This document shows, piece by piece, positions 1 through 64,000 of a stretch of DNA of 64,000 bases (position 1 is its first letter; each line of letters begins with the position of its first letter). The position numbers and the translations under genes are program-made. The stretch lies in contig OZ059899.1 of NCBI GenBank assembly GCA_964057225.1, positions 8,308,001 to 8,372,000 on the forward strand. Reading direction: 5' to 3'. The notes under the pieces were generated by a model. The model did not search any database, had not been told where the DNA came from, and was given only the letters and a program-made list of their open reading frames with translations. The stretch comes from Auanema rhodensis. Its lineage: Eukaryota; Animalia; Nematoda.

Positions 1-1379
1 GGAGAACAGGAAATTGGTTAGCAGGTATAAGGTAGAATTCAGGAAAACAGAGGCTAAAAGCAAGTGTATCCTTTATTATTTTTCTCTATGTCTCTCTGAA
101 TAATGTATTTTTTTGCTATATCTAATATATCTTTCAATAAGAACGTTGAAAAGCTTGGAGTGTTTGCATCAGAAACCTCACCCATAGGTTGTCGCCACTT
201 AATTTGAACGGTAATACCCCATTCATATTTACATAGTATCCAATTGTTGCTATAAATGTGACCCATTCCTTTTACGTTTCTCTTCTACATCTCTGATTCT
301 CCCATCTTTCATATACTCTTTTGATATTCTCTCTCGAATATCTTTGTATAACTTCAATCTATCTAAGCCTAAGTTTTGTATCTCTGAGCTGGAGTTTACT
401 CAGAAGTTGACTTCTACTTCTGTCTAATTCTCAGACATATTTCATCTAAAATTGAATACTTGCTCTTTGAGGCCTAACACTTTCTCATCCAGCTTTCTCA
501 TTTACTCCCTCTCTCTCTCAATCTATCTGTATCTCTTTCTTCTTTCCTTTCTTGTTTAACCTGTCACAGACTATACAGTCCATAAAACATTATTATTGTC
601 TTTATATAAACAATTATGTATAAGATTAGATACAGATCTGGATATTATGATTTGTTAATTTTAATTTAATATTAAAAACATAATATAAGTATGAATAGCT
701 TAAATGAAATATGATAATTTCAATCAAAAACAAGAAATTTTAATTAGAAATACAAGCCTTGTTGAAATTATTTCATGAAAGAACATATAATTCTTATTAT
801 AATATTGAATAATTATAATTAGTTGCAGTTAACACAGTAATACTGCGTTAGGAATCATATTTTCTTTTTTCTTTTACCGTTCGACCTCTCTCTATCGTGT
901 TCGTTCTCATACATACATATGTTATAATGTAGTTTAAGAATTGAGTTCGTAATAAGTAAAGTTAAAAGAAAATTAATGAATAAATACGGAAATCTAGAAA
1001 AAGACAAGACATGTCATATGGATGGAGGTCATATCTAAACAAGATTGTCATGCCTTGTCATTATAATTTTTCTTGTTATTTTACTTCAATTTTCTTGTTA
1101 TAATAAATTATAAATTAGTATTGAGGCTATCAACAAGTTAAGTTAAAATACAAAGAAATAAAGAAAAGAAATTCATTTGAAAAATAAAAAAAAAGAAAGA
1201 AATCTTTTTAATATAGTATCATTCATCATCTAATACAGTCGAAGTAATGAAAATGAAAAATTATGATGTGGATGTTAGAAACCGCAAATAGCTATTACAT
1301 GAAGTATTGTGTTCAGAAGAATATATTCACGATGTCCTTGTCAGAAAATTATATCGTAAACGCCTCTACGCTATGCAAA

Positions 1380-1418
1380 ACGGTTTACAGACATTGGGGG
1401 ACACGGTTTACAGACATT
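1380..1418. repeat. 16-bp direct repeat with a 7-bp spacer
   Basis: ACGGTTTACAGACATT at 1380-1395 and 1403-1418, separated by GGGGGAC. Confidence 0.9.
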
Positions 1419-4400
1419 ACATAATTTTAAGAAGAAAACTTTAAAAAGTTCTAGTTCATATAGCAAATATAAACTTTAGTTGACGAGTTAAGCAGATCTC
1501 GAAGAGCTCCTCACAGCCTTGGGGAGGGGGAGGGTAGAGGGTATAGGGTAAAGAAGAGCACTTGATCGATTACATGTTGAAAAGGTAAACACAAAGAAAA
1601 GCATGAGTTCAGTTGCTATTACTTTCTAAAAAGAGCTTCAAATGTTAATTATAAATGTGATTAAATGAAAATAAGGTAAAATATATATTTATATTGAAAA
1701 ATATTTTAATAACTTAAATAAATATATATTTAGTTCAATGAATATGTATATAGAATAGTATAAATATATAAATATATGTATATACATATATATTTTGCTT
1801 CAGATTGAAATTTTTGAAATGAAGTATATCTACTAGTACAATTTGATTAATGCTTGTCCAGTTTTAGAAGAGAAACAAAACAAAATAAGTTGGAGAAAGC
1901 GGCAAAAAAAACAAAAAAGAATATAAATTTGCAGTAAGATTGACATTCAAAGAACAGATTTTGAATAATAGAAACTATGAATATTTCTTAAGAAAATATA
2001 ATTTTAAGTCTTATTTTTGAATAGCTAAAATGAGTACTTATCGCTCATGCTCATACATATTCAGTTTTGTACGCACGTTAGGAGGTTTTTATGTATATAG
2101 ACATAATCTTTGATAGGAAAACTTCTAAAATTCTAAGATATAAACAAATTATATTCAAATATAATATAAAACTATTATTTTTAATTATAATAATTATATA
2201 AATGTTTCTTGTTTTCAAGTAAATCTTTTTTTTGTTGATGTAATACATAAATAAACTATATTCTAACTAAACATATTAAAAAAAATTAAATAGAAGAAAA
2301 AATAAATATGAAAACTAGAAAATTTTCAAATAAATCGTTCAAATCAATAAAAACAGATGAAATATCTCATAAAATTTGAAATAAAAAATGTTTATATTAT
2401 ATATACATACTGTTAAATATATGTATACAGATAGATAGATATGTATATTATGAAACAATATATTATATTGAAAATATGCATATATGGATGACGTGAATGA
2501 GGGATGAAGATGGCTAAAAGAGCGTCTCCGTGACTCTCAGATGGTTACGTGGCATCTGAATCATCCTTTCAGGTTTGGTATGATGAATGTTGGAAGAAGA
2601 AAAAGTGGGAGGGAAGATATATGGAAAAGAAAGAAGAGTATTGGTTCAGATGATAACTTCCACAACTCTTCTTCACTTCGCAATCTCGTTTATCATCTTT
2701 GTTGTCGTTATAGACGTAGTAGCCGTTGTCACTAGGCTTCTCTTTTCAATGGCCAGTTAGCTTTCGGTTTTCTTCTCGCTTTCTGCTTGGTCCATACGAT
2801 GATAGATTGCAATTTCAGCGATGTTAAAGCTTTTGATTTCAAAGTCAACATATGGTCCGTAGGCAAAAAGCTTCACTACCAGCCAGACTGAGAAGAAGAA
2901 CAAGGTTGGAGACGATTTCATGATTTTAGCAAACAAGCTTGAAGCCAATATGCGGGAATGATGACCAAAACTGCTTTTCAGCTCTCTTCTGTTAGTTTCT
3001 CTCGGCATCTATTTTTCCGGTGCTATTTCTAAATAATTCCTTGTATATTTTCTTTCTTCACCTCTCATTTTCTCTTATTTCTCATCATTTTACTGTATTA
3101 TCTCTATAGCTTAACGTTGTGTATAATCTGCACAATTATCATTTGAAGATCAAAGATGAAATAGAGTACATTATCCGTATATTAACTCATTTTCATTGAT
3201 CTTTATGAATTGTTGAGGAAAAGTATTGAAAATAGGAAAATAGTAAATAATTTAAAAAATGCTATTGAAATACATATATACTATATACAAATCAATATAG
3301 TTTAAAAGTTAAGTAAATTAATAAAAATATAAAAGAATAAAAAATTAATTCTATCCAAAAATTATAAACTATTTGTGCTATAAGTACATAAATAAACCGG
3401 AAATTTTTATTTAAGCTTAAAATTCTCTCAATATGATTTTAGGTATTAATCTTATTTCATTGATCTTAAATCCAATAAATAAATAGTTGAATTGAAATCA
3501 ATCATTTTTTCACAAAAACAGATGAAATACGGAAGAAAGAAAAGTGATAACATCAGAGTTAAAATGCTAAGGGCTTAAGGTTTGATAATTATGGATAAAG
3601 GAACATATTCTCCAATTAAAATTCAATAAGGCTAATCTAGAATTGCAATAATTATAAAGGTTATAAGTTGACTATTTCTAATACAAAAATACAAGTGAAT
3701 CGCTGCTCTGTACAAAATATTTTCTTTACTGTTATCCGACAAATGGTTTTTCTTATTTGTTTTCTTACGACATTCAACTTTTTTTTTTCAAAGACCATTA
3801 GGGTAATCCTTTCATACAGTTTTAGTTATAAAAAAAAGTCTTTACAACATTAAAAGCTGTAAGTTCTTTAGTAATACTTTTAGAAAATGTTTTGATTTAT
3901 TATTAATTCATATAATTGCTTTAACTATTTCAAGATGCAGTTTAACTATTTTTCTTATAAGAAAAGAGCATTTAAGTCTTTTTCTTTTCTTTTTTTCTTT
4001 TTAACAATATACGAAACATCCAATCATCAAACATAAGTTAACTTGCTTTAATCTCTAAGGAATAAATTCCTAATTTGGTCAAGTCAGTCCTGTTTTGCTC
4101 ATTGTAACTCATGATTTTGGCTCTCAAATTAGGAATTATCTCATTGGTCCCTAAGGTATTGTAGTACTGTATATACATATGTATATATGTGTTTAACAAA
4201 ATCAAAATATAATATAATTATATAATATTTTTAATTATTTATTTTTCTTTGAATATGTTAAATTTATTTTTTTAAATTATATATAAATGATATATCGTTA
4301 TATGTATATTATATGATATACGTGTTAATCCAAACTGAAGTTAATTTTTTCTGAACTTATCATAATTTCTTATGAAAATATGAAATATGATATGAATAAA

Positions 4401-5897
4401 CTATTGAAACATTCTATCGTTATCCTCATTTTGTCTCCTTCGACATGCTCTTCTACACTCTATCCTTCTAGTCTAACTTAAATAATTGAATCTATGGCAG
4501 ATTTCACTGTTTTGAGGTCTTCGACTAACATGATTTTCATTGATTTGATGCTTTATATGCTTTAAGCTGCAACACCCTAATCAAATTTAATGCCTCGTTT
4601 GAATATTGTTTAAAAGAAGGAAACAGATTGGAAAACTAGTCCAGTTTTAGTATGATCATATCTACTCATTCATGATATTCATTTAACTTTACTCTTTACC
4701 AGTAATAAACACAAGAATATGGTTATAAGTAAGAAGATTAGAAATCAAAATGAAACAAATGAACAACTTATACATAGTTATCTATACATATAGTTAGATT
4801 TTTTGTAAATTTAACAATAAAATACTTGTAGAAAATAAAAGAAATAGTCATGATTACGGTTAGAATTTATTATTTTCTATGTATGCATTTTAACTTTATT
4901 ATATAATTATATATCTGTCAATAAAATATAAAATATACATATATGTTATAATAATAGCTATATAGTTATAATATATAGTATGACCTTAGATTAGTCATGT
5001 TCTTCTTAAATGATTGAGGTAACAGCTAATGTGTGAAAATATGATTGAGATATAGTGAACACTGTATAAGATAGAGATTTAGATAGTTAAAGATGATGAG
5101 TGAGGTAGTGGCTGACATAGGGTCATCTGGTTAGTGTATGTGCTAATTATTCCTTCGTCTGACTGTTTTTTTTCATTTTCCACTTATAGTTCACGTAGTG
5201 AGGGATTGAAAATAGGGGGCATCTGCTTACAGAATGACGCACAGATTTTGCGCGAAAATAAGATTAGTGACAGCTTGACTTGATAAATAATTGTTACTTT
5301 TATAATATTTAATTAATAAAGATGTTAAATCTTATGAAATGTTTGAATGTAACTATGTAACTTATGTTGGTATGTTAATTCTATTGAAATAAATAATAAG
5401 AACTTTAAAATCATGAATGTATAATAAATATATATTTTACAAATTAAATATATAAACATATATATTTTTGTTTTTCTTTCTTCTGAGATTTTGACTTAGT
5501 TTCCCTTTTATACTTTCACATTTCGGAATTTCCAACACTTATCAACAGTTTTTGAGAATTTAAATGCCTTTTTATTGCTTAATAGATAAATCACTTTACA
5601 AACAATTTTGAAATCCTTAAAACTTGCAGAGGAAGAAACCGAGTTTTCTGAGCACTCCACCCATTCTTTTGAGCTCTGGCCTGCTTGGATGTATCGTATC
5701 CTCAAGCTGGCGCTGGAATGAGATGAGGGCGCATGTGCACATGAGAGGACACAGACATCCAGCTCCGCCCCATAAGGATAGAGGGGCTGGACTTTCTGAA
5801 GCTTCTGGACGTCTTATCCATCTCGTCTTCCGCCCAGTTGCAGCAGATTCGTTAGCCGGCCTTGTTGGCTTGTTATCGGCCTCGTTAGCCGTTCTTC

Positions 5898-8800
5898 ATG
5901 GAAGTTCATCAGCCAAGATTCGCCAGCTCGACGTATGCGACGTCGCATCCGGACGATCAGCGAGCCACCAGCTATGTTGTAGCTGGACTAGATGACGTTG
6001 TGGTGCCATTATCACTGGCTTCTGAAACTACATCGCCCGCGACGTCGTACGACTGTTCAGGAGCCGTCGTCGTCGCGTCTGCCGGCGGCGGCGGCGTCGC
6101 ACGAATGAGTGTGGACGAGGATTACATCTATGCTTCAACAATCAAGGTGCGATTCCAAGCTAAAGAGCCATTTCTTCTCTCCTCGTTTTCGGCTGTTCAG
6201 TCAAAACTTTGCAAATTGTCTTTAGAAGCTCGTTTAAGGAGCTACGCCAACTGCCAAAAGTTTCATTCACAATTCTGCAATTCTTGGCTTAACCGTCCTT
6301 TTCTTATTGTATCCAACAGTAAAATATTGAATTGTTTAGGTTGATATTGATACATGCCCCGCTTGCGATCTTCCAATAACTGATCGAACATTATTACATT
6401 TTAACGGACGGTATGTCTATATTCCACAATACTTCTTTCATTTTACTATATGATTGTCAAAGCTTCATGATTATCTTACTTATAGGTCATGGCACGAAGA
6501 ATGTCTTCGTTGTGCTGCCTGCGGCTCAGGCTTAAACAATCAGCCAACATGCTTCCTAAAAGAAGGAAGCGTCCTTTGTAAAGCTTGCTATCACAGGTAA
6601 TATTTTATCATATTGAAAAGGGTTTTATTGAACATACCATTATAAACTATATTCATAAATTATACTTCACTATTCATATTTAAATTATCTAAATTATATT
6701 ATCATGTTTCAAGCTATATGGTATAGTTAATATGATATATGTAGGTTAACAACTAATTTATAATATCTTAAATACATCTGTTCTTAGTATAAAACTTCTC
6801 AGATAGATAATTCTCTATTTATGTCAAATTGTGTTAGAGGCTAATAGACAATCTGTTGAAATTTGATCCAATATCTCGGCATGCTTTCGAATACCTCAAG
6901 CAAGACACTAACACTCTTGAATTTTTCAAAACATTTTTGGTTAACCATTCAATGAAAAACTGATTATATCGTTATTATCTTAATTTATTTGTTTTTATTT
7001 AATTTTTCGAATTATTTTTATTCCTTAAGCTTTATTTAATACTCAAATTATTCGTCAGATGTTCTAGGCTCACTAGTGCTAGAGCATACGGTATATGCTT
7101 AATATGATTATGGGCCATACTTGTACGTTTTCACGATTATCTTGTTAGGAGGTTGACTAGACGACAGCTGGTTTAGAGGCACATACACTGTTTTCCTTAT
7201 TCTAAACTTGACTTGAAGAAGCATGTCAAAAGCTCCCTCAGGCATCAGAATCACAAAGAAAGTCCACAAAGACTATTAGACAGAATACAAATTTTTTTCG
7301 GTTAAGCTGTTCTAAGCGTACTCTTTGTTTCCTGGATAAATATCTTCCAAGATCTAACATGCAATGTTCTTTTATTCAATTTTGAAAATTTAATTTTTGA
7401 ATAAAAGAAGTAAAAAAAAATTGAAAATCGGCAAATTCATAACTTAAACCTAAAAGAATACTTTTCAAGAGAAAAGGTTTATTTCATTAAAAAAATTAAA
7501 ATGTTTTCTTTATTATATAAATAATTTTCATTATTATGAAAATATGTATATTATAAATAGAAAAATGGTTTTGAATCACATCTGTCAGGTAGAAGAAAGT
7601 ATAGATGTCATGCAAGGATAAAGAAACAGAGAGGAAGAGAGAGAGAGATAGAGATTAAAAGGATAGATAGATTGAGCTAGAGAGACACATTCATTACGTC
7701 ATTGGTAGTACTGTATTAACAGATTATGCTAACATCTGACTGTATATAACATGATCATTACAACATTAAAAGCCCGATGTTTTTGAAGATATTAAGATGT
7801 AATAATCGGAGAAAATTCATATGTTTTCATTTAATTTTCATGTCATCTCATATATTTAACTTATTTTGCTCAGTAACTGATAATTATATACATATATAAT
7901 ACAAATAGGTCAGATTATTATTTAATATTATAGTATATATGGTATATATGCATTGTTAACTGATTTATACTGTTCTACAGCCTTACCTCCTCCATATAAT
8001 GTATATTTTATCTTGCCTTATTCTTTAATATCTACTGAATATAATCATTTTATGTAAATCAATATTTTTGAACTTCTTATTCATTTATTCAATTTACTTA
8101 ATATCTTGAAGCCGAGGTCACACTCAAATGGCCGGTAGCAGTTTTAAGCTCATGCAGACATTAACCGGAAGTCAGTAGAGACCTCTTCAACTCTTTCGTT
8201 CGTTCCTAATCATGTGTAGATCGGATGTAAATTGGCCTTATGTTGCCTTCAGAATATTCAACCAACATGAAGAAGAAAAAGAAGGAAAATAAGAAGAAGA
8301 AAAAGCTCATGAATGGTTACAGTGAATGTAAGAGGAATCAGAGGATGAGAGATAGCCAAGGAGGAAGGAAACGGAGCAACAGACGTGTGAGAACAAGGGT
8401 GGGGGCAGAGAACGGCACTAAACACTTGTGGATGAAAAGGCAAGGCGCCAATCGGATTAGCAGGGTTTCTTTCAATTTCTCTGTCTCTAAGGTTTTCTCT
8501 CATAATGTACTTGTTTTCACTATATCTTGTTCATCTGTCTATCTTACACACTATTTCCTCTCTTGTACCGAACTGTGCATCACTTATCCTTTTATAGTCT
8601 AAAATGCCGTAGACGTCCTCATTACTCTATAAAGTGGACATGAGTACATGAAGATATGTCATAGATACTTGAAGCACATAGACAACAGATCGTCGGAAGG
8701 CAGAAACAGAATCAGAAGCCGGCGTCAACGGCAACCGTCTAAAGGAAATCTTGTGCCAGATGCGTTAATCTACTCAGCTTCTCTTTTCTCTTTTCTGCCT

Positions 8801-10691
8801 TCTATTCACTTTCCTCTTTCCGTTTGCAATGCTTGTCCGGCATTTGAATTTGGCAATGACTTCAATTCTTGGGAAAATCTGCCTGAAATGGTCTAGAAAC
8901 TGAAGATATTGAAGATATATACATGTTTGTATTCAGCTGTTAATCTGAGTATCTAATGCTATATACTTAAGTTAGTATACAACAATTATAAAATAATATA
9001 TTTAACTTATAAATGTTGCGATGAGTAAATCATAAATTTGAATTCAAAGAACCAAAAAGTTCATTTTTCGTTGTTATAAGATGCAGAAATCTACGTGCTA
9101 TATGTACATACATATATGTATATATTTATCTATTATTGTATTATATTATACTTATGTATAGTATAATTATAATATAGATTCTCTATGCTTTACATTAATC
9201 TTATCTGAAAACGGTGCTTTACATATGTAACATTATCTGAATAGAAGACTAATTGTATTGACTGGTTATATCATACATGAAAAAGCTATATATGTAATTA
9301 GTATGATATTCAACATTATCACAAATAGTAAAATATAAAATTTATAATTTTTATAAATATTTCTAGGATTATTAATGGATTTTTCATCAATATTTTCTTT
9401 TTTTATAGACAGTATGGAACGAAATGTGCTGCATGTGAACGAATGATTCAATCAACTGATTGGGTTAGAAGAGCACGATTATATGTATTTCATTTAGCTT
9501 GTTTTGCCTGCAATCAATGTAAACGGTATATATTAAAATTCAATTTTATTATAATTCCCCCGTTTTATTTTTTTTTCATTTACTTTTAAACTTTCAGACA
9601 GTTATCAACTGGTGAAGAATTTGCTTTGCAAGATTCAAGGCTTCTCTGTAAACAGCATTTTGTTGAATTAGTTGAGGGAGAAAGTGGTATGAGCTTAAAA
9701 TAAAATATTATAATAGTTTATATTTAAATATGTTATTTCAGGCCAGCAAAAACAAAAAACAAAACGAGTTAGGACAACGTTTGCCGAAGAGCAGCTCAGT
9801 GTTTTACAAGTAAGCTTGAAAAGAATCAAAATCCTATAAATGTTTTTATTCAAAAAATTGTAGGCTCATTTTCAAATTGATAGTAATCCTGATGGTGCTG
9901 ATCTTGAACGAATTGCGAATATGACAGGATTAAGTAAACGAGTAACTCAAGTTTGGTTTCAGGTAAAGTATTTTAATATATAAACTTATTTAATCAAATA
10001 ACCTTAAACCTATTGGTAATGAAGTGATTGAACCTATGATGTATGACCAGTTGACGTGAATACATAATTTATATTTTATCACAAAAAAAAACAAAACTTC
10101 ATTGAAGTTAGTTAGTTGGAAAATTAAAAAAAACTAGATAAAAGCCACACCCGGTATTTTCATTAGATAAGCGCCGAATCCTCGTTAATTTTGATCAAGA
10201 CAAAGCGAGGACGATGAGAAGAAAATTTTCGCACCACAGCCTCGAGAGATACATACTTCTCCCCTATGACTTTAATAGCAAGGTCATATCCTAGAAGGTT
10301 TTCCTAAATTTGAAACAAAATTTTTTTCCAAAATTCAGTAAAAAGGTTTAACCCCAATGATTGACGCCTACTTCATCATTTTCAGAATTCGCGAGCTCGA
10401 CAGAAGAAATACCAAGGTGGAAGAAAGGGTGGAGAGAGTGGCCCAGACAGTCAACGCTCTTCAATTGGTCCAACTAGTCCGAAAAGCGAAAATAGTAGTG
10501 ATGACATGATATACCCAACATCCGTCACCACTGGGTATGTTTCATAAAAAAATCTTTTAAAGATTTAACAAGTTTTTCAAAATTCCTGTTAGATATGAAA
10601 ATATTAACACCTTCAATGTTTCAGGAGTGACGATATAATGATGAGTGAGACACCAACTGCAGCTGCCCTAGCTTCACTTCACTATGATTAA
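5898..10691 (+). CDS. lim-4: LIM-homeodomain transcription factor, Arrowhead/Lhx6-8 class (LIM-4 orthologue), 9 exons, ~339 aa
   Basis: Exons 5898-6146, 6340-6410, 6486-6596, 9409-9525, 9598-9686, 9742-9809, 9864-9962, 10386-10534 and 10625-10691 join in frame at GT-AG sites. Two LIM domains ([11 protein letters not shown]...[11 protein letters not shown]; [43 protein letters not shown]) and a homeodomain ([21 protein letters not shown]...[17 protein letters not shown]) closely match C. elegans LIM-4 as recalled. Start could alternatively be ATG 6105. Confidence 0.93.
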
Positions 10692-10825
10692 TTTATAAAT
10701 ATATATTTAATTATACAAATATATGTACTACAGTCATTTTCTGATTCGATAACCATCGGAATCATCCGATTCAGAATGAAATGTCAGGTTTTATGAAAAA
10801 TATCAGAGAGCTCTCATTTATACTA

Positions 10826-10862
10826 TATTATCATTATTATCATTATTATCATTATTATTATT
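10826..10862. repeat. (ATTATTATC)n/(ATT)n repeat in the lim-4 3' region
   Basis: tattatcattattatcattattatcattattattatt. Confidence 0.85.
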
Positions 10863-11889
10863 GTATGTAATGCACACTGTTTCAATACGTTCAAAAGCCT
10901 TAACTGTTATGACTACATGTATACGGTAAGCCAATGCACGAGGTTTACACATGACTTCTATGAATGTTTTTATCTTCTTTTTTTTTCTTCTAATTATATG
11001 TATATTGTATATAGTATAGACTGAAGTCTTTTAATTCCAAACAGTTCTAGTCATTTGCTTGTACATGAAGCTTCAGTTTATTAATTGAAATTCATTGTTT
11101 AATTTAATTTTATATTTCACGCTCATATGCTTCGCCTCTCATATTGTTTGTTTGTGATGATTCGAAATTAAATTCTGTAATTAATAAAATTATTACAAAT
11201 TTTAAAAAAACCTTAATTAGTATAAATTATACACATAATTTAAATAATTTTTATAATATATATATGCATACAGAGTTGTACAGAGTCCCTAAAAGTTTTA
11301 AGACGACAAGACTCCAGGAATAAAATGAAGCGCGAGAGAGATAAAAGAATATCTGGTCAATAGACTGAAAAGAGAAATATCGAAAAGAGGGTGATGAGAG
11401 AAATATGGGTATAGAGAAAATCTGCAACACAAGATAGTTTTGATGAGAGAGGTATGAGAAAAAAAGAAAATTTGAAAATCATACTAAGATAGAAAGATAC
11501 TGGAAACGATAGAGAGGTGATGAACAGAAAAAGAGAAACAGCTTTGTGGAAGAGACAAGAAGAGAAAGAGAGCAAAGGCAAAAATTTTGCCTGAGAGTGT
11601 TTCTCTTACCCTGCAAGGTCATAGCAATTCACACTTGCATATTCATCCCAGCCGCTCGCAAATTGGTCGGACAAAAATGGAAAAGCGAAAACTGATGTCC
11701 ATATATGGATTGAAAAATGGATAGTTAACTGTTTGTCTTTTTTTATTCAGAATAGTAGAAGTGAGAAGGAGGAACAAGAATGGCAGACAGGTACGAAGAG
11801 GAAGAAAGAGAATAATAAAGATATTGCATAATAGATAGAGAGATGCATATTGTATGCATATGTAAGTATATATAGAGAAAAAAAGAAAA

Positions 11890-11958
11890 AAAGAGAGAGG
11901 GAGAGAGAGAGGGAAAGAGAGAGAGAAAGAGAGAGAGAGGGAAAGATAGAGAGAGAGA
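11890..11958. repeat. Imperfect GA-rich microsatellite
   Basis: Direct reading of the sequence. Confidence 0.85.
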
Positions 11959-12688
11959 TTGAGTAAGTAAGAAAGAAGGAGAAAGTATGCGCTCTATAAG
12001 ACCACCCAATACCAACACTCTAACTATATGCCTTTATACCGTATGCTAATATTCAAGTTGGAACATATAGCAATAAAGTATATTATATACATGTCGATGT
12101 TGCAATTTTTTCTCAAATTCTTCACTTCATTCATTCAAATTTCCTGTCTTGTTCATTAATTGAACTGTTGATGATTTGGATGAAAGAAAGCATACATACA
12201 TTGCCAAAATGATTGATTGAAATAGCGAAGAGATATGATAAAATTTAACTTTTTTTCTTTTATATTGACAAAAAGAAATTAAAATCATTGATCAATGAAT
12301 ATTCTTAAACTATATATTATACGTATGCATATAATTTATTGTTAATCAGTATTATATTACAGGAGACACATTATTTTGTTTTTCTTTTTTAAAATTTTAT
12401 TGTCATCATCTTTTGGTTTAAATTGTTGTGTTATTGGGTTAGAAGACAGAGAGGGGGTGTTAGTTAGTTTCGAATTGATTAATTTTATAAGACGAAAGAA
12501 GAAAAAAAGAAGAAGTATCTCTCGACCCCGGTAAGGCTGTGTGGACGGCAGCACATGCAAATTCGTCTACAACCAGTTTTTCATACTCTAACTATCGTCT
12601 TTTCAACCCTTTTGTGCTAGTCAAATCAACCTACCACTTCTTCCTTCGTAACCACCCCCCCCCTCACACCTTTCTCTCTGTATTTCCC

Positions 12689-12694
<6 letters not shown>

Positions 12695-12744
<50 letters not shown>
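12695..12744. repeat. (CT)25 microsatellite within a pyrimidine-rich stretch
   Basis: Direct reading of the sequence. Confidence 0.95.
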
Positions 12745-12755
<11 letters not shown>

Positions 12756-15700
12756 GGCTCTCTGTTTATGTCTCTCTGCTACTTATTTCTCTCTTAAATT
12801 TTGAAAAACTCTTTCCTTTTTATTCCTTTTTTACAATATTGTCAACAATCCAAAATTATTTATTCAATTTGATATAAACACATAAAATGTTTATAATGAT
12901 ATATTAACGGAAGCATATCTATACCAGTTTATACAATTGTATTTTTTGACCAAATTATTTTGAAAAATAATTAAATAATCAGAAACTGAAAGATATGCAT
13001 GGATTATCAGATTATTAGAATGTTCAAAGTGGTGACAAGAAAAAAATAAATCATTTTAGCTGATCCATTTGATCAGAACAGGAATACTTGGAGCGCACAT
13101 CATCAATATTGCTCGAATTAGCAAGGCAAGTTGCTTCAGCATTTGTTTTAAATAAAGAAAAAATTATCAAGAATATTGCTTATTTTCATAAAAGTAACTG
13201 TAATCCATTCGCCTAACTATTCAGGAAAAAATCGAATTCGTTGTTTAACCGTCATACAGTAACGGAATCAGTCTTATGTTAGGAATGCCACATTTCCGAT
13301 TTTTCCTGATTTTCAAGTTATCAGTTGAATTATTATTTTCCTTTTGAAAACCCAGAACATGATGATGAGACTGCATCAGTAGCTAAAACATCTCATGTTT
13401 TTCTCCCCGCTCCATTCCAAACACTAGAATAAGTTGGTAAATTTTTTTTCTTTTTTTTCCCTAAAGTTGTGGCAACTTGATTGATGTGCAATCGAATCAA
13501 CTTATCAATATATGAATAGTCACAGGATACAAATTAAGATCATTTTCCAACTTCAGGTTTTCAATACAATTAGTCAATTTTACAGAATATTATATAAGTA
13601 TTATTTAAATTTATTATCATCATTTATAAATGATATTGAATACCATAACGAATATCCAAACAACGAGTCTGTATATCCGTGCTGTGCTACAATCCACCAA
13701 ACCCCCCCCCCATCCTACAACACACTTCGAGTCTCCTTTTGAAATGATCTTATCGTTTTTTCGACGACAAAATAGAACAAGCTTCTCCTAAACACTGAAA
13801 GCATCAGTTTCGAAAATTTAATGAAATGATGGAAAATTATCATTCGATTTACACGTTTTTCATTATAAATATATATTTTTTGTTTTTATTTAACAGCTTC
13901 TAATCGAAAAGCTTTTTCCCCGTCATACTTTTATCAGAAAAATTAACCTAAATACTAAAATTGTACTTTGTTTTCTATTAGAAGAAAAGCGATTGCGATA
14001 ACAATTTGTTGAAATTTTACTGTTACAATCAATTAAGAATATTTGATAAATGATTATGAATTTAATTGGAATGAACGGCCGTGATTAGATATTAAATTTT
14101 ATCATTCAAGTTATCTTACTTCAAAGCTTTTTTTGGCATTTTTCTCGCATAAGGCTTGGTTTTCACTAAAATAGTTGGACAGTTTGATTTAGTAGTTGTA
14201 CTTCTTCCTGCTTTTTTATAAAAAAATTTAAATTTTCATAGAGTTTCCTATTTGTTGCATTTAGAACTTAATCATATTAGCTTCACGTACGTAAAGACAC
14301 GTTATGAATTCTCCGCTACATTTTCCAACTTTAATCGCCTCTGCACGGTCTATTCTTTATATTTCTCTCTGTCTCCTCATATATTTTTTTCTTATTCTTT
14401 CAGAAAAATTCTTTTTCTCTCAATTTCCCTTTGAAAATCCTTTCTTTTCATCGTTTTTCCCTCCTCAATTGACAAAAATCAGACGCACGGCAAGCAGTAG
14501 TAGCACCAGCCGGTATGCAAATAATCATCAACCAAGCCAAGCTGCTGTTTCTCTATTCCACTCACCCTAGTTCATCATCTTTCACCTTCATCATCATCTA
14601 ACTATTCCTCACTCTTCATTCATCTCTCACATTTTTTCGTTTTTCTTTCTGCTACTCATAGCTAGCCCTTGCAATACTCCCGCATGACATTGTGCCTTTT
14701 CGACTTCTTTCCATCTCTTCTACTCAGCACCATTCTGTACCTAACCTTTTGATCTTCTATTGCTGTTCCACTCTCTACTTTTTCCAAACTAACTATCCAC
14801 CAGTCTTTCCCACCTTCTGATGCTGATCATTATAATATTAGCAGCATCTCTCTCCACAGCCATGTAACCACCCCCCCCCCCCAATATCTAATCTCTCTCT
14901 CCTCATTATATCAGATCCGAATTTCTTACTGCTTTTTTAGTGAAACATTGAATGTATGTATGCTATCTTAATATATATATATATATATACATAATGCGTC
15001 TATAATTTTATGTTTATTGTAAGACTCTTTCATCATCTCAACTAACTTTTCTTCCGATTTCATTACTACTCATCTCTCTTTACTTGTCCGTCATCCATTT
15101 TTTCTGCCATTCTACAATACAAATATAATATATTGTTCTTTTCTTCATTGTTATTGTTATTTTCAAATACTTTTTATGAGCTTAATCTAAATCAGTATTT
15201 AAGAAAGTATATAAATATAAATGAATTGTAAGATGCACCATATTTTGCCAATACATTCCTTGTGAAAGTCGTAAAAGAATTCGTCCCAAAACCCATTTCT
15301 TTTCTTAAATAATTTGAAACATTCAAAGATCGTTTGAAAATGTCTTTAATTAGCTTTTTTAAGCGTTTTGATTGACTCGGAAACAAGCTGGCGCCGAAAT
15401 TATTAGATGAAGAGAGGATTTTCATCTCTTTTCTCTATCTATAACACTTATATCTGTATGTATGCATATAATATAAAACTGTTTTCTCAAAATGATCAAT
15501 TATATTGAAAATGCTACAAAAAATTAAAATAAAAATAAATTTTTATTCATATTTACTCTGCAAAAACTTTTGTTCTCCAATATTATTTTGATCAAGTTCA
15601 GAGAATTGAACTATACGTGCACATGCAAAGCTGATTTTTCTCTAATTAGTTGTTAATTTTCCAAAAACAATTTTATTTAGTTATTTTTTTTAAATTTTGA

Positions 15701-18700
15701 GTTTTGCCGCACTTAGTAATTAGTTGTTCAATCGTGATTCTCTATTTTTTCTTGTTTCGGATAATATTATATTTGATGAAACTGCTGAATAAATAATCAA
15801 CAACATTGAATAATTGTTTGAAAAAAAGAACGAATTATTAGTTTATCATATTCCCATCAGCTTCATTTTATATAAAAATTAAAATTTTTGGAAGGGGGTA
15901 CGTAACCAACGTATATGAGAAAATTGTAGATAGCGAAGCTGCATAAGCTAATTAAACTAATTAATAATCATAGCTTGAGGCTATGATTCTATCATGTTAA
16001 CTTAATAACTTGCACTTTCAACACTGTACGTAAAAGGACAAGTTCCAGATGCATTTGTATCTAACGGCTTCGTCTGTATTTTAACTGTCTCAAGTGCAAA
16101 TTCCAGTTCTATTCCATTTTAATGCCCCCTTGATCATCCGTTTTTAATATCCGAAAACATACCATCTTATATGAATATTTTAAATTTTTACTTTTTTTTG
16201 ATCATATGTTTAATAATAATTATATTTAATTTATATGTATATTTTACTATGTAACCAGTTTCATCGTACAGTATGTCGAAGCTTCTGATAGAACTTTTCT
16301 TTCGAAAACGTGTTGTGGTCATGAAAGTCGAAAAATCTTAAAGAATTTAATAGATCGGGAAAAAAAGACAAAACGGTACGTAACTATAAAATCCAATTGG
16401 AATTAAACGTTTTTCCGCATTTCAAACTTCTTGCTTAGGGTACTCATAGATTACAATTATAGTTTCAACAAATTCCAAAATTTAAACTAATATCATATAT
16501 AAATATTTAAGAAAATAAGTATAAATAATTCCTCTTTTTTTATTTATTATATGATATGTAATTTAAACAATTTGCATATTCACTTGAGAGTGCACGTGAA
16601 AACTCACGTGTGTTGCATGGCAACCCTCTCAATTGAGCTTTTTTTTCTTTTCGGAACGGTTGTGTGTATGAGAGAGATCCACCATTTTTAATTTTTTTTC
16701 ACAAATTTTCGGATTATTTTTCAAATCTTTAACGTTGTTTTCATTGGCATAAAGCGTTTTTTATTTGTTCTTCCTTTCGATCTATTATGATCAAATTTTA
16801 ATGAAAAAAAATCTTTTTTTTTTTAATACATAATTCAAAATCAATTATTAGCTATGGCCTTCATTAAGCTCACATTAACAATCATTTCTTCATATTTTGT
16901 TATGCTTATCAATTCATCAATTTTTTCCTTCAATTTATCAATTATAATCAGTATATTCACATTAATATACATATCTTCTCAGTTCATAATATAAACTATT
17001 TTATGCAGAAAATCAAAAAAATAATTGAATATACAATTTTTAAAATTTTTGTATCATTTTGAGCAATCAAAATTAAACTAATGTTCAGCTTTGTCATCAC
17101 ATCATTCATGCTTATTTCATGTGTATATGTTATATACATATGTATATCTATATCTATATATACTATTTATAATATATACTATATATTATGTAATCTATGA
17201 ATTCTCTTTTCATATCGTTTCATCTATTCGTTTCAATTTTATTTAAGTTCAAATAATTAATTTGTTTATTTATTCAATTATTAAATATTTTTCCTTTATT
17301 TGTGTTTATAGTCATCTAATAACAATTTATTTTGACCATTTTTCACGATTTTCCTGCTTTCATTTCTCATTTTCTATCTATACACTAACTTTCTGCCATC
17401 TAGTTGACAGGAACTCTAGACTATACAGGCTTGATCAAATTACCAAGCAAACAATTTCACTTAGCCGACAATTCAAGAAAATAAAAAGAATAGAAAAAAT
17501 TCTATTTCTTTTTCAAAAAGTTAAATTTTGTAATTTTATGTACCATACTGTGCTTAGTCATGAATTGTGATTCAGAACTATGTATAGAGTAATGACAATT
17601 ATTCACGAAAATATAAACTATGCATAATATAAGCTATTATTTTCGAATCCAAATTACGGTTCTAAATTATTTTGCAATGTCCACCATCATCATCAAATGT
17701 ATACATCTATCTTTTACCCCCCCCCCACCCCTCTTCTTTCTGTCTCTCTCTTTTGCTGTCTGAATCTTCAAACTTAATACTACAATAGTTGATTTAAATT
17801 AGTATTTCTTATTGTAAATCGATGTTTTGAACTTTTAAAAGAGAAAAAACTACTTACAAAGTCTTTCCTTTTTCTAACATCTTCAAGTCATTTTCTTAAT
17901 AGAACAATAGGTATTTATTCGTTTCGCTAGCAAACATACCATCATGGGTTCTTCAGACACCCACAATTTCTCTTACCAACATCAACGTTATCGTCGTCGT
18001 CACTGACGTCTTTGCCGTTAACGTTGGCATCGATGCTTGTGTCTTTAACTCTTTCAATTCTGTCTTCTAATTCCATTATAGATAGTTTTAATTATGTCAT
18101 TATGTTAAATTATAATAATTTTTTACGTAACAACGCACAATATCGTTAACTAATTTTGAAAGAAATTATTTTTTTGCTCAACATTCTGATATTTCTATAC
18201 AATTTGTATTTGATTTTATGTGTTCTTATTTGACTACTCAAAACGACAAGAAAATCAACTGTAACAACATTTCTTGGTAAAAATTTTTGACTATTCAACT
18301 CTTTTATGAATATGAATAGCAAATTTTAAATAAATATTCTTCTAACATATCATAAACTGACGTCAACTTTATATTGTCGGGAACGAAGCACGAAGTCTAT
18401 TTGATATTCGAAAGTTTACATAAAATTTTCTTTTCTCGCTCTACTCTGGTTCTTTTATAATCGACCGAGACCGAGATGTTCATGTATTCTTCTTCTGTAG
18501 AACACGACGACGTCAACGAGGACGATGATGGCGACAGACGACGTCGTGTATCTTCTCGTTTAGTTATGACTCTAGTAGTATGCTTATTTAACATTACTCA
18601 TTCAGTTTATTTACTTGTTTATAATAAGGAGAGATTGAGAGAGTATAACAAGAAGTATCTTCTTCATTTTATTATTATATTGATTTTACATATTAGTTTT

Positions 18701-21700
18701 CATGAAGATATTATCTAATAGTTTGTTGAATCGAAGGCCTAAAAACTGAGAAAAATATGAAATGCTTCTTAGGCTTGACTTTTCCCTCCTACCTCATCAT
18801 CTAACGTTCTGACTCTTTCCATTGACTGTCAGCCAATATTCGCTCGGTATATGAGCTGAAAACCGGTCATAGAGAAAACGAGGGATTGAAAGAGTACGAG
18901 AGAGAGCGAGACAGATAGAGAGAGAAAAGGAACGAATTTAGAAGAAATATACATACAAAGAGAGGTGTTGGTTGGGGGAGTGGTGCTACAGACTTGCCGT
19001 CAGAGTAAATTCATCGGCACAGGAAATGCAGAGTATGAAATACTGAGAGAAAGAGAAAGATAGAGAGTGGCAGATAGAGAGAAACTAAGAGAAGCGAGTG
19101 AACGAATGAGAAAAAAACGGCTGACAGGCTCTATGCTTTAACTTAGTTGGATCGAATATAGATTTTTCGTTCTCTAATTGTTTCGACGTCACGATTTCTG
19201 ACCTCCTATGCATATATATATGCTACTTTAAATATTCATAATCATATTTCAGTTATTTCTTAGTAATTTACTGTAATATTTCATTTTTAAGAAAACATTT
19301 TAATCTTCTTAGCATATTTCTCTGACTATATGTTATGAAAACGGAGGATGAAAGGAAATCAAAGACAGATTGAACCTTCAGAAAATTGTTTATTCCTAGG
19401 CAATCTGCCAAAAAAAGCGTATACTATATATACATATGTATATAATAATTTATTCTTTTTTTTCTTCATTCAATCATCCTAACCGTTCTCTTCATAACAT
19501 ATTATATGATTTTTCTAGTCAACAAACTATTCACGCTTTTCAATCTTTATTGATTTCTAATTCTACACATATGTATATGTATATATACATAATATGTATA
19601 TATGTATATGTATAATACATTATACGTATTCTTTATTATATAGAATATATATATAGATAGATATAGATAGATAGATAGATATATTTGTATCTTTTTTTCA
19701 ACAAACAACAATCAAATGAACTATGAAAGCATAACTACTTATCCCTCCCTTATCATAGTTCATTCTATAGTTTCTAGATTATTTCTTTTTTTAATTGACC
19801 AATATATCTGAAAGATTAAATAACAAAGCTGAAAATTACCTAGATTATTGAAACCAACATTAATAGTATACACAAAGAAGATGAAAGTTCAGAATATTTC
19901 AACGTCATAAACGCTTATTTGTGATGTATTAGTGATAGATGGTAATTTGATAAAATTTGAGGTCATAATCACGAATACTTTTGAAAATGAACATTGCATT
20001 TTCTTTCAAAAAAGAAAAGAAAAGAAAAATCAAATACGATAGACAACTTATTTGGACACATTCATACATACATCACTCCCTGTTTGGGTATTTATCCCAT
20101 TTTCTAAACAATCTTTTCTCGTATCATACAGTTTGAGCTCATTCTTCACGACTTTTTCAATAAAAATCGCCGCAAAAAAAAACGTTTTTTCCGTCAACTT
20201 CACCGTCCACACTCTCCACTTGTCGATTCTTCAGCTGATCCGGTCTATTAAATAAATCCAAATATACGTTATTGCTCTTCTGTCCTTGCAAATAATTGAT
20301 TGCTATCTTAATCAGGAGTTAAATCTTTTATGAATTTGCCAACATACCGTTTCCTTTTTTTCTCTCATTTCTCTTTTCAATTCACCTTTTTTGAAATTTT
20401 AATCAATATGCTGCTGTAACTTTTCAAAAATCTATCATCTTGCCCTAGATAATTTCTAAATTCATTATTATTACTGTGATTTCGACTGTTTCACACAGTT
20501 CTTGCATCATTAATATAAAGAACATTCTGTTAAATAAGTTATAGAAATATAGATAAAATTGAAGGTATAATCAATTACAATATATCTCAATTATAAATCT
20601 TTTTTTAATTAATTATATTAACTATTACGTTGAAACTAACATATTTTTATATTTATTTAACTCCATTCTTTTATTCTATGGTTTTCAGTTAGTTTTCATT
20701 TCTTGTTTCATTCGGTTTACTTCCCCTTTTTTTCTCTTTTACATTTTTATATATTCGTCTCAGTCTGCTCTCTCCCTCTCTCTTCATGTGTGTGTTAAGT
20801 ATTTTCATACCTTTTCCTTCAATTTTAATATTACTTTTCTGTGGGGGGCCAAATGTCAGGTCTGATAAGCAAAAAAGGCAAATTGAATAGCTAAATTTTC
20901 AATTCGTTCATTCATTTCTTTGTGTTTCTTTTATAAACCTATTTGACATCGCATATGCATATCACATTCTTGGACTGTAAAACAAACTGATAAATTTGAA
21001 TAGATCATAAGAATAATTAAATTATTTTTATAGTTAAATAATCTTTCAAATTATTATTAATTTTTTTACCAATTATAATGAATTACAATTCTGAGATGTT
21101 TTTGATGGAATTACAGAAGATGATGATGATGATGATGATGGAGTAAGATGATAATGAGTTTGAGCTGTTTATCTTCGACAACACGCAAAGACTGATTGTA
21201 GAGGAAGAAAGAAGGAGAAGATGAGGAGGTTGTTTAAGCAAATAGCTTAAGCAAAAATGACGTTGAGTATCTAGAATATAGCTGGTATCTTTCTTCATTT
21301 TCCTCATTTTTTGAAGATTTTTAATTCTTCAATTGAATACAGATATTCACTTTCTTGATAGCAATCGTTACATTAAATTGCTATTTGAAAGTCATCTCAT
21401 CGAAAGCTATATAAAAATGTTTTTGATTACTATGCGAAGACATTTCTTTTTGAAACATTAAATATATATGTATATATATTTAATGAATAACTTGTGTATA
21501 TTTCCGTCTGAATTTCATAATGTTATAGCCATTGGGTTACATTTTTCTTTCAACCGATTAATTTTTAAACGTATTCATAACTGAATTAAGTTATTATGAA
21601 TTTATTAATACTTCCGGTTTTTTATTTATTAATAATTATTCTTTTCAATTTACAGTCTACCTGACTAAATTGATGTTCTAGGTGTCCATATAAATTAGAA

Positions 21701-24700
21701 AACTGTGCAAAACTTCGAGTCTGAGTAAACATTTTGCATTTTCTATCTAATATATGAATGAATAAAATAGGGGGGGGGGGTTGTTTGTTCTTATCTAAAC
21801 ATGTTGAATACTGATTAAAACTTGTCTTCAATATATGTTATTGAAGTTATTTTCTGTGGCTTTTTAACCCACAAATGCAAAATTATTTATTTGTAATTAG
21901 AATAGTTTTTATATTCCATAATAACATCATCTAATCTCTAGCAGTCTTTTAATCTTGTTCTCTCTTCTTTTCCGTTCTTTTTCCCGGTGAATTCAACTGT
22001 TCAAAAAGCTATTTCATTTGCCTATTTTAATTTGTTCATACGTTGAACTATTTTCATTGATATCATCAGTTTATCTGCGAAAAAAATTCATTATTTATTT
22101 AATTGATTTTTCAAAAATTATATAAAAATATATATTTATATACATATATGTATATAAAGAACATTTTATAGAAGAGATAGGAAAATAGATGTAAGAGAGA
22201 AAATTAAAATATTTTTCAGAATATAAAAATTACTCGTTTTCACTTTAAACTTTAAACTTAATGACATTATTGTCAAACATTATAACAATATGTATATATA
22301 AATATTTATATAACTAGAATATATATACTATATACTATATATATTTCTATATTTCTATATTATATATATAACTATATATATATATATATATATATATTCA
22401 TTTATTACTTAATTACTTAATTAGTTAAATAATATTTATATTTAGGATAACATTATAAAGTTTTGATTTAATGTATGTGTGTGCAAATGATGAATTATAT
22501 AAACACAGAAGAGGTAGGAAATTAACTCTCAATGCATTTTTGAATTTGTTTTATCAAGATATTGTGGCCGAAGTTTGAAAATAAAAAAATCTGAACAAAT
22601 ACATGACTATATGGACCAGACTGATTAAAATTCTTCAAACTAAGCTGAAGGTTTCTCTATTAGTCGTGTATACTCATCAGCATTTTGCTTTCAAACTTTA
22701 ATACTACTATTGATTAATAATAAAACTTTCGCGTTATTTTAACACAATTTTCGAATATAATTTAAGGTAATTTACAAAATTTATGTAGATTGGAATGCTC
22801 ATATCTAAATCATTCTTATTTTCGTTTCTGTTTCATCGACTTCTCTTCTATTACCTCATTGTTTCTTTTTTTTTGTTTCTTTCATTCGACTCTATCTCTC
22901 TCTCTTTCTCTCTCTTCCTGGTTTTCTCTTCCCGGTTTGTTCTTTTCTTTCTTTTCCTCCATTTTTCCGCAATAATGATTTTAAATCATTATCACTTTAT
23001 CACCTTTCCACTTTATACTTTATATGGTCTAATGTACATATGCATACATTTATATTTTTGAATAAGCTCAGATTATATTTTTTTTTAATTTATTTTTAAA
23101 CCATGTATATTATGTTTAAAATAATAATGAGAAAGTTTGAATCATATATGATATGAGAATCATATATCGATTTCTGTTGAATGGCTCTTTGTAATTTGAA
23201 TACACCAACAGACAGGCCCCCCTTTTTTGAATTTCTGGAGTCTTTCACCCGCTCTTCTTCCACGTCGACCTTCTAGTCTCGATCATTATCACACACATAC
23301 ACATGTACACATACACACAGAAAAAATTTGCTTTTTTTTAATTTGAATCAAATATATTTCGTTTCGCAGTTTAATCAGAATAATCTTTGTTGATTTCAGC
23401 ATTTTTTTTATTGATGAGGCATTTGTAGGAAATCTTGATATCTCTATTATCTAACTTACACAAAACTTTTATGATATGGTTTATGTAAAACGAAATAAGA
23501 ACATTCAATGAATAATCTGAATAGGCTGACTGATATTTATAAGTTTTCGTATTTTAGTTGTAGTTGTCTTGCATTCTTCAGTGAATTCTGTGCTCATAAG
23601 AAGAGAGAGAGATGCTTTAAACATAAGAGAATGAAAATTCCATCAACCTTTCTCCAAATTTTCCGGCTATTTGGATTGATTTGCATAAGTGAAAGAGCTA
23701 TTCTTTTATTTTATATGAGCTATATATGCACCTTCTCTTATTCTAACATTTACCTTGTCCATTTGGAAATAGAAGAAAAACGATGCTCCTCACTCTGATT
23801 CTCTCTCTCTTTTCAGGTTTCTAATTTAGCGTTAATTTCTCTCTTTTCTCTCTTCGTCTCTCTCTCTTTCTCCCATAAACATTTATTTTCATTGCTTACT
23901 ACTTTCAACTTCTTTTTACTTCTCCGGCTTCTTCCTGATATCACAAGTTTCTTCTGGTTTTGTGTCTCATTATTGTTCTTATTGCTTCAGACACGTTAGA
24001 GCAGCATATTATCACTAGCTTAACGCACTGAAAGATGTTCGCATTCAACGACCATGCTATTTTTTTTTCTTTTTCTAATTTTGAACTAACAAAAATTAGT
24101 TTGTCTCACATTTTTGGAAAATAGTTATGTTGAAATAAGTCAAAATTACTACAATAGGTTATCTTATCAATGTTCAGTTTCAATTATTCCAATTTTTAAT
24201 TTCCAAAAATCAAAATTCAAAAGAAAAAGTTTATTGATAGGTTATGTAAGAAGAATAATCAAAAATAATAGAATAGCCAAATGTGAGAAAGATAAAGTAA
24301 ATGTTATAGAATGAATTAAGATAATACATGTCGAAGTCTTCTTCATCAAACAGTACAATGTGAAAATTCTTCTTCTTTTTTTTTTGAATTGTGAGATTAA
24401 TTTAGAGAAGAATCTTGATTTTCGATACAAAGATATATATTACGATATGAATGTATTTTATCTTATAACATTAGCTTTCTTTCTCATTCTTTGCTTCGTC
24501 TTCATCTTACAATTTGCTTTTGCAACCTCATCAATCCTACATAAAACCATCAGCTGTTTTCAATCAGCCATTTGCATGATAGAAACCTACTGATTTTAGA
24601 ATCATCACATATACTGATGAAGAATTTGTGTGAGAGAAAGAGAAAGAGAGAGAGTCAGAAAAGAAGAATGAACAAATGCACAAAAACCAGAACCTTTTCG

Positions 24701-27119
24701 TCTTCATCTTTTCATTTTCACTTTTTTTTCTTCTATGAAGGATCCACATAATGACTAGGCTATTTTTTCGCAATCAGTTGGCCAATTTTCATTTCATTTG
24801 GTGCCGGGCACCACCTGATCCAACAGCCGTCTCTTTTCTGCCTACATTATGCCTTCAGGCAATTTTCTGCTGTCTTCTTCCAGTTAGCTTGTTCGGTTAA
24901 CTTCCTTAAGTTTCCCTTGATTTCAAAATACGGCTATGAGATGAGCTTGGATAGGCTCAAAATGCCAGACGTACCAACAATGGATTTGAAAATATACAAC
25001 GTTCAGCAATTTGCATTGTGTTTGTCTATACAACACTGTTGTTCTTATACAGATACAATACAGTTTCAAAGAAATCATATTTGGTCTAATTGATCTTAGT
25101 TCTACTCTCAAGCTGCTTATCGCCTTCGTTATATCCATCATTCTAAAATACAAAAACAGCTTCAATTCCTCTTTTTTTTATAAAAACTAAAACATTTGCA
25201 TTGCATAAACATAAAACAAAGTTTTCCACAATCGGGATGAGATAACAACTTTAAGAAAATCATTTGAAATGTGAATGAGTGTTAATAGGACTATTCATGT
25301 CCATTCATGAAAGAGTATTGGACAAATTTACATGTTCGACAACACGGTTCTCTCTTTACCGTCAACTCCAATCTACTGATTATCAATTGTATGAAAACTT
25401 CTGTTATCATCTCGAGTTTCCAACAAACAGCTTGTAAATAATTTCCTTATATATGATCAAACAGTATTATGCAAAAAAAAATTTCCTGTTCCATTTCCTT
25501 CTACCCGATTGTAAGCCGAATGTTTTCATAACATGACGGATCATCTTATAACAGTAGAGTACTAAACAGACTTTCTTAAATAATTTTAAAAACATTAACA
25601 ATGAAATACATTAATCTATTTTGTCAAAAACACAATTTAACAAATTAGATGAGCAAAAAAATTTATCAATTGACCTACACAAACTACATTTGCGCCTGAT
25701 ATTCTTTAGCTCAAACTATAATTAACCTGATTATGTGTAAGAAAAGAAAATTAAACAGCTTGCTGTTTTTTCATTTAAGAATTACGACATTAGTTCGTTT
25801 AGTAATAAACTGATAAACTAAGCCTAACTAAATTAACATGGTTTTTTTTTTTCAAAAGATAGAATTATTAGAATTTTTTACATAAACTCTAATTGCCAGA
25901 AATATATTGTTGAACCTCTATTTCTCTCTCTCTCTTTCCCTCTTTCTCTCTTTCTCCTTTCTCTCACACACACATTCCTTTTTTTCCTAACTCCTAACCA
26001 AAGGCGAATGAAATGCATACTGCCAACAAGTTCTCTGATGGCTATTGGTCGAATGTCATTTAGTAAGATTAATTCTCAGATAGCAAAGTTGGCACTTTTA
26101 TTTTTCTTTTTTTACTATCACGATTAAAGTTTTACCTCGGATGTTCTATTGACCCACGTTGTTCCGTTTTTAAAATTCTTCTGATCTTTACATAAGCTTC
26201 AATATTTAGCTCAATTAGTCTCGAGTTCAAAAATCAAAACCGTTATTCCTTCTATGTGCATACCTTTCATTCGATTTTTTAATCAATCACTTTATCGCTT
26301 GATTTATTAATTTTAAATATAATTAATTGAAATATAATATGTGTATATAAATACATTTTTTTCACACTTCGCCTAATGAAACGAGTACGGCTGTTTCCAC
26401 TCATCCTGCTCCCAGCCAAAGTTTTTCGGAATCTTTAACGCTATCTAACAATTTTCGATCAACTTTACCTTGATGTTATCTTTTTTCCTTTTGCATGCAA
26501 TATTGAGCTTTTCTTACCTTCTTATATACATAATATTAATATGAATTTCTTGTATAGTTTTATTTAGTTTTAATATTCATAATAAGTTTTTCAAAATCAT
26601 TAAGTCAAATGCGTGCAATACGTGAACTTTATTATTGAAATTAATGCCAACGCAATGCTGTTGGTTATATGATATAACCATTTAGTGTAGGGCAAGATCA
26701 GTGAGCGGTTGTATGCACATCAATCATTTGACAATATTTTTCATTTTTCTATTAGATTCCTATATGTTGTTTGAATTTTTTTCCGTTAGATCAATGTATT
26801 TGCATGAATCAAGTTTTAAAATTAGAATTTTAAAAGAAAAAAGTAAAGATGGTCCTAGTTGTACTCATTCACTGTCAGAGAAAAATGAATTGTGATATTC
26901 AAGATGAAAGACGTGAATTGAGAAAGCACAACTGCTTGGTGGACGTTTATCTGTTATCAATTCATTTCGCCGACCATATGCATATATTTATATATTTGTC
27001 TCTCTTTGTATGTTTATTTAATCGATGTTTTGTCAGCTATCGAGGAAATCAGACGGGGAAAATGAAGAGAGACTGTAGAAAAAAAGTGAAATTGAAATCA
27101 AAAGAAGTGGGGAGAGGAG

Positions 27120-27251
27120 GAAAGAGAGTCTGAAAGAGAGACTGAAAGAGAGACTGAAAGAGAGACTGAAAAAGAGTCTGAAAGAGAGACGGAAATAGAG
27201 ACTGAAAGAGAGACTGAAAGAGAGTCTGAAAGAGAGATTGAAAGAGAGAAT
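27120..27251. repeat. 12-bp minisatellite (GAAAGAGAGACT) x ~11
   Basis: Eleven consecutive units, each with 0-2 substitutions. Explains the spurious QSLF-repeat ORF at 27049-27303. Confidence 0.95.
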
Positions 27252-30200
27252 GAGAAAAATAGCTTGAAATATTGAAAAAGAGCAGAAGGGACTGTTTCCG
27301 CATACAGGACTTCGTATTACCCTGAAATCATAAAATCAACTTCGAGCAGCAAGAGTGAACTAAGGGGAGAGAGTGGAGTATGGTGGCAATTAAAAATTCG
27401 TGATTTGGTTTTTTTGGATATAATTGAATCAAATTTAATCACTGTGAGAAAGCTGATTCCAGCCCTGGAAATAACAAGAAAGAGGTAGAAGAAGAAAAAT
27501 TTTTGTATACAATAAAACTCAACCAATTTCTTAAATACCAATGGTTGTGGACATTGAAGTATATCTGAACTATTTAAAAATCAAAAACATAATTATCATC
27601 TTTGAGGTTTGCTTGATATTTAATCGGCTAATAGAAAAACTCATAAAATGGCAAAAGATGAAGAAATACATTTATCTGTATGACTCAAATGCACGCAAAT
27701 TAGTGATAAAGGAAGCTAAACTCACGAAATTTCTTCTGTTCCAACATGATGGAAATTCATTTCCGATTTCTGCTATATGCATGTAATATTCCGTGATATT
27801 AAACTTTTTCGTTATCATTTTTCAAAAACGGCTTATCTCAAGTTCAACAAGCTTTTGCCTCTTCAAAAGAGTCCTAGATCAATCATGTTTCTATTGTTTA
27901 AATAGATCGAAGATTCTCACTCTCTTCTCTGTTTCTCATTTTTTCTAATGTCTCTTGCTTGATGTTCATCTTATTTTTTAACTTCTTCTCTTTCAGGATC
28001 AGTGTGTAGCTTCTTGTTGTTTAAAAGAAGAAGAAAAAGAGTCAAATGAATGGTCTTTGTTCATAATTCTTCCTATTTTTTAATAAACTATAATGGTCAA
28101 GTTGATTTCAAATAATTTTGTCTTCAGAATGGAGTTTGTCATCTACCTACTTGCTTTTATGCAGAATCCTATCGGTTCTTGGTAGCTTTGCCGCTCTGTC
28201 ATCTATCAATGTTCTAGTATTCTTTCTCTCTATATCCCTCCTTACTCGCGCCTTCTCTTTCTCTCATTTTTTTTCTCGTATTCCTCTTTATATTTCGCAT
28301 TATCTACCGTTCCTATTTTCTATATCTATTTAAGCATAGTCCTACATTCAAAATACAGAGAAAAACTATATTTTTGAAATATCAGTTCTATGAAAAATCA
28401 GTTATAGTTTACGTACTGGCTAAGCTCAAATAACCACTTATGGTACACAATTCTTTTTCACACGGTGCCTCTTCCATCTTTTATTGGAACAGTTGATTTT
28501 AGCTCATCAATTTGTATAAACAGTCCAATTTAATTATACATAATATCTCTTAAATTTTCTAAATTTTCCTTCCTTCTCTCATTTTCTCACTAACACATCA
28601 CCTGAAAACATTAATTTTATTATTAACCTGTTCTTTGTCGACGAATAGATACCGTATCATCACTCATAATAATATTAAATCAAAATGTCCATAACAAACT
28701 TTCATATAAGAACGTAAATAACTAATTTTAAGCTCTCTTTCTCTCATTTACTTTCTCTTTCTCTCACACCAGCACTCCCTCTTCTACTCTTTTTTTCTCT
28801 CTTCCTCTACTCTCTCTTTCTTTCTTATGTTCTCTAGTATCCCGTTACTCTCTCTCGCTCGATCTTACTGTCTCATTCTCTTCACCAATACAGCTATATT
28901 CCCTCTTCCTAGCATTTTTTCTTTTATTCTCTGTTAACGTTATCATTTAGTATATTTTCATTAACACGTCTTTCATTTTTTTTCTCATTCGTTTTCCAGT
29001 TTAATGGTTTTTTAAGTCCCTTCATTCGGCTCGCCATTAGCTATGGTCCATTGTTTAAACCGGAACTTTGCTCACAGTTTCACATATGCAATACTGAATA
29101 TTGAAATTCAAGATTTTCCTTATAAGGTCATATTGAAACAGCTTATCCTGAACTATAAGAACCGGTAAAATCTTTATCTCCTCACTAATGTGGTCTCAAA
29201 GTTCGTTGTTGTAAAAAAAGATGAAAGTTTAAGATATAGAACGATAATAAATGAATTTCCTGCCGCCTACCAAATAGTTGGTCGATCCCCTTCTACCCAT
29301 AACACATCCTAGGCTCTAAGAACCAATCCCTCTTCCATCTTCCATTACAATCTGTTGTCTCTTCATTTCTTTGCATTTTTTTTTTCATCTTTTTTTTTCA
29401 GTTTTCATATTCAGTTCAATATATTATCGTTTTATCCTCTATTTTGCTCGAAGACCACCTTACGCCTTGGCCTCGCAATTCTATTTTCTTTGGTATTTGT
29501 AACACAACATATCAATTTCAACTATTCTTTTTGGCAAAGACTATTCCAATGCTAGCTCCCTGAATGTGTAAACCCCATTTACAGCATGTGTTTTGCAACC
29601 TTTGTTTGCAACTTTCATGTTTAAGTTTGTAAATGTTTTATTCAAATTCGTGAATCTTTTGTGATTATCCCATTTAAATTTTCCCAGATTTTACAGATTT
29701 TTTACCGTAGTTTTTCATTCATCTTGCCTCATACGCCAACTGAGTCATATTTTATTCCATTTCTACAATAGAACGTTCGGCTTCATTCAAATCAGCCCCA
29801 GCTGCGCATATTCCCCTCTCTGCTGACCTCTCGAACTTGCTTTATCAAGTTTTTTGCGAATTGTCTAAGAAAAGCTTCAAATATGCGTATAATTCATTAC
29901 TTGATATTTATAAAATAATAGCTTATCATACATTTGTTCTATGCTGTACTGATAATCAACTTTAAACCTAATGGAGCTGTTCTCCATGAAAAATGATTAT
30001 ATTAGAATAATCTTCATTATTTGATAACATTTAATTTGACGCTTTTATTTTTTATTCTCAGGAAATTTATATTACTAAAAAACTCAATTCTCCTATATCA
30101 CTGCAGTATAAAACTGTTCGTACTTCACTGTATAAGCTCGCTTTTCGTTATTGAAGTAAACTATCTACAAAGATCATAAATAGTCAATCTTATCTCATTT

Positions 30201-32056
30201 TTTGCAATGAATCCTACGTCTCTATATCAATTCAGTGCCCTTGATTCCAAATCCTTAACGTCATCATTTCGACAGCCGTAACGTTCATACAACATAGTAT
30301 CCTCTCCGGAAATCAGCTTCATCTCCGTCAATCTATTAAACCTGATATATGGACTATAACTTAAACTTTCAAATTTGGAATTCATTTATTTCTGAAATGA
30401 GAATGAAATCAAAATTTATTTCATCAATCGAAGTTTTGATAAAATTCTTCAATGCTGATTGATATTGTAGTAAGCTCAGCTTGGAAATCCAGAAAGTTTA
30501 ACTCATCAAGGTTTTTCCCTTTATTCTCTGTGTATGTTATATGAGAAATGGAGGGTGTGGACAAGTGAATTAATCAATATAATTTGAAAAACAAAATGAT
30601 CAAGTTATGCATCAATGACTATTGATACTTCTCTCTTCTCTCTCCCTCTCTCTTTCTTTTTATCGTCACTTTTCTCTCCCTATTTCTTTTCAACTTTTCG
30701 TTCGTTTTCTCTCAATTTCTTCCAGTTTCCATGCATGGCAGTTATTTAGGTTGGGTAACTTTGGGCAGGGCTTGGGACAACAATTGAAACTGTCGGTCCG
30801 GTTTCACACCAATTCGTCCTACTCGCTTTGTCTCGTTGTCGAGCTATAGGACCATCAACATCATTACCACCATTAAAATTACAAACATCTTTTCAATTAA
30901 CATAGGCAACTTTTTGCTTCATTTTCGATTCTTCAGTCAATATTTAACTTTTTCATTTTGATTTTTGAAATCACTTCCCTTCCCCCAAAAATTTCAATAT
31001 TCGCTATATAGAATATGATATTTTACAGTTTGTTCAATATTATTTGCTTCTCAAATAGTTACAATCAAAACGAGATTTGAATTTTCGATATACGTAATGT
31101 GTTGTATGACTAGAAAAATATTCTACTTTATAGATATTTTCTCTTTTTTTCATATCTCTAATATCATCATCATTATAAACATTCTTAATGAGAAAACATT
31201 AGAGAAACGCCGAACGTCGTGGTTGTTCAATAGGCTCATCATCTACTTAGGCATACCTCCTCTAAAAACTTGCATTTTTTTGTAGCAACATATGTATCCT
31301 TATAAACTGTTTATAAATATAGATACGGATGAGTGTTAGATATTATAGTATATCTATTCATGTGTTTATATTTATTTTTATATTATTGCTAATCCCTCAT
31401 TAATATCACATATATATTTTTTTAAAAAATCAATTTGTATAAGCTGATATAACTAATCAGATCATCATCATCATTCACACAGACACTCATACACATACAC
31501 ACACAACGACATGCACCGCTTCATTCAGATACATAGTCTACTATCTATTATTCCAAATCCTCTTTTCCACTGAAATCTAGTTCTCTTTCTATTTTTCTCG
31601 TCGTTGACTAACTATTAATATCTATATATCCTCATCTATCTTTTCAACTATGATTACCAAATATGATGTATGAATATTCAGTTCAATTATCTGAAAATGA
31701 AAAAAATTCAGTTTGATTTCGAAAAATGGAGTAGAACTTATTTAGATCATATTTTGTCATTATTATTTCATTAAGCTTAAGTTCTAAAAAAATTCAAATT
31801 CTTTGACCTATACGCCATACATGCAGTTTATCTAAGTCACCATATTTGTGTCAACAACAAGCAACCCAAACTACATTTTCATATTTATAAAAAATCGAAA
31901 TTTATCCCAAAAATATTCCAAAAAGAGCCAATGGCATAGCTACTTTGTTAGTTTTCAAAAAAACTAAAATTTTAACGACCGGAAGCGTTTATTGGTCCAG
32001 ATCGCTGATCAAACTAGAAAGTATAGTCAGGAGGATTGCCTAATATGGCTATTGAG

Positions 32057-32261
32057 ATTTGCATTCAGTTCATTTTCTCTCGCGATTATCGACATCCTTT
32101 AGGGATATTGATTGATTTGCATTTTAATTACTTAATTATTTAAATATAGGTGTTAGGAATAACTTGCATTTCATTTTCAATCTTTCTTTCAATTTACATA
32201 GTTATAGCCCTCATTTGCATATGGAGCTTTTAGCAACTTTTTCCTTAAATTGTATGCAAAT
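32057..32261. promoter_or_regulatory. Cluster of four perfect POU octamer sites upstream of ceh-18
   Basis: ATTTGCAT at 32057, 32115 and 32213; ATGCAAAT at 32254; near-match ACTTGCAT at 32162. Confidence 0.6.
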
Positions 32262-33989
32262 TGGATTTCAACTTGGCCAGGTGCCCTTGCGTCATTTCAT
32301 TCACTTTGTGTCTGCTCTTTTTGCGCTTGGATGGCTGAATTTCAAATTCAGCTTGTATACTAGGCTTCTGTAAATCCAGAAATTTAAGTAAATAGATTTT
32401 CTCGTGGCATAAGTAAACGAATATGGCATCGATATCACTCTGTCTGCTCAGTGTTTATGAATTTATGCCAATTTCCTTGTTTCGCGTATTAAGTTGAGGT
32501 GCATATTAAGGATTATTCCTGCCGAACTCATGGATCAATTTGTTATTTTTCGTTTAATTTGCTGCTGTATTCGACCAAATTAAGAAAACGCTTCTGTATA
32601 CGAATCAATAGTTGCACCTTCGAACAGTATACAAAACATTAGCGTAACTACATTATCTTTTTTGGTAAACTAATTGCAAAAACTGAAAGGCTAATCAATC
32701 AGTTTGGCAAAAATGCAAGAAGACGATAGTAATCATGATCGTAGTTTGATCATATGCATACGAAATATCCACATTTTGTAAACATTTCACTTTTGATTGT
32801 CTTTTCATCTGGCTCCTTCTGTTCTAGGGTGACAACTGTTACAATGTTTTTATACTTCTCTCTAATAGCTACTACACATTAAATCAGGGTACTCTAATTA
32901 CCTGTTCTACATCGACTGCATCTCTGCTTTTCTACTAGCCTATATTCTTCACTATCATTCTGTATTTTATGGAAGTGAAAAGAGTATTTTAATATAATGA
33001 AATTAATGCTCAATTTGTCACTTGATTCAGAAAATGATTGCCAACATTGATGCTAGCAAGGGCTGTTGAGTAAGCATAATAACAGAAAGCGTACAGTGAA
33101 TTAATTAATGTGTTATGTATAGGGTTATTTATTCGAGCTCATCCAGAAGATTTTGATCTTAATCATAGTCTCAATATTATACACAAGTTTATGGAATTGT
33201 CTCCCGCGTGCTGATTTGAAAGCTATCCGCTATGTAAAATGGTTGTTATGGAATAGTGATATTTGTGTTCTCAGAATATTTAAAAAAAAACTAGATTTAA
33301 ATAATGAATTAAGATATTTATACGCACACATGCGCAAGTTTACACTCTAAAGTCTTCGTTATGCTGTGGTCTTTCACAGCTATCCTTCGTTTAGCCAGCT
33401 TTGTTCGAGAGGAACAGAGAAATGGAAGACGAATCTGATCTGAAAAGCAGAAGAAAAGAGAGGTGGTAAAACAGAATTGAAATACGGGAGATAAAAAGAA
33501 AATAGCAGGTGCACGAAGAGAGGGAAAGAAAGCGCCAATTGTCTCAATTTAACTCTTTCCGTATTTAATCTTCCGATAACGTTATCAAATTGCTGCTTTT
33601 TTTGTAGAAAAAATCAGTGTATACCTGCATGTTTTTTAATTTATTTTTAATTCTTGTAAATATCCTGTGCGATCAAATGTTTGTTTCTAATCTGATTGTT
33701 TTTTCTTCATTTGATGTTTTCATTTCTTTCTCTCATAAGTTCTCATTTGTCTGGTTAAGTTTTTTAAATTTATTTTCTTACCGTTCTTTCCTTTTTTCAT
33801 TTACAGTCTTCAAATAGATATAAACGGCTGATTTTATTTATATGCTAATTTTCACGTGTACGTCTTTTGTTTTAATGTCGCATTTATTTTTTATTTTTTA
33901 ATATCGTAGCTGTAGTATTGCCTACTTTTACGGTTCCTCTAAGCCTATGTCTATTTAAGCCATTATAGGCTGACGAATGCGAGATCACA

Positions 33990-36900
33990 ATGCACCATGA
34001 GATTCCGGAGAGTTTGTCAAATCAGGGTAAGCTAAATTAATGTTTTTTTTTTCGTTTTTTTGCCAAGTTTTCAATATGTTTGTTTTATATTCAAGCTTTA
34101 GGGTCGCCATCTCCCTCAAATGTCCAAGTACGAATCAGTCCCACAGGGTCCAGTAAACGAAAAAGTCGCCCGGTTAAACGTATAATAGACATAGATGTGA
34201 GTTTTTAGTTATTTTTTTATACTCCCTTTCTAAATTTTTTCAAAATCGTTTTTGTGGAAATGAATTTTTTTCCTGAAAAGTGAGATGAAATGTCTAGTAA
34301 AGTTCTAGAGTTACAAACTTTTGCAATAACCAAAACGACGAGTCAATGAATTAACGTTGAAACCCTCTGTTTGTCATTAGCGAATTCTTTTGCAGTCACT
34401 GAGCAATGATCATGATTTTCCTTATTAAGAATTTCAAGAACTATGCGCTTTGTTATTAATATGTTATCGTTTAAGCAGCTCTCTGTTAATCGGCTAGGCG
34501 TAAATGATACTTTATTTCATGTTTATTGGCATTTTATTTTTCCTATTATGCAACATATTTGTGTTTAATTATTCCTTTTTATGGTACATTTACACATCTC
34601 TCAGTGTTTCAATATGAGAAAATGTGAAGTAATGCTTAAGCTAGATTTACTAATTCCTATGCTCTTTATGTGGAATGATTAAAATGAGCTCCTGTCAATG
34701 CTTACTTTGTTTTTCTTCTGCAAAGCTTGATGACCTTTTGCGGACAGGGCAAGATATGCTCTTTATATTAGTACCAGTCGTTTGGTAGTAAGTTTGAATT
34801 ACAGGTCATTAACCCACGAGTTTGTATTATTAGCCAGCGCGTTCGTGTAAGTAATTTTCTTTGGCAGAACAACTATCATATTTCTAGAGACGATTCCTGA
34901 AAAAGTTGATTGATTCTAGCGAAATTTCCTTAAGCCCCTTTTTTTCTTTTTCGATTTCATTCTTTCGGTGTTTCTGTTCAATCGGGACCGATCTAGTGCT
35001 CTTCCAAACCAGCTGCATTCTCTCAGCTTCCACACCCTTAGCCCTTTTTGTGACTCTCTTTCAATCTCCCTTTTTCTCGTTCACTCACTCTTATTCCCTC
35101 TCATTTCAATTTTCTTTTCTTCGTCTCCTTTCTCTCCCTCTTGCTCTCACCAGCAACCAACCAGCCAGGAATCGATATGTGCTTTTGCATAATCAGGCCA
35201 TCCACACCAGAATATGCTGTTGTGTCTCAGCTGTCATGTCCATAAAACATAGCTTTCATTTACATAGCTGAATTAAATTTTACCTATAAATGCGAGAAGA
35301 AAGTTATAGGACACTGATTTAAGTTATCCTGAACCAATTGATTTCCATAAGCTTTTAATTTGTAACTGTTATGTGAATCTAATATTAGTTTTAAAGTTGA
35401 ATGCTTTTTCATAGAAGCCTTTATTCAAATTTAATTCTCGAGGATGATAGCAATCTTTGGTGAAAAGTCAGAAATGTAAAAAAAATTTCGATTCTGGACA
35501 TTTGAAAGAAGTGCCGCTGACGCTTCGTATTTCATTTCAACCTAATCATTCTTGGCCACCCATAACCTAATACTTAAAATTCTGCTGATTTGATTAAGTA
35601 AACACTCTTTTATATAAGCATTGCTTACGCCGAACGCATATTCATTTCAATTCTGGTGGCTTATTCTTCCTTTTTTCCTTCTTCATTTTTGAATCATTAT
35701 ATCCATATTGCTCCTACATCATTTCCTGAATTTTTTTCACCTCTTAATGTAAGAGTTTTCATGTTAAGTTTCAAATATCCTAGTCGATCTGCTTTTGTTG
35801 CTTAATCTCATTCAAAGTGTATTGCAAGCATGCTCTACATGATTTCTTCCGATAATTGGGCATATAACTGGGGAATTAAAAAAGGGAAATAGCAATAAGA
35901 GAGCCACAAAATAAAAGATTGCGTACCACAAAGCGTAACTCGGCCAGTGCTAGGTTTTTTTCTTTTTCATCACATTTTTTCTTTATTTTATGCATTCTGG
36001 ATTCATTAATTTACATATATTGTGGTTACAGGAAGAATCAGGAGAATCTAGTTCAATGCAGATGACGTCAGATGGAGTTCATACAAGTGAAATTTGCGAC
36101 ATGAAACCTTCTATTGCAAGTGATTGCTCTTCTGAAGACGTAAATGTAGAAGTCGCCTCCATAGTAGCCAAAATGGTAGAAGAAGAACCAAGGTGAGCAT
36201 TTTAGCATAACTGAAATTTATATTTGCTCAAACTGAAAATGACATCTAGCATAGTTTACCGTTGATTCTATGCCACATGTCTGCTTAAAGTGCACGAGTT
36301 TGGTCGAAAATGACAGTTTTGTCTTAAAAATATTTTCACTTTTAACATGAATACAAAAATCAGATTTTAATAGTTTTTCAAATTTTGATGTTGATGAAAC
36401 TTCCTGTGAAGAATTTCTTGAACTACTAAAAAATGTTTAGAAAAAGTTTTGTATGCATCAGTTTTACTTACCTGATATCCATTTTGTTCAAATTTCGTCA
36501 ATATTCAGATAGCTTGCGTGTGTGATCGGCTGCGCTGAATAGTATGGCTGTTGAATATCTATTTTTAATTTTGAACTTTTAATTAGGATACTGTCTTATG
36601 CTCAATCGAAGCTTTTGTAAAGCCGTTTGGGAATCCCGATTCAATGTTGTGGTATGATTGTATAATTATATCCCAAACTGTTGAAAGTTGAATAGCGTGA
36701 GTAGTGTTGTTGTATCATAATCGGCTCAGTTCAATTATATGGGGTTTATGCATGCATCCCAGATTTTTCATTCCCACGTAGTCATCGCCTCCCGTTAGGA
36801 TTTTTGTTTAATTATTCTTTATAGTTTATATTTTTTACATTTTGGAATAGTTTAACCATATTTCCTCTTTGTTCTTCATTGCCATATTTTTGGGGCGAAA

Positions 36901-38025
36901 AATTACTTTGATTTCTCAACAAAGAGTATCGGTTTTGAAACAATGAAGAAGAAAAGAGCTCGTTTATGCTGCTGTGAGTGCCGCCAACATCTGGTAATTC
37001 ATAAAACTGTCAACAAGCCATGTTCGTTGTACTCCAAATTAAATGGAATAAATTTCCTTTCCTCAATTTCCGCGCCATTTCTTTAAATGCACTAATTCTT
37101 GTGATTATAATCTTCATCATCAATTTCTATTAATATTTCAGAATAAAAACGGAAGACGCGCATTCTATACCTGAAATGGATCAAGCAGAAATGATGAGGA
37201 GGTTAGCGGAAATGTTCGCATCTGGTACCAATAGTATACCTGTAACACCTACATCGCCTCCATCATCATCGGCAGCTCTGCAAACTCTGCTAGCAGCTGC
37301 TGGTGTAGCATCGTCTGCATCAAATGGTAAGTAAAAATAAAAACCTTTGTTGTACAAAGAACTTGTTTAATTATTGGTTCTTCAAAAAAAGGGTTTTTTC
37401 GAATTATAAGTATGCTCGGATAAAAATTTCCCGCGCTTTTGCCCACGGCAAAAATTTGAATAAAGCTGGAATTTTCGAAATTGCGAATTAGTGTCTTCTT
37501 TTAGGTTCCCCAATGGAGGCTGTTGCTGCTTCTCCCGCACAGGTTATAGGCACGGATCAACTGACTTCTGAAGGATTTATTCAAGCTATTTTGTCTACTA
37601 ATATGGCTCATCAATTTGGTATGTTAATTTTTTCCGTTTAAATCGTTTTATCCCTGATGCAGTAGGAAATGCTGCGACTCCGGCTTCTACCACAACGAAT
37701 ATGTCTTCATTACTCTCTAATTCGTCTTCTGTTAGTCCAGCTGTATGAAATTAAATCTCAAGCTTTTATGGAAATCATCTATTTTTTAGGAACCCTCAAC
37801 TACATCCACGACATTGGGAACATTGCCTAATAATCGGGCCGTTAAAAGAAAGCTCTTCGAAAACAGTCGTGAAGTATGATTCATCTAATACACTGCTATG
37901 TAACCAATTTTGTTAAGATGTTACATAAAGCTGTTACTTCCATAACTAATGAAGAAAGAAAAGACATGGGTGATCTGGAGAATTTCGCTCAAGTTTTCAA
38001 AAAGCAACGTATTAAATTTGGTTAG

Positions 38026-38068
<43 letters not shown>

Positions 38069-38898
38069 TTGTTATTTTCAGGATTTACTCAAGGAGATGT
38101 TGGAGTTGCTCTTGGTAGAAGGTATGGTACTGATTTCTCTCAAACTACGATCTCACGCTTTGAGGTTCGATTTCATTTTCTATAATGTTTTAAGAAGCGT
38201 GTATTCAGGCACTGAATTTATCTTTCAAGAACATGTGCAAGTTAAGGCCTCTGCTCAAGGTAACATTTTGTTAGATTTCCATTTATTGTCAGATATTTAG
38301 GAATGGTTGGCTGATGCTGAACTTGCCATTGCTAATGGTGCTTCCCTGAACGACCTGTTGGATAAACCTGCTGGACAGAGACAAGTAAAATCAATCGAGC
38401 ATTTTTGTCCAATCAACGTTTTAGTTGCAGACAGAAGATGATAATAATATGATGAGTTCGGGTGTGAATCGGGAGCCTTATGTAAAAAGGAGGAGGAAGA
38501 GGACTAATCTTGATCTTTCTCAGGTTTGCCATCTAGAATAGAGATAAAGGTTCATATTTTTTTAGCGAACAACACTGGATGCATATTTTGCTCTAAATCC
38601 CAGACCAGATCACGAGCGAATGACAGAAATTGCAACTTTATTGGAGTTAGATCGGGATGTATGTTTTTATACTTTATAACTTTTAATTAATTTTAATCAA
38701 CAGGTCGTTCGTGTATGGTTTTGTAATCGTAGACAAAAAATGAGAAGATCAGATGATCCAGAAGGCGGTGATAATAATGTTCTTTTGAATTCATTGAAAG
38801 TGGGTGACTATCCTGGTAACATGGAATATTTGATTTCATTTAAGGCTTTGGCTCAAGTCAAAACTGAGGAGGGTAATTCCTCTGCTGCTCCCTCATAG
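33990..38898 (+). CDS. ceh-18: Class II POU-homeodomain transcription factor (CEH-18 orthologue), ~15 coding exons; true N-terminus uncertain
   Basis: In-frame exons 33990-34026, 34102-34196, 36032-36192, 37142-37326, 37505-37618, 37663/37666-37742, 37790-37873, 37918-38020, 38082-38164, 38209-38259, 38301-38384, 38425/38431-38523, 38566-38658, 38704-38799, 38845-38898. POU-specific domain [56 protein letters not shown]; homeodomain [32 protein letters not shown]...[12 protein letters not shown]. Confidence 0.92.
38033..38064. repeat. (AT)n microsatellite filling most of a 61-nt ceh-18 intron
   Basis: Direct reading; intron 38021-38081. Confidence 0.9.
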
Positions 38899-40153
38899 AG
38901 TTGCTGGTTGTCTTTTTAGACATTTAAAATTACCTCAGATTCGGTATTCCGTTTCTTCCTGCTTGTATATGGTTCCATTTGAATCGTTGATCCAAATTGT
39001 TGTTGTCATAAATGCATGATTGCCTCAGAGGAAGCCTTTGCATTTAACATCGGTAGGCCCGGAAGGCTGAATCATTTTATGTAATAATGTAAGATTTAGT
39101 CAAGTCTAGAGCCGGTCCAAAACAGTCTATTGTTTTAGATATTTTTAAATATTGTATGTACCTATGTAAGGATTGTGTTTTCTTAGTTGGATTTTATTCT
39201 GACCTGTTCATATTCTTCCCAGTAGATTTTTCTCATTGCATTTACATGCATCTATTCATTGCATTTGAATTTTTTCTTTTGATTTATCCAATTTTTAATT
39301 TTATAACTTCTAAGAGCCAGGCCAGTGGCAGTCACAATTGATCATGCAAATTTTTGGGAATTGTCTACCTAACCTAAGTAGTTTTTTTTTTCGTTTTTGG
39401 AGTGTCATTCATATCTTTTGTTCTTGTTCTTTTTAATTTTGTTGTTTGGAGGATTTTAATAAATCCTTAGTAATTTCAAATTCGTGTGCTTGTAATGAAA
39501 CAGATACACGATTTCTTGATAACACTTCAGACCCCAGAGCCTATATGTAGTGCGCCCGATTCGAAAATGTACTCAGGTTCCCTAGTAAAAATAATTAAGG
39601 ATGAGTAAATGTCCACAAAACAACACATATTGCGTTAAACTCTTCTGCTTAATCACATCCTTTCCTGCTTTTAATAGTTTTTGAGCATTTTTATCTTGTG
39701 CGTTAAGCACAGCTGTATATTCTTTCTTAGTTATATGATTATGCCTAAGACTGATGAAAAATATTAGATTTTTATATTATTCATTAGGGAAAGACCTCAA
39801 TTGCCTTTTCGAGATGCGTGAAGATTCATCGTCTCTCCAGATTTCTTTCTTTCTTTTGTCATACTTCAAACTGCCGATTCGTTTTTCGATCGCGTTTGGC
39901 CTAGTCTATGTGCATTTCCCTGTGCGTTTCTTTACATCTCCTCATCTCCCGGTTATTACTTCTCCAAACCCGGTTATATTTATGCTCTTGAAATATGTTC
40001 ACATTAAGGAATGGTCCGAAAGGTCCATAATATTCACTCATATACTAGCATCATTACCACTCTCGTAAAACTTAAATGTATTTAGCCCATGATTGATTCC
40101 TGAGCTATCTTTTATATGTGTATTCAACATTTCATAGGGTAAATTTCATCGTT

Positions 40154-40393
40154 TGATAAATAACTTTGTTATGAGCATTGTTTGTTAATAAAGATCTTAG
40201 GTATTCCGAGTTTTTGTTATTCTCAATATGCACACACAATCAGAGTTAACACCAACTGCTCGATTTTCATTTGACTGATGCGTTGATAAACGAATTCAAA
40301 ACAAACCCGATAAGATAAACTTCAGCATATAATTTAATTTTTCCACCGCTCAATCAATCGAGCAATTTTAAATCTATGTTTAATCAGTATAAA
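40154..40393 (+). promoter_or_regulatory. GATA-site cluster and TATA-like box upstream of the ttr gene
   Basis: TGATAA 40154 and 40284, CGATAA 40308, AGATAA 40313, GTATAAA ~40387. Confidence 0.45.
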
Positions 40394-40424
40394 CGATTTT
40401 TACCTTTTTTTTCTTATAGTTCGA

Positions 40425-41168
40425 ATGAAGTATATAATTATTTTATGTGCAACTATTTTATCTCTATCCCAAGCAACAAGACTAGAAAGAGCTTCTGATC
40501 TAGACGTTCCATCAAACGTTCAAAATAGGTACCTACCTTTTAAGAAAAATTCAATAAAACAAATAATGTTCAGATCGATTTCTATCAAAGGCCACTTTCT
40601 ATGCGAAGGCAAACCATTTGACAATGTCAAAGTGCGGATCTTTAGAGATTATCAAAAAAATGGAGCTGATGGTATGTGGCATAACTAAGACTATGAATTC
40701 AATTTAAACAGAACTCGCTCAACTTGTAAGCTCCAAGAAGGCATTTGCTGGAGCGTTTCAATTGGATGGAAATACCGGAAGGTAGTAAAAACTAAAAAGT
40801 AAAAAATAAAATTATAAATAAGCTCAAACATAGATTCCCCCCCACACAAACAGAACTGCGTCCTTACGTTACAGTTCATCACAATTGCGGAATGGATGAG
40901 AAGACAACTGCTAATGTATGTTTAGCCTATAATTTTATTTTCTATACAGTTCATCACTTTCTTTATTATAGAAAGGATTCAAAAGATGGGCATTTTCGAT
41001 TCCAGAAAGCTACGTAACTAAGGGACTAAGACCCGAAAAGGTTTATAAACCACTTTTACACTCTCTCCTAATAATACCTTACAGAAGTACGACATGGGGA
41101 CTATTAATCTTCAGCTCCAATATCCTGGTGAAACTCACGACAAGAAATTTAACATGCTTGATCAGTAG
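40425..41168 (+). CDS. Nematode transthyretin-like (TTR/TTL family) secreted protein, 6 exons
   Basis: Signal peptide MKYIIILCATILSLSQA. Family motifs after splicing: SISIKGHFLCEGKPFDNVKVRIF, GAFQLDG, LRPYVTVHHNC, FSIPESYVT, YDMGTINLQLQYPGE. TAG at 41166-41168. Confidence 0.9.
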
Positions 41169-42017
41169 CACTGCTTGTAATGAACAATGTTATATTCGAA
41201 TTTCAATATAAAAAACAATAAAGAATAACCAATGTTTATTGACATGTTTGTGAACGGGTTTGGGCGGGACGGAGAAAAGGAATGGAGAAGAACTGCCAAA
41301 ACAGACTACTAAGTCGAACAGGAAGTGTATCAACTTATCGTTAGATCCACTGTATAAGAACAAAGCGGGATCACAATCTCTCTCGCTCACACATGTTTGT
41401 AGATTTCTGTTTGTAACTATGATATACATACCACTACAACAACTCTAAAAATAAGACTAAAAACAACTCTCACACGGGACTCGGGAGATAACAACGATGA
41501 GCTATATGAAGAAATAGAATAACAATAGAAAAAATACTCGTCATCATCGAGAGCAGCTGTATGAAATAGAAATATACAGAAATAATAGAAATTTTTGACG
41601 CGCGCACAAAAAATAACCAAAAAGTAAAACAATTATTATAATACAAATATATCGCGCAGAATTTAGGCGAATCGTTTAGCGACTCTCGCACGACTGGACG
41701 AGGGGGGCCACTCTCTCACAAATTCGCAACCCGGATGAGAATAGTTGCATACATCACATATACAACTCTTCTACTGATATCCACTGCATTATTTAAAAAA
41801 AAAAACCTAGAAAAAACTATAATAAACAATGCAGGGACCTGAGGGCATTTCGAGCACACTTGTTTTCAAAGCGAAATAGGAATCAGGATTCAGGACTGAG
41901 GAACAAAGAGTTCCAGGAAGACTAGCCAAAGGCTTCGGTGAGTAAAAGAACAAAATAAGGAAGGTGTTCACAATACAAATGTAATAAACTAACTGTAGAA
42001 GGATGAAATTAAGGCAG

Positions 42018-44103
<2,086 letters not shown>

Positions 44104-44552
44104 TTTGCCTTTAAAAATAAAAATTAAAAGTAAATGAAGAACAAATTTAAAACAAAAAGTTAAAAAAGTGAAAAAAAGAAAGCAATTTAATGTCAATATT
44201 TCAAAAAGGTAAGCTTAAAGCAGAAAATTCAAATTATTCGCAGAAAATGCGGGAAATCGTCATTAGAATCATTACTATCGATCGAATGAAGTATTGCAAA
44301 GACATGACTAGGGACACTGTCGCGTAAAGTTACGCTGTGCGGTTCTGTGTGGGACCACTAATCCCGCCCTTTACACCAACAGCTTTTCTTCTTTGAGCTG
44401 TAATGATGATTAATATATTATTCGTTTGATATTTGAAGTTTACAGAATGATTTTGCCGTAGGAAATTGTGTCGGATTTGGTCTAGAAAAAAATATATGTG
44501 CGAATTGATACGGGCCGAATTTTTGTTATTTTTTTGCGATTAACTCTTAATA
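44104..44552. promoter_or_regulatory. Probable bidirectional promoter of ima-3 and the syx-2 unit
   Basis: 449-bp head-to-head gap with locally raised GC/CpG and an E2F-type GCGGGAAA at 44249-44256. Confidence 0.6.
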
Positions 44553-45854
44553 ATGAAGGATAGACTGAAAGATCTACAGGTAAAGGATGGAATATTTGAA
44601 TTCTATATAAATTAACAAATATAAACGTTTAGTCTACGCATGTGAAAAAATCATCAATAGATAATAATCGTGAAAATGACCCTCTAATTTCAGAGGATTG
44701 GAATGATGTTGATGAAGTAAGTCTTGTTTATTTTTTTCTCTAAGCTGGCATATAGTTTCTTGCACGAGTGACGAAAGTTAACAAGACTTTGGAGAGATTA
44801 GAAGGTCTTTTGATCACCTTGAAAAAGCACCATAACGACATACTGATTGATCCGACACGTGACAAAAGTAAGTGCGAAACTTCGCGAGATGATAATACCA
44901 ATTTTTAGAAAGTTTTCAAGAGTTTGACGAATTAAATAAGACATTTTATGAAGAATGTAAACTGGTTCATAAAGATGTAAACGGTAAAGGATCTAAAAGC
45001 TTATAAACTTATGGAATATTTTTTAGTTTTGGATACTGAGGCTAAAAAAGCTGTTGAGCCATCTGCTGAAGGTAGAATTAAAAAAAATCAGGTAGCGACT
45101 GAAAGCATTTTTCTGATTATAACTTCGATTATATCCGGTTATTAGATGATGACATTGAGAAAAAGGCTTTCGCAAATCATTACTAAGTATAACTCAGACC
45201 AAATGGATTATCAGCATAAATTGAAGAAGAACACAATGCAATATTTGAAAATTCGTAATTTTATTCTCTTTTCTGATCACTCTCTTTTTTTTTAGAAGGT
45301 ATTGATGTTTCTGAGGAAGTAGTCATGGAGGCTATTGATAGTGGTGATGTGGGAGGTTTGACCAAGGGGGTTAGAGATATAATTTTTAAATAATTTAATT
45401 AGAGAGCATTCTTTTTAGCTTGTTCTTGCCGTAGCAGACAAAAAGGCTTTATATGAAGAAGTGAAAACTCGTCGAGATGAATTAAAAAAGTTAGAAGAAA
45501 ACTTGAGAGAGCTGCATGATTTATTTCATGATTTATATTTACTAGTCCAAAGCCAGGTATATTCAAATTTTATTTACGTATTACAGTTTCAATATATTAT
45601 ATAGGGTGAAATGATTGATAATATTGAAGCTAATGTTGAAGCTGCGGGTGAGTATGCTAACAAAGCTAAAACTAATGTTATTGGTGCTAGAGAGTTGAGA
45701 AGAAAGGCCAATAAGGTTTGTTGCATTGTTATGAATAAACTTATTTTTTTGTATACAGATGAAAATATTCATGTGCTGTGGACTGATTGTTCTAGTCATT
45801 TTCTTGTTTATTATATTACAGGGACTAGTTTGTCATTTTACACCTATATGCTAA
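44553..45854 (+). CDS. syx-2: Plasma-membrane-type syntaxin (Qa-SNARE), SYX-2-like, 10 exons
   Basis: N-peptide MKDRLKDLQ, Habc region, SNARE motif KKALYEEVKTRRDELKKLEENLRELHDLFHDLYLLVQSQGEMIDNIEANVE, C-terminal TM helix, ending VCHFTPIC*. I recall the same terminus for C. elegans SYX-2. Confidence 0.85.
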
Positions 45855-46177
45855 AGCTTTAGTTTGTGTCATTTAACTTCTGTCTGGTTTTTTTGCCCAA
45901 TGTACTTTTGTAGAAAACAGATTATGATCTCGTGAAAACTAACAATTTCTTATATAAACTACTTAACTAATTTCATATCACATAGTGAGTTTAGTATCGA
46001 GATTATTATTGTTATACATTGTTGTTTGAAATGCCTGCGTGCCTGTCTTGTATTGTGATTTAGAAGTATTATATCACCAATAAATTTAATATCAGTCTAC
46101 TTTCTTGCTATCAACTAGTATGAGTCCTTTAAATACTTATCATTTCAGCTTTCCAATATTTTCTATTATGTTATAGT

Positions 46178-47441
46178 ATGGCAGGTTATGATCCTAATAC
46201 AGTAATAACCACTAAGGCAGAAACTGATCCACCAGTGAGCTTTAACACAACAAAGAGAACAAAAAAAAATTAAATTTAGGTATTAATCCCACGTAGAATG
46301 CCGCAGTCTCTCCACGAAGCTAGAGTATTAAGTTCATCTGTTAGAATAGAAGCTGGACGATATCGCGTAACTTCTCCACCTCCTTGTTTGCTTGTTTGCT
46401 TGTTTTATATCTGAATTTGCTATTAAGTTGCATCTGGAATTTCTTCAACTCATATCAACGATATTAGTAGGGTAAGAAAATCTGTTAGACCATACGACGG
46501 CCAATTGTAAGTGTGAACAACTTTTTCTTTTTTTAAATTTTGCTATTTACAGAATGAAGCCGGAAACATCTTTTGTAAAAATAGTTGATCTCCTCCCTGG
46601 TAAAACAAAAAGACGGTTTTAACTATTACAAGATAAAAGTTAAATGATACTTCAGAGTTTATTTCAATGAGGAAGATGAAGAGACTTTGGATGAGTTAAA
46701 TAGCCCAAAAAAAGTTCGGTTGATTAAGCGGTATAAAAAATATGAAGGTTTGAATTTTTTGTTTGAACGGAAAACTTTTTCGATTCAGATCCCTCAATGC
46801 CGGGTACAAGTATGTCAGATTCTAAGGAACACTCGGAACAAATTGAAATAAGAGAAAGTGATGTAGTTGTGTCTGATAATCAAGTCAGGTATATAAATTT
46901 GCAAATTTGTATTTTAAAATTTTTTGGTTGTTTTACAGGAAATCTGTCTTAGAAGAACAACATGAACAACAGTATGTCGAAGAAGTAGATGTAATAGAAG
47001 AAGAAGGGTAAAACATCATATCTATCAATTTACAAAAATAAAATTGTTCTTAGATCTGTAGTAGGTGGTTATATGCCAAACTACAACGAAGGAGCAGTTC
47101 CGGTTCCTCGGTTGCATCCTATCTCAATAGGTAATGTAGCTTTAGTGAAGCAATTACGAGGAGAAAATAATTATTTAAAAGATCAACTAGATGCAAGTTT
47201 CTATAGGTTGATATAAAGTTTCAATACGATTATATTAAATGTTTTTTCTAGAATTAAACAACTGGAAGCTTTATTAGTTGAAAGGAATCAACGATTGAAG
47301 CAGTTATTAAGAGAAAATGTAAATCTTAGTGTGAAAATTAGGAAATTAACCGCTGAAATTGGAACAGAAACGGCTGAAGCTGTAATGTATGTTTGAACCG
47401 TCTTTCGAATTGTTTTATTACAAATCTTCAGGAATTCGTAA
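46178..47441 (+). CDS. Uncharacterised ~287-aa protein with acidic middle region and C-terminal coiled coil, 10 exons
   Basis: Exons 46178-46234, 46280-46385, 46428-46506, 46553-46615, 46656-46747, 46789-46888, 46939-47007, 47054-47206, 47252-47386 and 47432-47441 total 864 nt with consistent phases. Heptad region VKQLRGENNYLKDQLDASFYRIKQLEALLVERNQRLKQLLRENVNLSVKIRKL. No family recognised. Confidence 0.8.
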
Positions 47442-47634
47442 AAAGGTCTCTTTTCTCAGGGCAATGTGTCATGTAAGCTGCAAGCAGAAGTACTCTTATG
47501 ATAAATTTAAAAGGAACATAATAAATATTTTTACATTTTCCATTTTTTACGACCCTGTTGTGTTTTTAGCACATCTATTTACCTTTTGAGTATCTCACCA
47601 GTTTAGTTTATTTTTGTAGTTAAATAAATTGAAT

Positions 47635-48045
47635 ATGACCGAATTTGGCGGATGCGAAGGACCTGATGCTGCATATGTAAAGCTTGTTAGCAGTGATGGG
47701 CATGAGTTTATTATTAAAAAAGTAAGTGTAAGATTGTATGTATTTATATTTTTTTATGCAGGAACTTGCGTTGACTTCTGGCACCATAAAAGCAATGCTC
47801 AGTGGGCCTGGACAGTATGCTGAAAATGAAAGTAACGAAGTAAACTTCCGTGAAATTCCGTAAGTTGTGAAAGATTAAATCTATTTAACAAAACAATAAT
47901 CAGATCTCATGTGCTACAAAAAGTCTGCCAATACTTCACCTATAAAGTACGCTATACCAACTCAGCTACAGAAATTCCTGAATTTGTTATTAACCCTGAC
48001 GTGGCTCTAGAATTGCTTATGGCCGCTAATTTCTTGGATTGCTGA
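47635..48045 (+). CDS. elc-1: Elongin C, 3 exons
   Basis: Exons 47635-47721, 47762-47859, 47904-48045: [78 protein letters not shown]...[11 protein letters not shown]. Confidence 0.97.
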
Positions 48046-48541
48046 ATTATTTTTCTTGATTGTATTGTTCATACTGGTGATGTAAAGACTATGTAAGAAT
48101 GAACTGAAACAAAATATTTTCAATATAATGAGCATAATTCTTAATGTTGAATCGGATATGAATTTCAAAGCTTGTGTTTCCCGATTAAATCTAGTGCAAG
48201 GTAAATAAAGCATACATCTTTATTACAACCTAAAGACATGCATAAAATGACAATTCATAGCGCCCAAAGAACACTCGGTTTCATAAATAAAAATGCACAA
48301 GCAAAAAACATAGTTCTTACTAGATGATATTGGTACGTTAACTGAAGTATAGTATAGTACTAAAAGTAAAACAAATTTAATTTAAGAAAAAACGAGAGAA
48401 CTGAAACAAGACTGAATGAGGAAAAAGATTAGCCGACACAGCCAAGAGACATTGCCAGAACAGCTACCCGCAATATTCTATAAGCAAAGATTGAACCTTA
48501 TAAATGATGTTACAAAAACCTGGCTAAAGACTTGAATCTAT

Positions 48542-49367
48542 CTAATATCCAAGGTTAATCAAGTAATCGGACATCTTTTCAACAGCAACGCGAACATCAG
48601 AAGATACTGTGTTCTCTCCTTCGTAAACAGCAATTAGGACGGCTATAAAGAAGAAAATAATCTACATAAGATTCGAAATATTTTACCAGTCTTAGTCCTA
48701 GCGGCAAAAAATCCGCTCTTTTCCTTTTTTCCGAAGATGAGATTCTCTTCAGTACGGGGAACTATGTAATGGACTTGCTCAAGATCAGCTCCAGTACTGG
48801 GAACGTTATTAATGTTATCAAAGTGGGCAACAAATTTTTTCAATTCTTCATCGGTAGCCTGAAATAATTAATTTATATTCTATCCTCTAGTTCAACTGCA
48901 GAAATGAGAATGATATAAACAGTCTCGAATAAGTAATGAACGTTGCTATAATATAATAACATTTGCCTATAGCCTAATGAGCATTAGAAAGAGTTGTTGC
49001 TGCGCTAATACAATTCAAACAATCGCCTCATTACTCATGCAGGGTTCTCCTTCTAGACCGTCAGAATAACAGATGGTTAAATGGCACTTTCGCCGTACAG
49101 GATCATACTTTTAAAAGAAAACCCTACATCTGGAGGTCTCTCGGAATAGAAAGCCAATAGTATATTTTTGTAATCATGTACCAAATCTTCATATCAGCAC
49201 ATAATAATGAAAATATTTTTGAAATGAGGTGTTCTACCTACTTTGAACAAATTAGCTCCTTCAGTTCTAGCCCAAACAGCTCCGTCAGTAGCTCCAACAA
49301 TGGCGCTCCTCTTTATGGCTGGTGATCCACTGTTCATAACATCAATATAAGCCTTCCAGCCAGACAT
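48542..49367 (-). CDS. pfn-1: Profilin (132 aa), 3 exons
   Basis: Exons 49367-49242, 48858-48687, 48642-48542: MSGWKAYIDVM...AIVGATDGAVWARTEG...GADLEQVHYIVPRTEENLIFGKKEKSGFF...YLINLGY*. TTCCAG acceptor immediately 5' of the ATG (likely trans-splice site). Confidence 0.95.
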
Positions 49368-52300
49368 ATTTCTGGAAAAAATTGTTTGTTTACTAAATCC
49401 TGATAAAATTACAACCAATGAGAAATTATGACAAAAAAATGTTAAGCATATTTAATGACATCTGAATTAACTATCTGGGAACAATAATGAGAACGTTTTA
49501 ATCAATGAGGGTTGCGAACTGAGAGGACAGAGAACATAATGCGGTCGGCTGAATGATCTGTCACCAGTATACACTAGCTAGGGTCATGGGCGGGACCAAT
49601 CAATATCTGGACACATTTACTGTTTTAGGCCTTCCTACGAGGCAACAGAGATGTCTTAGTAGAATACAATCGAATGTGAATCAACAGGGACAAGCAAACA
49701 GGAAAATAATGACCATAACCGTGCGCCAAGGTTCCCGCGCACTTCTTAGATTCGCAAAACAACGCGGCGCGTGCGCCATTACTGTATTCATAGAGCAGAT
49801 TTCCTTTTTTTCAAGAGAAAAACATTCCAAAAACTGCGGAGTAGCATCCAAGAACCCGCTTCGGCACGAGAACGGCAGCGTAATGTTAAAGCGCCCGTTC
49901 GCGATACGCGGCATGGTCACTAATATGCCTGCAAGGCGCGGAGGGATTACTGCCAGATTCTCACTAAATTATCTTTCACAAGCACATAAGATTAAGAATA
50001 GTTTTTATAACAATCTTAAATTACTATAAATGAATTTAATGCTCACGAAAATAATATTATTCAAGAGCAATTTCCTTGAAAAAGAAATCAAAAAATTTTG
50101 AAAGAACGAAAATTTGATGCGACGACGTTGTTCTGAGTCTTGTTATTGAAGAATGGTTCTGGGTTTAAGAGAAAATGAGGGACACTGAATGATGAAAGAA
50201 AAGATGAGTCAGCGCAACATCGGCGACATGCGAAAATGACGAAGAACATGATGATGATGACGATAATAGTCACAGGAATGCAAGAACAACAATGAAAATA
50301 AAAGATTGACATATCAGAAATTGTAAAGAAGTTAGCAAAACTCTAAATAATTGTAAACTAAGGATACCTTTAATGCTTAATTGTCAGTATAGTGAAATCA
50401 GTAGAAAGAAAAATATATATTCAAAACAATGTATGTTAGACAGTTTAGTTATGTGATTTTAATGTTCACAAAGAATAAACACCAGATTAGTTGAAGGATT
50501 AATTTTTAAAAATGGGGATCTTCGAAAACAAATTGCTTTGAAATATTTTTTTCGCGCCAAAGATATTTTAAATCTTGCGTACATGAAATGAATATTTCAT
50601 ATCTCTTAAAACAAAAGAAAGCATTAGAAGATGACCATCCTAAAGAAATAAATTGTATCTAAAAATAACATTGAACGCCAATCAGTTCTTATCAGAGAAA
50701 AATAAATACGTTAAATAAGGAAATAGAAAATGAGCGGGCGGTGTATTTACAAAAGTCCAGCTGTGTCAGCCTCGAATAAAACTGCATTTTAAATATCGAA
50801 TCACCAATTGTGTAACCTGTTATTAAATACAGTGCTCATGAATTCACTTATTCAGAGCCGAATATGAACGAAAGCGGAGTTCAGTGTGACTTCCGTTTTG
50901 TTGACTTTGAGTATTGATTTTCAAGCGCACGCAATACTTATGCTTGACACACAAGTAAAAAATAAAAATATCCTTTAGGGGATGGAAGAGAAGAGGATAA
51001 CTTATAATTAAAATACTTAATTTTTTCAATGACAATCAAGGATATCAAGAGTACTTTGCTGTCTTTCTTGCTATCTTTGAAATTGCATTCATATGATGAA
51101 TAAAAAAATAATTTAGATTATCATGTATATGTATTCGTATTGGTTTAAGTATAATAGAAAGCAAGCAGTTGCGAGTATTTACAAAAATCCAGCCTAAGTA
51201 AAAAAATGAGTTTGAACGACTTACGAATACTCTTGCATATTTACGAAAATTGATCTTGAAATGCATAGTTACTTTTAAAATCGATCGTTTCTGTATTTAT
51301 TCAAGAAGGTTCCATTTCGGGATTAGTTGGAAAAACGTAGACTGACGCGATTCAATAATCGCTGTCGTGAGGAACACAAACTAGACCTTCTTCGCGATAA
51401 TGCTGTAGGGGAGAAATGACAGTCCACCTTCCACTTTAAGAAAAGGTGCAGAGAAAAACCATTGAAGAATCATAATACCGATAGGAGGCATGATGTACTA
51501 CCATTTTCTAGAAAGACTTAGTAATATATGAAATTATACGAAACATTCATAAATGACTAAAATGAGTGATTATATTAGAATTATGGGCACAATATCATAT
51601 TGTTGCTAAAGTGATGAACATAGTACGAGGGTGATCCGTCAGCAATATACCTTGCTTAGGTTTAGAGGCGTGACGTTATCTGGAAGACAATATTAGTGAA
51701 GGTTGAATGAGCAAAAAACAGACCTTATTTGTTAAAACAATAAGAATATCGATTAGTGAGTCATGAATTGACTCACATACACAATTCGGAATGGCAGAAG
51801 CTAGCATTAGTCAGCTATTCGAATTTCAGTCATCATTTCAGAATTTCAAAGGCAAATGATTGGAATTAGATAATTCGTATGTGCCTATGCTGCATGCCGG
51901 AAATGATGAGTAATCCGTCTTTTTCAAATGACCTAAGCAGTGTGATCAATAATGAACATAATGGCTCATTTGGAATGCTCTATGCCCCGCTCCATGTTAA
52001 TCGAATAGCGTTAGCATTTACTCCATATGATGATTCATCAATTTATAAACATTTTTTTTTGTGATTTTTTGTGCTAGTGTTCATGTGATACCAGATAGTT
52101 GAGAATAAGATGCACAAAACAATTAAACTATGAGCGATTAATATTTTCAAATACATTGAAATAATCAATAAAAATTTCTAGTAATTTTTCCATAGGCAAT
52201 ATGAGCATAAACAAGAATATTACTGTTGTTTTTGTTCATGTTATCTATGTTGATTCATTTTTCAGGCAAAATTGAAGTGATATTAAACAACATAATTTAA

Positions 52301-53160
52301 ATAAAAACCTTTTAGAAAAATTTCATCCATAATATCAATATTTTTGGCTTCGCTTACTAGAATTTTCAACCCATAGTTATAGTGTAAAGTTCCTAATTAT
52401 CAATCAAGCTCAAAATATTAATGTAAAAGTGAATAAGCTAAACGGCTCGAAGTACATGATAAGAACATGTTTATTCATTGAATACTTCACCAGTACATTC
52501 AATTTAGCTATATTATAAAGCTTTTTAATCCCAATATTCAAAATAAAACTGTATATTTAAATATCGAAATTATAATAATCAATTTATGGCCAGTATTAGC
52601 AGAGGCATTGTTGGAACTGTTTCAAAAAATAAAGGAATATCATAACAAAAAATAGAATTACATGCATAACACCCTCCACTAAAGAAAATTCGCTATACAA
52701 ATGTAGGTTTCATATAACTAAGGATCGGAATTCTGTAAATGTTTGAAAAATTAAATATTAATTATGTAATCAATTATTGTTTGCAGTAAAGCAAAAAAAA
52801 AGCGGGAGGACAGCTAATCCTGGAACGACAATTACTGGTTTCTTAAATCCAGTTTTGAATATGTAATTAATTAACAAATGTATCTAGCCGAGTTAAAAGA
52901 GACACCTATTACAAAAATCGGGAACTATGATAATTTAGAATATGAAAATTTTTGGCAACTTTTCTTTTCAAAAAGTTTAAAAATATCTCAATTAACTGTT
53001 GTGCGCGCTCTTATTGAATGAAAATCATTTGCATATTATTAATCTGAACAATATGCTCAGACCACTAATTGCCTTTTTCTTGCTAGTTTGTTTTTATTTT
53101 TTGTATTTTACTTAGTGTTGTAATTCCTTATCACCCATTTTTTTGACAGATTCTTCAACT

Positions 53161-53538
53161 ATGGCCAAGACCATGCAGAGCTCTAGAGTTAAGAAAACCA
53201 AAGATCCAAGGGCACCAAAGAAGTATGTTATATATTTTTACTTGAAAAGTAACAAAATGATTTAAGGAGTTTGTCCGCCTATTTTTTGTGGTTGAAAGAA
53301 AACCGTGAACGTATTCAAAAAGCCAATACTACCTTGAAGCCTACGGAGATTTTGAAGCTTTGCGGAAGAGAATGGTCCACATTGGAAGATAAAACTGTTA
53401 GTTTTATAAATTTTATAATTATTTATTGTGTACCACTTACAGAAGTGGGAGAGCAAGGCTGCTGAAGATAAAGCACGATATTTGAAAGAGGTAGAAGAAT
53501 ATAAGGAGAAATCTACTAATAATCAGGAATCAGAGTAA
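53161..53538 (+). CDS. Small single HMG-box protein (HMG-1.1/NHP6-like, 95 aa), 3 exons
   Basis: Exons 53161-53222, 53267-53396, 53443-53538: KKTKDPRAPKKSLSAYFLWLKENRERIQK...ILKLCGREWSTLEDKTKWESKAAEDKARYLKEVEEY. Orthology to hmg-1.1 versus a paralogue is not certain. Confidence 0.92.
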
Positions 53539-53993
53539 AATAACAGTTTTTTTTTATGCCTTTACGTAACTGTCATAATTTTGAGAACTGTGAATGCCTT
53601 TTATTAAAGACTTTGTTTTTGTGGCAATACTTGTATATTTATTGTGTATATGATATACATTGAACTTTACTAAAGACAAGAGCGTTAGCTGGTTCTAATA
53701 GCCATATGGGCACCCGGCTGCAAGACGGGTCCTCATTCCTTCCAAATTCAAGACTCCTGTCGAAATATGTAACATTTAGAACTGTGCTCGGCTTAAAAGA
53801 CCCATTTTTCTCGATTAGGCGGCATGTTTGTAGTGACAAATGGCATTGTTTATGTTACTTTTCTTTGTTTTAGTGCCTAGCGTCCGCGGGGCGGCTCGTT
53901 CGAGCTCAGAGTTGCTATATCCGAATCTGCCCTCTTCGAACTTCTAGTAGAATTCATCATATTTTTCTATTTTGCTTTCCAGACTGTTACGAG

Positions 53994-56900
53994 ATGCTGG
54001 TTGTGATTCAAGCTGTAATTCAACTGTTTCGAACCGATTTCCAGGTAATGAGAACTGGTGCCTCATTTAAATTAATTCATAGATTTTACATTCCAAAATT
54101 GACATAGCATTCGATAGATAGTAAATCTGTCCTTAGCAGTGCTTTAGTTCTGCATGAGTCGCATTTTCGGTGCTAGAATTTACACTTGTCTCAGCTGGGT
54201 CCCACTTAGGTTTGCCATCTCATTACATAGATATATTACTAGATCTATTAGAAAAGAACTTTGAACATTTAAATGCTGCTCGTTTCTTCTATCATCAATG
54301 ACTTTAATTTTGATTTGTCTACAACCATTCATTTAGCGCAATACAATTTCTGAAACTTATGTTTTTCATTCGAAAAACTTCATCCTATACAAAAAGTTAA
54401 TTGAATTAAGCGGTACAAATTTAATTTCTAGATCTTAGAAGCTCCTTCATATCATGCCAAGCTTATGACATATTTCTTTCAGAAAATTCAATTTTCTTCA
54501 TATTGCTCAATATATATTGTGTCTAGCTTGAAATATGCTTCAACTTATGAGTTAATATGTTTGTTTTCTAGATCTTAAGATATGTTTTTTACATTTATTA
54601 GATGTCGTAACCTATTCCTTTAAATTGATCTTTTGATAGAAGGATAAAAGCTTCCATGTTTCCTTGTTTTTCCGAAAAGATGAATTTGAGAATTTTAGCA
54701 TTTGAATGCAACCGTCCCATTTTAATTATTTTCAAAAATAAATGTACATTTGTGTGTTTCTGGCGTTAAAATGTATTTATTTCGGACAAATGTACGTCCT
54801 TTTTACTTTTTCTCGGTTTTCGAACGCAACATCAGTTTATTAATCATTCTTTTTATTATCCAATTGAACTACTATTTTTTTATTTGAGACAAGGTCCTTA
54901 ATACTTAACTACAACTGAATGCTTCTCTTTATCAGAGAATTATGGAAAATCTGTTCATTCAGATGTACAATGAATTTTTTTTATCAATTCAAATTCTTTC
55001 ATATAGCTGTTCTGGTCATTAAAAAGAAATTCAATGAACAAAGTTTGTTAACCCTTATAGACCATGCATGCAAATGACGATATACTTGCTCGCAGAGCTT
55101 TATTGTTTAAAGTTTCTTTGTTTTATTTAAGATAAGAGAAGATTATTCTCAAGATGTTCCTTTAAGCAGGAATAACTTTTGATTTAATAAAATAAGTTTA
55201 TATAAAACTCATTGAGTATGACAATTAGAGAAGAATAAATTATAGATGAATTAATGTTCGTGAATAAAAAATAATAAGATGTTAATGATCTGTAAGTAAA
55301 TTTCAAAAGATTACCTTGTAATAAATTGTAGCTGTAACTTAATCAAACTCATTACACGTTAACATTTTTTTACAATATTTTTCAGTAAATTTGTTTAGAC
55401 ATACTATTGCTTATGTATATTATATACATACATGTGTTTATATGACCAATAGAAAACAGAAAAACGGAAGATCACAAGCTTTTTCTAATGAATAATCGCA
55501 TAATAATTTCATGTGAAAAAGAAGTAACCCATGTAACACATAACACTGAAAACAGTAATCTAATATTTTAATTACAATAATCGGTATTATTTTGATTGCT
55601 GTAATGTAGTTGTTTTCCAAAAACACGTATTTTTAAATGAAAAAAAACTAAGTTGGAATAATTCTTCGCCCAAGCGAAATAATTCAAATATAGCATATCT
55701 CATAGGAATTATATCTACTTAAGTTCTACATAGCTTTCGCATATATCTGAAAAATGGAGCATCATTTATCCCTTTTATATTATTTTGACAATGAAACTCT
55801 AATCTGATATATGCTGTTATTTTCATTCACAACTTTCATAATTGTGAGCTATATCTTTCCTTTTTAATTTTATTTCTCGAAAATATGTTTTCTCGACTAT
55901 TTCTAACTGCTTATATCGGTAATCAACATTATTTTGAGCCTAGCAATTTTTGATTATCATGTGTGAATATGTAATGAAGCACCATGCTTTCCATCTCAGA
56001 ATTTTACGAAACTGACTCTAAACATCTCACAATTATTTTTCTTAGCACATTCTGTTAGTATTCTCACTTTGATTATAAATGTTTTTTTAATATTAAATAT
56101 TTCAACTAAAACTTCCATTTAACCCTATTTGGATCGACCTTTACAATGTTTTGACTTATTTTGTCTTTTATAACAATATTTCAATATCTGTTTTTAGATT
56201 ACGGATATGAAAATAGAATATAATTCAACTTTATAGTGTCTTAAGAGCTAAATGTTTAGAGTTAGAGAGCAAGTCTCGAATATTAAGTAACAAGTTAATT
56301 GAAAATGTTTCACAAGTTTAGAAAAGCTTGCTTTTGCTAATATACATTATTCGATTTCAAGAAAAACTAGGATCCATTTATGTAAACATTAATTCTTGAA
56401 AAACAATCTACAAAACATGATATAAATGTTTATATTTGCTGTAACACCAATATTTTATTAGATCACAACAGTTTCGAAGCTTCCTGATTCTTTGCTCCAT
56501 CTAGAAACAACCCTATCTATAAAGTATTAAAAGACAGAAAACTAAGAAAAGAGCAAGGAAAAAAACCTGATAAAACTATTTTCCAAACAAAGAAAGATCA
56601 ATGAACTTTTCTAGTTCTTTTCTCTTTTTCTCAACACATTCTTTTTTGCCAACTACTACCAACCATTTGATGATTTTCATTATCTCCAAGTTTGTGGTGA
56701 GCGCCCGTCGGCAAATAAACGTAAGCTGCACTATTTTTTTATTATTTCTTAGAAACGGGCCAAAATTATTCCTTATGACGCATAGCTTGTAAACCACTTT
56801 TCTTAATTCATTTTTATTTTTCATTTTTGTTCGGAAGTTGTTTGATCAAAGCGTATCACCTACTTTTACAGAATATCAAAATAGTTATAATTAGTACGGT

Positions 56901-59691
56901 ATACAGAAGAGAAAAAAATTGAGATCAGATAAATAATATGCATACCTTACAACACCATAACAGTCGATTTGAGGTGAAGTATAGAACAAATGAGGTTAAT
57001 TTGTTCGGCAGAAAATATACTATTTTATTATTTACTACTAATTATTGAAAAAGTATTACTATAACTGTGAACTTTCGAATTTTTAGAAAGCTAAACCATT
57101 TACTCTTCATTGCTCACTTCTCTTCTTGGTTTTGCTTTATGCGTTCTGCGGTGGATTTATTTTCAATAAACTTGAATCAAAGGCCTGCAAAGAACTTCAA
57201 GATCGTAATAAGCAGGAAAAAACCGAATGTGTGATTCGCGTAAGCATAAATTTGTTGAAACATAGTTAGTAAGTGTATTTAGATGCTAAGTCAAGTGAAA
57301 ACAAACAAACACCATGAACATGATAAAAACGTTACTGCTGAAGTGATAATGACTTGTTTTGAGGAAGAACGGTGAACATACACTTTACTTTTTTTAAAGG
57401 ATATTCATGTCTTACAGAGACGAGCGAAGTGAATGGTCATTTGTCACAGCTACGTTGTATGGGTTTGGAATCGTAACAACTTTAGGTCAAATAACTTGAA
57501 AATTGATAAAACTTTGTTTACTTTAGGGTATAACCGAATAGCACCCATAACATATGCAGGACGTTTATTCTGTATTGTTTATGGTATTTGTGGAATTCCA
57601 ATAACGATGATTATAATTGCAAACGTAGGACAATATTTAAATAATTTTGCGGGAGATTCTCGACGAAAGGTTCAAAGCCTGATTTTACAGTTAAAGATCC
57701 TTTTAATGTTTTAGCTAGAAGCATATCGAACACAAAGAAGAATGTCAAAAGCCTCACTGTCTGGTAAAGAATATAAGGTATATAATTGTTTTAGACAGAT
57801 GATTACATTCAAATTTTAGGAATCGTCTATTCAAGTAACTTCGCTAATTCTTTTATTGGTGTTTCTAATTTATGTCGCTGTTGGTGCAATTCTATTACCA
57901 GCTTTAAACGGTCAAGTAAGTATTTAATGAAATAACTAGCATTTAATTTGAACACTGCTGTTTTAGATTGATTTTTTCAATGGACTTTATTATAATTTTC
58001 TCTGTTTAACAGCAATAGATTTTGGGCAGTTAGTGCCTACAAGGTTGGCTTGATTTTTAAATACTAATTCTTATAAGTAACATATCCAGAGTTGCTTTTC
58101 TGCCTATCACATTTTTATATGTTTGTTTGGGATTGGCCATAACAACTATAGCTATTGGTTAGTGACGTTTTATGATAAAGGAAGTTGAAGAATTTCTTTA
58201 TTAATATTTTTCAAATAATATATTCAAATAATCAAATTATATGCATGTTGTAGATATTGGATCTGAATATATGAAAAAACTTCATTATCTGGGGAAAAAG
58301 ATGAAAGATGCTGCTCAAACAAAGATATGGTTCGGAGGCAAAACGTACACAACTTTTCAAAATAACATTAAGCTCATATTTTGCTATTTCAGCTTGAAAG
58401 TTAGGGATTTACTACACGCAGTCGGAAAAAAATGCGGTGTCGAACCAGCTGTTATAGATGCGCTAGACCTAGAAAATGTTGTTGAAAGAACTATTGCTAT
58501 TCAAGTATCATTGTTTCTAACACTTAAGTTATACAATATAAATATTTTTAGGAAGGAAGAGATCCACCGGATGATACTAATGATTCGGATTCTATTACAA
58601 ATGACGAAATAAACTTAGAAAAAGCTCCTTTGTCTTCCCCATCAAATGGCTCACGATCACCATCCACGGAACACTGCCCCTTTCTTATACAGTTTATAGC
58701 AAATGGTTTTTCTCAGTAATATAGTATATTAAGAACTCCGCCTATTATACCTTGCAATCTACCCGAACTCATCATCAGGAATCCTTCATACAATTCACTT
58801 AACCAAGATATGTCCAGTCCTGTTGAGACGGTTCATATTTTTATATTCGAGCTCTGGCAATAGAATAATGTTATAGATATTTGTTCCTCCCACACAGGTT
58901 TGTAAAATTGAACTACCAGAAACACTAAGCGACGACGAAATGAATGAACCTCGAGTAATAATAATAGAGCCACCGACATCTCGACAGGATATGGAAGAAG
59001 TAAATAACTATCAAGTGAAATTATTATTGACGTTGAACCTATTAGATTAAGCCTATTGCCGTACGGATATTGGGACCGAACACATCAAGCTACTCAATCC
59101 ACTCACGCTCACGCTCTGTTAGTCCTGATGAACATGGTAATCCTTATTTCAGTTTTTATATAATGAAATATAATTCAAATATATTTATTCGAAATGGAAA
59201 AAATGATGAATGAAATGAAATGGAATGAAATAAGTTAATCAAAATATGAAATTCTTTACAGAACCTAAGAAATTCCGAGAGAAAAAGGAAAAATATGGTC
59301 GAGATCCTAGAAAATTATATGAAACATACCAAGAAGAATGGGATCGACTTGAACGATTATCGGATAAAAAGTTAGCTTATAGAATTTTGTAAAATATTCC
59401 CCAACTGATAATAGTTCATTTTAATCGAAAAATATTTCAGATCTCAACCTTCTTCCAGGTATTTTAATAGTTAAAATAAGCCAAATTTGCTGTATTCCTT
59501 TTTTGTTAGCATGAAATACCCGTTTTTTGTTTTTAAAAAAACATTTTCAGAAATTTTACCTAGCTACCTTAGGTTTATTCAGAATATTATTAATTAATTT
59601 CAGACATGGTCCTCGGAGAAGATCTATAATGCAGGCTTTCACTCCTGATCGATCACCATCACCTAATAATCACGGATTTTCTCATCAATGA
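53994..59691 (+). CDS. Two-pore-domain (TWK/K2P) potassium channel family protein with atypical pore motifs; core exons 57087-59691, candidate first exons 53994-54044 and 56938-56973
   Basis: M1 (LHCSLLFLVLLYAFCGGFIFNKLE), P1 (EWSFVTATLYGFGIVTTLGYNRIAPITYAGRLFCIVYGICGIP), M3, P2 (IDFFNGLYYNFLCLTAIDFGQLVP), M4 (ITFLYVCLGLAITTIA), and a long C-tail (YETYQEEWDRLERLSD) ending at TGA 59689-59691. First-exon assignment is inference from phase and splice signals. Confidence 0.88.
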
Positions 59692-60145
59692 AAATGTTAA
59701 CGTATTCTTATGTGCAAACACTTTGAAAAGAATTTTTTTAAAACCAAGCCTGATGTCATACTTGAATGATCTCTATTTACGTAATCTTTACTTTCATACA
59801 ATACAAATAAACATTAAAGAGTTTCTTTATATAGAATTTTATGATAACAGAATACTTTTCAGTTATAGTATTGTAAACGCTTGAAAACACGTCTAGCTTA
59901 AAAAGGTTGAAAAACAAAGATACCTAGCAACAATATTCCCTTCTTTTTGGTTTAAAAAAAACTTTATTCATATCAACAGTTGCATATTAAATAAGTGAGT
60001 ATTTGAAATGTTGGACCACATTTTGTTATATATAATTAAGTGGACATATCACATTATGCTTAGGGTTCATGTAACATTGAGAGTGGAGATAATTTCTTTA
60101 CAAATTTACATGTTTTGGTTTAGATGAATGGAGATGGCAGTCAGC

Positions 60146-61692
60146 TCAAATATCAAGTTGTCCAAAATAAGTGTTTTCAGTATTAAAAGCATAAACTCCG
60201 TCAGTGGAAGAGTTTACAACAATTCCATCTAGCCCATCTGGAGCCACAAGATTTGATTTGGCCCATCGTGGTTGACCTTCCGACAAGTTCGTAATAGCAT
60301 AAATGGAACCGTCGTATTTAGAATCAGACATTCCTGCAAAAAAAATTTTTATCCGATTCTTTTCATTTTGACAAATATTGAAATGTTCTTTGATCTTGTA
60401 CAGTTTGGTTTTTTTAATTTTGTAGCTTCGCTCAAAGACTACTCACCAACTCTAACTGCGCCAGTCATATGCAGGAAATCTCCTTTAGCAGTTACCGATA
60501 CATAATTAGATCTCGAGAAAAACGGTGGTCCCGTAATATCATCCGACTGAGCCACCTATAAATATATCTATGACTTTGAAGTAAGCAGGAAAATTACCTC
60601 GATCGTCTCAAAAACTTTCTTTTGTTCGTCGAACTCGATTAATCTATTTTTCTGCCACATGAATCCACAGCCAAATACTCCAAAGCTAATGAAAACTTTA
60701 TTTGAAGTTTGCAAAGCAGCAACAGGCAATCCAGGCTTAATCATTGAAATAATTACTTCAAACGCTTATTAAACATACCATAAACTTTTCTTGAGGAGAC
60801 TCAGCAACAAACTCAATATGAGCATCAGATTCGCCAATAGTTAAGCGATAGAGATGATATGTTCTGTGCATTCCAGCTACAATGGTTGTGTGAGAAACTC
60901 CAACGCTAGGGATAGAAGCAACATATTCCACTTGAACCTTTTCATCTCCATCATCCTTTTTCTCAGGAGCCTGTATATTGCAAATTATATCAATGTTTGT
61001 TTTAATTTTGATTACGTTTAGCGTCAATTTTTGCCAATCCTTGCCAGTCCATTTGTGAATACTTTGGAACTCAATGCCTCCAAAGCTTGTAGCAAGAAGT
61101 AGATATATTTTCCCATTGTATACAAAAATGTTCTCAGTCGCGTTTTCTTCGGTAGATACGGATGGAAACTGAATTAAATGAAAAAGTAAAAACGATCTAA
61201 AGAATTTCACCAACGATACATATAATATTGATTTATTTTAGTTGTTGTGTACTTTAATATAGTTGAAAGTGAAAATCGTGTTCTGTACTTACTTCAACAG
61301 GAGCGGACCATTTTTTCTCCACGGTATCAAAAGACACAGCATAACCACCAACGAAGCTAACTCTATGACCCCAGTTGAAAGTAGGTTGGTTTACAACTAA
61401 AAGAGATAAGAATAATAAATATGTAGATCTTATTGTTTTAGAATGTGGTCATTGTTCAAATACCGTTCGAAATGTAGTGAAATTAAAAGCTTTTATGAAT
61501 AATGTGAATACCATATCTATGGTATTCACATTATTTAAGAAAATAAGATGAGACTTTCATTCTAACAAAAAAAAACTCACAGTTTTTCGAAAAAAACCAA
61601 ACCTGGTTTTCTGCGAAAACAACATTATGATATTCCGCTTTTGTAATATTCTCAACAGAAGAAAGAGAAGAGGAAATTGTTGCAAAGGACAT
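60146..61692 (-). CDS. Uncharacterised ~331-aa beta-strand-rich protein (possible beta-propeller), 7 exons
   Basis: Exons 61692-61581, 61396-61293, 61168-61016, 60970-60779, 60735-60598, 60555-60447 and 60333-60146 total 996 nt in frame, with TTTTCAG just before the ATG. Repeated strand-turn-W segments (VSFDTVEKKWS, FVYNGKIYLL, IHKWTGKDWQK). Confidence 0.8.
61498..61535. repeat. Perfect 18-bp inverted repeat with a 2-nt spacer
   Basis: AATAATGTGAATACCATA-TC-TATGGTATTCACATTATT, inside intron 1 of the 60146-61692 gene. Confidence 0.95.
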
Positions 61693-63027
61693 GCTGAAAA
61701 TAATTCTTTAACTTCATATTGAATAAGTATTATACGAATTAAAATGTTCAATTATTTTTTTAGTCAAGAAATATTAAAATAACGACAAATGAAATAGAAA
61801 AGCTATTTTTGAAAACATATATGAATATAAAGAAAAAAATATTAGCCGAAATATCTGAAATGAATAGAAAGAAATGAATGTTTCAAGAGAACGAGCTACG
61901 AACTTGCAGGAGACTCAACAGGAGTCTGACTGATGATGGACCTTTTATACGGGCTTGTTTGCGAAACGCGCTAGGGATGAGTCATCAGAAAACACCAAAA
62001 ATATTACGAATTTAGTGACAAAATAACAGGTGTGAGCATTGTTGTTCTTTATTGATATATTCGAGAACTTTTCAATATGTTGAAATAATTGAATTATAGG
62101 TTGATATAGGAAAGATTCGAAAAACATAACTTTCAACAAAATATATAAAAAAAACTTTATATCAGTTTATAGTGGCCATTATTTTGTTTTGAGATAAGAC
62201 TTAAAGAAGATAACTTTGAAAAATACACGTGTATTCTGGCAAGTGTGAAGAAAAGACAATTGAGCACCTTTGCCCGTGCCCATGAAACTCTTTTTCATAC
62301 ATATGTAAGCTAAATATATTACTATAGTACTAAGCAAACAAGGAAATTATATACCACATTTCCAAGGAAATAAGAACTTTTCAAGTTTCATGCTAATTGG
62401 TTTACATGTTTCCTTTGATAAGAAGGCTGAATAAAACCAATGACCTTGGGAGAAAATGATGTCCAGAGACGACTTCTACATCTTGTGAAGGCTATGGCAA
62501 AAAATTGGAAATTTTTGGGTTTAATCAAAAAGTCTGACATATGTTTCCTGCCTGCAAGCTCTTCCGCGATTTAATAATGCAACTGACACTCTCGAAATAG
62601 AAAATAATTTGGGAAATGGTCGATATGTATTGGAGATCACGTATGTCAAGTACAATTGTAACAGAGCGAAAAGTCTTTTGCTCGGTTGGGAACTCATTTT
62701 CATTTCTTTCTACTTTGGTGGAAATATTTAGAATTATGTTTTATTTTGTATTTCATCAAATTCGTAATTTTGAGAGAGAAGAAAAGTTTGAACTTTGTTG
62801 TTTCTTTGTGATAAAGATATCAGAAAATAAACTGCGCTCGCTCTTTTTCTATCGATTTTAGTGGGTGTACGTGTCTTTGTGAGAATAGACGCAGTTCTTG
62901 CACACGTACCGCCAGTTTCGGAGAAATTAGACTTATTTGTTTTTAATGTTATCGTTTGACCAGAAAATATTTAGCATGATTTTGTATAATACTTTTGGTG
63001 CTTCAGGTATATTTCTCCGGTGACAAA

Positions 63028-64000
<973 letters not shown>

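Follow-up and report, generated by a model that had tools for sequence, protein, structure and literature searches.

Exact POU octamers (ATGCAAAT/ATTTGCAT) were found in strong excess upstream of a class II POU homeobox gene, the ceh-18 orthologue, in the window analysed here, a 64-kb stretch of Auanema DNA. The window contains 15 such octamers, of which 12 lie at 12555-32261, between an Lhx2/9-like LIM-homeobox gene and the POU gene; outside this interval they occur at 39344, 53027 and 55068 only, and positions 1-12.5 kb hold 0. An earlier note, made from the sequence alone, had listed the 12 sites with their coordinates and strands, the three further sites and the empty first 12.5 kb, and all of these matched exactly. 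The octamer excess is real and tied to this locus. From the excess at the locus, its recurrence in orthologous loci and the conservation of sites in place, the octamers are judged to be cis-elements under selection and associated with the POU gene, and they probably constitute a POU-driven, self-regulating enhancer set. The features of the window are as follows.

5624..9962 (mapped part), + strand: LIM-homeobox gene of the Lhx2/9 (apterous/ttx-3-like) type, from open reading frames, Pfam and structure relatives.
Near 6454-6600 and 9443-9520, + strand: LIM exons of the LIM-homeobox gene, from open reading frames with LIM cysteine patterns.
9780-9962, + strand: homeodomain exons of the LIM-homeobox gene, with a Pfam Homeodomain match at 9852-9962.
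12555 (+), 14515 (+) and 16570 (-), span 12555..16577: distal exact octamers, scattered, by sequence match.
23679, 24570, 25009, 25194 and 26798, span 23679..26805: middle cluster of five exact octamers, all ATTTGCAT on the + strand.
23649..23712: conserved non-coding block around octamer 23679, 87.5% identity to Auanema sp. JU1783.
24520..24603: conserved non-coding block around octamer 24570, ~90% identity to JU1783.
26881-27085 and 27807-28031: strongly conserved non-coding blocks free of octamers, 93% and 95% identity to JU1783, respectively.
27120-27253: 12-bp tandem repeat flanked by the two octamer-free conserved blocks.
32057 (-), 32115 (-), 32213 (-) and 32254 (+), span 32057..32261: proximal homotypic cluster of exact octamers.
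32162-32169 (ACTTGCAT) and 32192-32199 (ATTTACAT): one-mismatch octamers inside the proximal cluster.
33990-38895, + strand: coding sequence of the class II POU homeobox gene, ceh-18 orthologue, from exon-by-exon mapping (start codon 33990, stop 38895).
~37924-38022, 38081-38164, 38209-38260 and 38301-38385, + strand: POU-specific domain exons, from exon frames.
~38460-38538, 38566-38661 and 38700-38760, + strand: POU homeodomain exons, from exon frames.

The number of octamers expected in ~20 kb was estimated as 1.7-2.5 from Markov models of the region (orders 0-3), as 1.3 from 200 kb sampled on another chromosome (13 sites, with a maximum of 3 per 20-kb window) and as 0.74 from a whole-genome count (6835 sites in 181 Mb), giving Poisson probabilities of 1e-8 to 3e-11 for 12 or more sites. 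All three backgrounds lie far below 12, as had been claimed of the density here, and no similar density was seen elsewhere in the 200-kb control. Given 15 sites in 64 kb, the probability of finding 12 inside 19.7 kb was 0.003, and that of finding 4 inside 197 bp was 0.00015. Relative to background DNA, no non-simple 8-mer in 12-32.5 kb was more enriched than ATGCAAAT (12 vs 1.39, P=3e-8). When ranked against 840 words of the same composition it came first at 12-34 kb of the window (12 vs a mean of 1.5), 355th in the 200 kb of control DNA and 205th in the rest of the window. Enrichment was 8.6x for the exact octamer and 5x for ATGCATAT, a high-affinity Oct site, the latter figure amounting to ~7 distinct places because palindromic ATATGCATAT sites are counted twice; owing to this double counting, and to the TA-rich simple sequence beside some of its copies, ATGCATAT was treated as secondary. 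Other one-mismatch octamer variants were not enriched in the region. The region was also searched for the POU dimer elements MORE (ATGCATATGCAT) and PORE, of which none was found, and by eye for Sox-Oct composites, where no convincing conserved Sox half-site was seen. Repeats were rejected as a source of the octamers: no tandem repeat runs over any site, the proximal cluster is present in single copy, and the flanks are unrelated except at two sites with the common extension ATGCAAATCAATC.

The signal is carried by the five sites in 23.7-26.8 kb and the four in 32.06-32.26 kb, the distal sites 12555, 14515 and 16570 having no significance by themselves. The array had been described as distributed; two clusters plus scattered sites describe it more aptly. 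The proximal cluster lies 1.7-1.9 kb upstream of the POU start codon, is single-copy DNA in the genome and was the only place common to both genome-wide searches (181 Mb) for octamer pairs in the same orientation. By chance, 5e-4 to 4e-3 occurrences of four sites in 205 bp would be expected in the whole genome, which bears out the tight grouping reported for these sites. Conservation in place was scored against JU1783, the source of the closest public relative of the window POU gene, at the nine sites of the middle and proximal clusters, over JU1783 DNA on the POU-gene side of the part homologous to window 10.5-21.6 kb. Four of these nine testable octamers are conserved, as against 12.3% of all 8-mers (P=0.017). 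Sites 23679 and 24570 are identical in JU1783, as the outer sites of the proximal cluster, 32057 and 32254, are conserved there; 32115 reads ATTTTAAT in JU1783, and 32213 is likewise not conserved there. For 26798, JU1783 has an octamer of its own ~23 bp away from the aligned position, in what looks like site turnover. The octamer-free blocks at 26881-27085 and 27807-28031 matched no Rfam family, an Rfam search of the whole 64-kb window having returned no known RNA family, and their probable role is that of additional enhancers or of an alternative 5' exon.

The gene downstream of the octamers was identified by similarity scores. Its exon translations carry the POU signature, and its POU-specific domain precedes its POU homeodomain, with + strand Pfam matches to Pou at 38081-38164 (35.2 bits, cut-off 27) and to Homeodomain at 38560-38748 (35.4 bits, cut-off 22.9). 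Its best solved relatives are Oct-1/2/11, against which the POU-specific exon scored 42-43 bits, vs 32 for class III, 28 for class V and 24 for Pit-1. The window exons were compared singly, by reference, and the JU1783 orthologue P0001, with which the N-terminus and exon order of the window gene agree, was used as a full-length stand-in. Compared at full length, P0001 is most like Caenorhabditis CEH-18 proteins; its top match among solved relatives is Oct-1, and both Oct-1 DNA recognition helices are intact in it. By these scores the window gene is a class II POU gene and the ceh-18 orthologue; the earlier naming of the gene agrees with the Pfam matches, the Oct-1-like scores and the CEH-18 proteins found as full-length relatives. 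In C. elegans, differentiation of the gonadal sheath, oocyte arrest and the identity of some neurons are under ceh-18 control. Exactly three POU loci are present in the genome. On the other side of the octamer-rich interval, the homeodomain exon of the LIM-homeobox gene has Lhx9 as its best solved relative, and a LIM exon resembles Isl1/CRP LIM domains. A LIM-homeobox gene stands directly upstream of the POU gene, on the same strand, in the window, Diploscapter pachys and Cylicocyclus nassatus; none is called within 10 kb upstream of ceh-18 in C. elegans, C. briggsae, Pristionchus or Mesorhabditis. A TTR-52 family gene lies directly downstream of the POU gene, in the same arrangement as in C. 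elegans.

Eight orthologous ceh-18 loci, each taken as upstream DNA plus gene, together contain 56 octamers vs 14 expected (P=3e-17), and in their sum the octamer again ranked first of 840 words of the same composition (56 vs a mean of 7.7). With the close relative JU1783 removed, the count was 47 vs 12.7 expected; the 10-kb downstream flanks gave 11 vs ~7. The excess recurs in 5-7 of the eight loci, including ones with non-coding DNA that is not alignable to the window, and it reaches into the POU-gene introns. It is strong in the window, JU1783, Pristionchus, Mesorhabditis and C. briggsae, and weak in C. elegans (5 vs 2.7 overall; upstream 4 vs 1.3), Diploscapter and Cylicocyclus. The C. angaria ceh-18 locus has no octamer excess. 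The earlier proposal thus held up in a count of orthologous loci, where the excess was present rather than lacking, strongly in Pristionchus and weakly in C. elegans. Given the low C. elegans figures and the lack of any excess in C. angaria, ceh-18 can function without a dense array. Four of the five C. elegans octamers are conserved in C. briggsae, against a background of 8.3% (P=2e-4):

BX284606.5 X:3858579-3858586, 3862728-3862735 and 3865612-3865619, and intronic 3852465-3852472: C. elegans octamers conserved in C. briggsae.

Class II POU proteins (Oct1/Oct2/Pdm) bind the octamer ATGCAAAT, and the motif of the gene's own class is thus present in its putative cis-regulatory DNA. Under the proposed mechanism, the ~24-kb interval upstream of the ceh-18 orthologue would act as a set of POU-responsive enhancers, among them the homotypic cluster of 205 bp, 1.8 kb ahead of the start codon, and the looser one 7-10 kb upstream. 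A class II POU domain would bind each exact octamer as a monomer with high affinity, its POU-specific half reading ATGC and its POU homeodomain AAAT. Other inputs would first switch on ceh-18, after which CEH-18 would occupy the octamers and stabilise its own transcription (positive autoregulation), several octamers allowing high occupancy and a threshold-like response. Binding of the octamers by CEH-18 itself is the likeliest reading, with a chance that we put at about even. Positive autoregulation is favoured because the Oct-1 DNA-reading helices are kept and the product is present wherever the gene is on; binding by CEH-18 in vivo, ceh-18 as its target and a positive sign are inferences. 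The weak excess in C. elegans, its absence in C. angaria and the lack of conservation of two of the four proximal sites even in JU1783 speak against this reading. Of the POU feedback proposed in the earlier note, the octamer excess, its recurrence in orthologues and the conservation of sites were upheld, and these do not by themselves establish CEH-18 as the reader, the target or the direction.

The main rival to autoregulation is cross-regulation by another POU factor, in which the orthologue of CEH-6 (class III), or less likely UNC-86, would read the octamers and turn ceh-18 on or off, with no feedback from CEH-18. There are three POU loci to draw on, class III POU proteins such as CEH-6 also bind octamers of the form ATGCAAAT, and site conservation is silent on which protein reads them. 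Class II POU proteins are, however, stricter in site preference than class III, which suits enrichment limited to the exact octamer and ATGCATAT; CEH-18, with its Oct-1 contact helices kept, is moreover necessarily present where the enhancers drive ceh-18, and we consider cross-regulation alone unlikely. It is quite improbable that the octamers serve the LIM-homeobox neighbour, or both genes via a shared regulatory block. The LIM/POU linkage conserved in Diploscapter pachys and Cylicocyclus nassatus could reflect shared enhancers, and partnerships of POU and LIM-homeodomain proteins exist, such as UNC-86 with MEC-3, but the excess remains in C. elegans, C. briggsae, Pristionchus and Mesorhabditis, where no LIM gene lies within 10 kb upstream, and it is also found in POU-gene introns. 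Although the distal three octamers are nearer the LIM gene, the part of the window belonging to that gene (1-12 kb) has 0 octamers, and the densest cluster is far closer to the POU start (1.8 kb) than to the LIM homeodomain exon (22 kb).

Reading of the octamer, or of a longer motif containing it, by a non-POU protein is very improbable. The extension ATGCAAATCAATC at two sites overlaps a PBX-type TGATTGAT, and at 32115 JU1783 keeps the ATGCAAATCAATC-type flank and loses the octamer; against this, the other ten sites have unrelated flanks, and conservation and enrichment both attach to the 8-mer itself, the textbook POU site. Scarcely credible is an origin by chance or base composition, with AT-rich intergenic DNA merely containing many copies. 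The word's first rank among 840 of the same composition, the P of 1e-8 to 3e-11 vs the genome background, the independent replication of the excess in orthologues whose non-coding DNA does not align with that of the window, and site conservation above background in two species pairs all count against it, even though the interval bounds were set after the sites had been seen and the + strand is T-rich, which favours ATTTGCAT. Order-5 Markov models do predict 6 sites, an estimate that is circular because these models were trained on the region itself. Autoregulation through CEH-18 may also be extended, tentatively and as a possibility short of probable, to an ancient rhabditid nematode feature: the class II POU gene would regulate itself through octamers in Caenorhabditis, Auanema, Diploscapter, Mesorhabditis, strongylids and Pristionchus, the arrangement being upheld by continual site turnover, and the LIM-homeobox / POU / TTR-52 order would be held by interleaved enhancers, as in a genomic regulatory block.

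Neither octamers nor autoregulation had been thought described for ceh-18, and in agreement no report of them, nor anything on ceh-18's own cis-regulation, was found in the searchable literature. A C. elegans ceh-18 promoter fragment that drives gonadal-sheath expression was used solely as a driver, undissected and with the octamers unmentioned (PMC8626438). The primers for this fragment map to 6685-10000 of the C. elegans locus (L030), directly upstream of the start codon, and the fragment includes the proximal octamers at L030 9075 and 9158, the latter within a ~70-bp block conserved in C. briggsae. For CEH-18 of C. elegans there is a modERN ChIP-seq data set (cited in PMC6697445), and the main text of PMC4434323 makes no mention of an in-vitro motif for CEH-18. 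The analysis supplies candidate conserved elements for ceh-18, including four C. elegans octamers, one of them inside the fragment in laboratory use, and makes POU feedback at ceh-18 a concrete hypothesis that is directly testable in C. elegans. The locus also offers a clean natural homotypic cluster, its density kept across deep nematode divergence as single sites turn over.

Homotypic binding-site clusters are a general concept in developmental enhancers rather than a sequence family. The ceh-18 array resembles them in the repetition of one motif within a few hundred bp, in the mixture of conserved sites and sites that turn over, and in a density kept more faithfully than position; it stands apart in that its motif is the one bound by the product class of the gene next to it. 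Positive autoregulation is known among POU genes for unc-86 in C. elegans and for the Brn-3a/Pou4f1, Pit-1/Pou1f1 and Oct4/Pou5f1 distal enhancers. These share with ceh-18 the upstream enhancers with several copies of the factor's own site; unlike ceh-18 (class II), they belong to classes I, IV and V, with other site consensus. Within class II, Oct-1 (POU2F1) is autoregulated via two octamers in an alternative promoter (Pankratova et al. 2006, Biochimie 88:1323, as cited in PMC6057458). Set against Oct-1 as described in that citation, ceh-18 is likewise a class II POU gene with exact octamers in its own regulatory DNA, and the same logic, of a product binding its own gene, is proposed here. 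The ceh-18 array, a nematode one, has many more sites (12 in 20 kb, with 4 of them in 205 bp); instead of sitting in a promoter these are spread 1.7-21 kb upstream, and the case for them comes from sequence statistics and conservation rather than from binding or reporter assays.

The window was searched for exact matches to the POU octamer ATGCAAAT and its reverse complement ATTTGCAT, the textbook POU consensus, and 15 sites were found in the full 64 kb. All 12 sites between 12555 and 32261 that had been picked out by eye in the earlier note were recovered, as were the three in 34-64 kb (39344, 53027 and 55068), and the interval 1-12.5 kb, described there as octamer-free, gave zero matches. 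The sites and the genes around them are arranged as follows.

5624-9962, + strand: LIM-homeobox gene (Lhx2/9-like), homeodomain closest to Lhx9
12555, 14515 and 16570: distal octamers
23679-26805: middle octamer cluster
32057-32261: proximal and densest octamer cluster, 1.7-1.9 kb 5' of the POU start codon
33990 (start codon) to 38895 (stop), + strand: class II POU gene, ceh-18 orthologue, N-terminus at the start identical to P0001 (the orthologous protein of Auanema sp. JU1783)
40425-40900, same strand as the POU gene: TTR-52 family gene, downstream of the POU gene
After the TTR-52 family gene, - strand: importin-alpha, gene order as in JU1783
After importin-alpha: syntaxin, gene order as in JU1783

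With the LIM-homeobox gene upstream and the POU gene downstream, the octamers are placed inside an intergenic interval of ~24 kb. Exactly three POU loci are present in the 181-Mb A. rhodensis genome, in which the window occupies 8,308,001-8,372,000 of contig 7. Exons of the POU gene were searched one at a time, each as a separate query, and the POU-specific exon scored 42-43 bits against Oct-1/2/11, 32 against class III and at most 28 against other classes. P0001, an unnamed protein, shows 97% identity across the exon used as query; its best full-length relatives are Caenorhabditis CEH-18 proteins, and both recognition helices are intact in its alignment with Oct-1. Ceh-18 is assigned to class POU2 by Gold et al. 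(PMC4245813). The order LIM-homeobox, class II POU, TTR-52 on one strand was also observed in Diploscapter pachys (L031 1-981) and Cylicocyclus nassatus (L029 1-843), and the POU-TTR-52 neighbour pair in C. elegans, C. briggsae, JU1783 and Pristionchus; the arrangement may represent a conserved regulatory block.

The octamer count expected in a 20-kb interval varied with the background chosen, from 1.7-2.5 (region-trained Markov models of orders 0-3) to 1.3 (a 200-kb block from another chromosome) and 0.74 (whole-genome tally, 6835 sites in 181 Mb). The 200-kb block contained 13 octamers, with no more than 3 per 20-kb window. Dinucleotide shuffles of the window yielded a mean of 8.0 octamers (sd 2.9) against the real 15, a number reached in 1 of 100 shuffles. 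The Poisson probability of at least 12 sites in the interval was 1e-8 to 3e-11, in a genome of ~9,000 such windows; given 15 octamers in 64 kb, the probability was 0.003 for 12 inside 19.7 kb and 0.00015 for four inside 197 bp. Chance is effectively excluded as the source of the excess. The excess, claimed earlier for all 12 sites, holds for the five in 23.7-26.8 kb and the four in 32.06-32.26 kb; the three distal octamers are not significant by themselves.

The enrichment is specific to this word. ATGCAAAT was the top complex 8-mer in 12-32.5 kb (12 vs 1.39 by comparison with background DNA, P=3e-8), and the 8-mers outranking it were all simple sequence (poly-C, GA/CT runs and one 12-bp tandem repeat). 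Among 840 words of the same letters it ranked 1 in 12-34 kb (12 vs a mean of 1.5), 205 in the rest of the window and 355 in the 200-kb control. One-mismatch variants were not enriched, with the exception of ATGCATAT, enriched 5x in a count that scores palindromic sites on both strands. Repeats were rejected as a source of the octamers: Tandem Repeats Finder reported none over the sites, the site flanks are unrelated, and the 401 bp surrounding the proximal cluster match only themselves in the genome.

For four octamers in 205 bp, the chance expectation anywhere in the genome was 5e-4 to 4e-3. Genome-wide, same-orientation octamer pairs were rare, occurring at 15 places with a gap of 20-50 nt (five being copies of one repeat) and at 10 places with a gap of 70-100 nt, and the proximal cluster was the sole locus common to both lists. 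It also contains two one-mismatch octamer copies (32162 and 32192).

Several other sequence features were recorded. A repeat family on contig 8 (G000:C8:6349218-6402495) includes at least five copies, spread over 53 kb, that carry an identical octamer pair with a spacing of 31 nt; the family accounts for one third of genome-wide matches to that pair pattern. Two octamers share the extension ATGCAAATCAATC (23675-23687 and 32109-32122), which overlaps the PBX-type sequence TGATTGAT; at 32109 JU1783 has kept the TGATTGAT part and lost the octamer. TGATTGAT occurs in 8 copies in 12-33 kb and 7 in the other 43 kb. Five copies of the word GTACGTAA/TTACGTAC, which is similar to a half-palindromic bZIP site (PAR/CES-2-type), were seen in unrelated sequence contexts (14287, 15898, 16026, 16376 and 28409; background expectation 0.13). 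Four of them are inside 2.1 kb, and the word may mark a second homotypic cluster, located distally in the interval. C or G runs of 8-11 were seen at 12655, 13702, 14871, 17717 and 21770.

Locus L025 of JU1783 is colinear with 21.65-49 kb of the window, with conserved non-coding blocks at 70-95% identity. Four of nine testable octamers (23679, 24570, 32057 and 32254) are conserved in JU1783, against 12.3% of all 8-mer positions perfectly conserved in the global alignment (P=0.017). The octamer at 32115 is replaced by ATTTTAAT and that at 32213 is not conserved; JU1783 has an octamer ~23 bp (alignment coordinates) from the position of 26798, a placement that suggests site turnover, and two more of its own in the aligned region. 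Of the five octamers at the C. elegans locus, four have a perfect counterpart in C. briggsae vs 8.3% of all 8-mers (P=2e-4); their positions are BX284606.5 X:3858579-3858586, 3862728-3862735, 3865612-3865619 and, within an intron, 3852465-3852472. One of these four, at 9158 of the C. elegans locus L030, lies in a ~70-bp block nearly identical in C. briggsae, 0.85 kb 5' of the start codon. A published ceh-18 promoter construct drove gonadal-sheath expression (PMC8626438); its primers map to L030 6685 and 9978-10000, so the fragment contains this octamer.

Two non-coding blocks of the window, 26881-27085 and 27807-28031, are 93% and 95% identical to JU1783 in surroundings of 70-80%, and a 12-bp tandem repeat (GAAAGAGAGACT, ~11 copies, 27120-27253) lies between them. 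Neither block contains an octamer or matches an Rfam family. Because it ends in a splice-acceptor-like tttcag, block 27807-28031 may be an alternative 5' exon; it may otherwise be a very constrained enhancer.

Octamers were counted at the ceh-18 loci of eight species with 10 kb of flank on each side.

Exact octamers at ceh-18 loci (upstream / gene / downstream; expected, Markov-1, upstream plus gene)
Auanema sp. JU1783 (L025): 7 / 2 / 0; 1.3
Pristionchus fissidentatus (L026): 9 / 1 / 4; 0.6
Mesorhabditis spiculigera (L028): 2 / 6 / 1; 1.2
C. briggsae (L032): 5 / 4 / 0; 1.75
Diploscapter pachys (L031): 4 / 3 / 1; 2.2
Cylicocyclus nassatus (L029): 2 / 3 / 3; 1.8
C. elegans (L030): 4 / 1 / 0; 2.7
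C. angaria (L027): 3 / 0 / 2; 2.4

At these loci, set beforehand as a refuting test of the autoregulatory claim, the excess recurred, at a strength that differs among lineages: 56 octamers vs 14 expected in upstream and gene sequence summed (P=3e-17), and 47 vs 12.7 in the seven loci other than JU1783 (P=1e-13). In the permutation control the octamer ranked 1 of 840 over all orthologous loci summed, whether JU1783 was included or not. Taken singly, six loci gave ranks of 1, 2, 2, 2, 4 and 1, C. elegans gave 23 and C. angaria 66; for the flanks downstream of the gene the rank was 36 (11 vs a mean of 4.5). Given this recurrence, the excess follows ceh-18 across lineages whose non-coding DNA is unalignable with that of the window. 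The P. fissidentatus locus contains a tandem pair of POU-plus-homeodomain genes (L026 2884-4313 and 10001-16630), with two octamers 20 bp apart ~0.85 kb 5' of the first and seven between the two.

As judged from sequence, the octamers are selected cis-elements associated with the class II POU gene. Enrichment of the exact octamer fits the class II POU preference. The most economical reading, to which roughly even chances are given, is that CEH-18 would bind the octamers of its own gene; it is favoured because enrichment is limited to the exact octamer, the Oct-1 contact helices are kept and CEH-18 is present wherever the enhancers of its own gene are active. It is also favoured by the autoregulation of Oct-1 via octamers, reported in work cited in PMC6057458. 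The main rival, cross-regulation by a class III POU paralogue, is considered unlikely. That the octamers target the LIM-homeobox neighbour is improbable, because the excess persists where no LIM-homeobox gene was called within 10 kb and reaches into the POU-gene introns. Reading of the octamers by a non-POU protein, at which the extension common to two sites is the sole hint, is given slightly less credence still.

Self-regulation of ceh-18 is a specific and conservation-backed hypothesis that can be tested now in C. elegans, for which a CEH-18 ChIP-seq set exists (modERN, as cited in PMC6697445). In keeping with the earlier note, which knew of no prior description at ceh-18, a full-text literature search returned unrelated mentions alone, and octamers, ATGCAAAT or autoregulation at this gene were not found in it. 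POU autoregulation is a well-known type of circuit, and a specialist would find little surprising in these findings; ceh-18 would be an addition to the known POU autoregulatory circuits.
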